NCBI GenBank assembly: GCA_036266995.1 | Contig: DATAWX010000169.1 | Location: 11,007 to 75,006 of the forward strand | DNA length: 64,000 nucleotides | Reading direction: 5' to 3' | Source: Pseudonocardiaceae bacterium | GTDB lineage: Bacteria; Actinomycetota; Actinomycetes; Mycobacteriales; Pseudonocardiaceae | Shown here: piece after piece, positions 1 to 64,000 of the stretch | Layout of the letters: each line of letters starts with the position of its first letter | Numbering within the stretch: position 1 is the stretch's first letter | Position numbers and translations under genes: made by a program | The notes under the pieces: generated by a model | What the model saw: the letters and a program-made list of their open reading frames with translations, nothing else | The model's database searches: none | Told to the model about the DNA's origin: nothing

Positions 1-2
1 TT

Positions 3-305
3 TCCGATACGGCACATAAACTCACCCAGCTCGGCCAGCCGGGTATCACCGACGGCCAAAAGGTTCAGGACACCGCGGTCGGATTTTTCACCACCGCAGC
101 CGCAACGGTCGGAAACCAGCGCGCGAAGCTTGCGGCGTTGGATGCGAAAGACCCGAACTTCGTCCAGAAGGCCAACAGCCTCGCTGTCCCCGATCTCGGC
201 CCGGACGCCACCCAGATTCAGGGGCTGACCAGTAACAAGGACCTGGCGCCCGCGTTTGGCAAGGCACCGGAGTGCCTGCGACTGGGCGCTACTGCGACAC
301 ACTGA
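3..305 (+). CDS. 3' end of an upstream gene (C-terminal ~100 aa of a hypothetical protein); the 5' end lies outside the window
   Basis: Frame 3 is open from the window edge to TGA at 303-305 and has G/C-rich third positions ('...GFFTTAAATVGNQRAKLAALDAKDPNFVQKANSLAVPDLGPDATQIQGLTSNKDLAPAFGKAPECLRLGATATH'). It is absent from the ORF track because no start codon lies in the window. No family recognised. Confidence 0.45.
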   Translation, partial: SDTAHKLTQLGQPGITDGQKVQDTAVGFFTTAAATVGNQRAKLAALDAKDPNFVQKANSLAVPDLGPDATQIQGLTSNKDLAPAFGKAPECLRLGATATH

Positions 306-336
306 TAGACGCGGGGTAGCTCGCCCTGCCATCCGT

Positions 337-1632
337 TCAGACTGTGCGGAACACCCAGCGGCGCAGCAGCAAGAACCGCAGCAACGTGGCGACGGCGTTG
401 GCAGCGACGAGCAACGCGAGCTCCACCGAGGGCGGCGGCGCGCTGTGCAGGGAATGGGCCACGGCCAGCGTGCCACTGGTCAGGCCCAGGGCGAGCCCGA
501 AGACGATCAGGCCCTGAAGCTGCTGGCGCGTCGCCCGCTGCCGTCCCACGACCCCGAAGGTGAACCGTCGGTTCAGTGCCGTGTTCGCGATCGCGGTGCT
601 CAGCAGGGCCGCCACGTTGGCGCCCTGCGCGCCCAGTGGGTGGTGCAGCAGCACGAAGAGGAGCAGGTAGGCCAGGGTGCTGAACACCCCGACGACGCCG
701 AAGCGCACCAACTGACGGGTCAGCCCGGCCGGCACGCCCGGCGTCGCCGGTTCCAGGGGGGCCCGGCCCAGTTGGGCACGCAGATCGTGCACGGGCAGTT
801 TGCCGGCGGCGAGCGCGCGGGCCAGCCGGACGATCCCGCGCATGTCCGCCTTCGCGGTGTTGACGATGTGCACGCGACTGTCCGGATCGTCGATCCAGTC
901 GACCGGAACCTCGTGGATGCGCAGCCCGCTGCGCTCGGCGAGGACGAGGAGTTCGGTGTCGAAGAACCACGCGTTGTCCTCGACGAGCGGCAGCAAGTGC
1001 GTCGCGACCTCGCGCCGGATGGCTTTGAACCCGCACTGCGCGTCGGAGAAGCGGGTGGACAGGGTGTGCCGGAGCATCAGGTTGTAGCTGCGGGAGATGA
1101 ACTCCCGCTTCGCGCCGCGGATGACGCGCGACCCTCGGTGCAGCCGGGTTCCGATGGCGAGGTCGGAGTGCCCCGAGACCAGCGGCGCGATCAGTGGCAG
1201 CAGCGCCGCGAGGTCGGTCGACAGGTCGACGTCCATGTAGGCCAGGACAGCTGCGTCCGACGCCGACCAGACCGCACGCAGCGCGCGTCCACGGCCCTTC
1301 TCCGGCATATGCACCACCCGTACCGACGAGAACTCCGCGGCCAGCCGCTTGGCGACCTCAAGAGTGGTGTCGGTGCTCGCGTTGTCGGCGACGGTGATCT
1401 GGAACGGATAGGGGACTCCTGCGGTCAGGTGCGCATGCAGACGTCGCACGCACGGCTCAAGGTCGATTTCCTCGTTGTACACCGGAATGACAATATCGAC
1501 AACAGGCGAGAGCGCAGGTGGCTGCGAAGCACTGGACGTGCTGGCCGGAGCAAGGTTTCCGGAGGTCACGATCGAACAGTAAAGGATAATGTCAATGCCA
1601 CTATCCGTCGCTCTGCGTGGGTTGTTCGTCAC
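337..1632 (-). CDS. Family-2 glycosyltransferase fused to a C-terminal GtrA-like membrane domain (polyprenyl-phosphate sugar synthase type), copy 1
   Basis: GT2 core 'VVDIVIPVYNEE...ITVADNASTD...YMDVDLSTD'. C-terminal hydrophobic GtrA-like region 'LVRFGVVGVFSTLAYLLLFVLL...ALNRRFTFGV...RRWVF'. The true start is uncertain: the 5' ~150 nt are AT-richer and poorly conserved versus copy 2. Confidence 0.85.
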   Translation of the reverse strand: MTNNPRRATDSGIDIILYCSIVTSGNLAPASTSSASQPPALSPVVDIVIPVYNEEIDLEPCVRRLHAHLTAGVPYPFQITVADNASTDTTLEVAKRLAAEFSSVRVVHMPEKGRGRALRAVWSASDAAVLAYMDVDLSTDLAALLPLIAPLVSGHSDLAIGTRLHRGSRVIRGAKREFISRSYNLMLRHTLSTRFSDAQCGFKAIRREVATHLLPLVEDNAWFFDTELLVLAERSGLRIHEVPVDWIDDPDSRVHIVNTAKADMRGIVRLARALAAGKLPVHDLRAQLGRAPLEPATPGVPAGLTRQLVRFGVVGVFSTLAYLLLFVLLHHPLGAQGANVAALLSTAIANTALNRRFTFGVVGRQRATRQQLQGLIVFGLALGLTSGTLAVAHSLHSAPPPSVELALLVAANAVATLLRFLLLRRWVFRTV

Positions 1633-1880
1633 CGGCTTGAAAAGTTGCAGGTGAAACGCCGAGTCGTGATCTTAACGGTGCCGGAGTTTTCTTTAGCGTT
1701 GATCGTGCCTAAACCGTACTTCATTGCCGTGCCTGTGCGCCGTAAATCGCTGTTTCCTTGTTGTTCAGGTCCATCTTGCAGAGTTCCTTGTGCGAGGTGG
1801 CCTACGCAGGCCCGCCTCCCGAGCCGCACGGAATGGAGTGTCGCGTGGCAGGTTCGGTCCGATCCCGGCTCCTCGACCGC
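337..1880. repeat. Segmental duplication, copy 1 (GT2-GtrA gene, divergent promoter region and first codons of the PMT gene)
   Basis: Hand alignment to 8283-9840 shows near-collinear nucleotide identity across the whole gene. It continues through the intergenic block 'tgcgcctgtgcgccgtaaatcgctgtt' to about 'ggaatggag...tcggtccgatc'. Confidence 0.8.
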
Positions 1881-3344
1881 TCGACCACGCGCGTAGGCGC
1901 TGCCGGTCAGAAGGTGAAGGCCGTCGGTAAACCACCCTCGAAGGCGGATGCTCCGCAGGGCGTCCGGGCGGCCTGGCGCCGGCTGAATGTGCCCCCGGAG
2001 CTCGTCTGGCTCACCTTTCTCGCGGCGGCCACCCGCCTGGCGGCGATCACTCACCCGCGCGCGATCGTCTTCGACGAGGTGTACTTCCGGCAGTATGCGC
2101 TGGGCTATTTGAACGGCTCATACTTCTTCGACCTCCACCCGCCGCTGGGCAAGCTGCTGCTGGCCGGCTGGGCGAAGCTGTTCGGAGTCACTGCCACGGC
2201 GCAGTCCACCGACCCCGCAGTGGCCCTGCGCGTGCTGCCCGCGCTGGCGGGTACGGCGCTCGTCGCGGTGTTCTACCTGCTGCTCCGCGAGCTGACCGCC
2301 AGCCGGAAGGTAGCGACGTTCGGGGCGGCGCTGCTGCTGCTGGACAACGCGATCCTGGTCGAGTCCCGGCTCATCCTCGTCGACAGCATGCTGCTGCTGT
2401 TCGGCATCGGCGCCCTCACCTGCTACCTCGCGTCCCGGCACCGCACCGGACGGGCGCACTGGATCCTGCTGACCTGCAGCGCTGTCCTGGCCGGCATGGC
2501 TGTCAGCACAAAACTGACTGGCGTGTCGGCGCTCGGCCTGATCGGGCTTGTGTGGTTCGCCCAGACAGTGCGCGGTCGGATCAGCTGGCGGCTCGCGCTG
2601 CCCCAGGCGGCCGTCTTGATCCTCGTCCCGGCCGTGGTCTACGTCAGTGTCTTCGCCATCCATTTCCAGCTGCTCCCGCACAGCGGCCCGGGCGACGCGT
2701 TCATGTCCCAGCAATTCCAATCCACGCTGGTCGGCAATGCCCACTACGACCCTGCTGCGCGGATGTCCTTCATTGACAAGTTCATCGAGCTCAACAAGGC
2801 GATGCACAGCTACGAACTGTCCCTCGACAACAGCCACCACCCGTACAGCTCCAGCTGGCTGAGCTGGCCGTTCCTGAAACGCCCGGTGTACTACTGGACC
2901 GGCCCGAAGGAGTACATCTACCTTCAGGGCAACCCGGTCGTCTGGTGGGGCTTACTGGTGGGCGCGGTCGTGGTCGCCGTAGGCTGGATGCGCCGTCCGG
3001 AGCTATTCGAACGGTATCGCGGAGTGATGGCCCTGCTCGGCGTCGCGTGGGCCGCCAATTTCGTGCCGTTCGCCACCATCGTGCGGCCGATGTTCCTCTA
3101 CCACTACTTCTTCGCTTTCCTTTTCAGCATCGCCGCGGTCAGCATCGGGCTGGGGCTACGGGCGGGCTGGATGACCGACGGCGACGCGTTGTGGCGGTTC
3201 CCTTCGCAGCGTTCGGCGGCCCTCTACTGGGGCATCCTCGCGGTCGCGCTGGCTGGGTTTCTGTTCTTCGCCCCGATCTCCTACGGGCTTCCACTCAGTG
3301 ACGGCGGTCTGTCCGCCCGCATCTGGCTGGATTCATGGCGCTGA
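1758..3344 (+). CDS. GT39 (PMT family) dolichyl/polyprenyl-phosphate-mannose protein mannosyltransferase-like GT-C enzyme
   Basis: Signature loop-1 motifs 'AIVFDEVYF' (DE) and 'FFDLHPPLGKLLLAGW', many TM segments, C-terminal 'PMT_4TMC'-like hydrophobic region. The start is probably downstream of 1758; ATG at 1833 ('MECRVAG...') is the codon conserved in the duplicated remnant at 9792. Confidence 0.85.
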   Translation: MLFRSILQSSLCEVAYAGPPPEPHGMECRVAGSVRSRLLDRSTTRVGAAGQKVKAVGKPPSKADAPQGVRAAWRRLNVPPELVWLTFLAAATRLAAITHPRAIVFDEVYFRQYALGYLNGSYFFDLHPPLGKLLLAGWAKLFGVTATAQSTDPAVALRVLPALAGTALVAVFYLLLRELTASRKVATFGAALLLLDNAILVESRLILVDSMLLLFGIGALTCYLASRHRTGRAHWILLTCSAVLAGMAVSTKLTGVSALGLIGLVWFAQTVRGRISWRLALPQAAVLILVPAVVYVSVFAIHFQLLPHSGPGDAFMSQQFQSTLVGNAHYDPAARMSFIDKFIELNKAMHSYELSLDNSHHPYSSSWLSWPFLKRPVYYWTGPKEYIYLQGNPVVWWGLLVGAVVVAVGWMRRPELFERYRGVMALLGVAWAANFVPFATIVRPMFLYHYFFAFLFSIAAVSIGLGLRAGWMTDGDALWRFPSQRSAALYWGILAVALAGFLFFAPISYGLPLSDGGLSARIWLDSWR

Positions 3345-5224
3345 TCCTCTTCGTCTCCGCCCTGCTGCTCGGCGCGGCCGTAGTCTGGTGGCTCAAGCTG
3401 CCGCTCTATCCGTTCGAGGCCGCGGCGCTCACCGTGGTGATCGGCCTCTTCGGCTGGACCTGGCTGGCATTCCTCACCGCGCTCGTGCTGCCGTATCACT
3501 TCGCGGTCCCGCTCACGATCGGCCTGGCCGCCGGCGCCTGCGTCGTGTTGTGGAACCGACGTCGGCTGCAATGGCGCCCGCTCGAGGGCGGGCGGACCGG
3601 CTGGATCGTCTGGGGCGTCACCAGCCTGGCGACCGCAGCGCTGCTCGGACCACTGTTCTGGACGCACAGCCTCGAGACGGATTCGACGGGGGTGTACTCC
3701 GCCGGGTCCACCTGGGCCGACTTCGGGCTGCACGCGGCCATCATCAGCCACCTAGCCGTGTTCGACCGGATGCCGATGGACCTGCCGGTCGCGAGCGGGG
3801 CGCACCTGACCTACCCGTATCTCGTCGACCTCCTGTCGGCCCTGTATCTCCGCGACGGTTGGAGCCTGCACCTCAGCCTTTTCCTGCCCGGCGTCCTGCT
3901 CGCGCTGGCCATCTGCCAGCTCCTGCTGTCGTTCAGCCTGCGGCTGTTCGGCCATATCGGAGCCGCCGTCACCGGCCTCGTGCTATTTCTGGCGGTCGGT
4001 TCGGCCGCCGGGCTGCACCTCGCCTACGACGACTGGCAGCACAGCGGCCGGAGCCTACTGGCATTCCTCTCCGACCTCCCGCGTGACTACACCGTGCTCA
4101 GCAACGAGAACGGCAACGTCACCAACCTCGTCGCGAATGCCCTGCTGCCGCAGCGCTCCATGCTGTTCGGTCTCGGTGTCGCGCTCGCAGTGCTGATCCT
4201 GCTCCACACGGCCCGGCACACCGGCGACCGGCGGTACCTGCTCGTCGGCGGCGTACTGGTCGGTCTGCTGCCGACGGCCCATCCGCATTCGTTTCTCGTG
4301 TGTGGGGCCGTGCTCGGCGCCCTCACCGTGGAGGCCGCCTTGCGTCTGCGTCGGCCGCCGTGGGGTCATCTGGCGTCGGCCTGTATCGCCCTCGCACTGG
4401 CCGCGCCGCAGCTGGCGTGGCAACAGTTGGCCAACGGCGGCGGCACCGGGGGGCGGTTGCGACTCGGCTGGATGCAGAGCCCGGGCGAGTCGATCTGGGG
4501 CTTCTGGTGGACCAACTTCGGGCTGATGGGCATCTTCTTCGTGGTCTTGCCGTTCTTGCTGCTCCGCCGGGAATGGCGACACTATCTCGTGTGGTACCTG
4601 CCTTTTTTGGCGATCCTCATCGTCACCCAGGTGTACGCGTTCCAGCCGTTCGAGTACGACAATCTCAAGCTGATCTACTACGTTTACCTTATGGCCGGCC
4701 TGTTCGCCGGTTTCCTCGCCGTCCAGGTGTACCGGGCCAGCCGCTGGAACCTTGCGTTACTGCTGGCGGCCGGGCTCGTCGTGGCAATACCGGGCCTGCT
4801 GTCCGTCATCCACGAATTCCAGATGCGCTACCAGTTCGCCGACAGCTCCGACGTGGCGCTCGCCAGTTGGGTCCGCAGCAACACCCGGCCGGACGCCGTG
4901 TTCATCGGCGCCGCGCGGCCCACCCAGCCGATCGCGACACTGGGCGGCCGGTCGATCGTCCTGGGTTATCAGGGCTGGCTTTTCAACTTCAACTTGCCTT
5001 ACGACCAGCGGGAGGCCGCGGTCCGCGCGGCACTCGCAGGGCGTATCGATGACCCGGTACTGCGCAGTTTTCATCCCGATTATCTCGCCGTCGGGGCCAA
5101 TGAGGACAAGTCCTGGACGATCGACCGGACCGCGCTCGCGCGCCTGCCGGTCGCCTACGGGAACGCGGAGTGGACAGTCTACCGGCTGGCCGGTGCCGGC
5201 CTCCGTCCTCCACAGAGACCGTGA
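3335..5224 (+). CDS. Large polytopic membrane protein, GT-C-like (resembles the DUF2298 / YYY-type family from memory); paralogue of 10913-13096
   Basis: About 14 predicted TM helices. First-loop motif 'WADFGLHAAIISHLAVFDRMPMDLPVASGAHLTYPYLVDLLSA' is collinear with 'WGDTALHIGIARSFSEGDNYPPVLPIFSGETIHYHFGFDFYAGA' in the 727-aa protein. The ATG overlaps the PMT stop by 10 nt, suggesting translational coupling. Confidence 0.6.
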   Translation: MALILFVSALLLGAAVVWWLKLPLYPFEAAALTVVIGLFGWTWLAFLTALVLPYHFAVPLTIGLAAGACVVLWNRRRLQWRPLEGGRTGWIVWGVTSLATAALLGPLFWTHSLETDSTGVYSAGSTWADFGLHAAIISHLAVFDRMPMDLPVASGAHLTYPYLVDLLSALYLRDGWSLHLSLFLPGVLLALAICQLLLSFSLRLFGHIGAAVTGLVLFLAVGSAAGLHLAYDDWQHSGRSLLAFLSDLPRDYTVLSNENGNVTNLVANALLPQRSMLFGLGVALAVLILLHTARHTGDRRYLLVGGVLVGLLPTAHPHSFLVCGAVLGALTVEAALRLRRPPWGHLASACIALALAAPQLAWQQLANGGGTGGRLRLGWMQSPGESIWGFWWTNFGLMGIFFVVLPFLLLRREWRHYLVWYLPFLAILIVTQVYAFQPFEYDNLKLIYYVYLMAGLFAGFLAVQVYRASRWNLALLLAAGLVVAIPGLLSVIHEFQMRYQFADSSDVALASWVRSNTRPDAVFIGAARPTQPIATLGGRSIVLGYQGWLFNFNLPYDQREAAVRAALAGRIDDPVLRSFHPDYLAVGANEDKSWTIDRTALARLPVAYGNAEWTVYRLAGAGLRPPQRP

Positions 5225-5455
5225 TGCAGCGGAACAGCAACCCGAGGTAGTGGCGGTTGTTCGACTGCCATACCTCCGGTGGCGGTGCGTCGTAGCGGGC
5301 GTTGTACGTCCATCGGAACATCATCAGCATGGTGGGTGACGAAGCCCGCCACTGCAGCACAGTTCAGGGCACGCCGTCGAAGCTGGAACGCGTCGCGAGT
5401 AGGAGGTCATGCGGCAAGGTCAGGTGCAGGCCGAGATCAGGCGGAATCCCCCGGC

Positions 5456-6379
5456 TCAGTCGGCACGGTTCGATGATCGATCAGGTTCCGAATTGATCCC
5501 CCGGTCCCGGTCTACGCCGGCGTGGGAGTTGCCGTGAGGCTCGATGGCGCCCGCCTGGTCGGACCCGGCGTCGGATCTGGGCTCCCTCTCGGCCTCGGGC
5601 GTGGACTCCGTGTCACCGCGCAGAATGAGGTACGCGGCACCGCCTATGCCAGCCATAATCAGGATGCCCACAAACACCCAGATGGCCTTGCTCAGGCCCT
5701 GCGTGGAGGTGCTCCCAGCCGCGGTCGTCGGTTTCGCCGGCGCCGCCGCGGCGGTCGCGAAATCGGCTACCGTGGCGTTTCTCGGGATACCACTGACCTT
5801 GGTCACGGTCACCGCGTCGAAATCCGCCGTACCAACGTTGAGCTGACCGAAGTGGCCGAGCCCCATGGTCAGGTCGATGGTGGTCTGCGGACCGACCTTG
5901 ATGTAGAGGTCCAGCGGCCGCCATTGAGTGTCGGTGCGTACCGAATCGGTGACGGTGTACTGGTCGTACACCCCGAGCACAGCCGCCATATTCGCGTTCG
6001 CGCCGCTTGCCTTGACCATCGCATGAAACTGATAACTCGTGTTCGGGGTTACCCGCACCGGCACCATCACCCGAGCGTGGTTGGACTTGCGGGAGACGAT
6101 CTGCAGGAAGTGCGTGCCGTCGGCCGCCGCACCGCTGACGATCGTGGCTGTCGAGTTCCCCGGCGTCCACTCGACGAACTTCCAACCCACGGGCAGGCCG
6201 GAACCCGATTCAAACGATTCCGTCATCACCGGAGTCATTGGAGAGGGCGTTGGAGGGTCGGCGAGCCCGCTCGCGGTGCCGAGTCCGATGGACGCCAGCC
6301 ACCCTGTGATGACAGCGAGCAGAACGGTCACCGTTCGTTTCGCCCCGGTACGCGGCCCAGCAGCCGTGGCCATTCGCAA
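5456..6379 (-). CDS. Exported, C-terminally membrane-anchored protein with a carbohydrate-binding-module-like beta-sandwich domain
   Basis: N-terminal signal/anchor 'TVTVLLAVITGWLASIGLGTASG'. Jelly-roll-like region 'GWKFVEWTPGNSTATIVSGAAADGTHFLQIVSRKSNHARVMVPVRVTPNTSYQFHAMVKASG'. Ala/Thr linker, TM helix 'IWVFVGILIMAGIGGAAYLIL', then a charged tail. Confidence 0.55.
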   Translation of the reverse strand: MRMATAAGPRTGAKRTVTVLLAVITGWLASIGLGTASGLADPPTPSPMTPVMTESFESGSGLPVGWKFVEWTPGNSTATIVSGAAADGTHFLQIVSRKSNHARVMVPVRVTPNTSYQFHAMVKASGANANMAAVLGVYDQYTVTDSVRTDTQWRPLDLYIKVGPQTTIDLTMGLGHFGQLNVGTADFDAVTVTKVSGIPRNATVADFATAAAAPAKPTTAAGSTSTQGLSKAIWVFVGILIMAGIGGAAYLILRGDTESTPEAEREPRSDAGSDQAGAIEPHGNSHAGVDRDRGINSEPDRSSNRAD

Positions 6380-7039
6380 CCTCCCGGCGACGGAGCAGGC
6401 CTCGCTGCACCGCAGCTAAGAGGCATCGAACCGAGGCCTGCGCCCGACATACATGAGTAAGACGCTCATCTGATCGTGCCGGTCTTCCCTCCCACAAGCC
6501 CGCTACGCGACTCGCGACGAGTTGACGTCCGTCGTTGGTCTGCTGTTCACCAACGCCCGGGCTTTCGTGGTCCCGATGGGGACGGTGACCAGCAGATCAC
6601 GGACATCTATAGCGGTGCCTGAAACGACTCTGGCCGAAATCAGAATCCGCCCGTTTACCTCTAAAGTCATATCCTCCACAAGCTCGGCACCACCGACGTT
6701 TCCCGGTCTGCGGACGGGTCGGCGCTGTCGAGTTGTCGGGAGGTCAAGACCGGGGACAAGCGGGCTCTTCATGAGAGCGACTCAGCGCGGTCGAACGCCG
6801 TTCAATAAACGTTCACATCCGTCTTGCAGAGTCCCGCATGTGTCGGTCAGCGCCAGTCCGGGCATGAGGTTGCGGGGACCGGTTCGGGCGAGATCGTGGG
6901 TCGCGAGCTCACCCGGTCCACGCGAGCCTAAGATGCGTCACCATCGACGCTAAATCGCCCTGATTGCGCTCTCGCATCCCGTATTCGATACATATTTCGG
7001 TTAGTCTGATGTTCTTGTCGATCTGCAGGAGACGGAAGG

Positions 7040-8227
7040 GTGGCACCCCTGGAAACGGGCGAGATTCGGCATGGCGATCTGGGCGATCAACGTTCAGCAC
7101 AGTGTGCGCGGCTGCCATCCACGTGGAGTCTGCTCGGGCGTCTCGTTCTGCTCTGCGCAGGTATCCGCATCGGGCTCGAGGCCATAGGTTTGGTTTCGCT
7201 CGCCCTCCATGATCAGCCGGTCTGGACGAACGCGATTGATATGTGGAACCGGTGGGATGCGCCGCATCTGCTCCGGCTCGCCGAGGTGGGCTACGTCCGG
7301 TCATCGCCTCCGCCCAACACTGACGATCCGCTCTATATCGTCTTCTTCCCGCTTTTCCCGCTCGCCGTGCACATCGTCTCCCTCGTTGTGCAAAACCTAG
7401 TGCTGTCGGGGCTCGTCGTGTCGTTCGCCGCGAGCGTGGGAGCCGGCTACTTTCTCTTCAGATTAGTCGCCCTGGACGCCGAGGAGGCAGCGGCGTGGCG
7501 TGCGGTGTTCCTGCTGTTCTCCTTTCCTACTGCGTACTTCCTCGCTGCACCGTTCACGGAGGCTCTAGCCCTGTTCGCCGTGCTTGCCTCCGTCTACGCC
7601 GCGCGGACTGGCCGTTGGGCGGGGGCCGGAGTGGCCGGCGCACTCGCGACAGGCACCCGGGTGACGGGCATCGCCCTGGCTCCGGCGCTCCTTCTGGAGG
7701 TGCTCGCCAGGAAAACAAGCGTGAGCGATCGAGTCCGCGGGCTGGCGTGGGTCTCCCTCGCCGCGGCCGGTCTCCTGACCTATCTTGCGAGCAACCAGAT
7801 TGTTCACGGCGACCCGCTGTATTTCATCGAGGTGCAGCGGACGCATTGGTCCAACCAGGCCGCCCCCCCGTGGCAACCGGTGCAGGTAGCAATCGAATCG
7901 CTGTTAGCGGGCGGCAATGACTTCACATTCACGTTCATATACGTGGGTCGCGTCGCGGGGGTCCTCGTGGCGTTGCCACTCCTAGTCCTTGCGGTGCGGC
8001 GACTGCGACTGCCGGACGTACTTTATGGCTGGACGGCTTTCATCCTCACCCTGTCGTCATCATGGTTGATCAGCTTTCCGCGATACCTGCTCGTCCTGTA
8101 TCCGCTCTTCGTCGTTGGTGCAGGGCTTACTCGCTCACCCCGGGCGTTCATCCCGTTCGTGCTTTCCGGTACGGCTCTTCAAGTGTGGCTGATGTGGCGG
8201 TATTCTGTCGGTGAGTGGACCTTCTAA
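7040..8227 (+). CDS. PIG-V-like (GPI mannosyltransferase 2 family) integral membrane glycosyltransferase
   Basis: Family-typical N-terminal motif 'WNRWDAPHLLRLAEVGY...DPLYIVFFPLFPLAVHIVS' followed by ~9 TM helices. The start codon (GTG 7040) is uncertain. Confidence 0.65.
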   Translation: MAPLETGEIRHGDLGDQRSAQCARLPSTWSLLGRLVLLCAGIRIGLEAIGLVSLALHDQPVWTNAIDMWNRWDAPHLLRLAEVGYVRSSPPPNTDDPLYIVFFPLFPLAVHIVSLVVQNLVLSGLVVSFAASVGAGYFLFRLVALDAEEAAAWRAVFLLFSFPTAYFLAAPFTEALALFAVLASVYAARTGRWAGAGVAGALATGTRVTGIALAPALLLEVLARKTSVSDRVRGLAWVSLAAAGLLTYLASNQIVHGDPLYFIEVQRTHWSNQAAPPWQPVQVAIESLLAGGNDFTFTFIYVGRVAGVLVALPLLVLAVRRLRLPDVLYGWTAFILTLSSSWLISFPRYLLVLYPLFVVGAGLTRSPRAFIPFVLSGTALQVWLMWRYSVGEWTF

Positions 8228-8282
8228 TAACCCAACGACGACGGCTCTGGCTATCCGGCGGTAGCTGAACGCCTATGTTTAG

Positions 8283-9683
8283 TCAGGCCTTGCGAAACAC
8301 CCAGCGGCGCAACAGGAGGAACCGCAGTAAGGTGGTGGCAGCGCTAGCAGTGACGATCAGCGCAGGCTCGAGCGCGGCCGGTGGTGCGCTGTGCAGGGAA
8401 TGCGCCACGGCCAGCGTGCCGCTGGTCAGGCCCAGGGCGAGCCCGAAGACGATCAGGCCTTGAAGCTGGTGGCGGGTCCTACGCCGCGGACCGACAACCT
8501 CGAAGGTGAATCGCCGGTTGAGCGCCGTGTTCGCGATCGTGGTGCTCAGCAGGGTCAGAGCGTTGGCGCTCTGCGCCCCCAAAGGGTTGCGAAGGAGCAG
8601 GAACAAGATCAGGTACGCCACGGTGCTGAGCAGCCCGACGACTCCGAACCGCACTAGCTGGCGAGTCAGTCCTGCTGGTACGCCCGCTGTGGCCGGCTCG
8701 AGCGAGGTCCGGCCGAGCTGGGCGTGCAGGTCGTGTACCGGCAGTTTACCGGTGGCGAACGCGCGGACCAGCCGGGAAATCCCGCGGAGGTCGGCCATCG
8801 CGGTGTTGACGATGTGCACGCTGCTGTCCGGGTCGTCGATCCAGTCGACGGGGACCTCGTGGATCCGCAGCCCGCCGCGCTCCGCGAGGACGAGCAGCTC
8901 TGTATCGAAGAACCACGCGTTATCCTCGATCAGCGGCAGAAGATGCACAGCAACCTCGCGCCGGATGGCTTTAAATCCGCAGGTTGCATCGGAGAAGCGG
9001 GTGGACAGGGTGTGCCGGACCATCAAATTGTAGCTGCGGGAGATGAACTCGCGCTTCGCGCCGCGGATGACGCGCGACCCTCGGTGTAGCCGGGTTCCGA
9101 TGGCGAGGTCGGAGTGTCCTGAGACCAGCGGCGCGATCAGTGGCAGCACGGCCGCGAGGTCGGTGGACAGGTCGACGTCCATGTAGGCCAGGACAGCTGC
9201 GTCCGACGCCGACCAGACGGCGCGCAGCGCACGGCCCTTGCCTTTCTCTGGCATATGTACGACCCGTACCGATGGGAACTCCGCGGCCAGTCCCTTGGCG
9301 ACCTCAAGAGTGGTGTCGGTGCTCGCGTTGTCGGCGACGGTGATCTGGAACGGATAGGGGACCTCTGCGGTTAGGTGCGCATGCAGACGTCGCACGCACG
9401 GCTCAAGGTCGATTTCCTCGTTGTAGACAGGAATGACAATATCGACAACGGGCGAGAGCGCAGGCGGCTGCGAAGCACCGGACGTGCTGGCCGGGGCAAG
9501 GTTTCCGGACGTCACGTTGAAACAGTAAAGGAGAATGTCAACATCATTATTTGGGTTGCTCTGCGTGGATTGTTCGTCACCGGCAACGAAAGCTGCAGGT
9601 GGAACATCTCCACGGGGACGAGTGGCGGGTTCGCCGGCCCGAGCGTTTCCTTTAGTGTTGATCGTACCTAAGTAACGCTTCAT
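8283..9683 (-). CDS. Family-2 glycosyltransferase fused to a GtrA-like domain, copy 2
   Basis: Almost residue-for-residue paralogue of 337-1632 ('VVDIVIPVYNEEIDLEPCVRRLHAHLTAEVPYPFQITVADNASTD...'). The 80-aa N-terminal extension in this ORF is probably partly 5' leader. Confidence 0.85.
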   Translation of the reverse strand: MKRYLGTINTKGNARAGEPATRPRGDVPPAAFVAGDEQSTQSNPNNDVDILLYCFNVTSGNLAPASTSGASQPPALSPVVDIVIPVYNEEIDLEPCVRRLHAHLTAEVPYPFQITVADNASTDTTLEVAKGLAAEFPSVRVVHMPEKGKGRALRAVWSASDAAVLAYMDVDLSTDLAAVLPLIAPLVSGHSDLAIGTRLHRGSRVIRGAKREFISRSYNLMVRHTLSTRFSDATCGFKAIRREVAVHLLPLIEDNAWFFDTELLVLAERGGLRIHEVPVDWIDDPDSSVHIVNTAMADLRGISRLVRAFATGKLPVHDLHAQLGRTSLEPATAGVPAGLTRQLVRFGVVGLLSTVAYLILFLLLRNPLGAQSANALTLLSTTIANTALNRRFTFEVVGPRRRTRHQLQGLIVFGLALGLTSGTLAVAHSLHSAPPAALEPALIVTASAATTLLRFLLLRRWVFRKA

Positions 9684-9840
9684 GAGTGCGCCTGTGCGCC
9701 GTAAATCGCTGTTCGATGGTTGTTCATGTTGGTCTACGAAGTTCCCTGCGCGAGTCGGCTTACGCAGTGTCGTCCCGCCAGTCGCGCGAAAATGGAGGCG
9801 CGCGGCATACTCGGTCCGATCTCAGCTATTCGACGGGCCC
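8283..9840. repeat. Segmental duplication, copy 2 (GT2-GtrA gene, promoter region and a degenerate remnant of a PMT 5' end)
   Basis: See copy 1. Beyond ~9840 the similarity to the PMT gene is lost and no GT39 ORF follows. Confidence 0.8.
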
Positions 9841-10137
9841 AGCCGGCCGGCTGTTCAACTCAACCTCCCCCTGCCCACGATCCGCGCGGACGCTTCAGCG
9901 GCGTACGACGACCCCACGGCGCGCAAGTTCGAGCCTCCCGACCATCTTGCGGACGGCTCAAACGAGGACGAGTCCTGATCCCTCGACCGAAACTCGCTGG
10001 AGTGTGTGTCGGCGTGTACCAGAACGCTGATGGATGGCCCACTGGCTGACGGGCGATGGCGTCTCATACGGCGCCAAGGCGATGCATTCCCCGTAGCGCG
10101 CTTGCTGACGGCAGGCAGCGTATTTCGCCCCACTGGA

Positions 10138-10875
10138 TTAGTGGTTTTTGCGCATTATCGCTATGACGGAGGTTCCTACTGGCAGTGAAATTTTATTGTG
10201 CATCTTAGCTTCAGCCTTCAGGATGGCGATAAAGAGTTTGTTGACCGCTCTGGGTACCGGCACATATGAAGTTTCCGAATGAGCTTTGTTTTTCAGGATT
10301 TTGCTAGCAAAGCGGAAACCCACCACAAGTGGCAATGAAAAACTGATGGCATAAGATTTCTTCTCCGTCCTAAGTCCAACGTTGCCAGCGACAGCCGTTA
10401 GGGATTTTATCGTATAGCGTCGCCGGTGGTGCAACGAAACGTCGTGCTCGCTCCACAGCCATTGATACGCCGGTACGGTAATGACAATAGCGCCATCGTC
10501 TTTCAGAACTCGCTTCCACTCGAAAAGTGCGCTTTCGTGATCTTCTATGTGTTCGAGTACATCAAATGCGCCAACTACATCATAGGTTTTGTCTTTGAAT
10601 GGTAGATCAATATCCTCAATTTTCACAATATCCCGATAGCCGAGCTTTTTCACGTAAGCTACGGCGTCATTCGATGCGTCAACATTGTCGACTTTGCCGA
10701 ATTTTTCAAGCATGCCTATCGTGCCGCCCGTGCCGCAGCCAACATTCAATATAATTGAATTAGACCTATTTCGTAGAGCACGCTTCACGTAGGTCTGTAT
10801 AATTTCTAGGCGCCCTAGGTGCCACCAGTAATTTTGCTCATGCTCTGCCATGCGAGCGTACTCGCTCTTTTCCAC
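10138..10875 (-). CDS. Class I SAM-dependent methyltransferase (Methyltransf_11/23-like), compositionally foreign
   Basis: 'NYWWHLGR' N-terminal motif, SAM motif I 'ILNVGCGTGGTIGML', 'AFDVLEHIED', 'LKDDGAIVITVP'. The gene is visibly AT-rich (about 40-45% GC by eye, codons such as aaa, tta, ata, ttt) inside a ~70% GC context. Confidence 0.85.
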   Translation of the reverse strand: MEKSEYARMAEHEQNYWWHLGRLEIIQTYVKRALRNRSNSIILNVGCGTGGTIGMLEKFGKVDNVDASNDAVAYVKKLGYRDIVKIEDIDLPFKDKTYDVVGAFDVLEHIEDHESALFEWKRVLKDDGAIVITVPAYQWLWSEHDVSLHHRRRYTIKSLTAVAGNVGLRTEKKSYAISFSLPLVVGFRFASKILKNKAHSETSYVPVPRAVNKLFIAILKAEAKMHNKISLPVGTSVIAIMRKNH

Positions 10876-10912
10876 AGGCCTCTCCTCATAGAGTCATTGG
10901 TCGGTCAGTTGC

Positions 10913-13096
10913 TCAGGGTCCGTTGGTCGCCGTGACCGTGCTGGTCCTGCATGACTTGCCGACGTCGTAGTAGGAGACGTGGGCATCTGAGTAGACGCGG
11001 ACGAAGCCCCCTGGAAAGAGGTGAGGGTTGCGTTGCGGGAAGCGATCGGCCCGCGTCTCTCCGTCACTGACCTGGATATATGCGATGCCGGTGCCGCGCA
11101 GGCGCGTACAGACCGCCGCCTGGTCCGGTGCGTCGTAGATGCTCGCGATCCTATGCTCCCTCGACACATTGTCGTACCCCATGCTTTCGGCCCAGTACGA
11201 AAACCCGCCGAGGTAGACGGGCCGGCCAGCGAGCGTGGGAATCGTGTAGACGTCCCCGTACGCGGTCAAGAACACTGAGTTACGGCTCGTGTGATGTTCG
11301 ATCCAACTGATGGCGGGCTGGGCGTCGCCGAACACCGCGTATCGGGGGTCGTTCTTGACCGTCATGAAGTCGAGGAGCCCGGAGAGCACCAGGAAGAGGC
11401 AGGTTGCAGGTATCACCGCGACGGCGATGCCGCGTCCGGTGAGGGTGCCTCGCCGGCGGCTGCGCAAAGGCAGGCCGCGCCAGAGCGCGCGGGCCGTGCA
11501 GACGAGGGAGTAGGCGGCGAAAAGGTTGATCAGGACCTTCCACAGGTTGAAGACCTTGTGGTCGTGTCCACCGACATCGGTGCCTAAAACCACGATGTTG
11601 CCGAAGACGAAGATTGCCATGACAGCCACCAGAAGCTTATGGTCCGCTCTGCGCCCTACGACGGCTGCGAGGATGACGAGAGGGCCGGCGAGACCAAGGT
11701 TGAGCCACCAGTAGGAAACGAAGTCCAGGTACGACGCGGGATTCTGGAAACGGAAGTTCTCGACGAGATAGCCGTTGTGGAACGTGAGCGAGTTTTTTGT
11801 CCCGAGACCGCCGTTGAGCCAGATGATTTGGGGAAGCGCGAGCACTCCGGCTGCGATGAAGAAGGGCAGCGACTCGCGGACGGGTCCCAGCAGTACGAGA
11901 CCGCCGATTAACAGCAGTAGTGCCACCTTGCGGATCCCGTCGCTCTGTTCGAACGCGCCCGCGACGAACAGGCTCACCGACGCGAAGACCAGTACAACGC
12001 TGGGCATAGCCACCCTGCGCAGGTGACCGCTGTAGAGGTAGTACAGCACGCAGAAGAAGACCATGGACGCTACGAACACGATGCCGTTGAGCCAGAAGGC
12101 TGTTCCCGAGAGCACGCCTAGGACCGTCGCGCGTTCCTTAGGCAGGGGCTGGCGACGGTTGTCGTCGGCTTGTGCGTCGACGAGATCCCCGGCGATACCG
12201 CCGGGTCCGCGTAGATGGCGCAGAAGGGCATAACCGACGAAAAGGACGAGGGCCATCGACACGATGAGGTGTGTCTGGGTGAGGTAGGGGTTCAGCGTCC
12301 AGAAGATTGATATCCGCTCGCCACTCTGGTACGGGGCGCCCGCCAAGTACTTGTCGTGATTCCACCAGTTTTGGGGCTTCAGCGCCTCGATCACTGAGGG
12401 GTATTTGGCAAAGTAGCGAAGGAAGGCGAGCGAGCCGTTGGTGGCGAACAGGACCGCGGCCATGATACCGATGGAAACGCGCTGCCAGAGGTAGTAGGCG
12501 AGCTCGAAGACGAGCGCGATGATCGCGGTGAAGCCCAGCGCGCCGGGCAGGTTGAACGCCCATTCGATCGGCAGCCCCATGCGCTCCAGCGCGCCGGCGT
12601 AGAAGTCGAACCCGAAGTGGTAGTGGATCGTCTCCCCGCTGAAGATCGGGAGCACCGGCGGGTAGTTGTCGCCTTCGGAGAATGACCGCGCGATGCCGAT
12701 GTGGAGTGCCGTGTCGCCCCACGTGTTGAGCGAGACCATGAGCGGGTCACCGGATAGGCGCTGGAGCATCAACCAGCCCGACAGTGCCAGGGCGGCACCG
12801 ACGCCGAGTGTCGCGAGCGGTGGTGCGCGGAACGCGTCACGCCGGAACTCGCGCCAGCCCAGACCGATGATCACCGAGTTGACTCCCATGGCCACGAAGG
12901 CGCCATAGAAAGTCGCGTCGCTGCGGCCTAGGTCATGGATCAGCCATCCCGCGCCGAAAGTCACCCAGCCGGTGAGCGTGATGCTGACCACGAAGGCCCC
13001 GATGAGCCGCACAACGACGGGGAACTCCCGGAACACGCGTTGAACGATGACTAGCGCCGCCAGGAACGACAGCAGGAGATATGGCAGCACCAGCAT
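10913..13096 (-). CDS. Large polytopic membrane protein, GT-C-like (DUF2298/YYY-like), paralogue of 3335-5224
   Basis: About 16 TM helices, loop motif 'NTWGDTALHIGIARSFSEGDNYPPVLPIFSGETIHYHFGFDFYAGALERMG', soluble C-terminal domain. It lies 37 nt upstream of the methyltransferase on the same strand. GC is intermediate (~60% by eye). Confidence 0.6.
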   Translation of the reverse strand: MLVLPYLLLSFLAALVIVQRVFREFPVVVRLIGAFVVSITLTGWVTFGAGWLIHDLGRSDATFYGAFVAMGVNSVIIGLGWREFRRDAFRAPPLATLGVGAALALSGWLMLQRLSGDPLMVSLNTWGDTALHIGIARSFSEGDNYPPVLPIFSGETIHYHFGFDFYAGALERMGLPIEWAFNLPGALGFTAIIALVFELAYYLWQRVSIGIMAAVLFATNGSLAFLRYFAKYPSVIEALKPQNWWNHDKYLAGAPYQSGERISIFWTLNPYLTQTHLIVSMALVLFVGYALLRHLRGPGGIAGDLVDAQADDNRRQPLPKERATVLGVLSGTAFWLNGIVFVASMVFFCVLYYLYSGHLRRVAMPSVVLVFASVSLFVAGAFEQSDGIRKVALLLLIGGLVLLGPVRESLPFFIAAGVLALPQIIWLNGGLGTKNSLTFHNGYLVENFRFQNPASYLDFVSYWWLNLGLAGPLVILAAVVGRRADHKLLVAVMAIFVFGNIVVLGTDVGGHDHKVFNLWKVLINLFAAYSLVCTARALWRGLPLRSRRRGTLTGRGIAVAVIPATCLFLVLSGLLDFMTVKNDPRYAVFGDAQPAISWIEHHTSRNSVFLTAYGDVYTIPTLAGRPVYLGGFSYWAESMGYDNVSREHRIASIYDAPDQAAVCTRLRGTGIAYIQVSDGETRADRFPQRNPHLFPGGFVRVYSDAHVSYYDVGKSCRTSTVTATNGP

Positions 13097-13097
13097 C

Positions 13098-13289
13098 TTA
13101 GGGGCTAGTCTTTCGGGTCGAGAGCGATGGTCGGGGTGATCGTGAGGCCGTCCTGGATTCCAGCCGGCTGCGTGGCGTGGCCATTCCAGCGGTCAGGTGC
13201 TTTTTCTTGTTCAGGCTGGTGGAAGGCTCCTCCCCGAAGGTGAACAAAAGAGACCCAGTGGTCGACGAGAAGATTGCGATAAACCCCAC
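13098..13289 (-). CDS. sORF1: small ORF with a conserved hydrophobic N-terminus (VGFIAIFSSTTGSLLFTFGEE...), stop 1 nt before the ATG of the 727-aa GT-C-like gene
   Basis: GTG at 13289-13287; TAA at 13100-13098; ATG of the next gene at 13096. The first ~21 codons are homologous to sORF2 and sORF3 with conservative and synonymous changes. The rest is R/S/P-rich and unconserved, so the true product may be shorter or the element may act as RNA/DNA. Confidence 0.35.
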   Translation of the reverse strand: MGFIAIFSSTTGSLLFTFGEEPSTSLNKKKHLTAGMATPRSRLESRTASRSPRPSLSTRKTSP

Positions 13290-13561
13290 AAGGGACAGCT
13301 ACGGTTGGGTTTGAACCTTCCCCGTACACACGCTGACACAGGATCTATCACCATCCAGCAACGGCCCGAATCGCGGACCGGACTGGAAGGTTGTTGCCGA
13401 CCGTGACCAGACGAATGCAATTGGGGACGCAGCAAGGCGCATGTTAGTCACGTCCACGCGCGGGCTGACGTCGATCTAACGCTAGGGAAGGTGGCTGTCC
13501 CTTGTGGGGTTTGTCGTAATCTTCTCGTCGGCTGCTGGACTGGCCCTGTTCACCTTCAGGG
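13232..13561. repeat. Imperfect 68-bp inverted repeat (arms 13232-13299 and 13494-13561) flanking a ~194-bp core
   Basis: The reverse complement of the left arm aligns to the right arm without indels: 'gctgtcccttgtggggttt[a/g]tcg[c/t]aatcttctcgtcg' is 35/37 identical, then a divergent 12 nt, then 'tgttcaccttc[g/a]ggg'. About 54/68 identical by hand count. Confidence 0.8.
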
Positions 13562-13638
13562 GCGAGAGTGGTGCATCACCGACAGGAGCAGGAATCCCGC
13601 CGCCATTCTTGAGCGAGAGTGACGTACATCGTGCGTAA
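13504..13638 (+). CDS. sORF2: 44-codon small ORF (VGFVVIFSSAAGLALFTFRGE...), overlapping the start of the Ig-like protein gene
   Basis: GTG 13504, TAA 13636-13638. It is below the ORF-track length cutoff and was found by translating the right IR arm. It overlaps GTG 13619 of the downstream gene. Confidence 0.3.
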   Translation: MGFVVIFSSAAGLALFTFRGESGASPTGAGIPPPFLSESDVHRA

Positions 13639-14359
13639 CGGCAGATCTTTGGCTCGACTGTTGTTGAGGGTTCTGATCGCTTTGGCGGCTGGGTCAGCGT
13701 TGCTGCTGGGTGGGGTGGCCAACGCTGCCCCGTCGGTGGGCAACTCGACCTTCGACGCGCCACCGGCAGCGACGATCACCGCGCTGGATGTGACACCTGC
13801 TGCCCACTCCGCGATCGCCGCGGTCACGGTGGAGACCCTAGAGGCGACGGTGAGTCCACCGGCGGCTGGTTCGGTGCAGTTTATGCAGGACAGCACCAGC
13901 ATCGGGGCCGCGGTGCCGGTCTGGGGCGGTATCGCGTCGATGATGACGACGTTGCCAGCGGGGACGCATTCGCTCAACGCGGTGTTCACCCCGGCCGACT
14001 CGACGAGTTTCGGCTCCTCGACATCGAACACAGTGACCTACCTGGTCAGCGCTCCGCTCGGGGAGAACGCGACGGTCACCACGCTCAGGGTGTTCCCGAC
14101 CCCTGTACTCCAAGGCGTTCCGGTGGTTCTCCTGGCGAACATCGCGCCCGCCGCCGCGGTCGGAACCATCCAGTTCTTCGATGGAACGTCCGCGCTGGGT
14201 CCTCCCGTGCCGGCGACCGGCGGCTTCACTCTGCGCATTACTCCGCTATCGAAGGGTGAGCACTCGCTGAGAGCGGTTTTCACCCCCACCGATCAAACAG
14301 TCTTCGTCCCGTCGGCGTCGCTGCCAGTGGTGCTGCCTGTCGCGTCGCAGTCTCAATGA
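13619..14359 (+). CDS. Secreted protein with two bacterial Ig-like (Big_3_5-type) repeats
   Basis: Signal peptide 'RLLLRVLIALAAGSALLLGGVANA'. Two repeats of the pattern 'G.VQF.D....IG..V...GG.A.......G.HSL.AVFTP.D...F..S.S'. Confidence 0.7.
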   Translation: MTYIVRNGRSLARLLLRVLIALAAGSALLLGGVANAAPSVGNSTFDAPPAATITALDVTPAAHSAIAAVTVETLEATVSPPAAGSVQFMQDSTSIGAAVPVWGGIASMMTTLPAGTHSLNAVFTPADSTSFGSSTSNTVTYLVSAPLGENATVTTLRVFPTPVLQGVPVVLLANIAPAAAVGTIQFFDGTSALGPPVPATGGFTLRITPLSKGEHSLRAVFTPTDQTVFVPSASLPVVLPVASQSQ

Positions 14360-14459
14360 CTTCCGAACGACCCGTCGATAGCCCCGGATGCCTGGCGCAG
14401 TTGTGGGTCTTCGGAGACCTTCTGTCAGACCAGTGCCGGCAGAGCTCACACAATGAACT

Positions 14460-16430
14460 CTAGGACCGTGGGGGCGGTGGGGTGGAGGACAGGTCGTACA
14501 GATCCGGCATGGTGAAGTCCGCGGCGCGGCGCCGGCCCGGTTGGTCGCCGGAGGGGGTCGGGATGTTGCGGCCGGGCCAGACGATCACCGAGGCGGGCGG
14601 GAGGGTGAGCCGGCATCGAGCACCGAGTGCCGGATGATCGCCGGCCCGGGTCTGCGCGGTCAGTTCGGGGCCGCCGTCCAGGGCCACCATTACCTCGTAG
14701 ACGGCCCCGAGACAGACCACGTCGCGGACGGCACCGGGGTGCCCGTCCGAGTCCTGCTCGACCAGGTCGTCCAATATCAGGTGCTCGGGGCGGATGCACC
14801 AGGTCAGCTCCGCGTCCAGGGCGGTGCCCGCCGGCAGGACGTCGGGTCCGAAGCCGATCCGTACCTGCCCCGCCACAAGCTCCCGTGCGCCGGTCCGCTG
14901 GCCGAGGTGCAGGTTGCGGATGCCGAGCAGTCGGGCGGCGGTCGGGCTGGCCGGGCGCGCGAAGACCGCGGGTTGCGGGCCCGCCTGTTCCACCTGGCCC
15001 AGCTCCAGAATCAGCACTTCATCGGCGAGCAACGCCGCCTCGATGGGGTCGTGTGTGACGATGACGCTGGTGATCGCGGTGTCGCGTTGCAGGCGGCGCA
15101 GCTCGTGGCGCAGCTCGTCGCGGACCGGCGCATCCAGGCCAGTGAACGGCTCGTCCAGCAGCAGCAGCCGCGGGTTGCGGGCCAGCGCGCGGGCGATCGC
15201 GACCCGGCGCCGTTGGCCGCCGGACAGCTGCGACGGCAACCGAGCCTCCAGCCCGGTCAGCCCCAGCCGTCTGATCCAGAATGCGGCCAGTCCGGGCTCG
15301 GTGCCGACCCCGAACATCACCTGCTGCCACACCGGTAGGTGCGGGAGCAGGGCGGCATCCTGCGGGACGTAGCCGAACCCGCGGTCCTCCGGCGCCACCG
15401 CGGTGACATCGGCACCGTCGAGACACACCTGCCCGCCGGTCGGCCGGATCAGCCCGGCCAGCATCCGCAGGGTCAGGCTCTTGCCGGATCCCGATGCTCC
15501 GAGGATGGCCAGGTGCCGACCGGTCCTGGTGGTGTGCGCCACCTCGACCTGGAACGAACCCAGCCGGCCGGCCAGGTCGAAGGTCAGCTGCGGGCTGGCC
15601 GACGAGGTGGGGGCGCTCGGCGCCGGCAGCGGGTCCGGCACCGGGTGCCGCCGGCGCAGCCGGGGGAGGTACGCGGCCAGCAGCAGCACCACCGCGGCCG
15701 CGCCCAGGCTCGCCCCGACCGCGGTCAGCGTCGAGGTGATCCCGGTGCCGCCGAACTGCACGTAGGTGAACACCGGCACCGAGAACGGGTGGTAGGCGAG
15801 TACCACGGTGGCGCCGAACTCGCCGAAGGCCCGCAGCCAGGCCAGCAGCAGACCGGCGGCGATGCCCGGCGCGGCGGCCGGGGCCGCCACCCGGGCGAAC
15901 CGCGACCACCGGCCGTGCCCGAGGGTGGCCGCCACGTCGTCCAGGGCCGGGTCCAGCGCGGCGAACGCCGAGCGGGCGGCCACGATCAGAAACGGTGCCG
16001 CGACGAAGGTCTGGGCCAGTACGATACCGACCCGGGTGTCGGTCAGCATGCCGCCGAAGAGCTGCCCGAGCGGCGTGTACGGGCCGACCAGGTAGATCAA
16101 CAGGATGCCGCTCATCAACGGTGGCAGCGCCAACGGCAGCTGCACCGCGACCCCGACCACCGTCGAGCTTCGCCCGCGGCCCCGGGAGAGCAGGTAGCCC
16201 AGCGGGATCCCGAGAACGGCGATGATCGCTGTCGAGATGCTGGCTGTCTCCACCGACACGGCCAGTGCCGAGCCGAGCCCGGGAGTGGCCAGTGCGCTGG
16301 CCGGGGTATCGGCCACCCGGATCAGGTAGGCGAGGATCGGGACCAGCAGGTATAGCGTCAGCAGCCCGGCCAGCCACGGCAGCGGGGTGCGGAACATGAG
16401 CGCCGCCCCCCCGGCTGGCCTGGCGGTCAT
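14460..16430 (-). CDS. modBC: Molybdate-type ABC transporter, fused permease (ModB) and ATPase (ModC)
   Basis: N-terminal permease with EAA loop 'LDPALDDVAATLGHGRWSRFARV'. C-terminal ABC domain with Walker A 'GASGSGKSLTL', signature 'LSGGQRRRVAIARAL', Walker B 'LLLLDEPF', then a TOBE-like tail. Substrate is inferred from context (modA, TOBE regulator, mosAB). Confidence 0.8.
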   Translation of the reverse strand: MTARPAGGAALMFRTPLPWLAGLLTLYLLVPILAYLIRVADTPASALATPGLGSALAVSVETASISTAIIAVLGIPLGYLLSRGRGRSSTVVGVAVQLPLALPPLMSGILLIYLVGPYTPLGQLFGGMLTDTRVGIVLAQTFVAAPFLIVAARSAFAALDPALDDVAATLGHGRWSRFARVAAPAAAPGIAAGLLLAWLRAFGEFGATVVLAYHPFSVPVFTYVQFGGTGITSTLTAVGASLGAAAVVLLLAAYLPRLRRRHPVPDPLPAPSAPTSSASPQLTFDLAGRLGSFQVEVAHTTRTGRHLAILGASGSGKSLTLRMLAGLIRPTGGQVCLDGADVTAVAPEDRGFGYVPQDAALLPHLPVWQQVMFGVGTEPGLAAFWIRRLGLTGLEARLPSQLSGGQRRRVAIARALARNPRLLLLDEPFTGLDAPVRDELRHELRRLQRDTAITSVIVTHDPIEAALLADEVLILELGQVEQAGPQPAVFARPASPTAARLLGIRNLHLGQRTGARELVAGQVRIGFGPDVLPAGTALDAELTWCIRPEHLILDDLVEQDSDGHPGAVRDVVCLGAVYEVMVALDGGPELTAQTRAGDHPALGARCRLTLPPASVIVWPGRNIPTPSGDQPGRRRAADFTMPDLYDLSSTPPPPRS

Positions 16431-17362
16431 CGGCCGCCGGGAGCTGAGCTGGTCGTGGGAGTCGCCGGAGCACTGGCCGTCGTCGGCAGGACTGACTTCA
16501 GCGCCGGCGGCACCGCGGCCGGATCACCGTAGAGGGCCAGCGGCAGCACCGTCAGGCCGTCCTCCTTCAACAGCTCCTCGCCCGCTGGGGACACCAGGTA
16601 CTGCACGAAGTCCGCGGCCGGTGCGGGGTCCGGGGCCATGTTCAGCACCGCCACGGTGTAGGTCGCCGCCAGGTGCACCTGGTCGAGGCTGGCGGTCTGG
16701 ATCTTCTGCTCGCCCGCCTCGTTGCTGTAGAAGAAGCCGGCATCGAGTTGGCCGGACTCCAACCGACCGACCAGTTCGGTCTCCGGCAGTACGGTGATGT
16801 TCTGCTGGGCGGCGGCCGGCAAGGCAGGATCGCTGTAGATCTTCGCGCCGTCGGTGAGTGCCTGCTGCGCGAGCTTGCCCTTGGGGTCGACCTTGGGATC
16901 GGTGCTGCCCAGCTTGAAGCCGGGCTCGGTGATCACCTGGTACCACGGCTTGGATTTCAGGTCGGCGGCGAACTTCGAGTTCGGGTTGTAACCGATCACC
17001 AGCGGCGCCGAGGCGAACTTCACATACCAGGGCACCCAGTTGCCGTTGGCCGGCCCTTGCAGGTCCGCGTTGACCGTAGGGCTGGCGCTGATGAACACGT
17101 CACCCTGGCGAACCTTGCCCTTGATCTGCGTGGCCAGTGCACTGGATCCGGCGCTGAAACCCTGGAAGGTGTCCCCGCTTGCCTGCTCGAACTTCGGGCC
17201 GAGGCTGTGTTCCATCAGGTTGACCAGCGAGCCGGCATAGAGCACCTTCACCGGACCCTTCGGCCCGGTCGACGTGCCGGCGGTACCGCCGCCCGAACTG
17301 CTACACCCCGTCAACGCCACCAGCATCACGGTCAGCACTCCGACCGCGCCTTTGACCCGCAT
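16427..17362 (-). CDS. modA: Molybdate/tungstate ABC transporter substrate-binding lipoprotein
   Basis: Lipobox 'LVALTGCSS'. Periplasmic-binding fold motifs 'VKVLYAGSLVNLME...GFSAGSSALATQIK...GDVFISASP'. 4-nt overlap with modBC. Confidence 0.75.
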   Translation of the reverse strand: MRVKGAVGVLTVMLVALTGCSSSGGGTAGTSTGPKGPVKVLYAGSLVNLMEHSLGPKFEQASGDTFQGFSAGSSALATQIKGKVRQGDVFISASPTVNADLQGPANGNWVPWYVKFASAPLVIGYNPNSKFAADLKSKPWYQVITEPGFKLGSTDPKVDPKGKLAQQALTDGAKIYSDPALPAAAQQNITVLPETELVGRLESGQLDAGFFYSNEAGEQKIQTASLDQVHLAATYTVAVLNMAPDPAPAADFVQYLVSPAGEELLKEDGLTVLPLALYGDPAAVPPALKSVLPTTASAPATPTTSSAPGGR

Positions 17363-17374
17363 CCGTTCTGCCTC

Positions 17375-17824
17375 CTAGGTTTTTGACTGCTTTGCCAGGC
17401 TCGCCCGGGCGAGGGCGTCCCGAGGCTGCTGGGGCAGGGTGACGACGACGCTGGTGGATTTCACCGAGGCCACGGCCAGTACGCCGGGCTCCAACCCGAG
17501 CTCGTCCACCGCCTCGGCGGACATCAGCGACACGATCCGGTGCGGTCCGACCTGGATCTCCACCTTGGCCATCACCTGGTCCCGGATGACCCGGGTGACC
17601 AGGCCCGGTAACTGGTTGCGGGCAGACGCGGGCAGATGCGGGACGGCTTCTTCGGTATCCGCGGCGAGCGAGGTGGCGAACCGAGCCAGCTCAGCCCCGT
17701 CCACTCCGCGCCGACCGGACTCGGTGGTCGTGGAGACGAATCGGCCGGCGTCGGCCCAGCGCCGCAGCGTGTCATCGCTGACTCCGAGTAGGCGGGCGGC
17801 CTCACCGATCCGGAACACAGGCAT
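17375..17824 (-). CDS. Transcriptional regulator: excisionase/MerR-type HTH fused to a molybdate-binding TOBE (Mop) domain
   Basis: 'FRIGEAARLLGVSDDTLRRWADAGR' HTH. C-terminal 'SARNQLPGLVTRVIRDQVMAKVEIQVGPHRIVSLMSAEAVDELGLEPGVLAVASVKSTSVVV' is a typical TOBE domain. First gene of the mod operon. Confidence 0.8.
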   Translation of the reverse strand: MPVFRIGEAARLLGVSDDTLRRWADAGRFVSTTTESGRRGVDGAELARFATSLAADTEEAVPHLPASARNQLPGLVTRVIRDQVMAKVEIQVGPHRIVSLMSAEAVDELGLEPGVLAVASVKSTSVVVTLPQQPRDALARASLAKQSKT

Positions 17825-18042
17825 CGTGACAGCCTAACCGCAGACGCGGAGTCGAGACAGGGCTACCGACGTAATTGAGATCTTCACTGTGAACGAAGTC
17901 CGCAGGTGCCGACCGTACCGACGACGAGCACGCAGTGGCGGATCGAAACCGGCGTACGCTCCGCTGATAGGTCCTAGACCGGCGCGTACTTCCGCTTGTG
18001 CGTAAACGATCTCCATGCGATGATGTCCCGCGCGGGGGGGTA

Positions 18043-18088
18043 GGGTTGTGCGGCCGCCGCGTGGGGGGTTTGCGCGGCCGCACAACCC
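18043..18088. promoter_or_regulatory. Perfect 15-bp GC-rich inverted repeat in the mod/mos divergent intergenic region
   Basis: 'gggttgtgcggccgc' (18043-18057) and 'gcggccgcacaaccc' (18074-18088) separated by 16 nt. Candidate operator or RNA stem-loop; function unknown. Confidence 0.3.
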
Positions 18089-18285
18089 ACAGCTTCGCGA
18101 AGACCACTCTTCTGGATGATAACGCCGGTGTAGCGGGTCAGGCCATGCCGTGGCCCCGCCACAGCGGTGCGTTCTGCCCGGTCATCTCCGCAGGTCTGTA
18201 CTGCCGCTCAGTCGTCGGCCCCTCCCCAGTGCGCGTCATCGCGTCTAAAGTCGATGATAAGTCCTGGTAATACGGGGAGGGTCAC

Positions 18286-19107
18286 ATGACAACAGATGTC
18301 GCGAGTAGAGCTTCGCTGGAATCGTTATTGATGAGTCGGCCGTTGAGTGACCCGGAACTCATGCGGGCAAGTGATATGGCGCCCGATTACGCCATATTGC
18401 CTGACGTGAGCGTGATTAAAATCGGTGGTCAAAGCCTGATTGACCGTGGTAGGGCTGCGGTGTATCCCCTGGTGGATGAGCTGGTGGCGGTCAAGCGGAG
18501 CCATCAGATCCTCATCGGTACCGGTGCCGGAACCCGGGCTCGGCACCTCTATTCACTCGCGGCCGAGCTCGGTCTGCCGACCGGTGTGCTGACCGATGTC
18601 GGCTCCGCGGTCGCCGATCAGAACGCGCAGATGATGGGATATCTGATGGCCCGCCACGGTGTTCCGGTGGTGGGCGGGTCGGCGTTCGGCGCGCTGCCGC
18701 TGTACCTGGCCGAGTGCGGTGCGGCGATTTTTTCGGGAATGCCGCCCTACGACATGTGGCAGCGCGTGCCCAATGAGGGAGTGATACCGCCCTACCGCAC
18801 CGATGCCGGATGCTATCTCGTGGCAGAGGTCTACGGCTGCGCCAACATGATTTATGTCAAGGACGAGGACGGGCTGTATACGGCCAATCCGAAGACCGAC
18901 CGGAGCGCCACGCTCATTCCGGAGATCACCGTCGAGGAGTTGATCGCCGCGGATCTGCCCGATCTGGTTATCGAGCGCCCGGTGTTGGAGTTGATGCGCC
19001 GCGCCCGGCACGTGCGGTCGGTTCAGATCATCAACGGGCTGCGCCCTGGTTTGCTCAGGCGCGCGCTGGCCGGCGAGCACGTCGGCACGATCATCTCGGC
19101 AGCCTGA
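18286..19107 (+). CDS. mosB: Molybdenum storage protein (MoSto) beta subunit, amino-acid-kinase/UMP-kinase fold
   Basis: From memory of Azotobacter vinelandii MosB, long collinear identities: 'VIKIGGQSLIDRGRAAVYPLVDE', 'LIGTGAGTRARHLYS', 'FSGMPPY', 'GVIPPYRTDAGC', 'VKDEDGLYTANPKT', 'RALAGEHVGTII'. Good SD 'ggggaggg' before the ATG. Confidence 0.85.
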   Translation: MTTDVASRASLESLLMSRPLSDPELMRASDMAPDYAILPDVSVIKIGGQSLIDRGRAAVYPLVDELVAVKRSHQILIGTGAGTRARHLYSLAAELGLPTGVLTDVGSAVADQNAQMMGYLMARHGVPVVGGSAFGALPLYLAECGAAIFSGMPPYDMWQRVPNEGVIPPYRTDAGCYLVAEVYGCANMIYVKDEDGLYTANPKTDRSATLIPEITVEELIAADLPDLVIERPVLELMRRARHVRSVQIINGLRPGLLRRALAGEHVGTIISAA

Positions 19108-19164
19108 GAGCTGCCGCCCCGCCGGCTGAGCCGGCAACCGAACCGCCGTCGCCCGCCAGCCATT

Positions 19165-20022
19165 TTGGAGAACGTTATGACGAACACTCTGTCGCAGTCC
19201 GAGGGTTCCTTCGCGGCGAAGGACGTGCCTTCGCCGTTGATGCGCCAGACCTTGCTCGACCGCGAACTCGTGCGGCCCCTGGACCGACCGGTGATCCCGC
19301 TGCTGCCGTGGCTGAACGTGGTCGTTCTCGGTGGCCGGTCGATCATGGACAAGGGCCGCGACGCGGTAGTGCCGGTCGTCGAGGAGTTGCGCGCCGCACT
19401 GCCGGAGCATCGGATGCTGATCCTCACCGGTCCCGGCATCCGGGGCCGTCACGTGCTGGGCGTCGGGCTCGATCTCGGCCTGCCCACCGGGGTGCTCGCC
19501 GCGTTGACCTCCGCGGAGGCGGAGCAGAACGGGCATCTCATCGCGGCGTTGCTCGCCGAGCAGGGCGTGTCCTACCTGTCGCACGCGACGATCGCGCACC
19601 AGCTGGCCGTGCACCTGGCCGCCAGCCGGGCCGCGGTATCCAACGGATACCCACCCTACGGGATCTACGAGTTCCCTCCCGACGTGGGCAAAATCCCCCC
19701 GCACCGCACCGACACCGGGGCCTTCCTACTTGCTGATGCCTACGGCGCCGCCCGCCTCATCTACGTCAAAGACGTCGACGGTGTGTTCACCAGCGACCCG
19801 GCGTCAACCAACGGCAGCCCAGCCGAGCTCATCCCTCGGATCGGGGCCGCTGCGCTACTGGCCCGCAAGCTCGACACCCTGCCCGTCGACGCGCTGGTGC
19901 TCCAGCTCATGGCGTACGCGAAGCACCAGAAAGAGATCCAGATCATCAACGGGCTCAAATCCGGCAACATCAGCAAGGCCCTGCAAGGAGAACACGTAGG
20001 CACCATCGTCCACGCGGACTGA
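19165..20022 (+). CDS. mosA: Molybdenum storage protein (MoSto) alpha subunit
   Basis: From memory of A. vinelandii MosA: 'RQTL.DR.L.RP', 'LLPWL.VV.LGGR', 'VEELR..LPEHRMLILTG.GIR.RHV.GVGLDLGLPTG', 'AEQNGH', 'IPPHRTDTGAFLLADAYGA', 'LQGEHVGT'. Confidence 0.85.
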   Translation: MENVMTNTLSQSEGSFAAKDVPSPLMRQTLLDRELVRPLDRPVIPLLPWLNVVVLGGRSIMDKGRDAVVPVVEELRAALPEHRMLILTGPGIRGRHVLGVGLDLGLPTGVLAALTSAEAEQNGHLIAALLAEQGVSYLSHATIAHQLAVHLAASRAAVSNGYPPYGIYEFPPDVGKIPPHRTDTGAFLLADAYGAARLIYVKDVDGVFTSDPASTNGSPAELIPRIGAAALLARKLDTLPVDALVLQLMAYAKHQKEIQIINGLKSGNISKALQGEHVGTIVHAD

Positions 20023-20051
20023 CGCAGCGAACCCTCCTGTTCCCGAACTGA

Positions 20052-20606
20052 TCAGAGTGGCGGCTTCTCGAGGAACACCCGATTGACGTTGCTGACATAG
20101 CGCCCGCCGCTGATGTCGCCGGGCACGACCAGTCGCGGCCCGTCGGTGGCCAGCGAGTGACCGTCCTCGCTGGTCGCCAGCAACACTTCCTTGTTCTCGA
20201 AGCCCGGATCGATCTCGCCGTAGGCCACCAGCGCCCGGTAGCCATCGGTCGCGCTGACGCTGACATAGTGACGCAACTTGTCATTCTTGATCGTCGGGTC
20301 GAACTGCGGGCCCGCCTGGGTGAGTACGTCGACCAGAAGCGGGCCGACATAGGTGTGAGTCTGGGAGCCGTTACCGGCCTTGAACGTCACAGTCTCGGTA
20401 TGCGCCGGCAGAGCCGCCAAGGCGTGCACGTCAAGGAGCGCTGGGTGCGCGACGTCGCCGATCACCAGGAACTTGCCGGTCAGCACCCCGGTGAGTGGTG
20501 GCAGGTTGGGCGCGGAGGTGCTAGCGACGGCGCCGGCACTGGCGAACGCCGTCAGGGCGAGCACAGCGAGAGCAGCACACAACCGCAGTACGGGTAACCG
20601 AATCAC
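20052..20606 (-). CDS. Small secreted protein resembling the molybdopterin-binding oxidoreductase (Oxidored_molyb / YedY-like) domain
   Basis: Chosen start is GTG 20606, with SD 'aaagga' 7 nt upstream and signal peptide 'VIRLPVLRLCAALAVLALTAFASAGAVAS'. Body: 'LDVHALAALPAHTETVTF...GPLLVDVLTQAG...SATDGYRALVAYGEIDP...GPRLVVPGDISGGRYVSNVNRV'. The longer track ORF (to 20756) has an implausible N-terminus. Confidence 0.5.
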   Translation of the reverse strand: MIRLPVLRLCAALAVLALTAFASAGAVASTSAPNLPPLTGVLTGKFLVIGDVAHPALLDVHALAALPAHTETVTFKAGNGSQTHTYVGPLLVDVLTQAGPQFDPTIKNDKLRHYVSVSATDGYRALVAYGEIDPGFENKEVLLATSEDGHSLATDGPRLVVPGDISGGRYVSNVNRVFLEKPPL

Positions 20607-20881
20607 GATGGGATCCTTTCGATTGAGAACCAGGGTGCATGGGCTGGGGCTCCGCGGCGCCGCCCTACCTGGGTGGCGAGGGCGTCCAGGCGGACGACCG
20701 TGGTCGGCAACAGCGCGCGAGTGGTGCGCTGTTATAAGGAAATTCTTAGTTCGCATTGGTACCCTTGGCGACGCAGGGATGCCCGGACTGCTGTCCGGGC
20801 AGGCACAGTCAGTGACTGGCGAACCAGTGGCATGCCAACCACGTCGTCACTGATGTCTTGCACACAGGGAGTGAGTGGGTC

Positions 20882-20911
20882 GGTGACCGGGAGCGGACAC
20901 TCCCGGTCACC
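20882..20911 (-). terminator. Perfect 12-bp stem / 6-nt loop hairpin 10 nt downstream of sORF3
   Basis: 'ggtgaccgggag cggaca ctcccggtcacc'. No U-tract follows on the minus strand, so it may be an attenuator or processing structure rather than a classical intrinsic terminator. Confidence 0.3.
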
Positions 20912-20921
20912 ATTAAGGCGG

Positions 20922-21089
20922 TCACGACACTTTCTGCGCAGGTCCGGCGAAGAACGTCGCAGAAGTCCGTGGATGAGGGGCACTACGCCGATGCATCCCG
21001 CAAACAGAGATCTCACCGGGGAGACCCTGCGGCCCGAAGGTGAACAGCAGATGTTCGGCAGTCGACCAAGGGACTACGACAAGCCCCAC
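20922..21089 (-). CDS. sORF3: third copy of the conserved module (VGLVVVPWSTAEHLLFTFGPQ...)
   Basis: GTG 21089-21087, TGA 20924-20922, 55 codons. The 68 nt 'gctatccctaGTGgggcttgtcgtagtc...ctgttcaccttcggg' align without indels to both arms of the 13.2-13.6 kb repeat (about 48/68 versus sORF1). It lies ~315 nt upstream of the secreted Mo-oxidoreductase-like gene on the same strand. Confidence 0.25.
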   Translation of the reverse strand: MGLVVVPWSTAEHLLFTFGPQGLPGEISVCGMHRRSAPHPRTSATFFAGPAQKVS

Positions 21090-21578
21090 TAGGGATAGCT
21101 AAACGGCCGAGCGTTCAGCACAACGCCGATCAGCGCTGCTGTCGAGCTCCGTGTACCGAGGGCTACCCCGTCACCCGCTCATGGAGGCCTGGCATTTGCT
21201 GAGCCAGGCCACTGATTCGTGCGATTGTGCGAAGTCAACTACGCTGCGGCTCCGTATCGGCGGATGAATAGCCATCAGGCGACTTGACGCGAGAGTCTCT
21301 TGCGGTTGGCTCACTTGCCGGGCGGTAGCGCTCCCGGTTCCACAACGCTCACGCGAATGTGCCCCGCCGATCACCTATCGTGGTTCTCCTTGGGTGCATC
21401 CTGTACGTGTATAGCCACAGTAAGTGATTCACCGGAATGCCACCTCTAGGCCAGCGCCAAAACGTCGTGTACCGATGCAAGAACTGATGGAATCTAATAG
21501 GGTCGGGGCGCATCGTTTCGGGCGTTATGAGCGCTCTGGGAGGCTTGCCGGCCGACCGGAGCCCAAGGAGGTTGGGAG

Positions 21579-21815
21579 ATGCCGCCGGTGACGAACGGTA
21601 TACCGGCCACGCTACCGCGGGGAGTCAGGTGGACTAAGAGTAGTCACAGTAATCCCAATGGAAACTGTGTGGAGTTGGCGGAACTGGCAGGCGGCACCAT
21701 CGCCGTCCGCAACTCCCGGTGGCCGGGCGGTCCCGCCCTGTTGTACGCCCGAGCGGAGATGGCCGCGTTCGTACGGGCCGTGAAGGACGGTGAGTTCGAC
21801 GAGGTGGCGGGATGA
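21579..21815 (+). CDS. DUF397 domain protein
   Basis: Canonical 'WTKSSHSNPNGNCVELAEL.GG.IAVRNS' motif. SD 'aaggagg' upstream. Confidence 0.85.
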   Translation: MPPVTNGIPATLPRGVRWTKSSHSNPNGNCVELAELAGGTIAVRNSRWPGGPALLYARAEMAAFVRAVKDGEFDEVAG

Positions 21816-22816
21816 CCGCCTTGGTTGGAGGTGTACGACGGCGGGCCGGGGTTTCGGGTGGGACAGCTGCGGTCTATGGTGAGACGATGCGTAGTGCTTC
21901 ACCCGTAGGAGGAACGGTGAGGACGGCTCTGTCGGGTAACGATCCGATCGGTAGTCACGCTCAGGTACGATCGCATGGGCCGACCGCGCTGCGTATCGTG
22001 TTGGGCAACCAGCTACGTCAGCTCCGTGAAGCAAGCGGGATTACCACCGGAGCGGCTGGCCACGCGATCCGGGCGTCTCATGCCAAGATCAGCCGCATGG
22101 AGCTCGGACGGGTCAGCTTCAAGGAGCGTGACGTGGCAGATCTGCTCACCCTGTACGGCGTCACCGATGAAAATGACCGGGGAGCGTTCCTCGCGTTGGC
22201 ACGGAGAGCCAACGTGCCCGGCTGGTGGCACCACTACGCCGACCTCCTGCCGAGCTGGTTCGAGATGTACCTCGGTTTGGAGCAGGCCAGCTCTGTCATC
22301 CGCACTTATGAACCCCAGCTCGTACCCGGCCTGTTGCAGAGCCCAGAGGGTGCTCGCGCAGTAATTCAGATGGGCCACCCCCATGCATCCGCCGAAGATA
22401 TCGAGCGGCGGCTCGCGCTGCGAATGAAACGTCAGAAAGTGCTCCTCCAACCCGGCGCGCCCAGCCTGTGGGCGGTGGTCGACGAGGCGGCGCTATGGCG
22501 TCTCGATGGGCGTTCGGTGATGCAGGAACAGATGCAGCACCTGATCGACATGGCTGAGCTCCCCAATATCACCCTGCAAGTGATGCCGTTTTATTCCGGT
22601 GCACACGCGGCAGTAGGTGGACCGTTCACGATGCTCCGGTTCGCCGAGCCCGACTTACCGGATCTTGTTTACCTTGAACAGCTCACCAGCGCCTTGTACC
22701 TGGACAAGAGTGAGGATGTTCAGCATTACCTGGTGGTGATGGACCGGTTATGTGTTCAAGCCAAATCTCCCACCGAGACAGTCCGGTTCTTGACCAGTAC
22801 CCTCAAAGAGGCGTGA
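21812..22816 (+). CDS. XRE-family HTH regulator with C-terminal DUF5753-like domain (Scr1/BldB-neighbour type)
   Basis: 'LGNQLRQLREASGITTGAAGHAIRASHAKISRMELGRVSFKERDVADLLTLYGV' then 'WWHHYADLLPSWFEMYLGLEQAS..IRTYEPQLVPGLLQ'. The real start is probably 60-150 nt downstream of 21812. Confidence 0.8.
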   Translation: MTALVGGVRRRAGVSGGTAAVYGETMRSASPVGGTVRTALSGNDPIGSHAQVRSHGPTALRIVLGNQLRQLREASGITTGAAGHAIRASHAKISRMELGRVSFKERDVADLLTLYGVTDENDRGAFLALARRANVPGWWHHYADLLPSWFEMYLGLEQASSVIRTYEPQLVPGLLQSPEGARAVIQMGHPHASAEDIERRLALRMKRQKVLLQPGAPSLWAVVDEAALWRLDGRSVMQEQMQHLIDMAELPNITLQVMPFYSGAHAAVGGPFTMLRFAEPDLPDLVYLEQLTSALYLDKSEDVQHYLVVMDRLCVQAKSPTETVRFLTSTLKEA

Positions 22817-22827
22817 GGCGGGGTCGG

Positions 22828-23649
22828 TCAAGGTTTTCGGGCGACCCCACAGTATTGGGTTACTTCGGCGGGGGTTCCGACTTCGCTTGGGCCAGGGCGC
22901 CACAGCGAACACGAAACCACCCCCGGAGGCAGTAGCTCCAGCCCGTCGAAGAAGCGGGTGAGCTCCTGACGGCTGCGGGTTCTGATCGGGGGGGCGCCGC
23001 TTGAGTTGTACTGCCGAACAGACGTTTCTATCGCCTCTGTGTGGATTTCTGCGGTGGGATGAGACATCGCCAGGTAACTTCCTGAAGGCAACGCATCCAG
23101 GAGCCGCTTGGCGATTGCGTGGGCCTCGGCGTTATCTAGGATGTAGTTGATCAACCCCAGCAGCATGAGCGCAACGGGCTGGGTGAAGTCCAGCGTCCGG
23201 GCAGCTTCTTCCAGGATTCTCTCCGGGTCGCGCACATCGGCATGGAGATAATCGGTGCTGCCCTCCGGTGTGCTGGTGAGCAGCGCACGCGCGTGAACCA
23301 GCACCATCGGGTCGTTGTCGACGTAGACGATGCGGCAATCCGGCGACGTCGCTTGGGCCACCTGGTGGGTGTTGTTCACAGTGGGCAGTCCGGTGCCGAT
23401 GTCCAGCAGCTGGCGGATCCCTGCGTCTCCGACGAGGTACCGGACGGCCCGGACCAGGAACCCTCGGTCGGCGCGAGCCGAGTCACGCAGATCGGGAAAG
23501 GTCGTCAGAACCTGCTCGCCGACCTCGCGGTCGATCGGGTAGTTGTCCTTGCCACCCAGCATGTAGTCCCAGAACCGAGCTGGTTGCGGCACCGTGGTGT
23601 CGATATTCGCAAGCGGCTCCCGTGCGGCCGCGGACGAGCGGTCCTCCAC
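22828..23649 (-). CDS. SAM-dependent methyltransferase, DUF574 family
   Basis: 'PQPARFWDYMLGGKDNYPIDREVGEQVLTTFPD...ARADRGFLVRAVRYL...GIRQLLDIGTGLPT' is typical of the actinobacterial DUF574 family. Confidence 0.85.
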   Translation of the reverse strand: MEDRSSAAAREPLANIDTTVPQPARFWDYMLGGKDNYPIDREVGEQVLTTFPDLRDSARADRGFLVRAVRYLVGDAGIRQLLDIGTGLPTVNNTHQVAQATSPDCRIVYVDNDPMVLVHARALLTSTPEGSTDYLHADVRDPERILEEAARTLDFTQPVALMLLGLINYILDNAEAHAIAKRLLDALPSGSYLAMSHPTAEIHTEAIETSVRQYNSSGAPPIRTRSRQELTRFFDGLELLPPGVVSCSLWRPGPSEVGTPAEVTQYCGVARKP

Positions 23650-24240
23650 GAGTCATCTCCCTCCGCTGCGTGCTGCTCTGGACGTGACTGTTCTGGACGT
23701 CGCTCTGCAACTGTAGCCTCCGCCCAGAGCTTTCTGATCGAACGCGGCCTGATAGCAAAGGCCTTCACTACCGTCGACGCACGCTGCTCACACGACCGAA
23801 CCCCGCCATCAACCAGCGACGCAAGCAGGTCGCTCGCTTCCGGCGGGGTATCGGTAGCGAGCGCGGACACGCCACGACCGTGCCCTCCGGGCGCACCTTC
23901 TTCGAGCCGGTCATCATCGCGCAAAACAGCATCGTGGACGGGTCGGAGATTGTGTACGTCCATCGCAACGTCGCGTGCCGAGATCAAGGATGATGACGCC
24001 AACCCGACGATCCTGCCGTCTGCGTCCACGGTATATCCGAGCGTCACGAAGGGCCGTTTACCTTCGAGCGCGGCCAGCGCCACCTTCTCCGCGCGCAAGC
24101 TCAAGCAGCTGCGACGGAACAATCGAGACCCTCACCTGAAGTGGCATCGCTTCCTGCTTCCTACCGACGAATTGGAGCACGCCTCGCCGGCGTCGAGCGG
24201 TAGAGCGATGCCACGGCATCTCGTAGGCGCATGGATGAAT

Positions 24241-24296
24241 CTAGCGAGTTTGCGACATCACCGTCGCCTCCTGGGCTGGTGTCGCAAACTCGCTAG
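24241..24296. promoter_or_regulatory. Perfect 17-bp inverted repeat ending 8 nt before the ada-alkA start codon
   Basis: 'ctagcgagtttgcgaca' (24241-24257) and 'tgtcgcaaactcgctag' (24280-24296), 22-nt spacer. Could be an operator or a terminator for whatever lies upstream. Confidence 0.35.
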
Positions 24297-24304
24297 CTCT
24301 GCCT

Positions 24305-25798
24305 GTGGCCACGCGCGATGCTGTGGAGGTGCATGAGGACACGGAGCGATGTGTGCGGGCGGTGCAGTCTAAGGACGCACGGTTCGACGGCTGGTTTCTC
24401 ACCGCGGTGGTCACCACCGGTATCTATTGCCGGCCGAGCTGCCCGGTGGTACCGCCCAAGGCGGTCAACATGCGTTTCTACCCGAGCGCTGCCGCAGCGC
24501 AGCTGGCCGGGTTCCGCGCCTGCAAGCGGTGCCGACCCGACGCCAGCCCCGGATCTCCGCAATGGAACGAGCGAGCCGACCTGGTGGCCAGGGCGATGCG
24601 GTTGATCGCCGATGGGGTGGTCGATCGCGAGGGTGTCCCCGGCCTGGCTGCGCGGCTGGGTTACAGCGTCCGGCAGGTTCAGCGGCAGGTGCTCGCTGAG
24701 TTGGGGGCCGGCCCGCTGGCGTTGGCGCGAGCGCAGCGTGCCCAGACCGCGCGGCTGCTGATCGAGACGAGTTCCCTGCCGATGAGCGACGTCGCGTTCG
24801 CCGCGGGTTTCGGCAGTGTCCGGGCGTTTAACGACACTGTGCGCGAGATCTTCGCCTTGGCTCCGACCGATCTGCGGGCGCGTGCCGCGCGCCGGCACCC
24901 GCCGGACACCTCGGGATCGTTGGTGCTGCGGCTGCCGTTCCGCGCGCCGCTGTGCCCCGACAACCTGTTCGGGCACCTCGCGGCGACGGCTGTTCCGGGG
25001 GTGGAAGAGTGGCGTGACGGCGCCTACCGTCGCACCTTGCGCCTGCCGCACGGCCATGGTGTCGCAACCCTGCGACCGCTGCCGGATCACATCGACTGCC
25101 AGTTGACCTTGACCGACCTTCGGGACCTGACCACGGCGATCACCCGGTGCCGGTGGCTGCTCGACCTCGATGCCGACCCGGTGGCCGTCGACGACCAGTT
25201 GCGCACCGACCCGATACTCGCCCCGCTGGTCAACAAGAATCCTGGCCGCCGGGTGCCTCGCACCGTCGACGCGGCGGAGTTCGCGGTACGTGCGGTGCTC
25301 GGGCAGCAGGTCTCCACCAAGGCGGCCTGCACCCACGCCGCCCGGTTGGTGGCCGCGTATGGCGAGCCGGTGGACGACCCGGCCGGCGGCCTGACCCACC
25401 TGTTCCCGGACACGGCGGCGCTGGCTTCGCTCGATCCGGCCGCGCTCGCCCTGCCACAGACGCGCCGTCGCACGCTCATCGCCCTGGTCGGTGCGCTGAC
25501 CAGCGGCGACGTCGACCTCAGTACTGGCAGTGACTGGCAACAGGCCCGCGCGCGACTCGGCGCTCTGCCAGGTTTCGGACCCTGGACCATCGAGTCGATC
25601 GCGATGCGCGCGCTCGGCGATCCGGACGCTTTCGTGCCGACGGACCTGGGAATCCGGCGCGCCGCCGAGCACGTGGGCCTTCCCTCGACCGCCGCTGGAC
25701 TGACAGCTCATGCCAGTGCCTGGCGCCCGTGGCGGGCTTACGCCGTGCAGTACCTGTGGGCGACCGGCGATCACGCCATCAACCGGCTACCGGCCTAA
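24305..25798 (+). CDS. Fused Ada N-terminal (Zn methyl-phosphotriester repair plus AraC HTH) and AlkA (DNA-3-methyladenine glycosylase II)
   Basis: 'DARFDGWFLTAVVTTGIYCRPSCP...FRACKRCRPD' (Ada Zn site). AraC HTH 'LAARLGYSVRQVQRQ...SSLPMSDVAFAAGFGSVRAFN'. HhH-GPD region 'VLGQQVSTKAA...LPGFGPWTIESIAMRALGDPDAF'. Confidence 0.9.
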   Translation: MATRDAVEVHEDTERCVRAVQSKDARFDGWFLTAVVTTGIYCRPSCPVVPPKAVNMRFYPSAAAAQLAGFRACKRCRPDASPGSPQWNERADLVARAMRLIADGVVDREGVPGLAARLGYSVRQVQRQVLAELGAGPLALARAQRAQTARLLIETSSLPMSDVAFAAGFGSVRAFNDTVREIFALAPTDLRARAARRHPPDTSGSLVLRLPFRAPLCPDNLFGHLAATAVPGVEEWRDGAYRRTLRLPHGHGVATLRPLPDHIDCQLTLTDLRDLTTAITRCRWLLDLDADPVAVDDQLRTDPILAPLVNKNPGRRVPRTVDAAEFAVRAVLGQQVSTKAACTHAARLVAAYGEPVDDPAGGLTHLFPDTAALASLDPAALALPQTRRRTLIALVGALTSGDVDLSTGSDWQQARARLGALPGFGPWTIESIAMRALGDPDAFVPTDLGIRRAAEHVGLPSTAAGLTAHASAWRPWRAYAVQYLWATGDHAINRLPA

Positions 25799-25814
25799 CT
25801 GAAAGGATCATTTC

Positions 25815-26594
25815 GTGCGAGTACACACCGTGGTGGACAGCCCCGTCGGCCCTCTTGCCCTGGTTGCCCTTGACGGCACCCTCGCCGGCCTTTACATGGA
25901 CCTGCAGCGGCATCGTCCGCCGGCGGAGATGTTCGGCGACTCGGATTCCACGCCGTTCGCCGAGGCGATCAGGCAGTTGGAGGAGTATTTCGCTGGCCAA
26001 CGTACCGCTTTCGACCTACCGATGAATCTCGTTGGGACCCCGTTCCAGCGCACCGTGTGGTCCGCTCTGCAGGAGATCCCGTACGGGGAAACCTGGTCCT
26101 ACGGCCAGCTCGCCGACCGGATCGGACGCCCCGGCGCCGCCCGGGCGGTCGGCCTGGCCAACGGTCGTAACCCGATCGGCATCATCGTGCCGTGTCACCG
26201 CGTCGTGGGCGCTACTGGTGACCTCACCGGCTACGGCGGCGGCCTGGAGCGCAAGCGACACCTGCTCGACTTCGAGCGCCAGCGGGCCGGATCTGCTCGC
26301 GCAGACACCCTGTTCGAGGTGGCTGCTTTCGCGCGCACGCCAACCGACCCCGGTAGTGGTTCGCCTCAGAACGGGGGAATGCCGTCGCGGAGGTCGGGTT
26401 CTGGTGGTGGTTCGGGCTCGGCTTCAGGTGGTGGTTCGGTCCAGATCTCTGAGCCCTCCCAGTCGTCGTCGGCCGGGAGCAGCAGGGCATCGGCGGGCGA
26501 TCGGGAGTTGGCGGTTCCGGTAGCGGTTCAAGGATCGGGGGTGGTGGCCGGCGATAGTGACCCCGCGGGGCCGACATTTAGCTGGATTCGCTGA
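25815..26594 (+). CDS. ogt: Methylated-DNA-protein-cysteine methyltransferase (Ogt/MGMT) with a ~95-aa Gly/Ser-rich C-terminal extension
   Basis: '[24 protein letters not shown]...[17 protein letters not shown]' with the PCHRV active site. The tail 'GSGSPQNGG...[15 protein letters not shown]' is low complexity. Confidence 0.85.
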
Positions 26595-26635
26595 CTGGGC
26601 TCGATAGAACCGCCGCCCAGCAAACTCAGCTTGTC

Positions 26636-27301
26636 ATGGCGCGGACCGGCAACCTGTTCTGGATCTTGCGTCAACCAACCTCGGCCCGTGGCTATGCCGC
26701 GGCGGCTCGCTCTTTTGACGCCGCCGTGATGAGTTCGGGCCTGAGCGAGCTACACATCACAGGACTACGCCTCGCTGGCTATGTGTCCGAGGCTGAAAGA
26801 ATTGCCCTCGATCGTCACGAGGAACGCTCGGGAGCGCCCAGTCGGCAGTTCGTGACTGTTGTGCTGCTGGGACACGCGGCGCTAGCTCGCGGCCAGTTGC
26901 AGACCTGCATCCGTCGGCTCCGTGAAGCCCGAGCCGGGCTAGCGCCACTCGACAGCGGAGGCTGGGGATTTCGTTGCCTGATCAGTCTTGCCCAGGCGCT
27001 GGCGATGGCAGGCGACGCGGCTGCCGCCAGACAGACCCTGCCCGAGCTGGAAGCCGAAAGGCATCCGGGGTACGCCTACAGCGAGCCGGAGGTGCTGCTG
27101 GCACAGGCGTGGGTCGCTGCGGCCGAGGGCACTGAGAGTCACCGCCACCGCACGATGGCCGATCGGCTGGTTCAGCACGGGGCTGGTGGGCACGACACAG
27201 GGCGCTACGGTGTCCCATGGCCTCCCCTCTCGGCGCGTCTACCCCGGCCAGCTCGTTGCCGCCACAGGGCGCCTCGCCCCGCGCGATTCGCGACGCGCTG
27301 A
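26636..27301 (+). pseudogene. Fragment resembling the TPR/C-terminal region of a large LuxR/MalT-type regulator
   Basis: 'LISLAQALAMAGDAAAARQTLPELEAERHPGYAYSEPEVLLAQAWVAAAEG' is typical of LAL-regulator superhelical repeats. There is no ATPase or HTH domain, and the ORF runs into unrelated frames. Confidence 0.3.
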
Positions 27302-27554
27302 CGATCCCCGAGGACCGCGCCGAGTTTGACCGCGAGTACAAGCGTGTGCGCTGATCACTGCCGCCGAGACGATGGAACTGGCGGGCGTCCACGCGCTAGT
27401 GGAGCAGTGGCGTCGTCGCGCATGGGAAACTCACGACCTGGAGGCCTATCAGCGGATGATGGACAGGGTTGACCGCCTCCGGCGGGGCGAGGACGTCCCC
27501 AGCGTGCCGGTAGAGGATGTCAGGGACCTCATCCGGGAGCGGCTGGGCCTGTAG
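27217..27554 (+). pseudogene. DUF6247-like antitoxin-type gene split by a frameshift
   Basis: ATG 27217 '...RAIRDALTIPEDRAEFDREYKRV' stops at TGA 27352-27354. The expected continuation 'ALITAAETMELAGVHALVEQWRRRAWETHDLEAYQRMMDRV...' is in another frame (track ORF 27372-27554). Family recalled from memory. Confidence 0.4.
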
Positions 27555-27716
27555 ATGTACCGCGTCACCACCGACACCAGGCGGCGATCCCGTTCACAAG
27601 GACAACCCGGACGGGGCGGTGCGTGCGCACGCGTTCGGGCGCGGTGGCCTGGTGACGTACCTGATTCTGGAGGATCACGGCGGGTGGATGTGCTGACCGT
27701 GCAGTGGGTTGGTTGA
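27555..27716 (+). pseudogene. RelE/ParE-like toxin remnant needing two frame changes
   Basis: The ATG directly follows the upstream TAG. 'MYRVTTDT' (frame 1), 'DPVHKDNPDGAVRAHAFGRGGLVTYLILEDH' (frame 3), 'RRVDVLTVQWVG*' (frame 1). The last two pieces look like a toxin C-terminus. Confidence 0.35.
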
Positions 27717-27772
27717 CCTTCGTCCCGCCCGCCTCGGTCAGTGCCCGTGGTTCCAACCTCGGCAAAGCGAGG

Positions 27773-28121
27773 TCAGTGACCTCGGGGTGAACCTCGTGCA
27801 GCCCGCGCCCAAACAGCTGCTTGCACCGTCGGTTGGCTTGCTCCCCGGAATCGTCGTACCAAAGTGTCCTCCAGCTTCCAGACCGCTTGCGGCTCCATCA
27901 GCAAGACGCTGTGCCAGCGGCCTCCGCTAGCCGGATCTGTTCCTGCCGCTGGTGTTGGCGACCGTTCCCGAGTGTCGGGTCGAAAGCGCATGCCTCCCGA
28001 CGCAGCTCGCGCTGGGCAGCCAGACCGTGTCGGCCAGGATCGCGCTCAGCAGCTTGATCATGCCGTCGTGATCCACAGCGCCAGTGTTCACCACCAGGAG
28101 CCGGGGTAGCGTTTGAGTCAT
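27773..28121 (-). pseudogene. Degraded ORF spread over three frames, divergent from the broken XRE gene
   Basis: Pieces 'MTQTLPRLLVVNTGAVDHDGMIKLLSAILADTVWLPS', '...FDPTLGNGRQHQRQEQIRLAEAAG' and '...WHSVLLMEPQAVWKLEDTLVRRFRG' lie in different frames. Family not identified. Confidence 0.2.
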
Positions 28122-28199
28122 CCTCCACGCCGGAGGTTATGCCCCAGGGTAACTCCCCCGGGGCACGGCGAGGGGTTCCGGCGAGGAGATGGCTTTTTG

Positions 28200-28480
28200 A
28201 TGGACGTTGACGACGACGCGCATACGATCGGTCGGCGAGTCCGGCAGATTCGCCATGCGCGGGGTAAGTCGCTCCGGGTGGTCGCCGCTTTGGCTGGAAT
28301 CAGCGCCTCGCACCTGCACCGGATCGAGACGGGGCAGCGTGCGCTGGACAGCCGGGCACAGACCGTGGCGCTGGCAACGCGCTTCAAATCTCCCCGTCAG
28401 AGTTGACGAGCCTTCCGGTGCCCGCGCCAGCCCTACGCGATTCGACTTCCCGCAACCGCCCGGAACTAGGTTTCACGCAT
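28200..28480 (+). pseudogene. XRE-family HTH gene with a frameshift after the HTH
   Basis: 'MDVDDDAHTIGRRVRQIRHARGKSLRVVAALAGISASHLHRIETGQRALDSRAQTVALA' then stop. A shifted frame reads the expected 'NALQISPSELTSLPVPAPA'. Confidence 0.45.
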
Positions 28481-28707
28481 GGGGAATGGTTGGCGTTCAC
28501 CGCCGGAGTCCGCAGCGGCGAATTCGACAGCTAGAAGATCCGACGACCACCTGCCCCAGCTCCCCGACCGGTCGCCGGTCGAGCGAGCCCCGTCACGTGC
28601 TCCCGGTCGCCGGCCGGTTCCACAAGCAACGCGCCCCGTCTCCGGCGGCCCGAACAGCCCGGCAGCATCCCGCTGGCGCACAATCGGGTGGTGGGTGTCT
28701 ACCACCG

Positions 28708-29477
28708 ATGACCCGGGAAGCCGTCGATCGCCCGGACCTGCTGATTCAGCGGGTGGCGCAGGCGTTGTGGGATAACGACTCGATCACCCGGCGGGTGATC
28801 TACCTGGCTGGCCTGGGCGGGATCGATTACAGCATCGTGGTCGGCACGTCGACGTTGCTGGGGGCGCGGCTGGCCGTACTGATCCTGACCGCCGTGGCGT
28901 CGGCGGCGTTCCTGGTTGCTTTGGTGATCAGGCGCAGCAAGTCCGGGGTGACAGTGGCGACGCTGGCTGTGTTGGGGATCGTGGGTGGAGTGCTCGGCGG
29001 GTGGGCGCCGGGTGCGGGGTCAGCGTTCGCGTTCGTGGCCGTGTTCGCCGCCGGCCGGCGCCTCCTAGCGCGGACCGCGGCCGTTGTCGCCCTGGTCACG
29101 GTGGCGGCGTTGACCCTCACGGGATTGGCCGGCAGCCGGCTGTCCGGCCTTGGAGTGGTGGGTATGTCGGTCGGGTTGGTCGCGGCCGCGTTGGGCGGGC
29201 TGAATCGGGCGGCTCAGCAGCGGGTTCGCGAACAGGCAGAACTACTGCTCGCCGAGGGTCAGGTCGTGATCGAGGAGCGAGCCCGGTCGGCGGCGTTGGC
29301 CGAGCGCACCCGCATCGCCCGGGAGATCCACGACGTGCTGGCGCACAGCTTGTCCGGGCTGATGTTGCAACTCGAAGCCGCGCACCTGCTGCTCGACCAG
29401 CACGCCGACCCGGCCCGCATCGCCGGGCACGTGGACCGGGCCCGCGGGCTGGCGTCGGGCTGCGGGTCCCGACGTGA
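28708..29477 (+). pseudogene. NarL-class (HisKA_3) sensor histidine kinase lacking its HATPase_c domain
   Basis: Six TM helices, then the dimerisation/phospho-acceptor box 'ERTRIAREIHDVLAHSLSGLMLQLEAAHLLL'. The ATP-binding N/G1/G2 boxes are absent. The frame is lost at ~29455, and only a short terminal piece ('...GVGLRVPT*', TGA 29475-29477) keeps the typical GTGA overlap with the regulator gene. Confidence 0.6.
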
Positions 29478-30145
29478 CCGCCCAGCCGGGGCGACCGCTG
29501 CGGGTGGTGGTCGCCGACGACCAGACCGTGGTCCGCGACGGGCTGGTGGTGCTGCTCGGGTTGCTCCCCGATGTGGAGGTGGTGGGCTCGGCCGGCGACG
29601 GGGAGCAGGCCGCCGACCTGGTCGCGCAGCACCAGCCCGACGTGGTGCTGATGGATCTGCGGATGCCCCGCTGCGACGGGGTGACGGCCACCCGGCGGAT
29701 CCGTGCCGAGCATCCTGAGGTGCAGGTGGTGGTGCTGACCACCTTCGCCGACGACGAGTCGATCTTCGCTGCATTGGACGCCGGTGCCCGGGGCTACCTG
29801 ACCAAGGACGCCACCGCCGCCGAGATCGCCGCGGCGTTGAGAACCGTCACCGCTGGTCAGGCCCTGCTGGACCCGGCCGTGCAGGGGCGCCTGATCGACA
29901 CGATGACCAGCCGGCGTCGTCACGTGCAGCGCACCGATCTACCCGACGGGCTGACCGCGCGGGAAGCCGAGACCCTCACCCTGATCGCCACCGGGCTGTC
30001 CAACGTCGAGATCGCCGCCGCCCTGGTGGTGACCGAAGCCACCGTCAAGACCCACATCAACCACCTGCTGGCCAAGACCGGGAAACGCGACCGGGCCCAG
30101 TTGGTGGCCTACGCCTACCGCCACGGCCTGGCCGAGCCACCATGA
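29474..30145 (+). CDS. NarL/FixJ (LuxR-type) response regulator
   Basis: Receiver 'LRVVVADDQTVVRDGL...PDVVLMDLRMPRCDG'. C-terminal HTH 'LTAREAETLTLIATGLSNVEIAAALVVTEATVKTHINHLLAKTG'. Confidence 0.9.
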   Translation: MTAQPGRPLRVVVADDQTVVRDGLVVLLGLLPDVEVVGSAGDGEQAADLVAQHQPDVVLMDLRMPRCDGVTATRRIRAEHPEVQVVVLTTFADDESIFAALDAGARGYLTKDATAAEIAAALRTVTAGQALLDPAVQGRLIDTMTSRRRHVQRTDLPDGLTAREAETLTLIATGLSNVEIAAALVVTEATVKTHINHLLAKTGKRDRAQLVAYAYRHGLAEPP

Positions 30146-30223
30146 CGTCCACCCGCGGGTGGAACCTTCCGGCCCCACCTCCGGGTTGACGCCCGGGACG
30201 CCCCTGCTGCCTAGCGTGGTGAT

Positions 30224-30895
30224 ATGACCCCAACACAGCAGGTAACAGCTCAGCAAGTGGCACGCTCGATCACCGGACCAACCACCTCGGCCCGAGTCGC
30301 CGGGGTGTTGCATAAGGTGGCGCTCCCGACGGTGCTGCTCAATGTGGTCGCTCCGTTCGCCGCCTACCAGGTGCTGACCGCGCACGGGGTGTCTGAGGTA
30401 AACGCGCTGTCGGTCGCCTCGGTGTTCCCGCTGGCGGCGGTCATCACCGCTGCCGTGCACTCCCGGCGGCTGGAGTGGATCGGGGTGCTCTCGGTGGCCT
30501 CCATCGCCCTGGGGCTGGCCAGCGCGTTGATCTTGCATGACCCACATGTGTTGCTGGTCAAGGATTCTCTTATCACCGGAGCTCTGGGGTTGGCCTTCCT
30601 GGGCTCCCTGCTCGCTCGCTGGCCGTTGACCTTCGTCTTTGCTCGCCAGTTCGCGCCCGGCACCGCGCGCGAGCTCGACCAGCGGTGGTCGAGCTCGCCC
30701 GGCTTCCGTGCCCGGATGCGGCGGATGACAGTGGTGTGGGGGCTGGGCATGCTCGGTGAGGCCACCGTGCGGGTGATACTGGCTTTCCTGATTTGCCCCT
30801 GGCACGCTGCTGGCGATCTCCCCGTTGCTCGCTGCCGCCTTCTTCGGACCCTGGTGGCCTGGACCCTCTATCGGCGTCGCCACGCCAACAGCTGA
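30224..30895 (+). CDS. VC0807/DUF3159-like small integral membrane protein (possible compensated frameshift near the 3' end)
   Basis: 'LLVKDSLITGALGLAFLGSLLARWPLTFVFARQF...RWSSSPGFRARMRRMTVVWGLGMLGEATVRVILAF'. Residues 'CPWHAAGDLPVARCRLLR' look out of character. The +2 frame reads a TM-like 'FAPGTLLAISPLLAAAFFG' over 30790-30848. Confidence 0.6.
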   Translation: MTPTQQVTAQQVARSITGPTTSARVAGVLHKVALPTVLLNVVAPFAAYQVLTAHGVSEVNALSVASVFPLAAVITAAVHSRRLEWIGVLSVASIALGLASALILHDPHVLLVKDSLITGALGLAFLGSLLARWPLTFVFARQFAPGTARELDQRWSSSPGFRARMRRMTVVWGLGMLGEATVRVILAFLICPWHAAGDLPVARCRLLRTLVAWTLYRRRHANS

Positions 30896-30911
30896 GGACC
30901 CAGGCCACCCG

Positions 30912-32456
30912 TCAGGTGGTGACAGTGCCGCGCAACGCGACCTCCCGGATGGCCCAGGCGGCGAAGAGCGCCACCACGGCGATCACCGCGCCCCACAGGA
31001 ACACCTGGTGGATGCCGTTGGTGATCGCGGTCTGGTAGGCCTCCCGCAGGGGTGCGGGCAGCTGCTCGAGCATGCTGGGAGTGACTTGACCGCCGGCTGG
31101 GGCGCCGCCGGTGCGGTCGGGGAGCGCGGACTGCACCTGCTGGGTGAATAGGGTGCCCAGCAGCGACACCCCGATCGAGCCGCCGATGGTCCGGAACAGG
31201 GTGGCGGCGCCGCTGGCGACGCCGACATCGCGCTGGGCGACGCTGTTCTGCACCACCAGCATGGTGGTCTGCATGAGCAGACCCATCCCGACGCCGAGCA
31301 CCACCATGTACACCGAGGTGGTGAACTGCCCGGTGGCCGTGGTCATGGTGGCCAGCAGCCCCAGCCCGGCGGCCATTGCCACCGATCCGCCGATCAGCAG
31401 GCCGCGGTAGCGCCCGGTGCGGGTGACCAGCTGCCCACCGAGCAGGGACGTGGCCAGCATGCCGCCCATCAGTGGCAGCAGCAGCAAACCACTGCTGGTG
31501 GCCGAAGCGCCTTGGACGTTTTGCTGGAACTGCGGCAGAAACGTCACCGCGCCGAACATGGCGAAGCCGGTGAGGAAGGTCAGGATCGTGGCGGCGGTGA
31601 AGTTGCGGCTGCGGAACAGGGTCAGCGCCAGGATCGGCTCGGCGACCCGCCGCTCGACCGCGACGAACGCCGCCAGCGCCGCCACCGTGACCACGCCGAG
31701 CATGACGATCGGCGCGGAGGTCCACGGGTACTGGCTGCCACCCCAGCTGCAGAGCAGGGTCAGCGCCGCTATCCCGGTAGCGAGCAGCCCGGCGCCGCGC
31801 CAGTCGATGGCGACCCGCTCGGCGCGCCGGCCCGGCAGGTGCATGGTCAGCGCCACCACGACCAGGGCGAGAACGCCCAGCGGCAGGTTGATGTAGAAGG
31901 CCCACCGCCAGCTGAAGTTGTCGGTGAGGAATCCGCCGAGCAGCGGACCGCCGATGAATGCCAGCGGCATGACCGCGGCCATCAGCCCCTGGTAGCGCCC
32001 CCGCTCGCGCAGCGGCACGAGGTCGGCGATGATCGCCATCGCGCCGACCATCAGCCCGCCGGCGCCCAAGCCCTGGATCCCGCGGAACCCGATCAGCTCG
32101 CCCATGTTCGCCGACAGCCCGGACAGCGCGGACCCGGCCAGGAACACCACGATCGAGGCCATGAACACGCTCTTGCGACCGTAGAGGTCACCGAGCTTGG
32201 CCCACACCGGGGTGGACACCGCGGTGGCCAGCGCGTAGGCGGTGACCACCCAGGACAGGTGGGCCAGACCGCCCAGCTCGCCGACGATCGTCGGCATCGC
32301 GGTGCCCACGACGAGGTTGTCCAGCATCGCGAGCAGCATGGCGAGCAACAGCCCGCTCATCACCGTGTAGATCTCCCGCTTGGACCGCGGCAGGTCCACG
32401 GCTAGGGCGGCCGCGGCCGGCCCCGCAGTGGTCGTCGTCATCTGATCCTCCGTCAC
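30912..32456 (-). CDS. MFS transporter, DHA2 (EmrB/QacA, 14-TMS) drug efflux family
   Basis: 'LDNLVVGTAMPTIVGELGG', 'KLGDLYGRKSVF', 14 hydrophobic segments. Divergent from a TetR gene. Confidence 0.85.
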   Translation of the reverse strand: MTEDQMTTTTAGPAAAALAVDLPRSKREIYTVMSGLLLAMLLAMLDNLVVGTAMPTIVGELGGLAHLSWVVTAYALATAVSTPVWAKLGDLYGRKSVFMASIVVFLAGSALSGLSANMGELIGFRGIQGLGAGGLMVGAMAIIADLVPLRERGRYQGLMAAVMPLAFIGGPLLGGFLTDNFSWRWAFYINLPLGVLALVVVALTMHLPGRRAERVAIDWRGAGLLATGIAALTLLCSWGGSQYPWTSAPIVMLGVVTVAALAAFVAVERRVAEPILALTLFRSRNFTAATILTFLTGFAMFGAVTFLPQFQQNVQGASATSSGLLLLPLMGGMLATSLLGGQLVTRTGRYRGLLIGGSVAMAAGLGLLATMTTATGQFTTSVYMVVLGVGMGLLMQTTMLVVQNSVAQRDVGVASGAATLFRTIGGSIGVSLLGTLFTQQVQSALPDRTGGAPAGGQVTPSMLEQLPAPLREAYQTAITNGIHQVFLWGAVIAVVALFAAWAIREVALRGTVTT

Positions 32457-32464
32457 TCGATACG

Positions 32465-32532
32465 CTTACTTTACGGCCGGCTAGTTGCTGCTCGGGAGTA
32501 CGCTATCACTTACTAGCCGGTCGTCAAGTAAG
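32465..32532. promoter_or_regulatory. Candidate TetR operator: 21-bp inverted repeat (19/21) in the MFS/TetR divergent region
   Basis: 'cttactttacggccggctagt' (32465-32485) versus the reverse complement of 'actagccggtcgtcaagtaag' (32512-32532). Confidence 0.45.
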
Positions 32533-32565
32533 TTTGGTCGGCGGATTCGGGGAAGGCTGGGCACG

Positions 32566-33123
32566 ATGGACGAACGGCGTACCGATACCCGGGAGGCGAT
32601 CCGGTCGGTGGCTCTGGAGTTGTTCGCCGAGCAGGGCTACGACAAGACCTCGCTACGGGAGATCTCCGAGCGGCTGGGGGTGACCAAGGCCGCGGTCTAC
32701 TACCACTTCAAGACCAAGGAGGAGATCCTGCTCAGCCTGATCGAGGACTTCCTCGCCCAGGTCGACGACGTGGTGGACTGGGCTCAATCCCAGCCCGCCG
32801 GCGTGGAGACCCGCAATGAGGTGCTGCGCCGCTACAGCGACCTGCTGGGCGGTCGGACCACACAACTCGCCCGCTTCATGCAGGAAGGCCAGGCGGCCAT
32901 CCGCAACCTGGTCGCGGGCACGGAGATGCGCAAACGGTTTGACCGGCTGGTCGGCATCCTCACCATTCCCGGGCCGCCGCTACCCAGCCACCTGCGTGCA
33001 AGGGTCGCCCTGATGGCCCTGCACGTCGGCATCTTCACCGGACCCGACATCGACGCCACCACCGAGCAACGCCGCGACGTCGCCCTCCAACTCGCCCAGG
33101 AAATCGCCAGGCCGCCGTCGTGA
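32566..33123 (+). CDS. TetR/AcrR family transcriptional regulator
   Basis: ATG 32566 preceded by 'ggggaagg'. HTH 'IRSVALELFAEQGYDKTSLREISERLGVTKAAVYYHFKTKEEIL'. Confidence 0.85.
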   Translation: MDERRTDTREAIRSVALELFAEQGYDKTSLREISERLGVTKAAVYYHFKTKEEILLSLIEDFLAQVDDVVDWAQSQPAGVETRNEVLRRYSDLLGGRTTQLARFMQEGQAAIRNLVAGTEMRKRFDRLVGILTIPGPPLPSHLRARVALMALHVGIFTGPDIDATTEQRRDVALQLAQEIARPPS

Positions 33124-33173
33124 ACTCGACCGTACCGACATTTCTGTCGCCGGAAACGTACGTCCTGTCGAGT

Positions 33174-34940
33174 TCACGACGACACGGGGACGCGGCGCGC
33201 GACGTGGGGTGCGAGGGTTTCGTCGTGGACGTAGCGGGCGCCGCGGAACAGGGACGCGATCGCGCCGATCAGGGAGATGGCGATCGCCGTCAGGAACACG
33301 ATCACTAGGCCGTGGTGGAAGGAGTCGGCGACCAGTTGCGGGAAGAACTGCTTGCCGACCACGGTAGCGGCGTTGCCCGGGGGGAGTTGGGCCAGCACGT
33401 GCGGGCCGAGGATCTTCTGCATCGGGTTGTAGCCCAGGAACGCGGCGAACAAGGTGCCCACCGGCGGCAGGTTCGCGACGTTGGCGGCCTCAGCGGCCGG
33501 GATGTGCTGCTGGGTCAGGCCGGAAAACAGGGCCGCGGGCATGGTGGAGGCGAGGCCGGCGATCAGCGTGGAGAAGAAGACGCCGATCGACAGCGCCATT
33601 CCGGAGTTCTGCAGCGTGCTCAACATGCCGCTGCCCGCTCCACGCTGGTCCGGGGGCAGGCTGTTCATCACCCCGGTCATGTTGGGGGAGGCGAACAGGC
33701 CAGCGCCGATGCCGCTGACGAACAGGATCACCGCGAACTGCCAGTAGATGAAGTCGGTCGGCAACAGCAGCAGCGCGCCGAAGGTAAGGGCGACGATCAC
33801 CAGGCCGCCCGTCGCGAAGGTGCGCGCGCCGAACCGGTCGGACAGCCAACCGGCCACTGGTGCGGCGCCGAGGAACCCGACTGTCAGCGGGACCATGTAG
33901 ATCGCGGACCACAACGGTGTCTCGGAGTAGTCATAGCCATGCAGTGGCAGCCAGATGCCCTGTAACCAGATGATGAGCATGAACTGCAGACCGCCGCGGC
34001 TCAGCGAACTCATCAGGGTCGCCACGTTGCCGAACGCGAACGCCGGGATGCGGAACAGTTGCAGGTTGAACATCGGCTGGGCGGCCCGGGCCTCGATGAT
34101 GCAGAACCCGCCGAGGGTCAGCAGGCCGACAGCCAGGCAGCCGAGTACGAACGGGTTCGTCCATCCCTCGGCGTGTCCGCCGTAGGGCTGGATGACGTAG
34201 ACGATCCCGACCAGCAGCAGGATCAGCCCGATGGCGAAGGTGATGTTGCCCGGCCAGTCGATCTTGTGGGCTCGACGGGCGTTCGTGTCGTGCAGGCTCA
34301 AGTAGGCCCAAATCGTGCCGATGACGCCGAAGGGCACGCTGACCCAGAAGACCAGCCGCCAGTCGACCTCGGAGAGCACGCCGCCGACGAGCAGGCCGAT
34401 GAACGAGCCGCCGATCGCGGCCACGGCGTTGATGCCCACCGCGAGACCCCGCCGATCGGCAGAGAACGCGTCGGTAAGGATCGCCGTGGCGTTGGCCATC
34501 AGCATGGCGCCACCGATGCCCTGCAGGACTCGAACGATGATCAGCCACAGCGCGCCGCCGCCGCCGTCCAGCGGGTCCACCGCCAGCAGGATCGAGGCCA
34601 CGGTGAACACGGCGAATCCGGCGTTGTAGATCTTCGAGCGCCCGTACATGTCACCGAGACGGCCCAGGGTGACCACCAGCACCGCGGTGACCAGCATGTA
34701 GCCCATGATCATCCACAGCAGGTAGCTGATGTTGCCCGGCTGGAGCGGATCGATGTGGATCCCGCGGAAGATCGCCGGCAGCGAGATGAGCACGATCGAG
34801 GAGTTCATCGTCGCCATCAGCACGCCGAGTGTGGTGTTCGAGAGCGCGACCCACTTGTAGCGCGGTGAGTTCGGGCCGGCCCACCTGCGGTGCAGCCCGC
34901 TTGCCCCAGGTCCAGCAGTGCTCGTCCCGCTCGTCGGCAT
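33174..34940 (-). CDS. MFS transporter, DHA2 (EmrB/QacA) family
   Basis: '[28 protein letters not shown]', '[12 protein letters not shown]', 14 TMS plus a C-terminal tail. Confidence 0.85.
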
Positions 34941-35104
34941 CGGGTGCGCTCCTCTCGGGGGACGGGACGGTCAGGGCGCCGGGTGGCACGTCGCCACCAA
35001 GATAAGCAGATAAGTTGTATAGCGCAACTAATTGTCTGTGGAGCGCGATCGAGCGCCACCGGAGGTGCAAGGGTTGCAGACCGGTTTAGCCCCGCTTATG
35101 TTAG

Positions 35105-37087
35105 TTGCATGAAGCAATCAACCTTCTCCACGTCCTGGTGGGCGGGGTTCTACCCAACCGGGCGGCCGAGTCGATGACGAGGGCCGACGCAAAGCCCGAG
35201 GTGAGCCTTCCTCGCGCGGCGCGGCCCACCGGTGGTGCGGTTGGCACACCGGGTGCCGGGGCGGGTTGGGGGTTGCCGCTGGTGGTGCTGATCGTCGGGA
35301 TGTTCATGTCGGTCCTGGACACCAGCATCGTCAATGTGGCGATCCCCACCCTTCAGAACGAGTTCGGCGCGACCACCGACCAGGTGCAGTGGGTAGTCAC
35401 GGGCTACACGCTGGTGCTGGGCGTGGTGGTGCCGGCCAGTGCGTGGCTGGGGGACCGCTTAGGGCTCAAACGGCTGTACAACCTGTCACTGCTGGGGTTC
35501 GCCGCCGGGTCGGCGCTGTGCGGGCTGGGCTGGGACCTCAACAGTCTGATTGTCTTCCGGATCATCCAGGCAATCCCGGGCGGGATCCTGCCGGTGGTCT
35601 CGCTGTCAATGCTGTACCGGATCGTCCCACGGCACAGAATCGGTACCGCGATGGGTTTGTACGGGCTCGGGATCGTGGTCGCCCCGGCGATCGGACCGAC
35701 CCTGGGCGGGTATCTGGTCGAGTATGTGAACTGGCGGCTGATCTTTTACATCAACGTGCCGGTCGGGATCTTGGGCGCGGTCGCCGCGTCACTGGTGTTG
35801 CCACGATTCCCGAGGATATCCGGGCGCCGATTCGACTTCCTGGGCTTCCTCACCGTGGCGAGTGGGCTGTTGGCGGTGCTGCTCGCGCTGTCCGAGGGCG
35901 AATCCTGGGGATGGTATTCCTACCGGGTCCTGGGCCTGATCACGTTCAGCGTGCTGAGCCTGGCGTTGTTCGTGGTGATCGAACTGGAGGTCGCCGACCC
36001 GTTGCTGGACGTCCGGGTATTCCGTTACTGGGCGTTCACCAACTCGCTGCTGTTGATCTCGGTGTTGATGGTCGGGCTGTTCGGGGTGCTGTTCTACATC
36101 CCGCTGTTCCTGCAGCAGGTTCAGGGAATGGGGGCATTCGACGCCGGCCTCACCCTGCTGCCCCAGGCTCTGGTGATGGCGGTATTGATGCCTCTGGCTG
36201 GGCGAATCTATGACCGCATCGGACCGCGGTGGCCAGCGACCATTGGCGTGGCCATCGTGGCCCTCGCCACCTACCTGATGCATAACTTGACCATCGACAC
36301 CTCCCGGGAACAGATCATTTGGTGGCTGATGCTGCGAGCCGTCGGCCTCGGGCTGGCCATGATGCCGATCATGACCGGAGGTATCGCGGCCATCCCCGCA
36401 GCCCGAGTCAACGCCGCCAGCGCGTTCAACAACATCGCGCAACGGACTTCGGCCGCATTGGGACTCGCCGTTCTCACCGCGATCTTTACCACCCAACAGG
36501 CCGAGCAGCTGGCCGGGCGTGCCGCACTGCTGCCCGCCGACACCGTCACCCCGCACCTCGGCGGCCCGACCGTCCCGGATTGGGTAGGCGCTTACGCCAC
36601 CTACCAGCAGACCCAGCTGCAGGTATTCGTCGGAGGGCTGGATGATCTGTTCCTGATCGCAGCTGGACTCAGTGCCGTGGGCGCGCTCGGGGCGCTGTTT
36701 CTGCGATCCGGACCCGCTCCCGCGCCGCCAGTCACCGTCCCCCCGCCGCAACAGGCCAGCACACCGACGGCACCCGCCAACGGTGGTCCAGTCCGGGACG
36801 GCGCAATAGCGGCTGGTGTGGTTGCGGCTGGCGCGGTCGCGGCCGGCGCGGTGGTGAACGGCGCAGTTGTGGCCGGCGCGGCGGGGAACGGCACGGTGAC
36901 GAACGGCGCACTCGCGGACGGTACAGCGGCGAACGGCGCGGTGGCGGACGGGCGCAGCCGGGGCCGCCCTCATGCGGCCGCCAATTCCGCGGACAACGGC
37001 AACCCAACGCAACCCAACGACGACCCAACGCAACCCAACGACGACCTGCTCGACGTCGAGCGCGACGGTAGTCCCCGGGACACCTGA
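35105..37087 (+). CDS. MFS transporter, DHA2 (EmrB) family with a ~130-aa low-complexity C-terminal tail
   Basis: 'MFMSVLDTSIVNVAIPTLQNEFG', 'WLGDRLGLKRLY', 14 TMS. Tail 'AAGVVAAGAVAAGAVVNGAVVAGAAGNGTVTNGALADGTAANGAVADG...NPTQPNDDPTQPNDD'. The start may be ATG 35174. Confidence 0.8.
   Translation: MHEAINLLHVLVGGVLPNRAAESMTRADAKPEVSLPRAARPTGGAVGTPGAGAGWGLPLVVLIVGMFMSVLDTSIVNVAIPTLQNEFGATTDQVQWVVTGYTLVLGVVVPASAWLGDRLGLKRLYNLSLLGFAAGSALCGLGWDLNSLIVFRIIQAIPGGILPVVSLSMLYRIVPRHRIGTAMGLYGLGIVVAPAIGPTLGGYLVEYVNWRLIFYINVPVGILGAVAASLVLPRFPRISGRRFDFLGFLTVASGLLAVLLALSEGESWGWYSYRVLGLITFSVLSLALFVVIELEVADPLLDVRVFRYWAFTNSLLLISVLMVGLFGVLFYIPLFLQQVQGMGAFDAGLTLLPQALVMAVLMPLAGRIYDRIGPRWPATIGVAIVALATYLMHNLTIDTSREQIIWWLMLRAVGLGLAMMPIMTGGIAAIPAARVNAASAFNNIAQRTSAALGLAVLTAIFTTQQAEQLAGRAALLPADTVTPHLGGPTVPDWVGAYATYQQTQLQVFVGGLDDLFLIAAGLSAVGALGALFLRSGPAPAPPVTVPPPQQASTPTAPANGGPVRDGAIAAGVVAAGAVAAGAVVNGAVVAGAAGNGTVTNGALADGTAANGAVADGRSRGRPHAAANSADNGNPTQPNDDPTQPNDDLLDVERDGSPRDT
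37003..37044 (+). repeat. Perfect 21-bp tandem duplication inside the MFS tail (encodes PTQPNDD twice)
   Basis: 'cccaacgcaacccaacgacga' at 37003-37023 and again at 37024-37044. Confidence 0.85.
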
Positions 37088-37340
37088 CTGTAACGGACCG
37101 CGATCGAGCAGTGCTGGCCGTGACAGCCCTAGCTGTGCCGAGGGTGCGTCCGACTTCTGCTGCGCACACGGGGGCTCTTATCGAAGTGGCACGTCCGCAT
37201 GAAGCCACAGTCAGTTCAATTGAGTTACGCACCGTGACACAAATCGTCACGCAGTCGTGGTCCAGCCATCAACCATTTGCCTGGCGAGGATCTCCGGATC
37301 GCACTTATCAGTAGTAAAGGATCGGAGTACGATGTGATGA

Positions 37341-38000
37341 ATGTTACACTCCCCGCCTGGGAGTCGGCTGGACCTCGTGCACCGTATCGGAGCGGCGGTG
37401 CTAGGAGCCGGGTTGTGCTTATTCGGCATCCTGGGTTTCGTCGACCGGCTGACGTTTCTCGCCGTCCACGGCAAAGTCGTGCTGGGGCTCGCTTCGAACG
37501 GCTTACTGTCGACGATCTCGGTGGTCGTCGGCGCGGTTCTCATCGGTGCCGCGTTACGCGGTGGCCGGATCTCCTCGACGATCACGGTGGTCGTAGGGCT
37601 GCTCTTCCTGCTCTCCGGCATCCTGAACCTCGCCGTGCTGGACACCAAGCTCAATCTGTTGGCGTTCCGGCTGTCGAATGTGGTCTTCAGCGTCGTCGCT
37701 GGGATGCTTCTGCTGTTCCTCGGCGCCTACGGTCGGTTCAGTGGCGGCTTGTCGGCGGACAATCCTTACTATCAGCGTCGGCATCACGAGGATTCCGGGG
37801 CCGCGGAACACCACCACGATGCGGAGGATGATCGATTGCTGGCCGCGGAGTTGGCGGTTGCCGCGGGTCACGCCACGCCGCAACAGGAGCAGTTGGTGTA
37901 TGCGGACGCGCAACGCCGCGCCAATGAGGCGCACCGGCGCGCCTGGGAGCTCTACGAAAGTCGCCAGATCCACGACAATGGTGTGAGGCGAACACCCTGA
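37341..38000 (+). CDS. DUF4383 family membrane protein with a His/Asp-rich C-terminal extension
   Basis: Four TM helices with the family pattern 'GAGLCLFGILGFV...LGLASNGLLSTISVVVGAVLIGAA...VVVGLLFLLSGILNL...NVVFSVVAGMLLLFLGAYG'. Confidence 0.7.
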   Translation: MLHSPPGSRLDLVHRIGAAVLGAGLCLFGILGFVDRLTFLAVHGKVVLGLASNGLLSTISVVVGAVLIGAALRGGRISSTITVVVGLLFLLSGILNLAVLDTKLNLLAFRLSNVVFSVVAGMLLLFLGAYGRFSGGLSADNPYYQRRHHEDSGAAEHHHDAEDDRLLAAELAVAAGHATPQQEQLVYADAQRRANEAHRRAWELYESRQIHDNGVRRTP

Positions 38001-38022
38001 TCGCCTCACATTACCGTAGGGC

Positions 38023-38579
38023 ATGCGTATCGCGATCGTGACCGCCCGCGCGGCCGTTGGTACGGACGTGGACGAACCGCTGCTACTGGCTGCATTGTGG
38101 GCAGCTGGTGCGGACGCCGAGCGTAATGGCGTGGGACGACCCCGTCGTCGACTGGAGTGTGTTTGACCTGGCTGTGGTGCGGTCGACCTGGGACGTATCT
38201 GCGCGATCTGGCCATCGCCGGTGTGCCGGTGGTACCGACCACGTTTATGACACCGGACGATGAGATGCGACTGCTGGCGGGCGACGGCGACTTCGTGGTG
38301 AAGCCGTCGGTGTCGGCGGGCAGCCGGGACACCGCCCGCTACACCGTGGGTGACATGGCCGCGGCCCAAGATCACGTCCAACGGTTACTCGACGAGGGGC
38401 GCACGGTGCTGGTGCAGCCGCATCAGCACAGCGTCGACATCCGGGGTGAGACTGCGCTGGTGTTCGTGAACGGACGGTTCAGCCACGCCGCCAACAAGGC
38501 CGCCGTGCTCGGGGCTGACGACCAGAAAGCTGATCCTCAGCCAGCCACTACGTTGAGTACAAAGTTGGCGTCGGTTTGA
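38023..38579 (+). pseudogene. ATP-grasp (RimK-like) gene remnant: frameshifts plus an internal deletion and C-terminal truncation
   Basis: 'MRIAIVTARAAVGTDVDEPLLLAALWAAGADAE' (frame A), 'VAWDDPVVDWSVFDLAVVRSTWD' (frame B), 'YLRDLAIAGVPVVPTTF...VVKPSVSAGSRDTARY...LVQPHQHSVDIRGETALVFVNGRFSHA' (frame C). The segment normally between 'STWDY' and 'YLRDL' is missing. Confidence 0.5.
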
Positions 38580-39061
38580 TTTGTAGCCTGCACGGTGGCA
38601 TCGCCGTGAGCATTACGATAGGTTCCTGAACCGCCCGTGATGGGGTACGTGAGGGTCTGGCCACCACCGCCAAATAGGGCGGCACCATCAAGCAATCCTT
38701 GAGTGGTGACCTGTCCACGATCGAGGACGAAAATGGCGGTGCAGAGGACCTCGCCAGTTGTCGTGGCGCTTCCACCGACTGTGGTGCAGCGCCCTCCCAC
38801 TCTCCCGAGCTTCGTCCCGCCTGCATGGTCGAACAAGTCAGCCGAGAAGATGAACTCGTCTCCCGGACCCGGGCCCGCAGCGCCAAGATCCAAAGCCGCC
38901 TGCTGCGTGTCGTGGGCGAAGAAGCGGAGCGTCGTGACGCCGGCCGCGCTCCCGTCTGGGGCCGCTCCGTGGCTGCAAGCCATCAACGTGGGCAGCACAA
39001 GAGCGGAAAGAAAGGCGGTGATCCCGGCTCGTCTGAACCACCGCGCTCTGTTCCGGTACAC
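38537..39061 (-). CDS. Secreted dirigent / allene-oxide-cyclase-barrel-like protein
   Basis: Signal peptide 'ITAFLSALVLPTLMACS'. 'LRFFAHDTQQAALDLG..GPGPGDEFIFSADLFD..GGTKLGRVGGRCT...TYPITGGSGTYRNAHGDATV'. Confidence 0.6.
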   Translation of the reverse strand: MYRNRARWFRRAGITAFLSALVLPTLMACSHGAAPDGSAAGVTTLRFFAHDTQQAALDLGAAGPGPGDEFIFSADLFDHAGGTKLGRVGGRCTTVGGSATTTGEVLCTAIFVLDRGQVTTQGLLDGAALFGGGGQTLTYPITGGSGTYRNAHGDATVQATNQTDANFVLNVVAG

Positions 39062-39067
39062 AGGTGG

Positions 39068-39469
39068 CTACGCTGAGGCGAAGGGATTGTCGATCACGAA
39101 AAGCCAGCGCCCGTCTCCCTGGCGGCGAAGGATGCCCGAACAGCGGCCGCCAAGCGCCACCGGATTGCCATCAGGATCGTTGCCTTCGAGTTTCCAGTCG
39201 GAGCACTCGAGTGCGATGTCTCCGACCTGATGAAAGCTGGTCATCTTGAGATCGAAGCTTGGTTTGGTAGCGAGGAAACCGGCGAACACCGCCCGGAGCG
39301 AATCGGCGCCGGCAGCCACCTGCCCGGGCGCTGAAATGAAGATCGCATCAGGTTCGTACAGGCTGACCAGGCCCTCGAGGTCACCGGCATTGAATGCGTC
39401 CTGAAAAATCCTGTCGTAGTCAGACGGGTTCTCGATTCGAAGGGCACTTTGTGTGATGTTCGTTGCCAT
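39068..39469 (-). CDS. NTF2-fold SnoaL-like / DUF4440 protein
   Basis: 'IFQDAFNAGDLEGLVSLYEPDAIFI.APGQV..G.DSLRAVFAGFL...GGRCSGILRRQGDGRWLFVIDNPF'. Confidence 0.75.
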   Translation of the reverse strand: MATNITQSALRIENPSDYDRIFQDAFNAGDLEGLVSLYEPDAIFISAPGQVAAGADSLRAVFAGFLATKPSFDLKMTSFHQVGDIALECSDWKLEGNDPDGNPVALGGRCSGILRRQGDGRWLFVIDNPFASA

Positions 39470-39616
39470 GTCCCACGCTCCTTCTGTCTGTCCCGGGGGC
39501 GCCCTTTCGGTGCCGCTGGGGCTGCTCGGCTCTGATCGTGCCGAGCCAACGCAGGGCGTACATCAGCCATCGGACCTATATCCCTCGACGGCGTCGAGGT
39601 CGGGCGCAGCGGCTCG

Positions 39617-42484
39617 CTACTCAGCGGCATCGAGTCGGCGCCTGGTGGCCGCCACGGCCAACTCGGAGCGCGACGCGGTGCCCAGCTTGGCGAAGATGTG
39701 CGAGAGGTGAGCTTTCACTGTCCCGACAGAGATGAACATGCGCTCGCCGACCTGGCGGTTGGTGAGTCCGGTAGCGATGTGGCGCACGACGTCGAGCTCG
39801 GTCGGGGTCAGGCTGTCCCAACCGCGGGATGGGCGTTTTCGTTCACCCCGGGCCCGGCGGACGTAGGCCACCGCCTCGCCGGTGTCCAGCGCGGCGCCGG
39901 CGGCGAAGGCGCGGTGGTAGCTGTCGGGTCCGAGCGCTTCGATGGTGGCTCGCTCGATGGAGGTCCAGAACTCCGGCTCAAGCGGGAGACGGACGATGCC
40001 GAGCCGATGGCGGCCGGCCGCCGCTGCGCCCAGCAGCCGAGCCGCTTGCTCGAAGCGTTCCTGGGCGGCGGCAATGGCGGCGAGCACATCGAGGCACTCT
40101 GGTATGTCGATCGCGAAGCCCTTGGCAACCAGGCGGCCCAGCGCGTCGTGAATGTGTCGCTCCGCGTCGGCGGTCTTTCCCGCGGCCAGGGCCAGCCGGC
40201 CGAGCAGACGCTCGGCGCCGGCTTGCATCCATCCGCTGCCCAGCCGCTGGGCCACCTCCAGCGCCTCCGCAGCACAGGCCCGAGCCGCACCGCGGTTCCC
40301 GTCGACGCGCTCAAGAGTGCCCAGGGCGCTGAGGTGCCAGGTCAGCAGGTAGACGAATCCCGAGCGGCGTTCCGCGTCGACGGCGGTCTCCAGGTGTTCC
40401 CGTGCCTCGGCAAGCTTGCCCAAGGCCATCTCGGTTCTGCCGAGCATCTGGTTGGCCATGCCGAAGGTAAAGCCCGCGCCTGCCTCCAGCACCTGCGCGA
40501 GCGTGGTGCCGGCAAGCGAGTACGCGAGCTCGGTATCGCCGCACACCAGCCGGGTGTAGACCAGGTAGCCGCTGGCGAGACCGTTCGGGACCGGGTCACC
40601 GACCTGGTCGCTGGCAGCGATGGAACGCGCGAGCAACTGGCGAGTCTCGGTGAGCCGCCCGTAATACATCGCTTCCCAGCCCAGGCAGAACCAGTGCCAC
40701 GCGAATCCCCGCTGGTAGCCAAGCCGGGTTGCGGTCGCGTAGGCGTCATCGAGCAGGGGGCGCGCTGTGCCGAACTCGTCCTGGTAATGCCAGGCAATCG
40801 CCAGGGTCTGCGAAGCACTGGTCCGGCACCACTCGTCGCCGGCTTGCGTCGCCCGCTCCAGGCTGCGCTGGAGTAGCGCTCGTCCACCAGCCGGGTCGCC
40901 GATGGAGACCACGAGCCCGAGGATGTCCAAGGCTCGGCCCTGGGTCCAGAGGTCGCCGCAGGCCTCGCCGACCGCCAGCGCGGCCCGCGCCCAACCTTGT
41001 GCCGCCTCATACGCGCCGCCGTACAGGCCGAGGTTCGCGCGGCCGGCCAGCACCCGCCCGCGCAGCGGAGTCGGAGCCTCGCCCGCGGCGGCCAGAGCGC
41101 GCGCGTAGGCGGCATCACCCTCCCGGTATCGGCCGGTGAACAGCCAGAACAGGGTCAGCGCGGCCACCAGACGCAGACCTGCGTTGGGATCGGTCACCGT
41201 CGCCCGATCCAGGGCGGCGCGCAGGTTCGGTAGCTCGATGGCGGCAGTGGTGAGAACGGGGTCGTCTCGTCCGGCGCCGAGCACCTGCGGTTCAGAGGCC
41301 TCGACGAGCGCGAGGTGGTAGGCCAGGTGGCGCTCGCGCAGGACGTCGACTTCGCCGGCGTCGGCCAGGCGCGCTGCGGCGTACTGGCGGACGGTCTCCA
41401 GCAAGCCGTAGCGCATCTCGGGGCCTCGCGCATCGGTGCTGACCAGGGACTTGTCGACCAGGCCGGTGACCAGGTCGAGCAGGTCGTCGCGGGCGATGCC
41501 GTCGCCCGGGCACACCTGCTCAGCCGCGTCCAGCGTCGCGCCCCCCGCGAAGACCGACAGCCGCCGCAGCAGTGCGCGTTCACCGTCGCTGAGCAGATCG
41601 TGGCTCCAGTCGAGTGAGGCCTGCAACGTCTGGTGACGCCGCACCGCAGTGCAGGCGCCGCCGGTGAGCAGGTGGAAGCGGTCGCCCAGCCGGTGGGCGA
41701 TCTGCTCGGGGGTCAGCATCCGTACCCGCGCGGCGGCCAGCTCGATGGCCAGCGGGATGCCGTCGAGGTCGTGACAGATCTGCGCGACGATGGGCGCGTT
41801 GGTCGGGGTGATGGTGAAATCGGGGCGCACCTGCGTGGCGCGCTCGAGGAACAGGGACACGGCGTCGGACTGGCGCAGCACCGTGATCGGCTCGCTTGGC
41901 GTTCTGGCCGGCAGCGACATCGACGGAACTCGCCACGCCGTCTCGCCGAGCACCCCTAGCGGCGCCCGGCTGGTTGCCAGGACTGTCACCGACGGGCAGC
42001 TGCGCACCAGCATGTCGGCGAGCTGCGCACAAGCGGTGACCAGGTGTTCGCAGTTGTCGAGAATGAGCAGCGTGTGGCGGGTGTGCAGGTAGCCGACGAG
42101 CGTTTCGACGGGCTCGCTACCAGGCATCTCTCGCAGGCCGATGGCGCCGATCACGGCGGCGGGCAGCAGCGCGGCGTCCTCCAGCCGCGCAACCTCGACC
42201 CACCACACTCCGTCGGGGTGGCCGTCCAGCGCGCCAGCCGCAACCTGTAAGGCCAGGCGCGTCTTGCCGCAGCCACCCGCGCCAGTCAGCGTCAATAGCC
42301 GCACGCCGCCGAGCAGCTCGCCGACCTGGGCCAGCTCGCGGCGCCGTCCGACGAAGCTGGTCAGCTCACCAGGCAGATTGGTGGTGGGGATGTTGAGCGA
42401 GCGCAACGCGGTTCCTGCCCTGTCCTGCCGCCAGCATCCACTGGGATTCTTCCCGACATCAGCAGCCGGCCGATCGGGTCGCAC
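39617..42484 (-). CDS. Large ATP-binding LuxR-family (LAL-type) transcriptional regulator, apparently intact
   Basis: Walker A 'LLTLTGAGGCGKTRLA', long TPR-like middle, C-terminal HTH 'LTPTELDVVRHIATGLTNRQVGERMFISVGTVKAHLSHIFAKLG'. The start is probably internal to the track ORF. Confidence 0.85.
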   Translation of the reverse strand: MRPDRPAADVGKNPSGCWRQDRAGTALRSLNIPTTNLPGELTSFVGRRRELAQVGELLGGVRLLTLTGAGGCGKTRLALQVAAGALDGHPDGVWWVEVARLEDAALLPAAVIGAIGLREMPGSEPVETLVGYLHTRHTLLILDNCEHLVTACAQLADMLVRSCPSVTVLATSRAPLGVLGETAWRVPSMSLPARTPSEPITVLRQSDAVSLFLERATQVRPDFTITPTNAPIVAQICHDLDGIPLAIELAAARVRMLTPEQIAHRLGDRFHLLTGGACTAVRRHQTLQASLDWSHDLLSDGERALLRRLSVFAGGATLDAAEQVCPGDGIARDDLLDLVTGLVDKSLVSTDARGPEMRYGLLETVRQYAAARLADAGEVDVLRERHLAYHLALVEASEPQVLGAGRDDPVLTTAAIELPNLRAALDRATVTDPNAGLRLVAALTLFWLFTGRYREGDAAYARALAAAGEAPTPLRGRVLAGRANLGLYGGAYEAAQGWARAALAVGEACGDLWTQGRALDILGLVVSIGDPAGGRALLQRSLERATQAGDEWCRTSASQTLAIAWHYQDEFGTARPLLDDAYATATRLGYQRGFAWHWFCLGWEAMYYGRLTETRQLLARSIAASDQVGDPVPNGLASGYLVYTRLVCGDTELAYSLAGTTLAQVLEAGAGFTFGMANQMLGRTEMALGKLAEAREHLETAVDAERRSGFVYLLTWHLSALGTLERVDGNRGAARACAAEALEVAQRLGSGWMQAGAERLLGRLALAAGKTADAERHIHDALGRLVAKGFAIDIPECLDVLAAIAAAQERFEQAARLLGAAAAGRHRLGIVRLPLEPEFWTSIERATIEALGPDSYHRAFAAGAALDTGEAVAYVRRARGERKRPSRGWDSLTPTELDVVRHIATGLTNRQVGERMFISVGTVKAHLSHIFAKLGTASRSELAVAATRRRLDAAE

Positions 42485-42683
42485 CCTCGCGATTGTCTCA
42501 TCCTCAAGCCCCGGCGGTTACGTTTCCCGCGTAACAGTGACCGGCCGCATCCGATACAGCGGGTAGGGCGTGCTGCGATGGGGGCATGGGATCGCAGGCG
42601 GCCCAGGACAGTGGCACTGCGCTGCCGCAACAGGTGGCGCTCGGCAGCCACGGTTCACCGACAACTCAACTTGGGGGGACACC

Positions 42684-42896
42684 ATGCGACGAGTCATCAT
42701 TCGTTCTCTGGCGGCCACAGCGGTGGTCGGCGGAGTTATTCTCGCGGGGGCCGGCGTAGCCGCTGCTGGCACGGGATTGGAGTCCGGCACGGGACGTCCG
42801 ACAGGCGGTACTGGAGACCAACCAACCTGCGCAGCCCGTTCTATCGATCTTTCGCAGGACTGCCTCCTGAGTCCGGACGGTGGCCGATTTTTGTAG
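42684..42896 (+). CDS. Small secreted peptide (70 aa) with a two-Cys C-terminal segment
   Basis: ATG 42684 preceded by 'gggggga'. Signal peptide 'MRRVIIRSLAATAVVGGVILAGAGVAAA'. Mature part 'GTGLESGTGRPTGGTGDQPTCAARSIDLSQDCLLSPDGGRFL'. A strong hairpin follows. Confidence 0.5.
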   Translation: MRRVIIRSLAATAVVGGVILAGAGVAAAGTGLESGTGRPTGGTGDQPTCAARSIDLSQDCLLSPDGGRFL

Positions 42897-42913
42897 TAGC
42901 GACGCGACGCTGC

Positions 42914-42953
42914 CAAACGGCCCCGCCCCGTACGTAGCAGGCGGGGCCGTTTG
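42914..42953 (+). terminator. Stem-loop terminator candidate after the small secreted-peptide gene
   Basis: 14-bp perfect stem 'caaacggccccgcc' / 'ggcggggccgtttg' with a 12-nt loop, followed by 'ttcg' (weak T-tract). Confidence 0.55.
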
Positions 42954-43027
42954 TTCGCCCCAGGCCACCGTCGTGTGTTCGCCGGACCGTACGCTGCTGG
43001 GCCGGACTAGCCCCGGGAGCGCTTGCA

Positions 43028-44164
43028 GTGGCAAACGACGATGAACGCATCGCCCTGTTCCTCGACTACGAGAACCTCGCGATCGGAGCGCGCGACGGGC
43101 TGGGCGTGTCGCCCTTCGACTTCGGCCCAGTGGCCGACGCGCTCGCCGAGCGAGGGCGCGTGGTGGTGCGCCGGGCCTACGCCGACTGGTCGTATTTCGA
43201 CGCCGACCGCCGGCTGCTCGCCCTGGCCCAGGTCGAACTCATCGAGATCCCCCAGCGCATCGGGGGCTCGAGGAAGAATGCCGCTGATATCAAGATGGCC
43301 GTCGATGTCATCCAGCTGGCATACGAGCGAGGCTTCATCACGACGTTCGCCATCGGCACGGGTGACTCTGACTTCACCCCGCTCGTGCACAAGCTGCGCG
43401 AGCTCGACAAGCGGGTCATCGGCATCGGCGTTGCGTCGTCGACGTCCGCCCTGCTGCCGCCCGCCTGCGATGAGTTCCTGTTCTATGACCGCCTGCCCGG
43501 CGTCGAGCCGTCCCAGGAACCGAAGCGAGGCCGAGGCCGCGGCCGCCAGCCAGGCGTTATAGCACCGGTGGTGCCGACGCCGCCGGTCACGATACCTACC
43601 GCCAGTGTGGACGCGGGCGGGTCCGACCCCGTGGTTGCTGACGCCCCGGTCGACGAGGGGGTGGGAGCGGCCGAGGAGCGTGACGTCGGCCTGCTCGTCG
43701 CGCGCACTCTGTCCGGTCTGCAGCGCCACGCCGACGGTCCTGTCCGCGCGTCGATGCTCAAGCGGGCGATCCTGCGCAAGGATCCGACCTTCGACGAAGC
43801 CGACCTGGGGTTCCGGGGGTTCGGTGAACTGCTTCGCCATCTCGAGAGCCAGCGCGTCGTGGAGTTGCGCCAGGGAGCGGCGCAGGGCGACCCCGAGGTG
43901 ACGTTCTCTGCGGACGACTCTGCCGACGACGATGCCTTCCAACTACTGGTCGACGTCGTCCGTGAGCTGCAGGCGTCGGGCACACCGCCCCAGTTGAGCG
44001 GGCTGAAGGACCAGCTACGCAAACGTCTACCCGCCTTCAGCGAGAAGCGTTACGGCTTCAATAGCTTCCTGTCCTTCGCCAAGGCGGCCCGCGCGCGAGA
44101 TCTGATCGCCATGGAGTGGGACGACGACGCCGGCGACTACCTGCTGCGCGTGCGGGATGCGTAG
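43028..44164 (+). CDS. NYN (LabA-like PIN-fold) domain protein with C-terminal OST-HTH/LOTUS domains
   Basis: 'IALFLDYENLAIGA...RAYADWSYF...NAADIKMAVDVIQLAY...FAIGTGDSDFTPLVHKLRELDKRVIGIGV'. C-terminal 'LKRAILRKDPTFDEADLGFRGFGELLRHLE' and 'LKDQLRKRLPAFSEKRYGFNSFLSFAKAA'. Confidence 0.8.
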   Translation: MANDDERIALFLDYENLAIGARDGLGVSPFDFGPVADALAERGRVVVRRAYADWSYFDADRRLLALAQVELIEIPQRIGGSRKNAADIKMAVDVIQLAYERGFITTFAIGTGDSDFTPLVHKLRELDKRVIGIGVASSTSALLPPACDEFLFYDRLPGVEPSQEPKRGRGRGRQPGVIAPVVPTPPVTIPTASVDAGGSDPVVADAPVDEGVGAAEERDVGLLVARTLSGLQRHADGPVRASMLKRAILRKDPTFDEADLGFRGFGELLRHLESQRVVELRQGAAQGDPEVTFSADDSADDDAFQLLVDVVRELQASGTPPQLSGLKDQLRKRLPAFSEKRYGFNSFLSFAKAARARDLIAMEWDDDAGDYLLRVRDA

Positions 44165-45157
44165 CGGAAGACTTCTTCTGGTCGTCGCCGCGCTTGTCGC
44201 GGCGATGGCGGGCAGCCTGGCCATCCCGCCCGCCTCGCGTACCTGAAGTACAACAACCTTCACTTGCACCTGACCGACAACGAACCGTTCCGGCTGGAAA
44301 GCTCGACCGCGCCCGGTATCACCGCGGCCGAGCATTACTCGAAGGCCGGAATCGCCGACCTGGTCGCCCTGGCGGGCCGCTACCGCATCACGGTGATCCC
44401 GAAGATCGACATGCCCAGCCACCTCGGTGCGCTGCTGGCCAACCCGTCGTACACGAACCTCGCACTCGACCCGGCTGGCGCCCGGGGCGCCATCGACATC
44501 TCCAATCCCCGCGCCCGCGCACTGCTGCGGTCGCTGGTGGCCGAATACCTGCCACTGTTCCCGGGTCCGTATTTCAGTATCGGGGCCGACGAGTACATCA
44601 CGAACCACGCCAAGTATCCGCCACTGCAGGCCTACGCGCGCACCTGCAATGCGGGAGCGACGCCCAAAGACGCGTTCTACTGCTTCGCCGACGACATGGC
44701 CAGTTTCTTGCGCCAGCGGGGCAAGGCCACCCGGATCTGGAATGACGCACTGACCGCCGAGGCGCATGCCATCCCCCTGGACCGCACAATCGTGATCGAC
44801 TATTGGATCGGCACCGTCACCGGTCCCGGCCATCTGCCGCCGCTGGACCCGAATGCCGTCGCCGCGCACGGCAACAAGGTGATAAATGCGAGCTGGCACG
44901 CGAGCATCAACGGCACCGTCTACATCACCCTGTACTACGTCGTGAGGGACACGCCGCGGCCGGCTCCCAGCCCGATGTATGAGCTGTGGAACACCACCAT
45001 GTTCGACGGAGGTCGGACGTTGACCGCCAACCTCGCCGGTTCGCAGTTCAACATCTGGTGTGACCAGCCCACCGCGGAAACCGAGGATCAGGTCGCTGAC
45101 GGGATCTGGCCGGACTTGCGCGTGTTAGCACAGAAAACCTGGGGACACCACAGCTGA
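44157..45157 (+). pseudogene. GH20 beta-N-acetylhexosaminidase-like gene whose signal peptide and catalytic core are in different frames
   Basis: ATG 44157 'MRSGRLLLVVAALVAAMAGSLAIPPASRT*' (TGA 44244-44246). The catalytic core 'LAYLKYNNLHLHLTDNEPFRLES...IPKIDMPSHLGALL...YFSIGADEY' is in another frame. The usual 'MLD.ARHF' segment preceding 'HLHLTD' is absent. Confidence 0.5.
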
Positions 45158-45209
45158 CCGGGAACTACGCCGGCTTCCAGACGATCATGGCCGCCGTCGG
45201 CAGCCCGCG

Positions 45210-46109
45210 CTAGCGAACGCCGAGTGACATCAGCGGGTGCTGGCGCGGGTCCAGCCATCGCAGGATCGCGATCACCGCCGCCCGGTCGGTCGCGACACAT
45301 CCCGTGGTAGGGCGGCCGCTGGTGACGTGGAGGAAGAACGCCGAGCCGGCGCCCGGGTGGACTGGCCAGCGGTTGTAGTCGATTACCACCGCGTAGTCGT
45401 AGACGGAACCGGCCTTACCCAGGTCTTCCCCCGCCGCTTCGTTGAACGGGCACCTGCCCGGCGCGCACGTCTGGTGGGTGTTGTAGGCGGGCGACCGGAC
45501 GTCGGATACCCACCAGTCGTTAGCGGTGGCGTGGAACCACGGTTGCCGTGTGCCGGGATTGGCAGCTCGGCCGAAGGTCTGGGTAAGGCTGAACAGGCCG
45601 GCCGGGGTCCGTGAGGTCGACTCGCTGGTCCGGCCGATCCCATCCGCGCCGATGTGCGCCGGGACCGGCCCCAGGACCGGCCTCCAGCCGTTCCCGGCCC
45701 GCTGCCAGGCCTCGATCATCGCCGTCGTGCTGCTCGCGTTGGGCGCGGTGACGAGCACCACCTGCGAGGTCGTCGCGGGTATGCCGCGCAGAGCTGCCGG
45801 AGCTGCGCTGGCGGCGGGCGCGGCGGGCGCGAGCCGACTGGGCGGCCCTTGGGCCGAGATCTGCGCGGCCGACCGCACCGCCGGTGCCCTACTGCCGGTA
45901 TCGGCGGCCAAGGAGAGAGCGCCGGGAGTCTCAGAGCCGTCGGCGCCGATGGCGCACGCCGAGGTCAGACCGGCGACGAGCAGGACGCAGATCGACGTAA
46001 TCGAAAGCAGCCCCGAAGCCCCGATGCTCCGGCTCCCGGCGCGCTTGCACTCGAGAGCGCAACGATGCGCGCATTCCTGGTTGAGTCCATCCCGCACACG
46101 CTGCAGCAT
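45210..46109 (-). CDS. L,D-transpeptidase (YkuD-fold) family protein
   Basis: Catalytic motif 'GAGSAFFLHVTSGRPTTGCVA' (His...Cys), membrane anchor 'LLSITSICVLLVAGLTSACA', Ala/Pro linker. Confidence 0.75.
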   Translation of the reverse strand: MLQRVRDGLNQECAHRCALECKRAGSRSIGASGLLSITSICVLLVAGLTSACAIGADGSETPGALSLAADTGSRAPAVRSAAQISAQGPPSRLAPAAPAASAAPAALRGIPATTSQVVLVTAPNASSTTAMIEAWQRAGNGWRPVLGPVPAHIGADGIGRTSESTSRTPAGLFSLTQTFGRAANPGTRQPWFHATANDWWVSDVRSPAYNTHQTCAPGRCPFNEAAGEDLGKAGSVYDYAVVIDYNRWPVHPGAGSAFFLHVTSGRPTTGCVATDRAAVIAILRWLDPRQHPLMSLGVR

Positions 46110-46254
46110 CGCTCGATCCCGTCCATCACCGTCGTCGCCCTGATCGTGACCGCGCCCCCAGATTCACACACGGGAGCCCAGATGTCCCCGCGCCGCGCCG
46201 ACCCTCCCCGAGCACAGCCCGCTGGCGCCCGCCCGCCGCACCGCCCTCTAACCG

Positions 46255-46317
46255 CGCAGTCTGGATGCAGACTGCGGAAATGTGACCCGAATTACCGCAT
46301 TCTGCATCCAGACTGCG
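46255..46317. promoter_or_regulatory. Perfect 17-bp inverted repeat in the L,D-transpeptidase / SDR intergenic region
   Basis: 'cgcagtctggatgcaga' (46255-46271) and 'tctgcatccagactgcg' (46301-46317). The left arm is itself nearly palindromic. Confidence 0.35.
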
Positions 46318-46448
46318 ACGGACCCGATGATGAGCCGTAGCCGTGCAGAATCGCCGTGCCATCACTCAGTTTCGGCGATCATGGCACGTGCCGACAAACC
46401 CACCTGATTAGCCAACAGCCTCGGCCGCGATCTGATCGGAGCTGCGTG

Positions 46449-46985
46449 ATGAATACCACGACGACACAGCCTGCGCTGGCCGGCTCGGTGGCCATTGTCA
46501 CTGGCGGAGGGCGCGGTATCGGGCGGGTGTTGGCGCTCGCCTTGGCCGGAGCCGGCGCCGCGGTGGGTCTGATCGCTCGCTCGCCCGACTAGCTCGCCGA
46601 GTCGGTGCAGCTGATCGAGGCGGCAGGTGGCTTCGCCGCCGCGGCCAGTGCGGACCTCAGCGACTCTGAGGCCGCCGCGACCGCCGTCGACAAGCTGCGC
46701 CACGAGCTCGGCCCTGTCGACTTGCTCGTCAACAACGCCGGGATCAGCGGGCCGGCCGGACCCGCCTGGGAGGTCCCGGAGCAGGACTGGTGGCGCACCG
46801 TCGAGGTCAACCCGCGCAGTGTGGAGCGGTGCAGTCGACTCGTGTTGCCGGAGATGGTCGACTGCGGGCGTGGCCGGATCGTGAACGTGACCAGCCAGGC
46901 CGGTGCCTTTCGCTGGCCATTGGCCGCACCGGAGGACGAATTGCGTCGGGTGCTCCACCGGCTGCTCGGGCGAGAGATTGGTTGA
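46449..46985 (+). pseudogene. SDR-family oxidoreductase with an in-frame TAG and a truncated C-terminus
   Basis: 'VAIVTGGGRGIGRVLALALAGAGAAVGLIARSPD' TAG(46590-46592) 'LAESVQLIEAAGG...[13 protein letters not shown]...GRIVNVTSQAGAFRWP'. The catalytic YxxxK region is missing before the stop at 46985. Confidence 0.65.
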
Positions 46986-47013
46986 TACTTACTACCGGGC
47001 ATTACAGTTCGGG

Positions 47014-49075
47014 ATGATTCCCGTCCTGCTCGAACGGCTCCACGCCAGCTACGTGGCCGAGGAGGCGTGGCCGCTGATGCGCACCGAATTGGTGGGTCGC
47101 GAACGGGAGTTGGCCGCGCTCGTGGAGCACCTCGAGTCAGCTCTCGCGACGCATCCGCGCGTCGTGTTGTGCCGGGGCGAACCGGGGATTGGCAAGACCC
47201 GCATGGCGGAGGAGCTGATCGGGCTGGCGGTGACGCGGCGCGTCCCGGTGGCCTGGGGGTCGGCGGCGGAGTCGGGCGGCGCGCCCCCGTACTGGCCGTG
47301 GCGGCAGGTGCTGCGCGCGGTGTCCGCCGGCGTCGACGTCATCAAGATCGCCGACGAGCTCGGAGTGACTCCCGACCTCGGACGGCTCGCACCCGACGTA
47401 TTCGACGCTCCAGGCGGTGATCGGAGGGGCAGTGGCTCGAGCGAGGACCGGTTTCGGCTCTTCGACGCGGTCGCCCAGCTGCTGAGCGATATCACCACGC
47501 ACGCACCGTGGGTCATCGTGTTCGACGACGCGCATCGAGCGGATTACGGCTCGTTGCTGCTGCTGCACCACGTGGTGCGCACGCTGGCTCGCGAGCGGCT
47601 GCTGGTGATGGTGAATCACCGCGACACCGAACCCGTGCACGACGTCCTCGTCACGGGACTTGCTCGGGAGCCGGCCACCCGGCGGATCGACCTGCGCGGT
47701 TTGGCCGCTCCCGCCGTCGGTCAGCAGCTCGCCGCGCTGGTCGGGTACCACGTCGCACCGGCGCAGGTGAAGCGGGTGCACGCGATCACGGGTGGCAACC
47801 CCTTTTTCGTCGGTGAGATGGGCTGGGCGCTGGCCGACGCAGGCCCAGCCGCGTCGGCGGTCCCGGTCCCGCCGAGCGTGCTGCAAACGATCAACGAACG
47901 GCTCGACCGGCTCCCGCCGAAGTCCGCGCGGCTGCTGGACGCGGCGTCGATCGTCGGCCGGGAGTTCTCCGTCGAGGTGCTCGCCCGGATGGTGGGCGAG
48001 CCCGTGCTCGGCTGCCTGGGTCAGCTCGACGACGCAGCCGCCGCCGGCCTGATCGAGCCCACGGAGTCGACCGGCGAGCATCGATTCGTGCACGTCTTGA
48101 TTCGGGACGCGATCGAGGCCGGCTTGGGCACAGCCGAGCGGGCACAGCTGCACAGGTCGGCGGCCGAGGCCGTGGAGGTGCTGCACGCCGGCCGTCTCGA
48201 GCCGCGTCTGTCGGATCTCGCCCGGCACTGGGCGGCCGCGGCCGTGCTCGGTGACCGGGGACGCGCTACCGGTTGGATCCGGCGGGCCGCGGCTGAGGCG
48301 GTGGGTCGGCTCGTCTACGAGGAGGGCGTCCGGCTTTACCGGCTCGCGCTCGACGTCGGCGGTGGCGAGCTCGACGATCTCGACTGCTGCGAACTGCTGC
48401 TCGCGCTCGGCTGCGCGCAGAGCCTGTCCGGGGACCACCCGGGCCGGCTGCGCACCTGCCGGAGTGCGGCCGATCTCGCGCGTTCGATGGCGCGGCCCGA
48501 TCTCATCGCAGAGGCAGCCCTGATCTTGGAGGGCGGCGACGGAGCCGAGGCCGATCGGTTGGTCAGGCGGCTGTGCGAGGAGGTCCTCCGGTGGCTGGGT
48601 CCGCAGTCCTCCTCGCTGCGGGCCAGGGTCGCGGCCGGCCTGGCCCGCGCGTGCATCTACCTCGATGACATCGATGCCGCCGCGCGAGCCAGCGAGCAGG
48701 CACTGGCCATGGCGAACCAGTGCGACGATCGGGCCGCGGTGGTGGCGACGTTACGAGCCCGCCAGCTGGTTCGCTGCGATCCGGACGGGACCGACGAACG
48801 GTCCGACCTGGCCGCGCGGCTGCTGGAGATCGGCCGGGAGGCCTCGGACCCCGAGACCCAGATGTGGGCCCACCTCTGGCGGATCGACGTGATGTTGCAG
48901 CGCGGCGACCTCTGCGGCGTCGGCCGGGAGCTCGATCCCCTGGCCTGGTGTGTCAATGAGCTGGGCGGGCCGGTCGCGCGCTGGCACCTGCTCCGCTGCC
49001 GCGCAGCACATTCTCACCAAGCTCGACCTGCCGAACCGGAGCCGGATCGCGGTCTGGATCACCAGCCGCAGTTGA
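47014..49075 (+). pseudogene. Second LAL-type (AAA plus TPR plus LuxR) regulator with most of its HTH deleted or frameshifted
   Basis: Walker A 'GEPGIGKTRMAEEL', long TPR-like region. Only the last HTH helix 'QHILTKLDLPNRSRIAVWITSRS*' survives, in a different frame ending TGA 49073-49075. The main frame runs on to 49095. Confidence 0.55.
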
Positions 49076-49097
49076 GCCTGGATGCACCGCGCTGATT

Positions 49098-50670
49098 CCT
49101 TGACCTAATAGTTGATCTTTGTGGTGTGGTGTGTTGGTCGGGGCGTGGGAGATCCGCCGGTCTGCTCGGCTTTTCCACTGGTGGTCTCCGGTCGCGGCCT
49201 GGGGCCGGTGGTCAGGCGGCTGCGGGGAGCGGGTCGTGCAGGGCGTGGCGGAACAGTTCGTCGAGGCTGGGTTCCCAGGGCCAGTTCCGTGGCAGGTGCA
49301 GGACCAGTTGGCCCGCGGAGCGGGCGATCCGTGCGGGGGTGTTGATCAGTTGGGCGCGGATGGTGCCGGTTCGGGCGTGGGCGTGGAATGCCGAGGCCAG
49401 CGCGCCGGCGGCGCGGGTGAGGTTGTGAGAGATCGCCGCGCAGACTAACCAGGCGGAATTGGCGGTGAACACACCCGAGGGTAGGTGGGCCAACGCGGAG
49501 TCCTTCAGGTCGGCGATGACTTGCTCGATGATGGCGTGGTCGCGGTGGGTGGCCTCGGCGGCGAGCATCGGTTCGGGGCTGTCGGTGAACACCGCGTGGT
49601 AGCGGTAGACGGCGAACATCTCGGCCTGCCCGGCCGCGAGGGTGGCCGGGTGCAGTCGGCGGATCCGGCGCACGATCAGCCGGGCGGTGATGTGCTCGGT
49701 GTGGCGGCGTCCGGTGAACGCGGTGAAGCCGATCTCGGCGACCTCGGCGTCGGAGACCCAGCGCTGCTCGTGGTCGTCGAAGATCGCGTTCGGGTAGCGG
49801 ATCGGCACCCAGGCCTGCTCGCCGATGGTGGTGATGGCCCTGGTCACGGTCGCGGTCAGGCGGGCGGTGACGGAGAACCGGGCCCCGGCACGGCGGGCGG
49901 CGGCGATGATGTCGTGGCTGTAGTAGGCCGAGTCGGCGCGCACGATCAGCAGCCCGGTGGCACCGGAGCGCCGCGCGGTGGCCAGGGCGTCGGCGAGCAG
50001 GCTCGCCGCGCCGCGCACCGAGTTCGTCGCTCCTTTGCGTAGGCGGGTGGCGGCGATCACCGGCACGGACAGCGGTGTGGAGATCGTGGCCAGCAGCGCG
50101 TTGAGGCCCTTGACGCCGGTGTAGCCGCGCCCGGTGCCCTGCTTGGCATAGCCATAAGTCGCCCGCACGGTGTCGTCGATGTCGACGAACGCGATCTGAT
50201 CGGCGCCGGTCAGGATCGGGGTCGAACCGGCCAACCGGGCGAGGAACCGGGCGGCCACGGCGTCGAGTTGGCGGACGTGACCGAAGCGCAACAGCCGCAG
50301 AAACGTGCCCAACGTTGACGGGGCCCGGATATCGGTGAACAACCGGCCCATCGCGCCGTGGCGCAACAGGTCCATGTCGCTGATCGAGTCGGCGCCAGCG
50401 ACCATCCCCGCGACCAGCGCCAGGACTTTCGCCGTGGCGTTCGCGCCGCCCTTGGCGGCGATGTGCAGCCGGTCGGTCAGCAGTGCCGCCAGCCCGCACC
50501 CAGCGGCCAGCGCCATGACCGCCGTGAGCCCCGCGCACGACACGAGATTGGGATCATCGAACCGCACACTCATCGCGCGGCGGGCATGAGATAGTCGCAT
50601 CCAGCGGATGCCCTTCTCCTCGGTGACACAGGACTCTCGACAAGCCCTATCGTCCCAGGTCAGAAGGGCA
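49098..50670 (-). mobile_element. IS1380-family insertion sequence (boundaries approximate)
   Basis: A single DDE transposase ORF flanked by imperfect terminal inverted repeats: left 'ccttgacctaatagttgatctttgt' versus the reverse complement of the right end 'ccttctgacctgggacgatagggcttgt'. No clear target-site duplication seen. Confidence 0.6.
49212..50600 (-). CDS. IS1380-family DDE transposase
   Basis: 462 aa. 'FDDPNLVSCAGL...', 'FVDIDDT', 'IVRADSAYYSHDII' and 'HAIIEQVIADLK' are characteristic of IS1380-type transposases (from memory). Confidence 0.8.
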   Translation of the reverse strand: MRLSHARRAMSVRFDDPNLVSCAGLTAVMALAAGCGLAALLTDRLHIAAKGGANATAKVLALVAGMVAGADSISDMDLLRHGAMGRLFTDIRAPSTLGTFLRLLRFGHVRQLDAVAARFLARLAGSTPILTGADQIAFVDIDDTVRATYGYAKQGTGRGYTGVKGLNALLATISTPLSVPVIAATRLRKGATNSVRGAASLLADALATARRSGATGLLIVRADSAYYSHDIIAAARRAGARFSVTARLTATVTRAITTIGEQAWVPIRYPNAIFDDHEQRWVSDAEVAEIGFTAFTGRRHTEHITARLIVRRIRRLHPATLAAGQAEMFAVYRYHAVFTDSPEPMLAAEATHRDHAIIEQVIADLKDSALAHLPSGVFTANSAWLVCAAISHNLTRAAGALASAFHAHARTGTIRAQLINTPARIARSAGQLVLHLPRNWPWEPSLDELFRHALHDPLPAAA

Positions 50671-51198
50671 TTCGTGCGTCACGACGCGCCATCAGAGGCC
50701 AATTCTGCGGTGCATCCAGGTTGAGTATGCGGGCTGAGTAATTCGGCGGACGCCGTCACACCGCGCGCTTCACTACCGTGCTCAGGTGCACTGAGCTTAC
50801 GTCCATTGCGACCGAGATAATCAGCTGAAAGGGGGTACGTGAAGTGGACACGTACGCATTCCAGGCAGAACTCACCCGTATCACCCCGGTTGGGTCTGAC
50901 CGCTCTGGGCCTCCGTATCGACTTTGGTTTCGCTGGCAGCCTCACCGAAGGTCGACTTACCGGGTGCACTCTATCTATCCACCGCTGCCGCCGCGGTGTA
51001 CGGCTTCACCGGCTCGGCGAACGTTGTCACGCGGATACTCAAGGTATCGGCGCGCTCCCTCGCCGGCAGCAGCCGACCAGTAGGCGTCGGCTGAGCTGAA
51101 ACCCAGCTGGATTGTGGCTGGGTTTCAAAAAACGCTCTATCTTGATGAAATCTCCGACGAGGCGCAACCCGCGCTGACCGACGATTCAAGGGATTGAC

Positions 51199-52009
51199 AT
51201 GGTTGCAAGCGTATCGGCAGCCGAATGGCAGCAGAGCCAGGATGCACTCCGCGATGAGGTACGGCGGGTGACGTCTCTGATGCGCTCCATCAGTGATCCG
51301 GGAGTTCCCGCGGTGGGCCAGTGGACACTCGCTGAGGTTGCCATGCATCTCTCGCAGATCTGGATAACGATGCCTGGGATGGCACGGCGGGACCTCTCGC
51401 GGTACCATGAGATGGTGCCCAGCATCGCTGGGGTGGCCGGCGACTCGCTGATCCGGGACATGTGGGACAACGCTGACATGAACGCGCTCGGGTTGACGTC
51501 CGACACCGAGCGCGATCTGGCTGTTCTGGCTGACCGCATCGAGGAGCGGGCGCAGGAGTGCCCCGCCCCTCTCCGCCCTGACCGGCGGCCTGCTGAGCGA
51601 AACGGTCATGCACGGTTACGACATCGCCCACGCCGCCGGCCGCAAGTGGAGGATCGAGCCAACCCATGCGGCCACGATGGTGCGGCAATTCTTCGTCCCG
51701 GTGTTACAAACGGTCGACCCTCGGACGTTTGTCAACGCCGAGAAGGCGGCTGGCCTCCGAGTAAGCTACGAACTGCACCTGCGGGGAGACTGCCGCCTGG
51801 TTTTCGTTTTCGACGATGGGTCGCTCAGGGTCGAAGAGCCGTCGACCCGGCGGGTCGACTGCCATATCTTGGCCGATCCTGTAGCGTTCTTCATGGTGTT
51901 CTGGAACCGTCAGAGCCAGTGGAACGCGATCGCCAAGGGTCAGCTCATAGCCTGGGGTCGCAAGCCCTGGCTGGGTCTGAAGTTCAGGTCCTTGGTCCGC
52001 AATCCCTAG
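51199..52009 (+). pseudogene. DinB/MDMPI-like (mycothiol-dependent maleylpyruvate isomerase family) gene with a frameshift near 51560
   Basis: N-terminal 'VGQWTLAEVAMHLSQI' in the 51199 frame. The continuation 'LSALTGGLLSETVMHGYDIAHAAGRKWRIEP...CHILADPVAFFMVFWNRQSQWNAIAKGQLIAWGRKPWL' is in the 51608-52009 frame. The junction is at the 'ccccgcccc' run. Confidence 0.55.
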
Positions 52010-52053
52010 CTGTCCGCCTGCTCCCCCGAGAAGTGGTCAGTAAGGTGTTCGGG

Positions 52054-52542
52054 ATGCGCATGTCCGACCTTCCCTCTGTCGAGGTTTCGCTCACCTTGGC
52101 CGCTCCGCCGGAGCGGGTCTGGGCGCTGGCCAGTGACGTCACGCGGGTGGGCGCCTGGGGCGGCGAGTGCGTCGAGGCTGCGTGGGTGAATGGGGCTGAC
52201 GGCCCCGCGGTCGGGGCCCACTTCCTCGGTCATCAGGTCCGGGGGGACCGGAAATGGGAGACAACGTCAGTGGTCATCGAGTCGGAGCCCGGTGTCAGCT
52301 TCGCGTGGGCGGTAGGAGACCCGGCGAACGCCGCCGCTACCTGGAGATACCAGATGACCGCCGACGGATCCGGCGGCACCGTGCTGCGCTACCGGGCCGT
52401 CATGGGTCCCGGCCCCTCCGGACTGACGGCCGTGATCGCTGAGATGCCCGACCGCGAGGAGAGCATCATCGCCAGGCGGATGAAGGACCATGAACGGAAC
52501 ATGACGGCGACGCTCGAAGCCATCAAACGGGCGGCCGAGTAG
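52054..52542 (+). CDS. SRPBCC (START/polyketide-cyclase-like) family protein
   Basis: '[30 protein letters not shown]...[21 protein letters not shown]....ATWRYQM...GTVLRY'. In the track it is artificially fused to the upstream ORF. Confidence 0.75.
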
Positions 52543-53473
52543 ACGTGGCTTCATCAACGCGGATGGGCAGGGCCACGCCGGTGAGGCGTTCGGCCTCAGC
52601 CCACAAGCGGGCGTTGGTCGCGGCGTCGAGGGCCCTGCGGGGTGGCCGGGCTGTGACGGTAGGGCCGACCAGGCCGAATCGTCCGCCTGGACCGTAGTAT
52701 CCGCCGGCGACGGCCTGGGGGCTGGTCGCGGCGTACAGCAGCGGCTCGGCGCCCTGCTCAACGCCCTGTGACGGCACGATGGCACTGAGCAGAGCGTATA
52801 GGCCCGCCGGCTTGTCGCGCCCGAGGCTCGGACCTGCCGTCTGGAGATTGGTGCGGGTGTAGCCGGGGTGCGCACCGGTGCTCATCAGGTTCCAGTCGTG
52901 CTCGGCGGCCACCGCCGCGAGGTGCTGGGTGAACATGAGGTCGGCGAGCTTGGACTGGGCGTAGGAGAGAGTGGCGCTGTAGCGGCGCTCCCACTGCAGG
53001 TCCTGAAAGCGGATCCGACCGTAGTCCGCCGCGAGGCTGCTCATGGTGGCCACTCGCAGCGCCTCCGCGGCGAGCACCAGTGGCAGGAGCCGGACCGTCA
53101 GGGCGAAGGGGCCGAGGAAATTGCTGCCCATCTGTAGCTCGAATCCGTCGGCTGTGGTCATGCGGGTGGGCGGAGCCATCACCCCGGCGTTGTTGACCAA
53201 CAGGTCCAGGGGTGCACCGTCGGCGATGAGCCCCTCGGCGAACTGCGTCACCGAGGCCAGGTCGGCCAGGTCGACCTGGCGCACCTCGAGCTGGGCGTGC
53301 GGGTGCTGCGCCAGGATCTCGGCGCGGGCCTGCTCGCCCTTGGCGCCCGTGCGGACGGCCATCACGACACGAGCCCCGGCACCGGCGAGCCGCCGGGTGG
53401 TTTCCTTGCCGGTACCGCTGTTGGCGCCGGTAACGACCGCGAACTTGCCGCTCTGGTCAGGGACGACGTACAT
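52523..53473 (-). CDS. SDR-family oxidoreductase (classical, retinol-dehydrogenase-like)
   Basis: '[18 protein letters not shown]' (TGxxxGxG), 'LLVNNAGVM', 'YAQSKLA' (YxxxK). Confidence 0.85.
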
Positions 53474-53497
53474 GGTGACTCCTCTGACGCTTCTTAA

Positions 53498-53565
53498 AGA
53501 CTATCGGTCTGTTACCACAATCAAGCTAACAGACCGATGGTCTTCTAACAAGAGACCGGAGGTCT
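53498..53565. promoter_or_regulatory. Candidate TetR operator(s) between the SDR and TetR genes
   Basis: 17-bp inverted repeat 'agactatcggtctgtta' (53498-53514) / 'taacagaccgatggtct' (53527-53543), 16/17 complementary, plus a related palindrome 'agaccggaggtct' at 53553-53565. Confidence 0.5.
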
Positions 53566-53572
53566 GTAAACT

Positions 53573-54256
53573 GTGGCGATGATGTCGTTCAAGCGCGCGC
53601 ACAGCGAGGAGCAACGGACCGAGCGCCGGCGGATGATCCTGGACACCGCGGCCGCGATGCTGACCGAGATGCCCGTGGCTCAAGTCAGCCTCAACGAGCT
53701 GAGCCGACGGGTCGGCCTGGCGAAGTCGAACGTGCTGCGCTACTTCGAGTCCCGCGAGGCCGTCCTGCTCGAACTGCTCGACGCCGCGTCACGGGAGTGG
53801 CTGGAGCTGCTCGGCGACACGCTGACCGCCGCGGTCGACACCGGCGCAGCCGCGTCCGAGTGTGGCGATCAGTTGGCCGCCACACTCGCGGCCTCGCTGG
53901 CGGCCCGTCCGGTGTTGTGCGACCTGATCAGCACGCAGGCAGCGGTGCTCGAGCACAACGTCTCCCCGCAGGTCGCCGCGCGGTACAAGCGGGCCGCCAT
54001 CGCCAATGTCGGTGTTCTGGCGCGGCTGATCCGCCAACACCTGAGTGAGCTCGGCGAGCACGACGCGCAGCGGCTCGCCGTCGCCGTCATCCTGGTGACC
54101 GGCGCAGTGTGGACTCACGCACGCCCATCGGCCGCGATGCTGGCCGCCTACGAGGCCGACCCAGAATTGGCCGCCATGCGGTTCGATTTCACCACAACCC
54201 TCCGCGAGATACTCCAAGTGCTGATCACGGGACTGCTCGCACGTCCATCGCGCTGA
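53573..54256 (+). CDS. TetR/AcrR family transcriptional regulator
   Basis: 'RRRMILDTAAAMLTEMPVAQVSLNELSRRVGLAKSNVLRYFESREAVLLELL'. Confidence 0.85.
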   Translation: MAMMSFKRAHSEEQRTERRRMILDTAAAMLTEMPVAQVSLNELSRRVGLAKSNVLRYFESREAVLLELLDAASREWLELLGDTLTAAVDTGAAASECGDQLAATLAASLAARPVLCDLISTQAAVLEHNVSPQVAARYKRAAIANVGVLARLIRQHLSELGEHDAQRLAVAVILVTGAVWTHARPSAAMLAAYEADPELAAMRFDFTTTLREILQVLITGLLARPSR

Positions 54257-54293
54257 CCCTCGAAGCAATCGGTCTGGACTGAGCAGCTCTCTC

Positions 54294-55625
54294 TTGGGAT
54301 TGTCAAGAGGTGCGGCTATGCGCGAGACACTCCGGGGACAGCCGCCGGTACCGTCCAAAATCGTGACTTCCAGACGTGCGCGGTTCGGTAACAGGTCGTC
54401 GGCCGTCCTGAGTTGTGTGCTCGCCGCTGCTTGTGCCGCCGGCTCGAGCACGACGAGTACCTCCGTTGAGCCTCGGCAGGCGACCGGGCCCGGCAATAGC
54501 CGTCAGGTGGCCGAGAAGCCGCTGGTCACGCTTCCCTCCACGGCACCGGGGTCGGCGAGCTGGACGCCGTGGCCCGCGGCCCTGCACGACTCACGGCACA
54601 GCGGGGCATCAACTGAGACCGGCCCGAAGGCGGGCACCGTGCGCTGGCGCCGGAAGCTGGAGGGTGCTGTCACTGCGGGACCGGTGATCGGCCAGGACGG
54701 CACCATCTACGCGGCCTCCAACGGCGGCGTGCTGCACGCCCTTGACCCGGCGACCGGGACCGACCGGTGGACCTACGACTCGGGCCACACCAGCGGCAGC
54801 GACCTGTCCATCTCGCCGCTCGTCCTGCCCGATCGGACTGTGTTGTGGCCGACCCCGGTAGCGGAGCTCGTCGCGTTATCACCCACCGGTATTCCACTGT
54901 GGTCGCAGCCGCTGCCCGGCCAGCCGACCTCTCCCGCCAGCGCCGATGGGCACCGGGTCTACGTCGGAGACACATCCGGTGCGGTGAGCGCGCTGGACAT
55001 CCTGGACGCCGGCGGTCACCGTCTGGTGTGGACTGTCAACATCGGCTCGGTTTCCTACGGATCAGTCGTCACCGACGGGACGGGGCGCCTCTACACCACC
55101 GTAGACACCGCCCTGGTCGCGATCGACGACCGTGGGGCTACCGGAACCGTGGCGTGGCGCGCTGATCCGCACGACGACATCACCGAGGTCTCGGCGGGAC
55201 TTGCCGCCGACGGTACCGCGCTGCTAGGGACCAATGGCGGCCGTGAATGGGCCTACCACCGGGACGGCAGGCCCGCATGGAATGCCCCGCGAATCATCAC
55301 GTACTCCTCGCCCGCGGTCACCGTGAGCGGGCTGGCCTACGTGGGCGATCACGCCGGTCGAGTGCATGTCTTCGACGTCGGCAACGGCTCTGAGGCCGCC
55401 ACGTACCGGGTGGGGCCGGGCCAGATCTGGAGCTCGACCGTGGTGGATCGGACCTATCGACTCTACTTCGCCGGCCAGGACGGCCATGCCTTCGGTGTCG
55501 ACTCAGGCGGCACGCTACTGTTCGATCTCGACCTGGGTGCTCCGATCGATTCCTACCCCGCCTTGTCTGCAGACGGGGCGCTGATCATCGGCGCCCGCAA
55601 CGGCATCTTGACCTCTGTCGGGTGA
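54294..55625 (+). CDS. PQQ-like (BamB-type) beta-propeller repeat protein, probably a lipoprotein
   Basis: 'VLSCVLAAACAAGSS' lipobox-like. Repeated 'G.V.AL....G...W....' blades, e.g. 'DGTIYAASNGGVLHALDPATGTDRWTY' and 'HRVYVGDTSGAVSALD'. Confidence 0.75.
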   Translation: MGLSRGAAMRETLRGQPPVPSKIVTSRRARFGNRSSAVLSCVLAAACAAGSSTTSTSVEPRQATGPGNSRQVAEKPLVTLPSTAPGSASWTPWPAALHDSRHSGASTETGPKAGTVRWRRKLEGAVTAGPVIGQDGTIYAASNGGVLHALDPATGTDRWTYDSGHTSGSDLSISPLVLPDRTVLWPTPVAELVALSPTGIPLWSQPLPGQPTSPASADGHRVYVGDTSGAVSALDILDAGGHRLVWTVNIGSVSYGSVVTDGTGRLYTTVDTALVAIDDRGATGTVAWRADPHDDITEVSAGLAADGTALLGTNGGREWAYHRDGRPAWNAPRIITYSSPAVTVSGLAYVGDHAGRVHVFDVGNGSEAATYRVGPGQIWSSTVVDRTYRLYFAGQDGHAFGVDSGGTLLFDLDLGAPIDSYPALSADGALIIGARNGILTSVG

Positions 55626-55671
55626 CGCTGATCGACTGAGCGGCACGGCTTTGTGCCCTTGTCGTGCAGGG

Positions 55672-56438
55672 TTATTTCAGGGTGACTACCTTGCGCATAC
55701 CCATCAAAGCGTGCGGTATGCCGGACTGGTCGTCCGCAACGAAACACAGCAGGACATACGTGCCAGCCGGCAGGTTGTACGTGATGTCGGCGTGCTTGCC
55801 GGGCGACAGCACCCCCATCTCGATCTGCGGACCAGGCTGTGCGAAGGGCGGGGCACTCTGTGTGCCGGAGTCGAAGAAATCCTGGATGTCCTTGTCCTCG
55901 TGCCCGGCTTGACCGGTGATTCTTCCATGAAGTCGATTGTGTCGGACACGTTGCGGGCGGTGATCTTGCCTGCCGCGGGCAGGAGTGGCTCGGGAGGCCG
56001 CGCAGGGGGAAGAGATGGTGGATCGGGAACGCGCCGATACCGGAGATCGGGCCGATCAGCGGGAAGGGAAGGTGGATCGGGAGCGGGCTGATACCCGGGA
56101 ACGGGAATATGGGGCCACCCTGGCTACCGCCTGGCCCGCTGACCTGCAACGTGGTCAGTGTCGGCTTCGCTCCGGGGGCCACCGAGTTGGCGTCGAACAG
56201 GTAGTACGTGCCGGCCGAGAGCTGCTCAATGACGGTCACCGGCGTGCCCTTGACCACCCCGGCAAGCCCGAAGATGCGGGCGTCCTGGACGAGTTCTCGG
56301 GTGCTCTTCGCCGCGGTAGGCGTGTACCACGACCGTTGAGTCCAACGGCGTCGCGGCGGCCGAACCGTGCCGGCCCACCAACCCCACCGTGATCAATGCG
56401 GCGGCCACCAACGTGGGTAACACCTTGGCTCTCCACAT
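55672..56438 (-). pseudogene. Secreted cupredoxin-like protein gene readable only through at least three frame changes
   Basis: ATG 56438 after 'ggagg' gives signal 'MWRAKVLPTLVAAALITVGLVG'. Next frame: 'AKSTRELVQDARIFGLAGVVKGTPVTVIEQLSAGTYYLFDANSVAPGAKPTLTTLQVSG'. Next: Pro-rich linker '...PDPPSLPPARPPEPLLPAAGKITARNVSDTIDFMEE'. Last frame: 'ITGQAGHEDKDIQDFFDSG...HADITYNLPAGTYVLLCFVADDQSGIPHALMGMRKVVTLK*' with a Cys...His....Met type-1-copper-like pattern. Confidence 0.45.
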
Positions 56439-56739
56439 GACAACCTCCGGTTGAGTATCGGGCAGCCTGGTCGTGCGCCGCGCACGTAGTGGCGCACCGG
56501 GCGAATAAAGCGTCAGCATGTTGTCACAGAGGCCCGTGAGGCTGTTACAGAAAAGTCGCTAATGTCGGCAGCCTGAAAAGCATCGATCCCGACGTGAACA
56601 AGAGGTTTCCGGTGGGCTTTTAAGTGAACAACGGGTTGCGGCCTTCATTGAATCTATAGGTGTTCAATGAGAAGTTTGGTTGCCCGCCACAGGTCGTCGG
56701 CGGGTTGATCACGATGTGACCCGCCAAAGATCGCCGACC

Positions 56740-57060
56740 ACTGGTCGGAACGTGGGTTACCGTGAGGCCGAACAGTGTTGTTGCAGTACGCGCCGGGCGC
56801 CCGTCCGTAGTGACCAGCGGCATCGCAGGCTTCTCGCAAGGGCGGCGTAGAGCGCGTCGTAGCCGGACATCGCTGTGTGCGCGATTTTGGGAGCCCTGGT
56901 CGGTGAACGGTGGTCGGGCCCGACCGGAAAGAAACTTCCCGGTCGGGCCCGACGTGTTCCCAACTGCGTGCCTAGACTCCCACCACGAAGCAGGGCACAG
57001 ATTAAGTGTAGACGCGTGCGATACGTGGTCACGCGGGATACCCGCTGCCCCACCCAAGCA
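56740..57060 (-). pseudogene. PIN-domain (VapC-like) toxin remnant
   Basis: 'MSGYDALYAALARSL' in one frame and 'PLVTTDGRPARTATTLFGLTVTHVP' in another resemble the conserved VapC C-terminus ('YDA.Y.ALAE....PLVT.D..LA'). The N-terminal part is not reconstructible. Confidence 0.3.
56912..56953. repeat. Two copies of the self-complementary 12-mer 'gtcgggcccgac' 17 nt apart
   Basis: 'ggtcgggcccgacc' at 56912-56925 and 'ggtcgggcccgac' at 56941-56953. The spacer 'ggaaagaaacttccc' is itself nearly palindromic. Confidence 0.6.
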
Positions 57061-57191
57061 GCGGAACCGTGGGGTGCTGGTGAGCAGTTCTTGACGCTGG
57101 CGTTACCGCGTGTCACATGACAGTAATAATGATCTTGTTCGATTACTTCATCGGGGCGGCGACCACGGTGCAGACTCTGGGGAGCGCGGAC

Positions 57192-57554
57192 ATGACCATC
57201 TTCGATTCCATCGGCGGCGCGCCTTCGGTGAGCGTCGCGGTCGACAAGTTCTACGGGCAGGTGTTGAGCGACCCCCAACTGGCACCGTATTTCGCTGGAG
57301 TAGATCTAGACAGGCTGAAGTCGCACCAGCGCTCGTTCATCGCCGCCGCGATCGGTGGACCGGATATTTACCGGGGCCGCGACATGGCTGTGGCGCACGC
57401 CAACCTCGGCATCACAGATCCGGACTTCGACGCAGTCGTCGGGCACCTCGTGGAGACCCTCACTGAGCTCGGGGTCCCCAACGAGATCATCGCCGAGATC
57501 GGCGGTGCCCTTGCTCCGCTACGGTCGGACATTGTCGGTGTGCCGGCAGTGTGA
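57192..57554 (+). CDS. glbN: Group I truncated haemoglobin (trHbN)
   Basis: 'MTIFDSIGGAPSVSVAVDKFYGQVLSDPQLAPYFAGVDLDRLKSHQRSFIAAAIGGPDIYRGRDMAVAHANLGI'. Classic trHb pattern, with the start chosen at ATG 57192 rather than 57117. Confidence 0.85.
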   Translation: MTIFDSIGGAPSVSVAVDKFYGQVLSDPQLAPYFAGVDLDRLKSHQRSFIAAAIGGPDIYRGRDMAVAHANLGITDPDFDAVVGHLVETLTELGVPNEIIAEIGGALAPLRSDIVGVPAV

Positions 57555-57614
57555 TCCCACCGCCGGTGCGGGGAACGGGCTCCACCACGCTGTGTCTTCG
57601 CCACTGAGATGGGC

Positions 57615-58300
57615 TCAGCCGCTCACTACGCTGGATGCCGTTTCGAGGTAGCGGACCACCTTCTCGGCGCCGATGATCGGCCGCAGCGCAGCCCGCTTGA
57701 CGCCGCCGCCGTCGCTCACAAGGACGACCTCAGGGGCGAGCACGTCAAGGAGGCCTGCAGGTCCCTGGTTTCGAGCGCGCGCTGGAACGACTCCAGAGCA
57801 GCCCGGGCCTCGCTCGGGGAGACCACCTCGCGAGGGCGGCGGGCATTGACGTGCTGGCGGGCGCGGTGCGCGATCTGGCGGACGGCCGCGGGGCTCTTGT
57901 GGACGGCGGCCGCGATCTCGTCGTAGCTGACATCGAAGGCCTCGCGCAGCACGAAGACGGCGCGCTCGGTCGGCGAGTGCGTCTCGAGGACGAGCATTAT
58001 CGCCATCGACACACTCTCGGCGAGCTCGACGTCCTCGGCCACGTCCGGCGCGGTGAGCAGCGGCTCGGGCCACCAGGGGCCGAAACTTCGACCCTCTCTG
58101 TTCGTGGCCGACCCAGGTTGTCGAAGGCCTTCGAGCGTGCATCCACAGCAAGGTCCTTCGGATTACTCGCGCCGGCACGACACCCCCCCGCCAGCGGCAC
58201 ATCTTCGTCAGCCGGTGAAAGGCTCAAGGCCGAAGCGCCCCACGCGATGGCATGAAGACACCGGGCGGAGCACCATTGGGACACCCTCAGTAGTTGGTAG
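57615..58300 (-). pseudogene. ECF sigma factor (SigJ-like, with SnoaL-type C-terminal domain) broken into several frames and truncated
   Basis: Region-2 remnant '...NPKDLAVDARSKAFDNLGRPRTERVEVSAP'. Region 4 'WWPEPLL | AEDVELAESVSMAIMLVLETHSPTERAVFVLREAFDVSYDEIAAAVHKSPAAVRQIAHRARQHV'. C-terminal piece 'LLDVLAPEVVLVSDGGGVKRAALRPIIGAEKVVRYL' is in a third frame and ends early. Confidence 0.45.
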
Positions 58301-58330
58301 CGGTTCGATCTGGGATCGCCGATGCGTCGC

Positions 58331-59527
58331 CTAGGCTGCCCGTTCAGCGGAGGCCAGTGCCTCGCCGCGCTTGGCCCGCAGCAGCTGCTGGCGCTTGTCA
58401 TCCTTGGCCCAGGTGTGCGAACCGGGCTTGCGTGCCTCGTCCGCCAGCTGCTTGACGGTGTGCTGGCAAACGAACTCCTTGAGCTTCGCGCCAGGGCGGC
58501 CGCCGAGGTAGAACCTTGTCGCGGTGTCGTTCTTGTGGGCGAACTGGAAGATGCCGGCGCGACGACCCAGGCTGATGCACTGGCCGGCGAACCCCTGGTT
58601 GAGGGGCGCGGGTTGCTCACCCGCGATCCGGCTGAGCACCGTGTCGGCGGCCTGCGCGCCCAGCGGACCCGCGGCCTGGCAGCTCATCCGCAGCGGCAGA
58701 TCCGACGGCGCCGCCGAATCCCCGGCCGCGACGATGCGCACGTCGTCCACGCTCGTCAACGTCTCGTCCGTGAGCAGGCGGCCCAAGGCGTCGGTGCTCA
58801 GCCCGCTGCGGCCGGCCAGGTCCGGCACGCCGAATCCGGCGGTCCAGATGGTCACCTTGCTCGTCAGCTTGCGGCCGCCACTGAGCTGCACGACATCGCG
58901 AGTCACAGCCGTCACCGTCGCGTCGGGGCCCTCGAGCACGGTCACACCGAGTTTGGCCAGCCGCTTGGCAACCGAGCGTCGACCCCGAGGGTGCAGGTAC
59001 GGGCCGAGCACCTCGCCGCAGACCAGGGTCACGGTGCGGCCCTCCTCCGCCAGCTCGGCGGCGGTCTCGATGCCGGTCGGACCGGCTCCGGCAACCGTCA
59101 CTGCGGCCGTTGCAGGCGCGGCGTCGACGACCGACCGCAGCCGCTGCGCCTCCTCCAGGCTGGCAATCGGGTAGGCGAACTCGGCCGCTCCGGGCACGCG
59201 CGGATCGGCGCTGGCACTGCCCACTGCGTAAATCAGATAGTCGTAGCCAACCGTGCCGCCGGTCGCCAACGTCACGCTGCGTTCGGCCGCGTCAATCCGC
59301 GTCACGATGTCGACCACCAGCCGGATGCCCTCGCCCAGGACTTCTCTGTAGTCGACGACCGCGTCGTGGGACCCGCCCACCAGTTGGTGCAGGCGGATCC
59401 GCTCGACGAAGGTCGGGCGCGGGTTGATCAGAGTCACTGTCACGTCGTCGCGCTGCGTCAGGCGATTGGCCGCCATGACGCCGGCGTATCCGCCGCCGAT
59501 CACGACCACATCGGTGTTCTCAGGCAT
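58331..59527 (-). CDS. NAD(P)/FAD-dependent oxidoreductase, type II NADH dehydrogenase (NDH-2)-like
   Basis: 'DVVVIGGGYAGVMAANRL' and second Rossmann motif 'VTVAGAGPTGIETAAELA'. 'VRIVAAGDSA' near the C-terminal third. Confidence 0.8.
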   Translation of the reverse strand: MPENTDVVVIGGGYAGVMAANRLTQRDDVTVTLINPRPTFVERIRLHQLVGGSHDAVVDYREVLGEGIRLVVDIVTRIDAAERSVTLATGGTVGYDYLIYAVGSASADPRVPGAAEFAYPIASLEEAQRLRSVVDAAPATAAVTVAGAGPTGIETAAELAEEGRTVTLVCGEVLGPYLHPRGRRSVAKRLAKLGVTVLEGPDATVTAVTRDVVQLSGGRKLTSKVTIWTAGFGVPDLAGRSGLSTDALGRLLTDETLTSVDDVRIVAAGDSAAPSDLPLRMSCQAAGPLGAQAADTVLSRIAGEQPAPLNQGFAGQCISLGRRAGIFQFAHKNDTATRFYLGGRPGAKLKEFVCQHTVKQLADEARKPGSHTWAKDDKRQQLLRAKRGEALASAERAA

Positions 59528-59759
59528 GGTGTCTCCTTCGTTTCTAGGGGTTCGGCCTCAAGACACCGCGTGCATCGATCGTTGTGACAGCGCGTGAGGC
59601 AGATCACTCCACAGGCGTGGGCTCGGCATGCGGAGTCCTCACGGTCGGAGCTGATGCTCCGGGGACGAAGATCATCGGGCTACGATCACTCCACGTCGCG
59701 GCCGTACGAGGCGTGCCACGCACGGGATAGGTGCGCGCCGCCGGATCGACTACAGCTAC

Positions 59760-61514
59760 ATGGTCAGCGAACGCAACAGTGCCGAGAGGGACGCCATGTA
59801 TCCCGAACCGTACGAGCTCATCCCGTCACCAGGCGGGATGGTTGCCCGAATTCACGCCCGGGGCACCGCCGTATTGGCTATCCCCACGATCAACCGGGGC
59901 ACCGCATTCACGATCGAGGAGCGGAAGGCGCTGGGGCTGATCGGTCTGTTGCCTACGCGGGTCACCACGCTGGATGGGCAGCTGCTGCGTGTCTATGCTC
60001 AGTTTCAGCGGCAGGTCAACGATCTCCGCCGCTGGGTGTATCTGGCCAATCTGCGGGACCGCAACGAGGTGCTGTTCTACCGGCTTCTCTCCGATCACAT
60101 CGAGGAGATGCTGCCGATCGTCTACACCCCGACCGTCGGTCTGGCGATCGAGCGGTTCAGCCACGAGTTCCGCCGACCCCGCGGGGTGTACCTGTCCGTG
60201 GATTACCCGGCGGACACCGACACCGCCTTTGGCAACACCCGGCTCGGAGCCGACGACGTCGATCTCATTGTGGCCACCGACTCCGAGGGCATCCTGGGAA
60301 TCGGCGACCAAGGCGTGGGCGGCATTGAGATCGCCATCGGCAAACTCGCCGTCTACACCGCAGCGGCAGGCATCCACCCGCATCGGGTGCTCCCGGTCGT
60401 GCTGGATACGGGCACCGACAACTTGGCGCTGCTCAACGACGAGATGTACCTGGGTGCCCGGCACGCCAGGGTCCGTGACCAACGCTATGACGACCTGATC
60501 GACGCCTATGTCACCACGGCCACCAGGCTGTACCCACACGCGATGCTGCATTGGGAGGACTTCGGCGCCGGCAACGCGCGCCGCATCCTGAACAAGTACG
60601 CCGACCAGGTCTGCACCTTCAACGACGACATGCAGGGGACCGCCGCCGTGGTGCTCGCGGCCGCCTTCTCCGCTGTCCGTGCGGCCGGGACGAGGATGCG
60701 GGACCAGCGCGTGGTGATTCACGGTGCCGGCACTGCCGGGCTCGGGATCGCCGACATGATGCGGGATGTCATGATCGGTGAGGGTCTGTCCCGAGCTGAG
60801 GCCACCCAGCGCCTTTACCCGCTCGGCAGCAGGGGCCTGCTCGTCGACGACTCGCCGAAGCTGCGCGACTTCCAGCTGCCCTACGCGCGGCCTGCCGCCG
60901 AGGTCGCAGGATGGTCGGGCAGCGGGGACGGCGCCATCAGCCTCGCCGACGTGGTCTCGCACGTGCGGCCTACCATGCTCATCGGCACCTCTACCCAGGC
61001 CGGGGCCTTCACCGAGGGCATCGTCAGGCAGATGGCTGGATACACTGAGCGGCCGATCATCATGCCGCTGTCCAACCCGACCTCCAAGTGTGAGGCACTC
61101 CCCGAGGATCTCCTCCGCTGGACCGACGGCCGCGCGCTGATCGCCACAGGCAGCCCCTTCCCGCCGGTCACCCTCGGTGAAACCACCTACCGCATCGCGC
61201 AGGCCAACAACGCGCTCATCTTCCCCGGCCTGGGCCTCGGAGTGATCGTCGCCAAGGCACGCCGGATCACCGATCCCATGATCGCGGCTGCGGCAAACGC
61301 CGTCGCTCACCTCTCCGACGCCACCAGACCGGGCGCGCCGCTGCTGCCCGCGATCGATGACCTGCGCGCCGTCTCCGCTGCGGTCGGGATCGCCGTCGCC
61401 GTCGCGGCAGACCGGGAAGGCCTCGCGCGGATCCCGGTGGACAACCCGATCCAGCAGGTGCACGAGGCCATGTGGCGGCCCGAGTACCCGCGGCTGGAGC
61501 TCGAGCCGGGTTGA
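59760..61514 (+). CDS. NAD-dependent malic enzyme (oxaloacetate-decarboxylating malate dehydrogenase)
   Basis: 'NRGTAFT.EER..LGL.GLLP', 'VYTPTVG', 'ATDSEGILGIGDQGVGG..IAIGKL..YTA.AGI', 'FNDDMQGTAAV', 'GAGTAGLGIA', 'SNPTSK.E', 'NNALIFPG'. ATG 59796 is an alternative start. Confidence 0.9.
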   Translation: MVSERNSAERDAMYPEPYELIPSPGGMVARIHARGTAVLAIPTINRGTAFTIEERKALGLIGLLPTRVTTLDGQLLRVYAQFQRQVNDLRRWVYLANLRDRNEVLFYRLLSDHIEEMLPIVYTPTVGLAIERFSHEFRRPRGVYLSVDYPADTDTAFGNTRLGADDVDLIVATDSEGILGIGDQGVGGIEIAIGKLAVYTAAAGIHPHRVLPVVLDTGTDNLALLNDEMYLGARHARVRDQRYDDLIDAYVTTATRLYPHAMLHWEDFGAGNARRILNKYADQVCTFNDDMQGTAAVVLAAAFSAVRAAGTRMRDQRVVIHGAGTAGLGIADMMRDVMIGEGLSRAEATQRLYPLGSRGLLVDDSPKLRDFQLPYARPAAEVAGWSGSGDGAISLADVVSHVRPTMLIGTSTQAGAFTEGIVRQMAGYTERPIIMPLSNPTSKCEALPEDLLRWTDGRALIATGSPFPPVTLGETTYRIAQANNALIFPGLGLGVIVAKARRITDPMIAAAANAVAHLSDATRPGAPLLPAIDDLRAVSAAVGIAVAVAADREGLARIPVDNPIQQVHEAMWRPEYPRLELEPG

Positions 61515-61551
61515 TGACCAACGAATCCTGACCGACGATCGCAGAGGCACG

Positions 61552-62291
61552 ATGACTAGCTTGTTGTTCAACAGCGTGGCAGGCAGCTACGCCACCACAA
61601 GACCGTCCTACCCGCCGGCCCTGTACGCCGCGGTTGCCGCCGCGGTCGGCAAGCCCTACAAGGACCTCACAGTCCTCGACGTGGGGGCGGGCACCGGGAT
61701 CGCCACCGAGGCGATGGTCGCGCGCGGAGCAACCGTCATCGCGGTCGATCCGGCTCGGGAGATGCTGGCGCAACTGGACGAACGGTCCCCGGTGTGGGGA
61801 CCATCTGCGGGGACGGCAACGCCCTGCCGGTCGATGACGCGGTCGCCGACCTCGTCACCTACGCGCAGGCACTGCACTGGACCGTACCCGAACAGTCCGT
61901 GCCGGAGGCCATGCGTGTGCTGAGGCCGAACGGAGTACTCGCGGCGTGGTGGAACGTGCCCGACTTCGGGGTCGAGTGGGTGGCCGCTCAGGCGCAGCAG
62001 CTGCGCAGAGCCGCGCCGAACTATCACGGCTTCGTCGGTACCGACATCGGCGGGCGCCTGGCCGAACCACGGTTCAACCTCAACACCGAGCACCACACCT
62101 TTTCCTGGAGCCGCGAGGTCACCATCGACCAGCACGTGACCATGTTGGGCACCCAGTCCTACCTGGCCGCCCTTGACCCCGGCCCTCGCGCGGCGTTCCT
62201 CCAGGCCGAATCGGAATATCTCACCCAGGTCTTTCCCGACCGCGTGGTCAATGAGCGCTACGCGACCAGGCTGACCATCGCTCGCCGGTGA
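61552..62291 (+). pseudogene. Class I SAM-dependent methyltransferase with a frameshift near 61790
   Basis: 'YATTRPSYPPALY...VLDVGAGTGIATEAMVARGATVIAVDPAREMLAQL' in the 61552 frame. 'ICGDGNALPVDDAVADLVTYAQALHW...MRVLRPNGVLAAWWN' is in the 61794 frame. The junction is at 'tccccggtgtgggga'. Confidence 0.6.
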
Positions 62292-62725
62292 GCCGGTGAT
62301 CTGCTGCGGTCGCAGCTTGCTGACAGAGGCTTTCCCAGCCCTTCGCCGCGGTGGTGTTGCCGAAGCGAACCTCCCACTCATCAGCGCCGGCGGGGGAGCG
62401 ACCCTGCCGCCGGGTTTGGCGCTCATGCGGTGGGTTCGGGAACAGGTCCGAGGTCGCCCTCGAGTAGATGGATCCGCGCAACGAGATCACGGTCGGAGTG
62501 AAGCTCGGCCGTGTGTTGCCATGCGGCGCCCCTTGCGGCAGTAGCGACGAGCTGTGCTGCTCGGAGGTGGTCCCTACGCCAGGCTCTGGCACTACCAGTC
62601 AGGCGGATTCCTTGACGAGGACGGTGGCACGTCGCCGTCCGACGAGACGAACCGCAAGACCAACGTGTCGAGCGTGCTCTGAGGCCGGACAGAGGTCACG
62701 CGGGCACGATCTACGGGCTGGAGCA

Positions 62726-63058
62726 CTAAAGCGGATGCCGACGTTCCAACTCGTCCTCCTCTTCTTCGGTCATTCCCCGCACCAGGGTTTCATCATCTCC
62801 GGTCCGGAAACGTTCGGCGCTGAACAACATCACGTAACCACAGATGCCGCACTCAACTCGGACAAGGTACTCGACGATCACCTCGGCATCATCAAGATTG
62901 CTGATATTGGGAGGAAAATTGCCCATTAGCGCCAAGAATGGGAAACGATGTACGATGAGATGTTCGGATTCGCAGACCGCACAATTCATCAATCCGAGTT
63001 GAGCAAGCTTCTCTCTGACCTCTACCAAGAAGGTCTTGCGCCACCGCAAGTCAGTCAC
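62726..63058 (-). CDS. Hypothetical 110-aa protein with two CxxC pairs (zinc-ribbon-like) and an acidic tail; lower GC than the surroundings
   Basis: 'LMNCAVCESEHLIV...VRVECGICGYVMLFSAERF...GMTEEEEDELERRHPL'. GTG start 63058. No family recognised. Confidence 0.4.
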   Translation of the reverse strand: MTDLRWRKTFLVEVREKLAQLGLMNCAVCESEHLIVHRFPFLALMGNFPPNISNLDDAEVIVEYLVRVECGICGYVMLFSAERFRTGDDETLVRGMTEEEEDELERRHPL

Positions 63059-63432
63059 GCCCAGAGTAGTAGGCCGTCCGGTCTGGGTAGGGTCGCCCTG
63101 TAGAGTACGCCTCCACCTGTTCGATATAGAGATCCACGTAATTCATGTACGGCTCAACCTTGTCGCTCAACGTTCCTCCTGCTGCTCGCGAGGACGGGAC
63201 CAGTGCGACATCCTGCCAGATGCGCCCCCACCGCTCCAGCGTGAGACGCGGCGACCAGCAGCCGCAGGAGGCGGTCGTGGAGCTTGGTGTAGGCGATCGC
63301 GACTCGTTGCCCGTCAGAGGTCAGGACGTAGCCCGCCTCGGGGCCGCTTGTTCAACCGAGATCATTCTCCAAGTAACGCGAGAATGTGTGCAGTCTAAAT
63401 TTCCGACCCTGCGCGGATGGCTCTGCGGACGA

Positions 63433-63753
63433 TCAGGGATGCTGGCCGATGTCGAGCACGGTGGTCACCGCAACGGTTTGATTGTTGTGGATTTCATCCA
63501 GCCCATACATCCACCAGATCCGCTACGCCCGGGGAGTGCGATTTTCCACGTGGGAGTCCCACACTTTCGCTTTCTGGGCGACGGGGAAATTTTCGTACTG
63601 ACGGGAGTGTAACCCGGGGTAAGAGGAGCTTATTTGCACCAATCCCAGGGCTCGGCGCACCTTACGCAGTTTGGCCGCGTACTGGGGACTGTCACCAGGT
63701 GCATCCAGCGTTTCCCGGGCCGGGGTGGCGAAACGTAGCTGATAAGAGCCCAC
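63433..63753 (-). pseudogene. RelE/ParE-superfamily toxin with an in-frame TAG replacing a conserved Trp
   Basis: GTG 63753, 4 nt after an upstream TAG. 'GSYQLRFATPARETLDA...SSSYPGLHSRQYENFPVAQKAKVWDSHVENRTPRA' TAG(63525-63523) 'RIWWMYGLDEIHNNQTVAVTTVLDIGQHP*'. The family consensus recalled from memory is '...TPGAWRI.W'. Confidence 0.55.
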
Positions 63754-63891
63754 CCGGCTACTCCTCGTCGACGTCGGTGGCATAACCACTGAAGTCGCCT
63801 AGATCGACGGTGTGCCCAGCTTGCCGGCCGGCCAGTGACACACATGGAGACGGGCCCTCGGACGTTGTGAGACGCAAGGCGCCCGATTCGA

Positions 63892-64000
63892 CTAAACCAG
63901 CCGCAGGATGATCACCCGTTGCCGGTCGTGGACGACGGCGTAGACGATCAGCCCGGCGCCGTCACCGTAGGTGGTGGTCCACTGGTCAGTGCGCTCGTCG
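63892..64000 (-). CDS. 3' end of another RelE/ParE-type toxin gene (partial, continues beyond the window)
   Basis: '...DERTDQWTTTYGDGAGLIVYAVVHDRQRVIILRLV*' (TAG 63894-63892) is the typical C-terminal beta-strand pattern of these toxins. Confidence 0.5.
   Translation of the reverse strand, partial: DERTDQWTTTYGDGAGLIVYAVVHDRQRVIILRLV

Follow-up and report, generated by a model that had tools for sequence, protein, structure and literature searches.

In E. coli and B. subtilis, the OmpR/PhoB-family regulators PhoB and PhoP, respectively, bind phased direct repeats, which take the place of the -35 element, and their regulons couple phosphate uptake with envelope remodelling, as in the teichuronic acid switch (tua operon) controlled by B. 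subtilis PhoP under phosphate limitation. We know of no long conserved composite module described for either of these systems. Leaderless small ORFs (sORFs) and regulatory upstream ORFs in mycobacteria have reportedly been described by Shell and colleagues in 2015 and by Canestrari and colleagues in 2020. The class III 'complex' PhoP operators of Streptomyces are made up of direct repeats of 11 nt with a GTTCACC core, arranged in helical phase in arrays of up to six units, of which one or two are good core units and the others poor extension units (PMC2275107, PMC3479208). Some units of such operators are poorly conserved, and good PhoP binding requires at least two units (PMC2275107); only a half-box is present in about half of the PhoP ChIP-bound regions (PMC3479208). 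PhoP of S. coelicolor activates cell-wall-polymer clusters that encode a membrane glycosyltransferase-like protein and GtrA/bactoprenol glucosyltransferases (PMC3479208), and in Actinosynnema (Pseudonocardiaceae) PhoP binds GTTCACNC (PMC9019756).

The window analysed here, a 64,000-nt stretch of a contig from a Pseudonocardiaceae bacterium, contains two arms (13232-13299 and 13494-13561) that are reverse complements of each other, with 54 of 68 positions identical and no indels, as had been noted in an earlier, sequence-only reading. A repeat search returned a 48-nt core with 88% identity (13255-13302 / 13491-13538) and a further 20-nt piece with 85% identity in the same register; along this one register (i+j=26793) the arms reach 13227-13302 and 13491-13566, with 59 of 76 positions identical. 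The chance probability of the arm match is ~9e-19 per register, and ~4e-9 when corrected for all position pairs in 64 kb. A third copy overlooked in that reading is identical to either arm at 48-49 of 67 positions, in the same register and without indels, which brings the copies within the window to three (Table 1); its orthologues are present at loci L022 and L011. The search beyond the window that the sequence-only reading had called for recovered a family of about 24 copies (19 unique strong copies and five from orthologue loci), all of them from Pseudonocardiales/Pseudonocardiaceae MAGs and soil metagenomes, which align without indels over ~66 nt. Pattern-only matches (L003, L006, L007, L013, L017, L020, L024 and L027) were left out as chance matches within coding DNA. 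The arms are most likely copies of a conserved, non-coding module of fixed length (~70-95 bp), and they take the form of an inverted repeat because each of two divergent genes has its own copy, the left one directed in its sense orientation towards the gene for a 727-aa membrane protein and the right one towards the gene for a secreted Big_3_5 protein. No ORF, RNA family or notable repeat was detected in the spacer between them.

Table 1. Features of the window discussed in the text.
Feature	Position	Strand	Remarks
727-aa polytopic membrane protein gene	10913..13096	-	presumed target of left module
'sORF1', mechanical ORF, 63 aa, VGFIAIFSSTTGSLLFTFGEE...	13098..13289	-	not supported as gene
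Left module copy	13208..13305	-	nhmmer 69-78 bits; family columns 1 to ~98
PHO-box-like 11-nt unit of left copy, GTTCACCTTCG	13235..13245	-	
Spacer between divergent modules	13306..13487	.	GC 59% vs 66% for window
Right module copy	13488..13585	+	nhmmer 73-77 bits
'sORF2', mechanical ORF, 44 aa, VGFVVIFSSAAGLALFTFRGE...	13504..13638	+	not supported as gene
PHO-box-like unit of right copy, GTTCACCTTCA	13548..13558	+	
Secreted Big_3_5 (bacterial Ig-like) protein gene	13619..14359	+	presumed target of right module
ORF with signal-peptide-like segment, weak Oxidored_molyb match	20052..20756	-	downstream (sense) of third copy
Third module copy	21010..21105	-	found by sequence match and nhmmer
PHO-like unit of third copy	21035-21045	-	

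The module is under purifying selection. Left copies at orthologous loci of the 727-aa gene (L023/L025, L028 and L030) are 79-82% identical to that of the window, and the 80 nt upstream of the module are only 46% identical between these loci. Right copies at the Big_3_5 orthologue loci (L009, L005, L016 and L023/L025) show 85-88% identity, against 46-54% for the upstream 80 nt. Thus between orthologous loci the module is 79-88% identical, compared with 79-85% for the corresponding coding sequences. About 28 positions of the module are invariant, and the copies have retained their syntenic positions across genomes whose proteins are 70-85% identical.

The most constant part of the module matches a unit of the actinobacterial PHO box, and the module as a whole has an 11-nt periodicity. 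Of the 19 strong unique copies, 18 share the first 10 nt of this unit (GTTCACCTTC), whereas L015 has GTTCACCTAC. In most copies a G extends these 10 nt to the 11-mer GTTCACCTTCG, which scores 10/11 against the Streptomyces PHO-unit consensus G(G/T)TCAYYYR(G/C)G (PMC2275107); the mean over 24 copies is 9.7/11. Only one unit of core quality occurs per module. In-phase units at columns 28, 39 and 50 form local maxima of 6.1-6.8/11 over a background of ~4.5, none of them of core quality, and the units next to the PHO-like one, though conserved, depart from the consensus (GGAC..., GGTCG...). Self-similarity of the module peaks at lags of 11, 22, 33 and 44 nt. Among the periods from 5 to 15 none besides 11 stands out (z=3.77, p ~3e-4 by column shuffles), and the strongest periodicity of the module is 22 nt, with alternating unit types. 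A -10-like hexamer, TGAnAT, follows the PHO-like unit at a constant distance of 30 nt, mostly with G at the position expected to be the key A; a consensus scan of the modules and their surroundings found no sigma-70-type promoter. The 5' half of the module (TAGCTGTCCCTTGTGGGGTTTGTCG) is strongly conserved but resembles no PHO unit, its best PHO matches being out of phase, so that a second factor may take part.

The link to genes for membrane and exported proteins, proposed for the two arms by the sequence-only reading, holds across the module family and includes phosphate genes as well. In the window, the 727-aa gene heads a run with a methyltransferase gene and a GT2-GtrA gene; its product has no sequence match in Pfam, NCBIfam or PDB. 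Elsewhere, many copies precede envelope genes (GT-C-like membrane protein, GT2, UbiA, HtrA-like protease, ABC exporter), and further targets encode NIDO/FG-GAP or Big_3_5 secreted proteins. At L008/L015/L021 the order is phoU, module, a gene for a 147-aa protein, PstC (TIGR02138, 237.7 bits against a cut-off of 196), a second permease and a PstS-like protein, followed by a second module and a 944-aa protein with a PstS-like C-terminus. A pstC-pstA-pstS-like operon and a gene for a PstS-domain protein thus each have a copy immediately ahead of them, at the location of a phosphate-regulon promoter. The phoU gene also neighbours copies at L005/L009/L026 and is adjacent in six loci altogether; at L005/L009 the Big_3_5 orthologues adjoin it. 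Phased 9/11 PHO units and one 9+10/11 pair were also seen upstream of phoU in L005/L009/L008; canonical PHO boxes near phoU count as weak support because the degenerate consensus yields many background matches. Within the window itself there are no phoRP, phoU or pst genes, and tblastn found none of phoU, the pstS-like gene or the gene for the 147-aa protein.

Copies of the module also obey an orientation rule. The GTTCACC strand faces a gene within ~30-420 nt in all contexts but one, and of the intergenic regions between co-directional genes seven favour the sense orientation and one the reverse. The exception lies between phoU and a sigma-70 gene (L005/L009/L026), where the module points into the phoU 3' end. 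In three paralogous contexts (L008, L012 and L018) a Shine-Dalgarno (SD) sequence and ATG occur at a fixed distance, 56 nt from the G of GTTCACC.

The favoured explanation, to which we would give an even chance, is that a promoter/operator of the PhoP type, dependent on a response regulator, is present in a separate copy for each divergent gene. The module would be built of 11-bp-phased direct repeats whose promoter-proximal GTTCACCTTCG serves as a near-consensus PHO-box unit. A dimer-forming response regulator of the OmpR/PhoB family, most likely the phosphate regulator of the PhoR-PhoP system, would nucleate on this unit, extend cooperatively across the weaker in-phase units and activate (or at some sites repress) a weak promoter with the TGAnAT hexamer as its -10 element; here the regulator that binds, the start site of transcription and the sign of the regulation are inferred. 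In this way the module may place genes for envelope glycosylation and for secreted proteins in one regulon with a phosphate transporter. The shared operator that the sequence-only reading listed among its alternatives comes close to this explanation, in that both divergent operons would be served by an operator, although each gene has a copy of its own. Like the Streptomyces complex operators, the module contains an 11-nt unit with the GTTCACC core, next to weaker in-phase positions, and Streptomyces PHO boxes are likewise found at pst/phoU-linked genes and at clusters for phosphate-free cell-wall polymers with membrane glycosyltransferase-like and GtrA-type proteins (PMC2275107, PMC3479208). 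Unlike those operators, it has a single near-consensus unit and a 5' half that is not PHO-like, its periodicity is strongest at 22 nt, its 70-95 bp are kept between paralogous promoters without indels and hold information far beyond the need of a PHO box, and PhoP binding is here predicted from sequence. The half-sites of E. coli PhoB (CTGTCAT) and B. subtilis PhoP (TT(A/T/C)ACA), which belong to other organisms, differ from the module. If PhoP is indeed the regulator, the module would be a marker of a phosphate/envelope-remodelling regulon in an uncultured soil clade of Pseudonocardiaceae and would tie phosphate limitation to a cluster for protein-O-mannosylation/GT-C-like glycosylation and to several secreted proteins. 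The long indel-free conservation and the non-PHO 5' half bear on how complex response-regulator operators are constructed.

Several other readings keep the module as a regulatory element. The same DNA architecture may be used by another regulator, such as a two-component system for cell-envelope stress or another one of the OmpR family, or by PhoP together with a factor on the 5' half, with the pst/phoU links reflecting a partial overlap of regulons; this is a possible but less probable explanation. The downstream genes are indeed mostly for envelope or secreted proteins, the HtrA-like protease and ABC exporter included, the consensus PHO unit is single and the 5' half is conserved in a non-PHO form; however, the invariant unit agrees with the PHO consensus at 10 of 11 positions, two copies would drive pstC/pstS-like genes, phoU recurs beside the module, and cell-wall polymer clusters are already under known PhoP control (PMC3479208). 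More doubtful is a lineage-specific composite element, either a ~90-bp enhanceosome-like promoter of a PhoP-type regulator and a second factor on TAGCTGTCCCTTGTGGGGTTTGTCG, on which the factors could assemble on alternating 11-bp units, or an unstructured leader with UUCACCUUCGG read as RNA; if true, phosphate uptake would come under common control with envelope glycosylation and secreted proteins. It is likewise rather unlikely that the module is transcribed and acts as RNA, as an unstructured 5'-leader or sRNA seed, the invariant UUCACCUUCGG, which resembles an anti-SD sequence, being read by an RNA-binding protein, an sRNA or the ribosome. The strict strand orientation to the downstream genes is also compatible with a leader, the invariant CACCUUC is complementary to the SD-like GAAGGUG, and the subgroup of the third copy is similar for >140 nt downstream, as far as a strong hairpin at 20882-20911. 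Against this, the module has no conserved RNA fold on either strand: the RNAalifold consensus is -3.6 kcal/mol in sense and 0 in antisense with 0 compensatory pairs, single-sequence folds are no better than shuffles, and Rfam gives nothing at the gathering threshold. In addition, an 11-nt (DNA helical) periodicity is not expected of RNA, only ~45 nt separate the module from the ATG in L008/L012/L018, which matches promoter geometry, and the 80 nt upstream of the module (46-54% identical) hold no promoter-like conserved block. The translation-coupled switch envisaged by the sequence-only reading fails for the same lack of structure, as well as through the GAAGGTG/CACCTTC pairing, which is not conserved. 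A hairpin between GTTCAC and a downstream GTGAA-like hexamer was also discarded, as the copies pair inconsistently (L008, L012 and L018 cannot) and RNAalifold did not find it. It is quite improbable that the opposite strand carries a promoter of the ECF-sigma type (GTGAAC-N17-CGAC), by which each arm in the window would drive the far-side gene through a long 5' UTR overlapping the other transcript. The invariant GTGAAC and a conserved CGAC do lie 17 nt apart on the reverse strand, an ECF-like geometry, and the reverse orientation suits the sigma-gene context (L005/L009/L026) and several divergent intergenic regions, but in seven co-directional regions such a promoter would yield nothing but antisense transcripts that enter the preceding gene (such as phoU, Bac_transf, Cupin_5 or a 506-aa gene) at its 3' end, and the fixed SD/ATG distance in L008/L012/L018 is on the sense side.

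The two remaining readings concern the arms as genes or as mobile DNA. The sequence-only reading had seen in them homologous hydrophobic sORFs with selection on the peptide. A model in which such small peptides, leaderless or GTG-initiated, regulate or are co-translated with the adjacent genes is a very unlikely account that the family largely refutes. The ORFs and peptides themselves read as described there (VGFIAIFSSTTGSLLFTFGEE... on the minus strand, VGFVVIFSSAAGLALFTFRGE... on the plus strand), with the sORF1 stop 1 nt short of the ATG at 13096 and sORF2 overlapping the GTG at 13619, and as GTG-initiated short ORFs abutting an operon in a high-GC actinobacterium they are similar to the mycobacterial leaderless sORFs; unlike these, the module family has no conserved start codon, intact frame or codon-phase signature. 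Although GTG is found in 15 of the 19 unique copies, the other four have GTA, and close orthologues are among them: the series at the 727-aa-gene locus reads GTG (window), GTA (L023/L025), GTA (L028) and GTG (L030), so that two of four orthologous lineages of the left arm have GTA. There is no alternative start, because an in-frame TAG lies four codons upstream of the GTG position. The sORF frame has the fewest stops on the sense strand (in 5 of 19 copies, columns 5-82), yet L012 and L015 carry in-frame stops, and downstream of the core nucleotide blocks persist across indels of 1, 2, 4 and 6 nt, frame-breaking ones included. Third-position variation is not in excess, entropy being 0.70/0.62/0.67 and invariant columns 6/6/6 at codon positions 1/2/3. 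While the three differences between the left arms of the window and L023 are all synonymous, the three between the right arms are all non-synonymous. The translations are similar (VGF..I...FTFG), but their hydrophobicity is lost across copies, in which P, W, R, E and H occur, and the ORF tails are not conserved as peptides. The SD-like GAAGGT does stand upstream of both GTGs, but at distances of ~12 nt (right) and ~24 nt (left), and most copies lack it. On the reverse strand one frame stays open in 17 of 19 copies; as a coding frame it was rejected as well, since the codon-phase test is equally negative. The module is thus non-coding, a tempting but wrong small-protein annotation is removed, and it appears that duplicated promoter modules in high-GC actinobacterial intergenic DNA readily mimic "homologous sORFs". 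Least plausible of all is that the arms terminate a MITE-like mobile element or bound an invertible promoter cassette as its inverted repeats. Both ideas were raised by the sequence-only reading, and what speaks for them is a 188-nt core, lower in GC, between two inverted arms. Identity between the arms is only 78-79%, and they occur singly at most other loci, in syntenic, intergenic positions beside orthologous genes whose proteins are only 70-85% identical, and in the alignment these single copies lack terminal inverted repeats and target duplications. The spacer is collinear, not inverted, in L023/L025, the two relatives compared (98% identical to the window), and a scan of neighbouring genes turned up neither a recombinase nor a transposase.

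Two candidates near the modules of the window were also set aside. A match to the Scr6925 sRNA near the third copy reaches 26 bits against a gathering score of 50, owes its score to a single terminator-like hairpin and is absent in the orthologue L011. A molybdenum link was considered in view of a modABC/ModE-like cluster that adjoins the Big_3_5 gene and the weak Oxidored_molyb match beside the third copy; there is no Moco riboswitch or other Rfam match, and the association does not recur at other loci.

The inverted repeat described by the sequence-only reading was recovered as claimed, its arms being reverse complements identical at 54 of 68 positions without indels (~1e-18 by chance per register), and in the same register it extends to 59 of 76 positions. 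The two quoted peptides were likewise reproduced exactly by mechanical ORFs lying next to, or overlapping, the start codons of the flanking 727-aa and Big_3_5 genes. A 19-nt probe from the arms located a third, diverged copy in the window, which keeps the register without indels and matches either arm at 48-49 of 67 positions. Two degenerate patterns were searched against 185,579 representative genomes and the JGI metagenomes, giving six real matches, every one in Pseudonocardiales or Pseudonocardiaceae MAGs, and eleven real loci, respectively; the other pattern matches from both scans were chance occurrences inside coding DNA. The matched loci yielded 19 strong unique copies with nhmmer, and five further copies came from loci fetched via orthologues of the 727-aa protein. 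GenBank lists the window's own protein under a Pseudonocardiaceae MAG. The alignment is gap-free over ~66 nt in every copy and up to ~96 nt in most, with ~28 invariant columns among the first eleven copies, and 18 of the 19 strong copies share GTTCACCTTC unchanged (locus L015 has GTTCACCTAC). The module is under purifying selection, being 79-88% identical between loci, close to the 79-85% of their coding sequences, whereas the 80 nt directly upstream are only 46-54% identical. Two weak degenerate copies (E 0.008-0.08), in loci L009 and L005, have lost GTTCACC. As the L009 copy lies 70 nt from the Big_3_5-side copy and is divergent to it, its lineage may have inherited a divergent module pair that is now decaying.

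Coordinates of features in the window and in compared loci (L numbers; MAGs and soil metagenomes)
Feature	Locus	Position	Strand	Remarks
Glycosylation cluster	window	337-13096		two GT2-GtrA fusions, PMT-family O-mannosyltransferase, PIG-V-like mannosyltransferase, CBM protein, methyltransferase, two large membrane proteins without family match (629 aa, 727 aa)
727-aa gene	window	10913-13096	-	
Second conserved block	window	13097-13140		
sORF1 (mechanical ORF)	window	13098-13289	-	at start of 727-aa gene
Left module copy	window	13208-13305	-	
Left arm	window	13232-13299		extended: 13227-13302
Right module copy	window	13488-13585	+	
Right arm	window	13494-13561		extended: 13491-13566
sORF2 (mechanical ORF)	window	13504-13638	+	at start of Big_3_5 gene
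Big_3_5 gene	window	13619-14359	+	
Molybdate-uptake-like cluster	window	14460-17824	-	ModA-like binding protein (SBP_bac_11), fused permease-ATPase with TOBE, MerR-HTH+TOBE (ModE-like) regulator
ORF	window	20052-20756		
Hairpin	window	20882-20911		12-bp stem
Copy 3	window	~21010-21105	-	
Two PHO-like units	window	27771-27792	-	
First gene after module	L008	5660-6085		
First gene after module	L012	108-521		
HtrA-like protease	L018	~7500-7547 (part)		
Tandem repeat	L019	10301-10478		
Degenerate copy	L009	2739-2822	+	
Degenerate copy	L005	4635-4718	+	

In all contexts but one, the GTTCACC strand points at a gene within ~30-420 nt. In L008, L015 and L021, phoU lies upstream and the module leads into a 147-aa gene, PstC (equivalog match, 237.7 bits against a cut-off of 196), a second permease, a PstS-like protein and a 506-aa gene; a second copy in L015 and L021 precedes a 944-aa protein with a PstS-like C-terminus. 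In L005, L009 and L026, one copy precedes a Big_3_5 gene, followed by phoU, and another, the sole orientation exception, separates phoU from a sigma-70 gene. The 727-aa membrane protein is preceded by the module in the window, L023/L025, L028 and L030; where its gene is operon-internal (L029, L031) no module was present there. Other targets are GT2 (L030), UbiA (L028), an HtrA-like protease (L018), an ABC exporter (L019) and a NIDO/FG-GAP secreted protein (L004). In L019, tandem copies of a 13-nt unit, CACAACGGGATGT, take up the gap between module and exporter (13.8 copies, 92% matches). In L008, L012 and L018, the G of GTTCACC is followed at a constant 56 nt by an SD and ATG. The first genes in L008 and L012 encode homologous 142-147-aa proteins without family match that share ...WRFMSANNRSLARSA...GQWVWRVRV...; since the L018 protease shares with them only about the first 13 residues (MA.A.F.VV..AR) and the SD/ATG spacing, duplication of the promoter along with the gene 5' end is suggested.

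The module is most similar to itself at lags of 11, 22, 33 and 44 nt (period 11, z=3.77, p ~3e-4 by column shuffles; lag 22 alone, p ~7e-4, or 0.046 corrected for all lags), and no other period from 5 to 15 is prominent. The invariant block GTTCACCTTCG agrees at 10 of 11 positions with the direct repeat unit of Streptomyces PHO boxes, G(G/T)TCAYYYR(G/C)G (PMC2275107), and the PHO score reaches local maxima (6.1-6.8 vs ~4.5) at the phased sites 11, 22 and 33 nt upstream. PhoP of Actinosynnema, also in Pseudonocardiaceae, binds GTTCACNC (PMC9019756). An OmpR/PhoB-family response regulator is the most likely binding protein, PhoP being the strongest candidate. Its nucleation on the consensus unit would be followed by spreading across the weaker phased units; if TGAnAT, which in most copies follows the G of GTTCACC at a constant 30 nt, is the -10, the unit would lie at about -42, a position typical for activation. 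About half of S. coelicolor PhoP-ChIP regions have a half-box only (PMC3479208). A simple PhoP reading is nevertheless weakened by the single core-quality unit and by the strongly conserved 5' half (TAGCTGTCCCTTGTGGGGTTTGTCG), which lacks PHO likeness, as well as by the atypical -10-like hexamer, the absence of a sigma-70 consensus promoter at the modules and the one opposite-orientation context. Another regulator, or PhoP with a co-factor, is somewhat unlikely. A reverse-strand ECF-like promoter, GTGAAC-N17-CGAC, appears decidedly improbable, being contradicted by seven co-directional intergenic contexts.

The headline claim of the sequence-only reading, that the arms encode homologous translated small peptides, is very improbable, even though the ORFs exist. 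Four of the 19 copies have GTA in place of the GTG "start", among them the left arm of L023/L025, a locus 98% identical to the window over the whole intergenic region; upstream of 727-aa orthologues the codon is also GTA in L028 and GTG in the window and L030. Most copies carry an in-frame TAG four codons 5' of the GTG, leaving no alternative start, and two have in-frame stops inside the 21 codons. Column entropy at codon positions 1/2/3 is 0.70/0.62/0.67, with 6/6/6 invariant columns, so codon-phase conservation and a wobble signature are lacking in the alignment; the same test excludes a mostly open reverse-strand frame. Beyond the core on the 3' side, orthologues preserve blocks of nucleotide sequence even where 1-, 2-, 4- and 6-nt indels intervene, which puts the ORF tails into differing reading frames. 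The SD-like GAAGGT lies 12-24 nt from the GTG and is absent from most copies. On this comparative evidence the module is judged non-coding. As for a structured RNA, Rfam had no match at gathering threshold anywhere in the window, nor any relevant one around module copies at E<=1-10, single-sequence folds of the module were no better than shuffles, and RNAalifold on 18 copies gave -3.6 kcal/mol in sense and 0 in antisense with no compensatory pair on either strand. There is no evidence for a structured RNA, and an unstructured leader or sRNA-type element is unlikely. A MITE or invertible cassette is hardly credible: the segment between the arms keeps one orientation in the two relatives compared, the module sits at syntenic positions and mostly as single copies, and the neighbouring genes scanned include no recombinase. 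What the evidence favours is essentially the shared operator that had been listed as an alternative: a candidate operator of the PHO-box type that, in an uncultured lineage, takes the form of an unusually long element free of indels. The inverted repeat would reflect the presence of the promoter/operator module of a single regulon in front of each of two genes transcribed divergently.

The region ending at the 727-aa gene is a large protein or envelope glycosylation cluster. S. coelicolor PhoP is an activator of clusters for cell-wall polymers free of phosphate, with a membrane glycosyltransferase-like protein as well as GtrA/bactoprenol glucosyltransferases among their products (PMC3479208). 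A distant homologue of the 727-aa protein carries the name 'Chlor_Arch_YYY domain-containing' in one source. Directly 5' of the ATG of the 727-aa gene is a second conserved block of ~40 nt (CCATCGCTCTCGACCCGAAAGA...) without obvious SD, retained in L028 and L030 despite a diverged stretch between block and module. The molybdate-uptake-like cluster converges on the Big_3_5 gene and seems to have no connection with the module. About 110 nt downstream (minus strand) of the copy 3 end is a perfect hairpin, GGTGACCGGGAG-N6-CTCCCGGTCACC, which drives a sub-threshold Rfam Scr6925 match and is retained in the L011 orthologue, where C-G has become T-A by compensatory change; the hairpin might terminate a short copy 3 transcript or serve as an attenuator before the ORF that follows. 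Elsewhere in the window, two consecutive good PHO-like units, GTTCACCCCGA GGTCACTGACC (9/11 each), lie in apparently non-coding DNA; as they overlap a perfect palindrome, CGAGGTCA-TGACCTCG, the site may instead be a hairpin or bind another factor.

Follow-up and report, generated by a model that had tools for sequence, protein, structure and literature searches.

To our knowledge, the molybdenum storage protein (MoSto) has been studied in Azotobacter vinelandii alone. In that organism it deposits polyoxometalate clusters totalling about 100 atoms of Mo or W in an ATP-dependent manner, its level is similar at all Mo concentrations, and it has been claimed to be without known homologues (PMC6448029). 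MoSto is usually ascribed to "some N2-fixing organisms", and the molbindins are the other known route of Mo/W storage (PMC11980592). The gene pair described here, mosB and mosA of an uncultured member of the Pseudonocardiales, is an uncharacterised member of the known MoSto family with an altered alpha pocket. It lies in a 64 kb stretch of DNA, the whole of which was analysed and is called the window below (Table 1).

Table 1. Features of the mosBA locus and its surroundings in the window
Feature	Coordinates	Strand	Basis and remarks
permease-ATPase fusion, ModB-ModC-like, C-terminal TOBE_2	14460..16430	-	Pfam BPD_transp_1, ABC_tran, TOBE_2
substrate-binding protein, ModA/WtpA-like, of a molybdate/tungstate-type ABC transporter	16427..17362	-	Pfam SBP_bac_11 1.1e-32
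regulator, MerR/excisionase-type HTH plus one TOBE (Mop/molbindin) domain	17375..17824	-	Pfam TOBE 2.9e-14, MerR 5.4e-10
divergent intergenic region, presumed promoters and operators	17825..18285		461 bp
mosB, MoSto beta-subunit orthologue	18286..19107	+	273 aa; phmmer against PDB, Pfam AA_kinase, BLASTP
mosA, MoSto alpha-subunit orthologue	19165..20022	+	phmmer against PDB, BLASTP, AF2/Foldseek, residue tables
secreted protein, possible associate	20052..20756	-	convergent with mosA; Pfam Oxidored_molyb 23.2 bits (gathering score 24)

Orthology of the two genes

Each of the two open reading frames finds its own MoSto subunit when all PDB sequences are searched with phmmer. The best match of the first is the MoSto beta chain 2ogx_B (E 2.5e-118, 397 bits, residues 7-272 aligned to 4-269), as against E 1e-50 and 176 bits for MoSto alpha and E 1.9e-8 and 38 bits for the best UMP kinase. 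The second is closest to the alpha chain 2ogx_A (E 7e-91, 308 bits), with MoSto beta at E 5e-58 and 200 bits and UMP kinase at E 8e-7 and 32 bits, and the E-values of UMP kinases are some 100 orders of magnitude poorer than those of MoSto. When BLASTP is run directly against the A. vinelandii genomic genes, full-length identity is 66% for MosB and 55% for MosA; the two window proteins, encoded by adjacent genes on the same strand, are 44% identical to each other. In a neighbour-joining tree the alpha and beta sequences form separate clades, and in each of them the window protein falls in an actinobacterial clade with the proteobacterial one as its sister. A Foldseek search with an AF2 single-chain model of the window MosA (pLDDT 79.8) places MoSto alpha chains at the top (TM 0.78-0.81), followed by beta chains and then by UMP kinases (TM ~0.62). 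The reciprocal best matches, the separation of alpha from beta in the tree and the match in fold together support the two genes as orthologues of MosB and MosA and not of PyrH, and the identity proposed for them in the initial annotation is upheld subunit by subunit.

The start codon of mosB is an ATG with GGGGAGGG ahead of it. The mosA reading frame can be opened at TTG 19165 (285 aa), and ATG 19177 (281 aa) would more likely be the start because GGAG lies 7 nt upstream of it. Alignment with A. vinelandii MosA shows that the motif of the alpha N-terminal arm, SPL.RQTL.DR.L.RP, is conserved in the window protein.

Distribution and gene order

A scan of species-representative genomes found a relative in 373 of them, and 78 of the best 80 belong to the Actinomycetota, mostly as MAGs of Pseudonocardiales and Solirubrobacterales; more than 7,900 metagenome and genome proteins match at E<=1e-20. 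On these numbers the pair can hardly be called uncommon in genomes of this kind, as had first been supposed. The actinobacterial context itself was correctly recognised: the nearest genomes are MAGs of Pseudonocardiales, in which gene order is conserved and nucleotide identity is 86-89%. Throughout the 81 loci compared (the window and the best 80 of the 373 relatives) mosB is followed directly by mosA; the genes stand in this order in A. vinelandii and Methylocystis too, which takes from the B-then-A arrangement the distinctiveness once attached to it. Many of the matching proteins already bear the name "molybdenum storage protein" in KEGG/JGI.

Neighbourhood of mosBA and the stored metal

The description of mosBA as divergent from a mod-type uptake operon is accurate: regulator, binding protein and permease-ATPase fusion all lie on the minus strand. 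The regulator, which carries the motifs SARNQ and KSTS in its TOBE domain and scores 55.0 bits with the NCBIfam Mop model TIGR00638 (cut-off 55), is presumed to be a molybdate/tungstate sensor. No neighbour of mosBA is commoner than a Mop-domain regulator (19 of the 81 loci); mod-type genes lie nearby in about 13 further or overlapping loci, and many related loci, L081 among them, have no Mo-related neighbours. The stretch between the divergent genes contains a 15-bp inverted repeat without mismatches (18043-18088), and several of its sequence blocks are conserved across five related MAGs. Searches for sigma-70 consensus promoters and intrinsic terminators around mosBA returned none, and Rfam families, including the Moco riboswitch, gave nothing relevant in the 13-23 kb part of the window. 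A structured 5' leader of mosB was considered and rejected; the fold returned by RNAalifold for six related sequences, in which a conserved CCACTCTTCTGG block pairs with the Shine-Dalgarno region of mosB, is not supported because compensatory change is seen in 2 of 63 pairs and the covariation term (+2.81) is unfavourable.

The suggested link with nitrogenase finds no local support. A diazotrophic host that draws on its store for FeMo-cofactor is the customary picture of MoSto, though not a strict mark of the family. The 64 kb window holds no nif genes and no classical Mo enzymes, and tblastn with an approximate NifH query sequence detected no homologue, either in the window or within the flanking DNA (up to 10 kb per side) of the 80 relatives. 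Nor was a Mo-dependent client enzyme identified within the window. The Oxidored_molyb-like protein encoded next to mosA was rejected as a conserved client: its score is below gathering, it has no PDB sequence match, and its gene varies among close relatives, being missing from four of the five closest (L001, L002, L004 and L005) and partial in L003; homologues do occur near mosBA in L053, L057 and L073. The clients are probably molybdopterin enzymes and not nitrogenase.

The transporter bears on the question of which metal is stored. At family level its domains are clear (Table 1). Its binding protein reaches 86.8 bits with the WtpA model of NCBIfam (cut-off 355) and 36.5 bits with modA (cut-off 62.5), and the permease-ATPase fusion matches Mo_ABC_porter, modB, modC and WtpB/C, every one under its cut-off. 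Because the binding protein scores higher with WtpA than with modA, both below cut-off, the metal may be either Mo or W. One could go further and propose a MoSto-type cage whose cargo is tungstate, or a mixture of Mo and W, and which acts as a W store or a W-detoxifying sink. A second WtpA score of 70.4 bits, likewise sub-cut-off, points the same way, as do the polyoxotungstate-loaded MoSto structures PDB 2OGX and 7ZSE; in A. vinelandii, W binding by MoSto occurs both in vivo and in vitro, and the protein guards against W toxicity (PMC6448029), and W-specific TOBE domains are possible (PMC11980592). We nonetheless consider a tungstate cargo unlikely, since the WtpA, WtpB and WtpC models all fail their cut-offs and no tungstoenzyme gene lies within the window. 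Tungstoenzymes, moreover, are found chiefly in anaerobes, whereas the hosts here are soil Pseudonocardiales and Solirubrobacterales.

Conserved beta site and altered alpha pocket

Residues were compared between the 81 actinobacterial sequences, that is the window and the 80 other loci, and 120 proteobacterial MosA sequences from a second homologue search. A library of 50%-identity representatives, in which 78 entries, many of them fragmentary, match at E<=1e-30, places actinobacterial and proteobacterial MosA in very few clusters and does not resolve clade-specific residues. The beta site is uniformly conserved. The window MosB keeps Lys45, equivalent to A. vinelandii beta-Lys42, the residue changed in PDB 6RIS ("Kb42S variant"), together with GMPPY containing Met152 (beta-Met149) and the nucleotide motif DGLYTANP; beta-Lys42, beta-Met149 and GMPPY are invariant in 81 of 81 actinobacterial MosB. 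On the alpha side the nucleotide motif of the window protein is kept as DGVFTSDP, and alpha-His140, alpha-His130 and PPY are retained in at least 79 of the 81 actinobacterial MosA. Alpha-His140, which is His146 of the window MosA, is kept in 80 of these, with an alignment gap in the remaining one, and in all 120 proteobacterial sequences; we take it to be, by its number, the histidine ligand of the three-fold-axis Mo3/W3 cluster. The Mo cluster of MoSto has three symmetry-related His ligands (PMC4504029).

Elsewhere the alpha pocket has changed. The window MosA carries Val50 for alpha-Lys45, Ser135 for alpha-Glu129 and Gly162-Ile-Tyr for alpha-His156-His-His, and alpha-Lys45, alpha-Glu129 and alpha-His156 are absent from every one of the 81 actinobacterial MosA. 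Among the proteobacterial MosA, by comparison, Lys45 is present in 120/120 and His156 in 119/120, and position 129 is Glu in 115 and Asp in 5. Alpha-Glu129 and alpha-His156 are covalent ligands of the Mo8 cluster in A. vinelandii MoSto (PMC4504029), and an H156A variant of MoSto is deposited as PDB 6H6W; these covalent ligands may be traits of the pocket of the studied protein and not necessarily features that define the family. Of the positions with conservation of 90% or more in proteobacterial MosA, 35 carry replacements in the actinobacterial clade; the two clades share 107 of 264 alpha positions, each conserved with the same residue. The early expectation that the key pocket residues would be present thus held for the beta ATP-site and gate residues and for alpha-His140, and failed for alpha-Glu129, alpha-His156 and alpha-Lys45. 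Because these three are missing throughout the clade, Mo capacity and cluster chemistry may differ substantially from those of the A. vinelandii protein.

The same losses could be taken to mean that the actinobacterial proteins are a molybdate-handling ATPase that has lost bulk storage and serves molybdenum-cofactor synthesis as a small buffer or a means of delivery, not as a store of about 100 atoms. Such a reading would accommodate the clade-wide loss of both covalent Mo8 ligands and of the HHH motif, the 35 replaced positions, and the lack of nitrogenase context in the window and the flanks of the 80 loci. Most clusters of A. vinelandii MoSto, however, are held non-covalently, by van der Waals contacts and hydrogen bonds (PMC4504029, PMC6294228), so the loss of two ligands need not abolish storage; with alpha-His140 and the 107 shared alpha positions conserved across both clades and the residues of the beta pump invariant, an ATPase of this kind is very unlikely.

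With the NCBIfam pyrH models (TIGR02075/TIGR02076) the two reading frames score 50.5 and 41.7 bits against a cut-off of 158 in one case and 25.3 and 31.8 bits against 243.9 in the other, and in comparison with reference sequences, PyrH included, MosA and MosB are the best matches, as had been anticipated. That both are ordinary enzymes of the amino-acid-kinase family (UMP kinase, isopentenyl phosphate kinase or similar), as might be read from the general AA_kinase family being the sole Pfam match of either, from NCBIfam having no MoSto model and listing pyrH and IPPK as weak matches, and from the "uridine kinase" label on several MAG homologues in NCBI annotations, is highly improbable in view of these scores, of PDB UMP kinases at E>=1.9e-8 against 1e-118 and 1e-91 for MoSto, of their TM of ~0.62 against ~0.8, and of the obligate adjacent alpha/beta pair in 81/81 loci.

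Proposed mechanism and significance

It is very probable that mosB supplies the beta and mosA the alpha subunit of a MoSto-type complex storing Mo (or W) in an uncultured member of the Pseudonocardiales. We infer the following course for the assembly of the hexamer, its ATP-driven loading, the identity of the metal, the regulation and the clients. By homology with A. vinelandii, three alpha-beta dimers would close into an (alpha-beta)3 cage, and such a heterohexamer is likely for the window proteins because so many conserved alpha positions are the same in the two clades. The beta subunit would bind ATP/Mg and molybdate in its amino-acid-kinase groove, and hydrolysis of ATP at this site would drive molybdate through the cage wall past the gate methionine, after which molybdate inside the cage would condense to polyoxomolybdate clusters; the roles of the MoSto beta site and of Met-beta149 have reportedly been treated by Brunle et al. 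in PNAS in 2019. The alpha subunit probably still binds nucleotide, since DGVFTSDP is retained, and the loss of the catalytic lysine of the kinase family suggests that it is most likely non-catalytic and structural. The retained alpha histidine would ligate the cluster on the three-fold axis, and the set of clusters formed should differ from that in Azotobacter because the Glu/His pair that covalently anchors Mo8 is absent. The MerR-HTH/Mop regulator and the adjacent molybdate/tungstate importer probably couple expression to the supply of oxyanion.

The window pair in itself is ordinary, a recognisable orthologue already named by KEGG (K00947). What gives it wider relevance is the large uncharacterised actinobacterial MosBA clade to which it belongs, often mis-named "uridine kinase", in which the beta pump is intact and the alpha subunit systematically altered. 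We suggest tentatively that actinobacterial MosBA forms a distinct MoSto subtype, with an alpha subunit that is catalytically dead for want of Lys45, no covalent Mo8 site, an intact beta pump, a molybdate-sensing MerR/Mop regulator and molybdopterin clients in soil Pseudonocardiales and Solirubrobacterales that do not fix nitrogen. In that case the cage would template a different set of clusters, and ATP-driven polyoxomolybdate storage would be a general strategy of soil bacteria and not an adaptation of nitrogen fixers. Characterisation of the clade would reveal which residues of the pocket storage can do without, and would show if the alpha nucleotide site is important and if the molybdopterin enzymes of abundant soil actinobacteria draw on stored Mo.

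Comparison with known systems

MoSto of A. vinelandii (2OGX, 4F6T, 4NDO, 6GU5, 6RKD) is likewise encoded by two adjacent paralogous genes of the amino-acid-kinase fold, mosB then mosA. Beta-Lys42, beta-Met149/GMPPY, the motif DG.[YF]T..P, the alpha N-terminal arm and alpha-His140 are common to it and the window pair, and the predicted fold agrees (TM ~0.8). The two differ in the alpha subunit, where A. vinelandii has Lys45, Glu129 and His156-His157-His158 and the actinobacterial clade has none of these. They differ also in setting: the window host is actinobacterial, with no nif genes nearby, and its pair is divergent from a Mop regulator and a mod/wtp transporter, whereas no Mo genes lie within ~5 kb of the A. 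vinelandii locus. The proteobacterial MosA/MosB proteins (Azotobacter, Azomonas, Rhodocyclus, Azoarcus, Methylocystis, Xanthobacter, Beijerinckia, Bradyrhizobium, Candidatus Nitrotoga) belong to the same family and share the two-gene layout. Their MosA form a tight clade with 82-90% identity to A. vinelandii MosA; the window MosA, at 55-61% identity to them, belongs to the sister actinobacterial clade.

A UMP-kinase-like protein is thought to be the ancestor of MoSto, and UMP kinase (PyrH) and other amino-acid kinases have their fold and ATP-binding motifs in common with the window genes, but they show just 17-23% identity to these, which form a heteromeric alpha/beta pair. The molbindins (Mop, ModG, Tub) and ModE share the TOBE/Mop oxyanion-binding domain with the window regulator. 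Molbindins bind few oxyanions and do so passively, whereas MoSto encloses polynuclear clusters in a cage driven by ATP, and the domain layout of ModE is unlike the MerR/excisionase-type HTH with a single TOBE domain that is found in the window regulator.

Identity of the pair

The initial annotation had placed both open reading frames correctly and had read them as the genes of a molybdenum storage protein (MoSto), and on this point subunit-specific matches, BLASTP identities, tree and fold all agree, so that orthology to MosB and MosA is secure. In a search of every PDB sequence, ORF1 aligns along its whole length with MoSto subunit beta (E 2.5e-118, 397 bits), against 1e-50 for MoSto alpha and 1.9e-8 for the best UMP kinase, and ORF2 matches MoSto subunit alpha (E ~7e-91, 308 bits), against 5e-58 for beta and 8e-7 for UMP kinase. 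BLASTP identity to the genomic A. vinelandii genes is 66% for MosB and 55% for MosA, and the window's MosB and MosA share 44% identity. An AlphaFold2 model of the window MosA (mean pLDDT 79.8) is closest to MoSto alpha chains (TM 0.78-0.81), with beta chains next and UMP kinases (~0.62) behind them. In a neighbour-joining tree the alpha and beta clades stand apart, and each splits into a proteobacterial subclade and its actinobacterial sister, to which the window protein belongs. Pfam assigns both ORFs to the general AA_kinase family and no other; NCBIfam holds no MoSto model, and both ORFs fall far under its pyrH cut-offs. These scores, which favour MoSto over PyrH by far, rule out a plain UMP or isopentenyl-phosphate kinase, as does the conserved alpha/beta pairing. 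For mosA, ATG 19177, with GGAG 7 nt before it, is a more likely start than TTG 19165.

Features of the window
Feature	Position	Strand	Remarks
Glycosylation cluster	337-9683		Two GT2-GtrA fusions, protein O-mannosyltransferase (PMT), PIG-V-like mannosyltransferase
ORF without Pfam match	10913-13096	-	727 aa; in the window's lowest-GC stretch (10-12 kb; 0.566 vs ~0.66)
Fused permease-ATPase with TOBE_2 domain	14460-16430	-	656 aa; divergent from mosB
SBP_bac_11 binding protein	16427-17362	-	Divergent from mosB
Regulator, MerR/excisionase-type HTH and one TOBE/Mop domain	17375-17824	-	Divergent from mosB
Perfect 15-bp inverted repeat	18043-18088		GGGTTGTGCGGCCGC / GCGGCCGCACAACCC, 16-nt spacer; between regulator and mosB
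Conserved block	18104-18119		CCACTCTTCTGGATGA
mosB Shine-Dalgarno/start region	18274-18290		
ORF1 (mosB)	18286-19107	+	273 aa; ATG start; ribosome-binding site GGGGAGGG upstream
ORF2 (mosA)	19165-20022	+	Open from TTG 19165; 281 aa from ATG 19177
Secreted protein	20052-20756	-	Downstream, convergent; molybdopterin-binding oxidoreductase domain match sub-threshold (23.2 vs 24 bits)
Ada/AlkA fusion gene, then O6-methylguanine methyltransferase gene	24305-26594	+	Alkylation-repair pair, syntenic in related MAGs
DDE transposase (DDE_Tnp_1_4)	49212-50600	-	

Distribution

The pair had been thought uncommon in such genomes, a view that its distribution does not bear out. MosB relatives occur in at least 373 genomes in a scan that took a single genome for each GTDB species, a lower bound because the search used two peptide patterns only. 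The best 80 of these 373 each share 77% identity or more with the window MosB, and comprise 78 Actinomycetota (Pseudonocardiales/Pseudonocardiaceae, Solirubrobacterales, Mycobacteriales, Streptosporangiaceae) and two bins labelled Chloroflexota, the only cultured strain among them being Pseudonocardia yunnanensis JCM 9330. More than 7,900 proteins in a large collection match MosB at E<=1e-20, the best 120 of them each at least 78% identical. JGI names such proteins 'molybdenum storage protein', and KEGG has a mosAB orthology entry, K00947 (PMC13188454); together with the genome scan and protein matches, these names indicate a pair that is common in soil Actinomycetota and recognised by annotation schemes. 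At NCBI many actinobacterial MosB homologues are called 'uridine kinase' and proteobacterial ones 'molybdenum storage protein subunit alpha/beta', a pattern suggesting that the actinobacterial clade has been systematically mis-annotated. The closest genomes are five Pseudonocardiales MAGs, L001-L005 (MosB 96-98% identity, nucleotide 86-89%), with the window's gene order from the transporter through the Ada gene, and this closeness and synteny place the window in an uncultured Pseudonocardiales lineage.

Gene order and neighbourhood

The B-then-A order, previously singled out, is shared by A. vinelandii (a 270-aa MosB gene, then a 276-aa MosA gene), Methylocystis and 80/80 related loci. As first described, the pair diverges from an uptake operon, whose regulator, binding protein and permease-ATPase all lie on the minus strand across a 461-bp spacer. 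The regulator carries the molbindin motifs SARNQ and KSTS and exactly reaches the cut-off of the NCBIfam Mop-domain model (55.0 against 55). The transporter parts are similar to ModABC as well as to the tungstate system WtpABC, and 'molybdate/tungstate-type importer' is the defensible name because every equivalog score lies below cut-off. For the pair itself, a tungsten-specific store is a less likely reading than a cage for molybdate or tungstate. The permease-ATPase fusion is also kept in the related loci L002, L004, L005 and L067.

When all genes within 8 kb of the pair were clustered across the 81 loci, the commonest neighbour was the MerR-HTH/TOBE regulator (19/81), which in the window's lineage and in several Solirubrobacterales lies upstream and divergent, in other loci downstream. 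Binding-protein and permease genes of Mod type are present at ~13/81 loci, and a PhoU-domain gene lies directly 3' of mosA at 10/81 (e.g. L037:1776-2480). Many loci have no Mo-related neighbour; at L081, for example, DUF3099 and DUF3039 flank the pair within a housekeeping region. Another Pseudonocardiaceae lineage (L022, L031, L040; e.g. L031:2513-6812) has regulator, modA-like, modB-like and mosB-mosA genes in this order on one strand. The secreted protein, for which no PDB sequence match was found, is partial in L003 and absent in L001, L002, L004 and L005 among the close MAGs, and has homologues near mosBA in L053, L057 and L073.

Elsewhere in the 64 kb are glycosyltransferases, MFS transporters, regulators, Ada/Ogt repair genes, a transposase, which marks a mobile element, a truncated globin and malic enzyme; the low-GC region at 10-12 kb may, from its composition, be foreign DNA. 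Neither a nif gene nor a classical molybdoenzyme was found within the window, and a NifH query matched nothing there or at any of the 80 related loci, so that the nitrogenase link raised in the initial annotation is unsupported locally.

The divergent spacer

The spacer carries sequence blocks conserved in five related MAGs. Its inverted repeat is the only one of its kind in the window (0 expected by chance), and the arms are kept in those MAGs, the inner spacer differing in length and sequence; it may serve as an operator or form a hairpin in RNA or DNA. Adjacency to the Mop-domain regulator suggests that the pair may be under oxyanion-responsive control. No Rfam family, the Moco riboswitch included, matched near the pair. 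RNAalifold pairs the conserved block with the mosB Shine-Dalgarno/start region, a leader fold that would mask the ribosome-binding site; covariation is essentially nil (2/63 pairs), which leaves a translational control element for mosB unproven. Seven Solirubrobacterales loci (L041, L043, L047, L052, L055, L058, L075) have a short divergent spacer (~90-140 bp) upstream of mosB with a conserved TGCCTAGATGAGCTACGCT motif, which in L041 is a CCTAG-N5-CTAGG palindrome and is unlike anything in the window's spacer.

Probable cage function and the alpha subunit

The pocket residues, which the initial annotation had named as a check on the identification, are conserved in beta and only in part in alpha. 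In all 81 actinobacterial MosB sequences beta-Lys42, the kinase-family lysine altered in PDB 6RIS ('Kb42S variant'), is invariant, as are beta-Met149 and the GMPPY motif. ATP, Mg and molybdate reportedly bind in the beta groove, with Met-beta149 as proposed gate (Brunle et al., PNAS 2019). In the alpha subunit the N-terminal arm is conserved, and alpha-His130 is present in 79/81 actinobacterial MosA. Alpha-His140, the three-fold-axis His ligand, is found in 80/81, the remaining one being an alignment gap. Three symmetry-related His ligands are described in A. vinelandii MoSto, where two side chains, alpha-Glu129 and alpha-His156, bind an Mo8 cluster covalently (PMC4504029); an H156A variant is PDB 6H6W. 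These two residues and alpha-Lys45, the kinase-family lysine, are replaced in 81/81 actinobacterial MosA: the window has Ser at 129 and Gly at 156, the other 80 have P/S/Q/T (never E) and G/E (never H), and position 45 is V/A/T/S throughout. The loop standing in for the HHH motif is modelled with the lowest confidence of any internal part of MosA.

The best-supported reading is that the pair forms a MoSto-type (alpha-beta)3 cage, in which ATP hydrolysis by the conserved beta subunit would load the cavity with molybdate or tungstate, which would condense there into polynuclear clusters. The alpha subunit, which retains the nucleotide-binding motif DGVFTSDP, is probably structural because the catalytic lysine is absent, and without the covalent Mo8 site the cluster set should differ from that of Azotobacter. 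A low-capacity molybdate chaperone is less likely than such a cage; non-covalent contacts hold most clusters of the studied protein (PMC4504029, PMC6294228), so bulk storage could persist.

The window pair adds an uncharacterised member to a known family, and the aspects that merit experiment are the clade-level residue pattern and the distribution among presumed non-diazotrophs. Judged by aligned residues, a large actinobacterial clade including the window pair has an alpha subunit systematically unlike that of the only studied protein: 107/264 alpha positions are conserved with the same residue in the two clades, and a further 35, conserved to 90% or more in the proteobacterial clade, are replaced in the actinobacterial one. 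In contrast to the latter, the 120 top-ranking relatives of A. vinelandii MosA, among them Azotobacter, Rhodocyclus, Azoarcus, Methylocystis, Xanthobacter, Bradyrhizobium and Nitrotoga, keep K45 in 120/120, E129 in 115 (D in the other 5), H156 in 119/120 and, as the actinobacterial proteins do, H140 (120/120).

Follow-up and report, generated by a model that had tools for sequence, protein, structure and literature searches.

Upstream of a gene for a secreted protein, at about 21 kb in the 64,000-nt stretch of Pseudonocardiaceae DNA analysed here (the window), a short open reading frame (sORF) on the minus strand ends just before a hairpin with a perfect stem and resembles two further sequences at 13.2-13.6 kb. 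The question raised by this locus is what such an arrangement does for the gene that follows it, and whether its effect would lie in a peptide, in an RNA or in the DNA itself. The initial annotation favored the peptide, reading the sORF and the hairpin as a leader-peptide attenuator. Our findings identify two separate repeated modules, A and B, that are reused before many unrelated genes in uncultured soil Pseudonocardiaceae, and the copy of element A at this locus very probably regulates the downstream gene in cis.

Results

Three copies of element A in the window

Element A is present three times, and no fourth copy was found in the window.

13224-13305, minus strand: element A copy 1, upstream of a 727-aa membrane protein
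13488-13569, plus strand: element A copy 2, upstream of a secreted Big_3_5 protein
21020-21105, minus strand: element A copy 3, read as an activator-dependent promoter cassette (nhmmer profile 69-76 bits)

Positions 21033-21101 (minus strand) are identical to copy 1 (13233-13301, minus strand) at 50 of 69 positions and to copy 2 (13492-13560, plus strand) at 51 of 69, both without gaps, and copies 1 and 2 are identical to each other at 54 of 69. When 69-mers were each scanned over both strands of the whole window, the background had a mean of 18 identities with a standard deviation of 3.7 and the best unrelated match reached 35-37 of 69, so the similarity of the third copy lies about 9 standard deviations above background for a GC content of 66%. 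The third repeat copy that had been claimed from the sequence is therefore genuine, with 50/69 and 51/69 set against a background maximum of 37/69.

More than 40 copies at other loci can also be aligned to copy 3 with no indels. At least 42 relatives of element A were counted in 312 kb of loci from Pseudonocardiaceae MAGs, and a pattern scan of genome contigs gave 27 matches, 24 of which are in Pseudonocardiaceae, Pseudonocardiales or Actinomycetota MAGs. Most copies are solo; where two stand head to head they occupy divergent intergenic regions, and the 91-182 nt between them are not related from one locus to the next. This agrees with the earlier argument against the module as the terminal repeat of a single mobile element, and on the same grounds we rejected a MITE reading of the pairs.

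Position of element A and the genes that follow it

Element A lies nearly always upstream of the next gene and in the same orientation, and this position and orientation fit a promoter. One copy begins just 36 nt after the upstream gene (locus L022). Several of the genes directly downstream of element A copies resemble components of phosphate uptake systems: a PstC gene scores 256 bits, exceeding its cutoff of 196, while a PstB gene (329 bits against 343) and two PstS-like genes (187-189 bits against 205) fall slightly under their NCBIfam cutoffs. The second gene of an A-linked operon (L007) encodes an 827-aa protein whose C-terminus bears a weak PstS-like match (33 bits), and phoU comes after a Big_3_5 gene led by element A at two loci (L023 and L029). 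As judged from these annotations, the gene content downstream of element A fits phosphate control. Many other genes downstream of element A are without a known phosphate link, and these include many envelope or secreted proteins with no known phosphate role.

Two further observations concern the surroundings of individual copies. Genes for hrd-like sigma factors adjoin element A copies in L023 and L010, and one copy (1547 on the plus strand of L023, 594 on the plus strand of L029) is directed into the phoU 3' end instead of toward a gene.

Element A carries no coding signal and no conserved fold

20922-21089, minus strand: 55-codon sORF, not a gene but a frame left open by GC content and descent

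The 55-codon frame is present with the translation given in the initial annotation, and it closes with a TGA ending at 20922, 10 nt short of the hairpin. Among the 27 non-redundant rows of a 36-copy alignment of element A, however, column entropy is flat across the three codon positions (0.83/0.79/0.84), and the alignment has no 3-nt periodicity. In-frame stops fall within the conserved core of five copies (at codons 2, 8, 8, 12 and 21), the start is lost in one copy in which GTA replaces GTG, and substitutions between orthologues lie mostly at sORF codon positions 1 and 2. On the flat entropy, the in-frame stops and the orthologue substitutions, a coding sORF was rejected. An open frame of about 22 codons is kept in most high-scoring copies, and the lengths beyond these conserved codons vary among the window copies, giving sORFs of 63, 44 and 55 codons. 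The GTG at 21089 has no Shine-Dalgarno sequence before it, and the predicted transcription start described below lies some 74 nt downstream of it.

Element A likewise yielded no conserved RNA fold, the RNAalifold consensus being only -0.48 kcal/mol. A "variable hairpin" after the core was dropped, with a mean fold z-score of 0.02 for the 3' part of the element, and a fixed-register GGGG/CCCC helix proved no better than shuffles, with pairing in 62% of cells where the shuffles gave 60%. Across the whole window Rfam gave 0 matches at the gathering threshold and nothing significant at the E-value threshold, where the best hit was Scr6925 (26 bits against 50, E = 0.4).

Promoter-like parts of element A

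21084-21101, minus strand: 5' conserved block TAGCTATCCCTAGTGGGG, including the GTG at 21089, about -85 to -68 from the predicted start
21035-21067, minus strand: three consecutive 11-nt units, GGTCGACTGCC, GAACATCTGCT and GTTCACCTTCG
21045-21035, minus strand: GTTCACCTTCG, PHO-box-type direct-repeat unit, with its GTTCACC core at 21045-21039
21024-21029, minus strand: predicted -10 hexamer CAGGGT of type VANNNT, with A2 at 21028 and T6 at 21024
13245-13235, minus strand: repeat unit of copy 1
13229-13224, minus strand: -10-like GAGCCT of copy 1
13548-13558, plus strand: repeat unit of copy 2
13564-13569, plus strand: -10-like GAGAGT of copy 2

The unit GTTCACCTTCG is invariant in element A and matches the direct-repeat unit of Streptomyces PhoP. 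Scored against GKTCAYYYRSG, this unit agrees at 8-11 of its 11 positions, and in 40 of the 41 non-redundant copies at 9-11; the two units upstream of it, which stand in 11-nt register, agree at merely 5-8 and 4-8 of 11. Column entropy in element A has no 11-nt periodicity (lag-11 autocorrelation -0.23). The repeat-unit consensus for PhoP of S. coelicolor is GG/TTCAYYYRG/CG, and binding there requires at least two units (PMC2275107). In Actinosynnema pretiosum PhoP binds GTTCACNC, and PhoR of this species is reported to be relatively conserved in Pseudonocardia (PMC9019756).

A hexamer of the form nAnnnT occupies a fixed position in 41 of 41 copies, in 13 different versions that have A2 and T6 as their only invariant positions, and its first base is usually C or G, not T. 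The GTTCACC 7-mer ends 9 nt before this predicted hexamer; in E. coli the pho box is separated from the -10 by about 10 nt. In 24 of 41 copies an ATG or GTG comes 6-9 nt after the hexamer (mode 7 nt), a spacing that suggests a leaderless start. In mycobacteria, ANNNT at -6 to -13 is the signature of the -10 element and is found in 79% of M. smegmatis promoters, the VANNNT promoters are the weaker ones in that species, and an ATG or GTG at the transcription start suffices for leaderless translation (PMC6448022). A sigma-70 consensus scan found no promoter, and the activity of element A would thus depend entirely on an activator; manual comparison of the element with the ECF-sigma, SigB/F and WhiG promoter consensus sequences gave no fit.

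The best-conserved block of the family is TCCCTTGTGGGG, which is nearly invariant (entropy about 0) and lies at about -79 to -68. Some 50 nt upstream of the PHO-box-type site, it is not accounted for by the promoter model. The 86 nt of full homology exceed what a transcription-factor site needs.

Element B, hairpin H1 and the downstream gene

20732-21016, minus strand: 94-codon ORF from GTG 21016, the predicted transcription start and leaderless start codon
20750-20911, minus strand: element B, a structured leader about 160 nt long that makes up the second repeat family (nhmmer 154 bits)
20882-20911, minus strand: H1, first hairpin of element B, GGTGACCGGGAGU-GUCC-GCUCCCGGUCACC
20809-20854, minus strand: H2 of element B, outer stem CAGTGAC/GTCACTG around the nearly invariant GTGGTTGGCATGCCACTGG
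20780-20801, minus strand: H3 of element B, TGCCCGGAC-AGCA-GTCCGGGCA
20749-20768, minus strand: relic Shine-Dalgarno sequence and ATG at the 3' end of element B (CCAAGGGTACCAATGCGAAC), from the alignment
20052-20620, minus strand: gene for the 184-aa secreted SUOX-fold-like protein, with a GTG start at 20606 preceded by the Shine-Dalgarno sequence GAAAGGA

The perfect hairpin reported at 20882-20911 is borne out: its stem has 12 Watson-Crick pairs, to which one U-G pair can be added, and its loop is 4 nt long. It folds at -27.7 kcal/mol (z = -5.85), an energy matched by 0 of 200 shuffles. No T tract is present at H1, a terminator scan of 20000-21600 found nothing, and H1 belongs to element B, copies of which are found without element A; we therefore rejected H1 as a terminator of the sORF. 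Between loci the stem of H1 covaries (GGTGATCG/CGATCACC in L005 and L039, GGTGGCGCG/CGCGCCACC in L010 and L031) and its apex GGAGTGTCCGCTCC is conserved.

Element B as a whole shares 73-83% blastn identity with copies at other loci over 140-167 nt and has a fold z-score of -4.3. In its consensus structure 88% of cells are paired, against at most 40% when the alignment is slid, there are 9 double-change pairs against 3.9+-1.3 in shuffles, and the G-U pairs are valid on the sense strand only. We regard element B as a candidate new structured RNA. It is also found far from any copy of element A, in tandem and between cistrons. In other copies the Shine-Dalgarno sequence and ATG at the 3' end are the real start (MRKR...) of secreted proteins, and element B seems to have moved together with the 5' end of this gene family; in orthologues of the present locus the ATG has decayed to AAGGCG (L042) or ATC (L044). 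On manual comparison a sigma-54-like TTGGCATG-N-TGGTT in element B did not fit and cobalamin and Moco riboswitch boxes were unsupported, and the Rfam search returned no riboswitch.

The peptide encoded from GTG 21016 is not conserved. In orthologues the frame is 34-40 codons long and indels disrupt it. In three of them this putatively leaderless upstream ORF (uORF), not the 55-codon sORF, stops 1-2 nt before H1, and in two operons the TGA of the upstream cistron falls within the 5' arm of H1, which leaves a faint trace of the attenuator idea; the leaderless uORF of the window itself is frameshifted. A second uORF downstream of element A (MNLIRGV..FSPI.Q) was set aside, as it is kept in three related loci only and its frame is broken elsewhere.

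The gene at 20052-20606 (minus strand) has, as first described, an N-terminus resembling a signal peptide, and its start lies 276 nt from H1. The match of its product to Pfam Oxidored_molyb is borderline (24.3 bits against a cutoff of 24), and homologues are called at 184 aa. Elements A and B are conserved in orthologues, and the spacer between B and the gene has diverged. Because homologues keep A and/or B in three contexts without mod genes, a tie between the module and the neighboring molybdate genes was rejected.

Discussion

With a little better than an even chance, in our estimation, the region 21105-20607 (minus strand) consists of a promoter cassette of the PhoP type and, after it, a structured 5' leader, which together would drive the gene for the 184-aa secreted protein. 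The control region of this gene would thus be built from two lineage-specific reused modules. Element A (21105-21020) would act at the DNA level as a promoter cassette, in which a regulator of the OmpR/PhoB family, most likely a PhoP orthologue, would bind GTTCACCTTCG and the weaker 11-nt-phased units upstream of it, over a site spanning about -40 to -23, and would recruit RNA polymerase to the weak -10 CAGGGT (VANNNT type). Transcription is predicted to begin about 7 nt past the -10, at GTG 21016, and the RNA, starting with a start codon, would carry a leaderless, non-conserved uORF. The transcript would then continue through element B (20911-20750), a three-hairpin leader that includes H1, and reach the Shine-Dalgarno sequence and GTG of the gene itself at 20606. 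By the same logic, the two copies at 13.2-13.6 kb would be back-to-back promoters firing divergently.

If this is true, an uncultured clade of soil Pseudonocardiaceae has wired much of a phosphate-scavenging and envelope regulon through one reused promoter cassette of about 90 bp, with some regulon genes also sharing a leader of about 160 nt, instead of through short sites evolved gene by gene, and would offer a clear natural case of promoter propagation. The element A profile would then be a handle for predicting members of the Pho regulon in unculturable genomes, and the predicted members include many secreted Ig-like proteins and glycosyltransferases without known function. A promoter role would also mean that an open frame with conserved "peptide blocks" at 66% GC can be a promoter, not a gene.

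Other explanations of element A differ in what they make of its conservation and its neighbors. It may be a promoter or operator controlled by another member of the OmpR family, by an alternative sigma factor or by a second factor bound at TCCCTTGTGGGG, the likeness to a PHO box being partial or coincidental, a possibility that we consider unlikely. The single good PhoP-type unit, the invariant 5' block left unexplained, the hrd-like sigma-factor genes beside copies in L023 and L010 and the many envelope or secreted regulon members would all suit such a regulator, but pstC, pstB, pstS-like and phoU genes are the core of every known Pho regulon, GTTCACC is the core PhoP motif in both Streptomyces and Actinosynnema (PMC2275107, PMC9019756), and no ECF-type -35/-10 pair could be fitted to the conserved blocks on manual inspection. 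It is distinctly unlikely that element A acts as RNA, in the form of a linear, unstructured 5'-UTR motif transcribed from an upstream promoter, which would mimic an anti-Shine-Dalgarno sequence or be bound by a protein or sRNA. Its orientation strictly follows the downstream gene, which an RNA motif would explain, as it would the pyrimidine-rich UCCCUU and UCACCUUC, which on reading the sequence resemble anti-Shine-Dalgarno sequences (the 16S 3' end, with which UCACCUUC was compared, is UCACCUCC), and the copy in L022 has merely 36 nt between it and the upstream gene. Yet element A is without a conserved fold, no -10-like motif stands at a fixed distance upstream of it (canonical TANNNT sequences there are scattered, with at most 2 per position in 45 copies), head-to-head spacers of 91 nt leave little room for two more promoters, and an nAnnnT hexamer and a start codon within or after the element are the expected trace of a promoter, not of an RNA motif.

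We think it very unlikely that A and B have no regulatory role and are interspersed repeats of MITE, BOX or REP type, selfish or neutral, which lie upstream of genes because insertions are tolerated there. Homology of 86-160 nt before unrelated genes, the modular combinations of A and B, the tandem copies of B and a possible presence/absence difference in L006 would be in keeping with such repeats, but copies of A have no terminal inverted repeats, the spacer of paired copies is not conserved, and plasmid and phage collections searched for the module gave no match. Conservation is moreover block-wise, with a -10 signature and an invariant GTTCACC, and not uniform, the copies are strongly enriched at pst and phoU genes, and orthologues keep A and B while the spacer between B and the gene diverges. 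As for the attenuator proposed at the outset, in which a translated 55-codon sORF (VGLVVV...LFTF) would control the downstream hairpin, the comparative data contradict it and we give it hardly any credence. An open frame ending 10 nt before a very stable hairpin, and the frame of about 22 codons in most high-scoring copies, had spoken for it; against it stand the missing codon periodicity, the stops in five copies and the lost start in another, the GTG without a Shine-Dalgarno sequence, the unequal ORF lengths, and a hairpin that has no U tract, sits 276 nt from the gene and belongs to an element that occurs without A. Leader-peptide transcription attenuators are known for trp and his, and cysteine-responsive leaderless sORFs act in this way in mycobacteria. 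The present family is like these in that the upstream ORF of some copies ends at the foot of a stable hairpin, and unlike them in having no conserved peptide, no run of regulatory codons and no U tract, and in that the leaderless uORF of the window reads through the hairpin.

Building on the promoter cassette and leader, one might suppose that element B and the transcribed tail of A form an undescribed cis-regulatory RNA of the phosphate-starvation regulon, that termination of an upstream frame at the foot of H1 sets the fold of the leader, and that A and B are actively copied to new genes; we offer this tentatively and doubt that all of it holds. The preceding cistron or the leaderless uORF would supply the upstream frame, the leader fold would set the stability or the translation of the secreted-protein mRNA, and the regulon would have been built by propagation of promoter and leader, not by evolution of individual sites.

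BOX, ERIC and Correia elements are modular, hairpin-rich, co-transcribed intergenic repeats that occur in tandem or between cistrons. Element B is similarly modular, hairpin-rich and intergenic, is predicted to be co-transcribed and has tandem or intercistronic copies, but it ends in a Shine-Dalgarno sequence and start codon and no transposon-like ends were seen in it. All three elements are named in a survey of putative mobile promoters (PMC3575422). Element A shares with the PHO boxes and PhoP promoters of actinomycetes (PMC2275107, PMC9019756) an 11-nt unit with a GTTCACC core, which would lie beside or over the -35 region of a predicted promoter with a weak -10, and a position before pstS-like, pstC and pstB genes and a phoU-containing unit. 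It departs from S. coelicolor, in which two or more units are required, in that the cassette has one good unit, and from PHO boxes in that the site lies in about 86 nt of sequence, including the TCCCTTGTGGGG block, that is homologous between regulon members. Putative mobile promoters share more than 50 nt of homology upstream of non-homologous genes in one genome (PMC3575422), and the three window copies do the same: they precede non-paralogous genes of the same genome, for the 727-aa membrane protein, the Big_3_5 protein and the SUOX-fold-like protein, with 72-78% identity over 69 nt, where the survey asks for at least 50 nt. Element A is also like these promoters in having no associated transposase and no Rfam match, but its paralogues are mostly 70-80% identical, against a survey threshold of 80% (PMC3575422), and its copies have a functional theme and plausibly a regulator in common. 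Mycobacterial leaderless transcripts and short ORFs (PMC6448022) have in common with element A the ANNNT hexamer followed by ATG or GTG 6-9 nt on, and ORFs that are not conserved as peptides; unlike those transcripts, a start codon is present in 24 of 41 cassettes only, and the rest would yield leadered mRNAs.

The third copy of the module and its locus

The features of the locus are listed here, element A being the repeated module of about 86 nt and element B a second repeat family.

13224-13305 (-): element A, copy 1
13488-13569 (+): element A, copy 2
21020-21105 (-): element A, copy 3
20922-21089 (-): 55-codon ORF
21016 (-): GTG, predicted leaderless start of copy 3
20750-20911 (-): element B, with hairpins H1 (20882-20911), H2 (20809-20854) and H3 (20780-20801)
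20052-20606 (-): gene for a 184-aa protein with a signal peptide

The initial annotation had read the module as a small ORF with a hairpin behind it, a layout resembling a leader-peptide attenuator, and had placed a third copy upstream of a gene for a signal-peptide-bearing protein. The third copy was recovered at 21033-21101(-), which matches 13233-13301(-) at 50/69 positions and 13492-13560(+) at 51/69, ungapped. Scanning 69-mers on both strands of the window, whose GC content is 66% and whose nearest relatives point to an uncultured Pseudonocardiaceae bacterium, gave a mean of 18 matches (sd 3.7) and best unrelated values of 35-37; the similarity is thus above background and the copy is real. 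The window contains no fourth one. Also present is the 55-codon ORF, with its stop 10 nt ahead of the hairpin, as is the signal-peptide gene, whose 184-aa product has a borderline Oxidored_molyb match and which starts at 20606 behind its own GAAAGGA Shine-Dalgarno sequence. The hairpin, described as perfect, has 12 Watson-Crick pairs, one further U-G pair and a 4-nt loop. Its energy is -27.7 kcal/mol (z = -5.85), it lacks a T tract, and a terminator scan gave no match.

Distribution of element A

Starting from the three window copies, a profile search revealed further copies in every related locus reached through homologues of the 184-aa protein, six of them on a single 16-kb contig, and one round of iteration brought the total to 42 copies in 312 kb, with later additions from metagenome contigs. 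When one genome per species was scanned with a pattern, 27 stretches matched, of which 24 lie in metagenome-assembled genomes of Pseudonocardiaceae, Pseudonocardiales or Actinomycetota and none in cultured genera. The copies align without indels across about 86 nt and stand upstream of, and co-oriented with, the next gene; head-to-head pairs occupy divergent intergenic regions, as at 13.2-13.6 kb in the window.

Element A as a predicted promoter

The conservation of element A is not that of a coding sequence. In the alignment of 36 copies (27 non-redundant rows), mean column entropy in the originally proposed frame is 0.83 for the first, 0.79 for the second and 0.84 for the third codon position, which is thus not relaxed. 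In-frame stops interrupt the conserved core in five copies (codons 2, 8, 8, 12 and 21), GTA replaces the GTG start in another instance, and substitutions between the window copy and its orthologue in a syntenic contig (L005) fall mostly at codon positions 1 and 2. A conserved small ORF is contradicted by the flat entropy, the stops and the lost GTG. RNAalifold found practically no consensus structure (-0.48 kcal/mol, one 3-bp helix), the stretch 3' of the core folded no better than shuffles (mean z = 0.02), and Rfam returned nothing for the module or the window. By these measures, element A is not a peptide gene, nor is it a folded RNA. A small helix that had been proposed also failed to beat controls.

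What is nearly invariant in element A is TCCCTTGTGGGG, GTTCACCTTC and, within a variable hexamer, two bases that lie four positions from each other. This hexamer, nAnnnT, begins 16 nt after the G of GTTCACC in 41/41 non-redundant copies and occurs as 13 different sequences (CAGCGT, CAACGT, CAGGGT, GAGGGT, GAGAGT, GAGCCT, TAGCGT and others), with A2 and T6 as the sole fixed bases. ANNNT is found at -6 to -13 in 79% of M. smegmatis promoters, VANNNT marking the weaker ones (PMC6448022), and we take nAnnnT as the predicted -10 signature of an actinobacterial promoter. An ATG or GTG begins 6-9 nt past the hexamer in 24/41 copies, with a mode of 7 nt; this is the predicted layout of a leaderless transcript. 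Upstream, GTTCACCTTCG agrees with the S. coelicolor PhoP direct-repeat unit GG/TTCAYYYRG/CG (PMC2275107) at 8-11 of 11 positions, 40/41 copies reaching 9-11; two preceding units in 11-nt register match it weakly (5-8 and 4-8 of 11). PhoP of Actinosynnema pretiosum binds GTTCACNC, and PhoR of that species is reported to be relatively conserved in Pseudonocardia (PMC9019756). Because the GTTCACC core ends 9 nt ahead of the hexamer, the predicted PhoP site spans about -40 to -23. A site at this position has the geometry of PhoB-type activation.

Genes downstream of element A

Several copies at other loci directly precede genes of phosphate uptake.

Products encoded directly downstream of element A copies at other loci
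PstC: 256 bits (cutoff 196)
PstB: 329 bits (cutoff 343)
Two PstS-like binding proteins: 187-189 bits (cutoff 205)

In addition, the second gene of the A-linked operon in L007 codes for a protein of 827 aa whose C terminus matches PstS weakly (33 bits), and in L023 and L029 phoU follows a Big_3_5 gene orthologous to the gene behind window copy 2; an hrd-like sigma-factor gene lies beside another copy in L023. Of roughly 15-18 independent A-linked units, four are core Pho transcription units, a share far above chance. The remaining A-linked genes encode mostly secreted or envelope proteins, including Big_3_5 Ig-like proteins, a Tat-signal DUF7405 protein, a cadherin/RTX protein and a terpene synthase-P450 fusion, and many of the secreted proteins have no Pfam match. 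Window copy 1 lies upstream of a gene for a 727-aa membrane protein, which adjoins an envelope-glycosylation cluster.

One copy (L023 1547-1632(+); L029 594-680(+)) is flanked by the hrd-like sigma-factor gene and by the 3' end of phoU, pointing antisense into phoU. It does not fit a promoter upstream of a gene; its target could be an antisense RNA or, at a distance, the sigma-factor gene.

Element B, a candidate structured leader holding the hairpin

The hairpin (H1) is part of element B, which is also found without a nearby element A. The apex GGAGTGTCCGCTCC recurs 3' of A copies at unrelated loci on different stems (GGTGATCG/CGATCACC and GGTGGCGCG/CGCGCCACC). By blastn and profile, window 20911-20750 forms one unit of about 160 nt that shares 73-83% identity with copies in L007 (two), L032, L024 and L016, and with others in metagenome contigs.

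Arrangements of element B
120-200 nt 3' of A, same strand: window, L042, L044, L045, L048
Immediately 3' of A: L016
Tandem: L040
Between cistrons, no A nearby: e.g. L007, between the 827-aa and 338-aa genes

Across 18 copies, 88% of cells in the three hairpins are paired, against 40% or less when partners are slid, and both-side changes occur at nine pairs, against 3.9+-1.3 in shuffles (0/500 reach nine). Several G-U pairs are valid on the sense strand only, and the window copy folds with z = -4.3. Most copies have at their 3' end a Shine-Dalgarno sequence followed by ATG CGA AAG..., with which secreted MRKR... proteins begin; the terminal ATG ahead of the 184-aa gene is a decaying relic. Position and structure suggest that element B controls mRNA stability or translation. 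In L005, L039 and L042 a predicted leaderless uORF terminates 1-2 nt short of H1, the TGA of the upstream cistron lies inside the H1 5' arm in L007 and L032, and in the window and L044 the uORF is frameshifted and runs through B. These endings could reflect real coupling of upstream translation to B folding, or coincidence.

L006 has the 184-aa gene with its proximal 150 nt, 97.5% identical to the window (L006 9735-10005 vs window 20759-20560) without A or B, the identity stopping at ~20759, the 3' end of B; this absence may be an assembly artefact, as the contig looks error-rich, with fragmented gene calls. Element B contains TCCCTG(T/C)GTGCAA twice, once behind H1 and once behind H3 (window 20876-20860 and 20779-20765), and this sequence resembles the invariant TCCCT(T)GTGGGG block of A (window 21095-21084); the motif may be a putative shared protein-binding site. 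Short uORFs with their own Shine-Dalgarno sequences lie 3' of A copies at L032 ~6900, L043 ~7920 and L007 ~9340 (MNLIRGVAATFSPILQPRE, MQLSRGVSATFSPVMQPRE and MSFICGVPVNFSPIVQ). A nucleotide block, CTCATCTGCGGCGT...TTCTCGCCG, is common to more A-downstream copies, including window 20977-20940, its frame not being kept in all.

Proposed mechanism and relation to known systems

Two reused modules, the conservation pattern of A, its Pho-gene neighbourhoods and the covarying hairpins of B, all established by sequence analysis, lead us to favor, with some reserve, a PhoP-type promoter cassette and structured leader upstream of the 184-aa gene. Under phosphate limitation, a PhoP-like regulator would bind A at about -40 to -23 and activate the weak VANNNT promoter. 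Transcription would start at GTG 21016 and yield an RNA with a start codon at its very 5' end and a uORF of 94 codons in the window and 34-40 in orthologues, the peptide not being conserved, and would run on through B to the 184-aa gene. The GTG at 21089 chosen initially would sit about 74 nt upstream of this start site.

Not everything agrees with this scheme. Each copy of A holds a single strong PhoP-type unit, and its conservation shows no 11-nt periodicity, which does not fit the PHO-box model; nor does a PhoP promoter account for the invariant TCCCTTGTGGGG block. That the same cassette answers to a different regulator seems to us unlikely. The closest systems to the PhoP-type cassette are actinomycete PHO-box promoters, mycobacterial leaderless promoters and the "putative mobile promoters" of Nijveen et al. 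(PMC3575422). Element A shares the unit sequence and regulon content of the PHO-box class, with PhoP binding as a prediction. That class calls for two or more units, and A carries one strong and two weak ones in register. A conserved leader peptide and an intrinsic terminator, as expected of an attenuator, were sought and not found, and the module fell into no Rfam family. It lacked the terminal inverted repeats of a MITE, in line with the earlier view that it is not merely the terminal repeat of a mobile element, and plasmid and phage collections gave no matches. The novelty would lie in a promoter cassette specific to one clade, with homology extending over about 86 nt, that is spread across a regulon and in some genes is joined to B, a candidate new structured leader.

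Gene neighbourhood

The molybdate cluster at 14460-20022 encodes ModA, a ModB-ModC fusion, a MerR+TOBE regulator and two AA_kinase-family proteins resembling the molybdenum-storage pair (MosA/B-like). Homologues of the 184-aa gene in three other genomes do not adjoin mod genes, so its adjacency to this cluster is apparently not functional. On its other side, the locus adjoins DUF397 and HTH_31/DUF5753 genes (a WhiJ/BldB-like pair) and a Methyltransf_19 gene (21579-22816 and 22828-23649), neighbours also present in L005. Elsewhere in the window, a segment of ~1.4 kb is duplicated at 337-1770 and 8283-9729 (spacing 7946 nt, 78-92% identity in pieces), each copy comprising a GT2+GtrA gene (polyprenol-phosphate sugar synthase-like) together with the sequence upstream of it. 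The cluster around them also includes a PMT-family gene and further large membrane glycosyltransferase-like genes. At 55996-56103 a 54-nt unit is repeated in tandem, its two copies being 80% identical.
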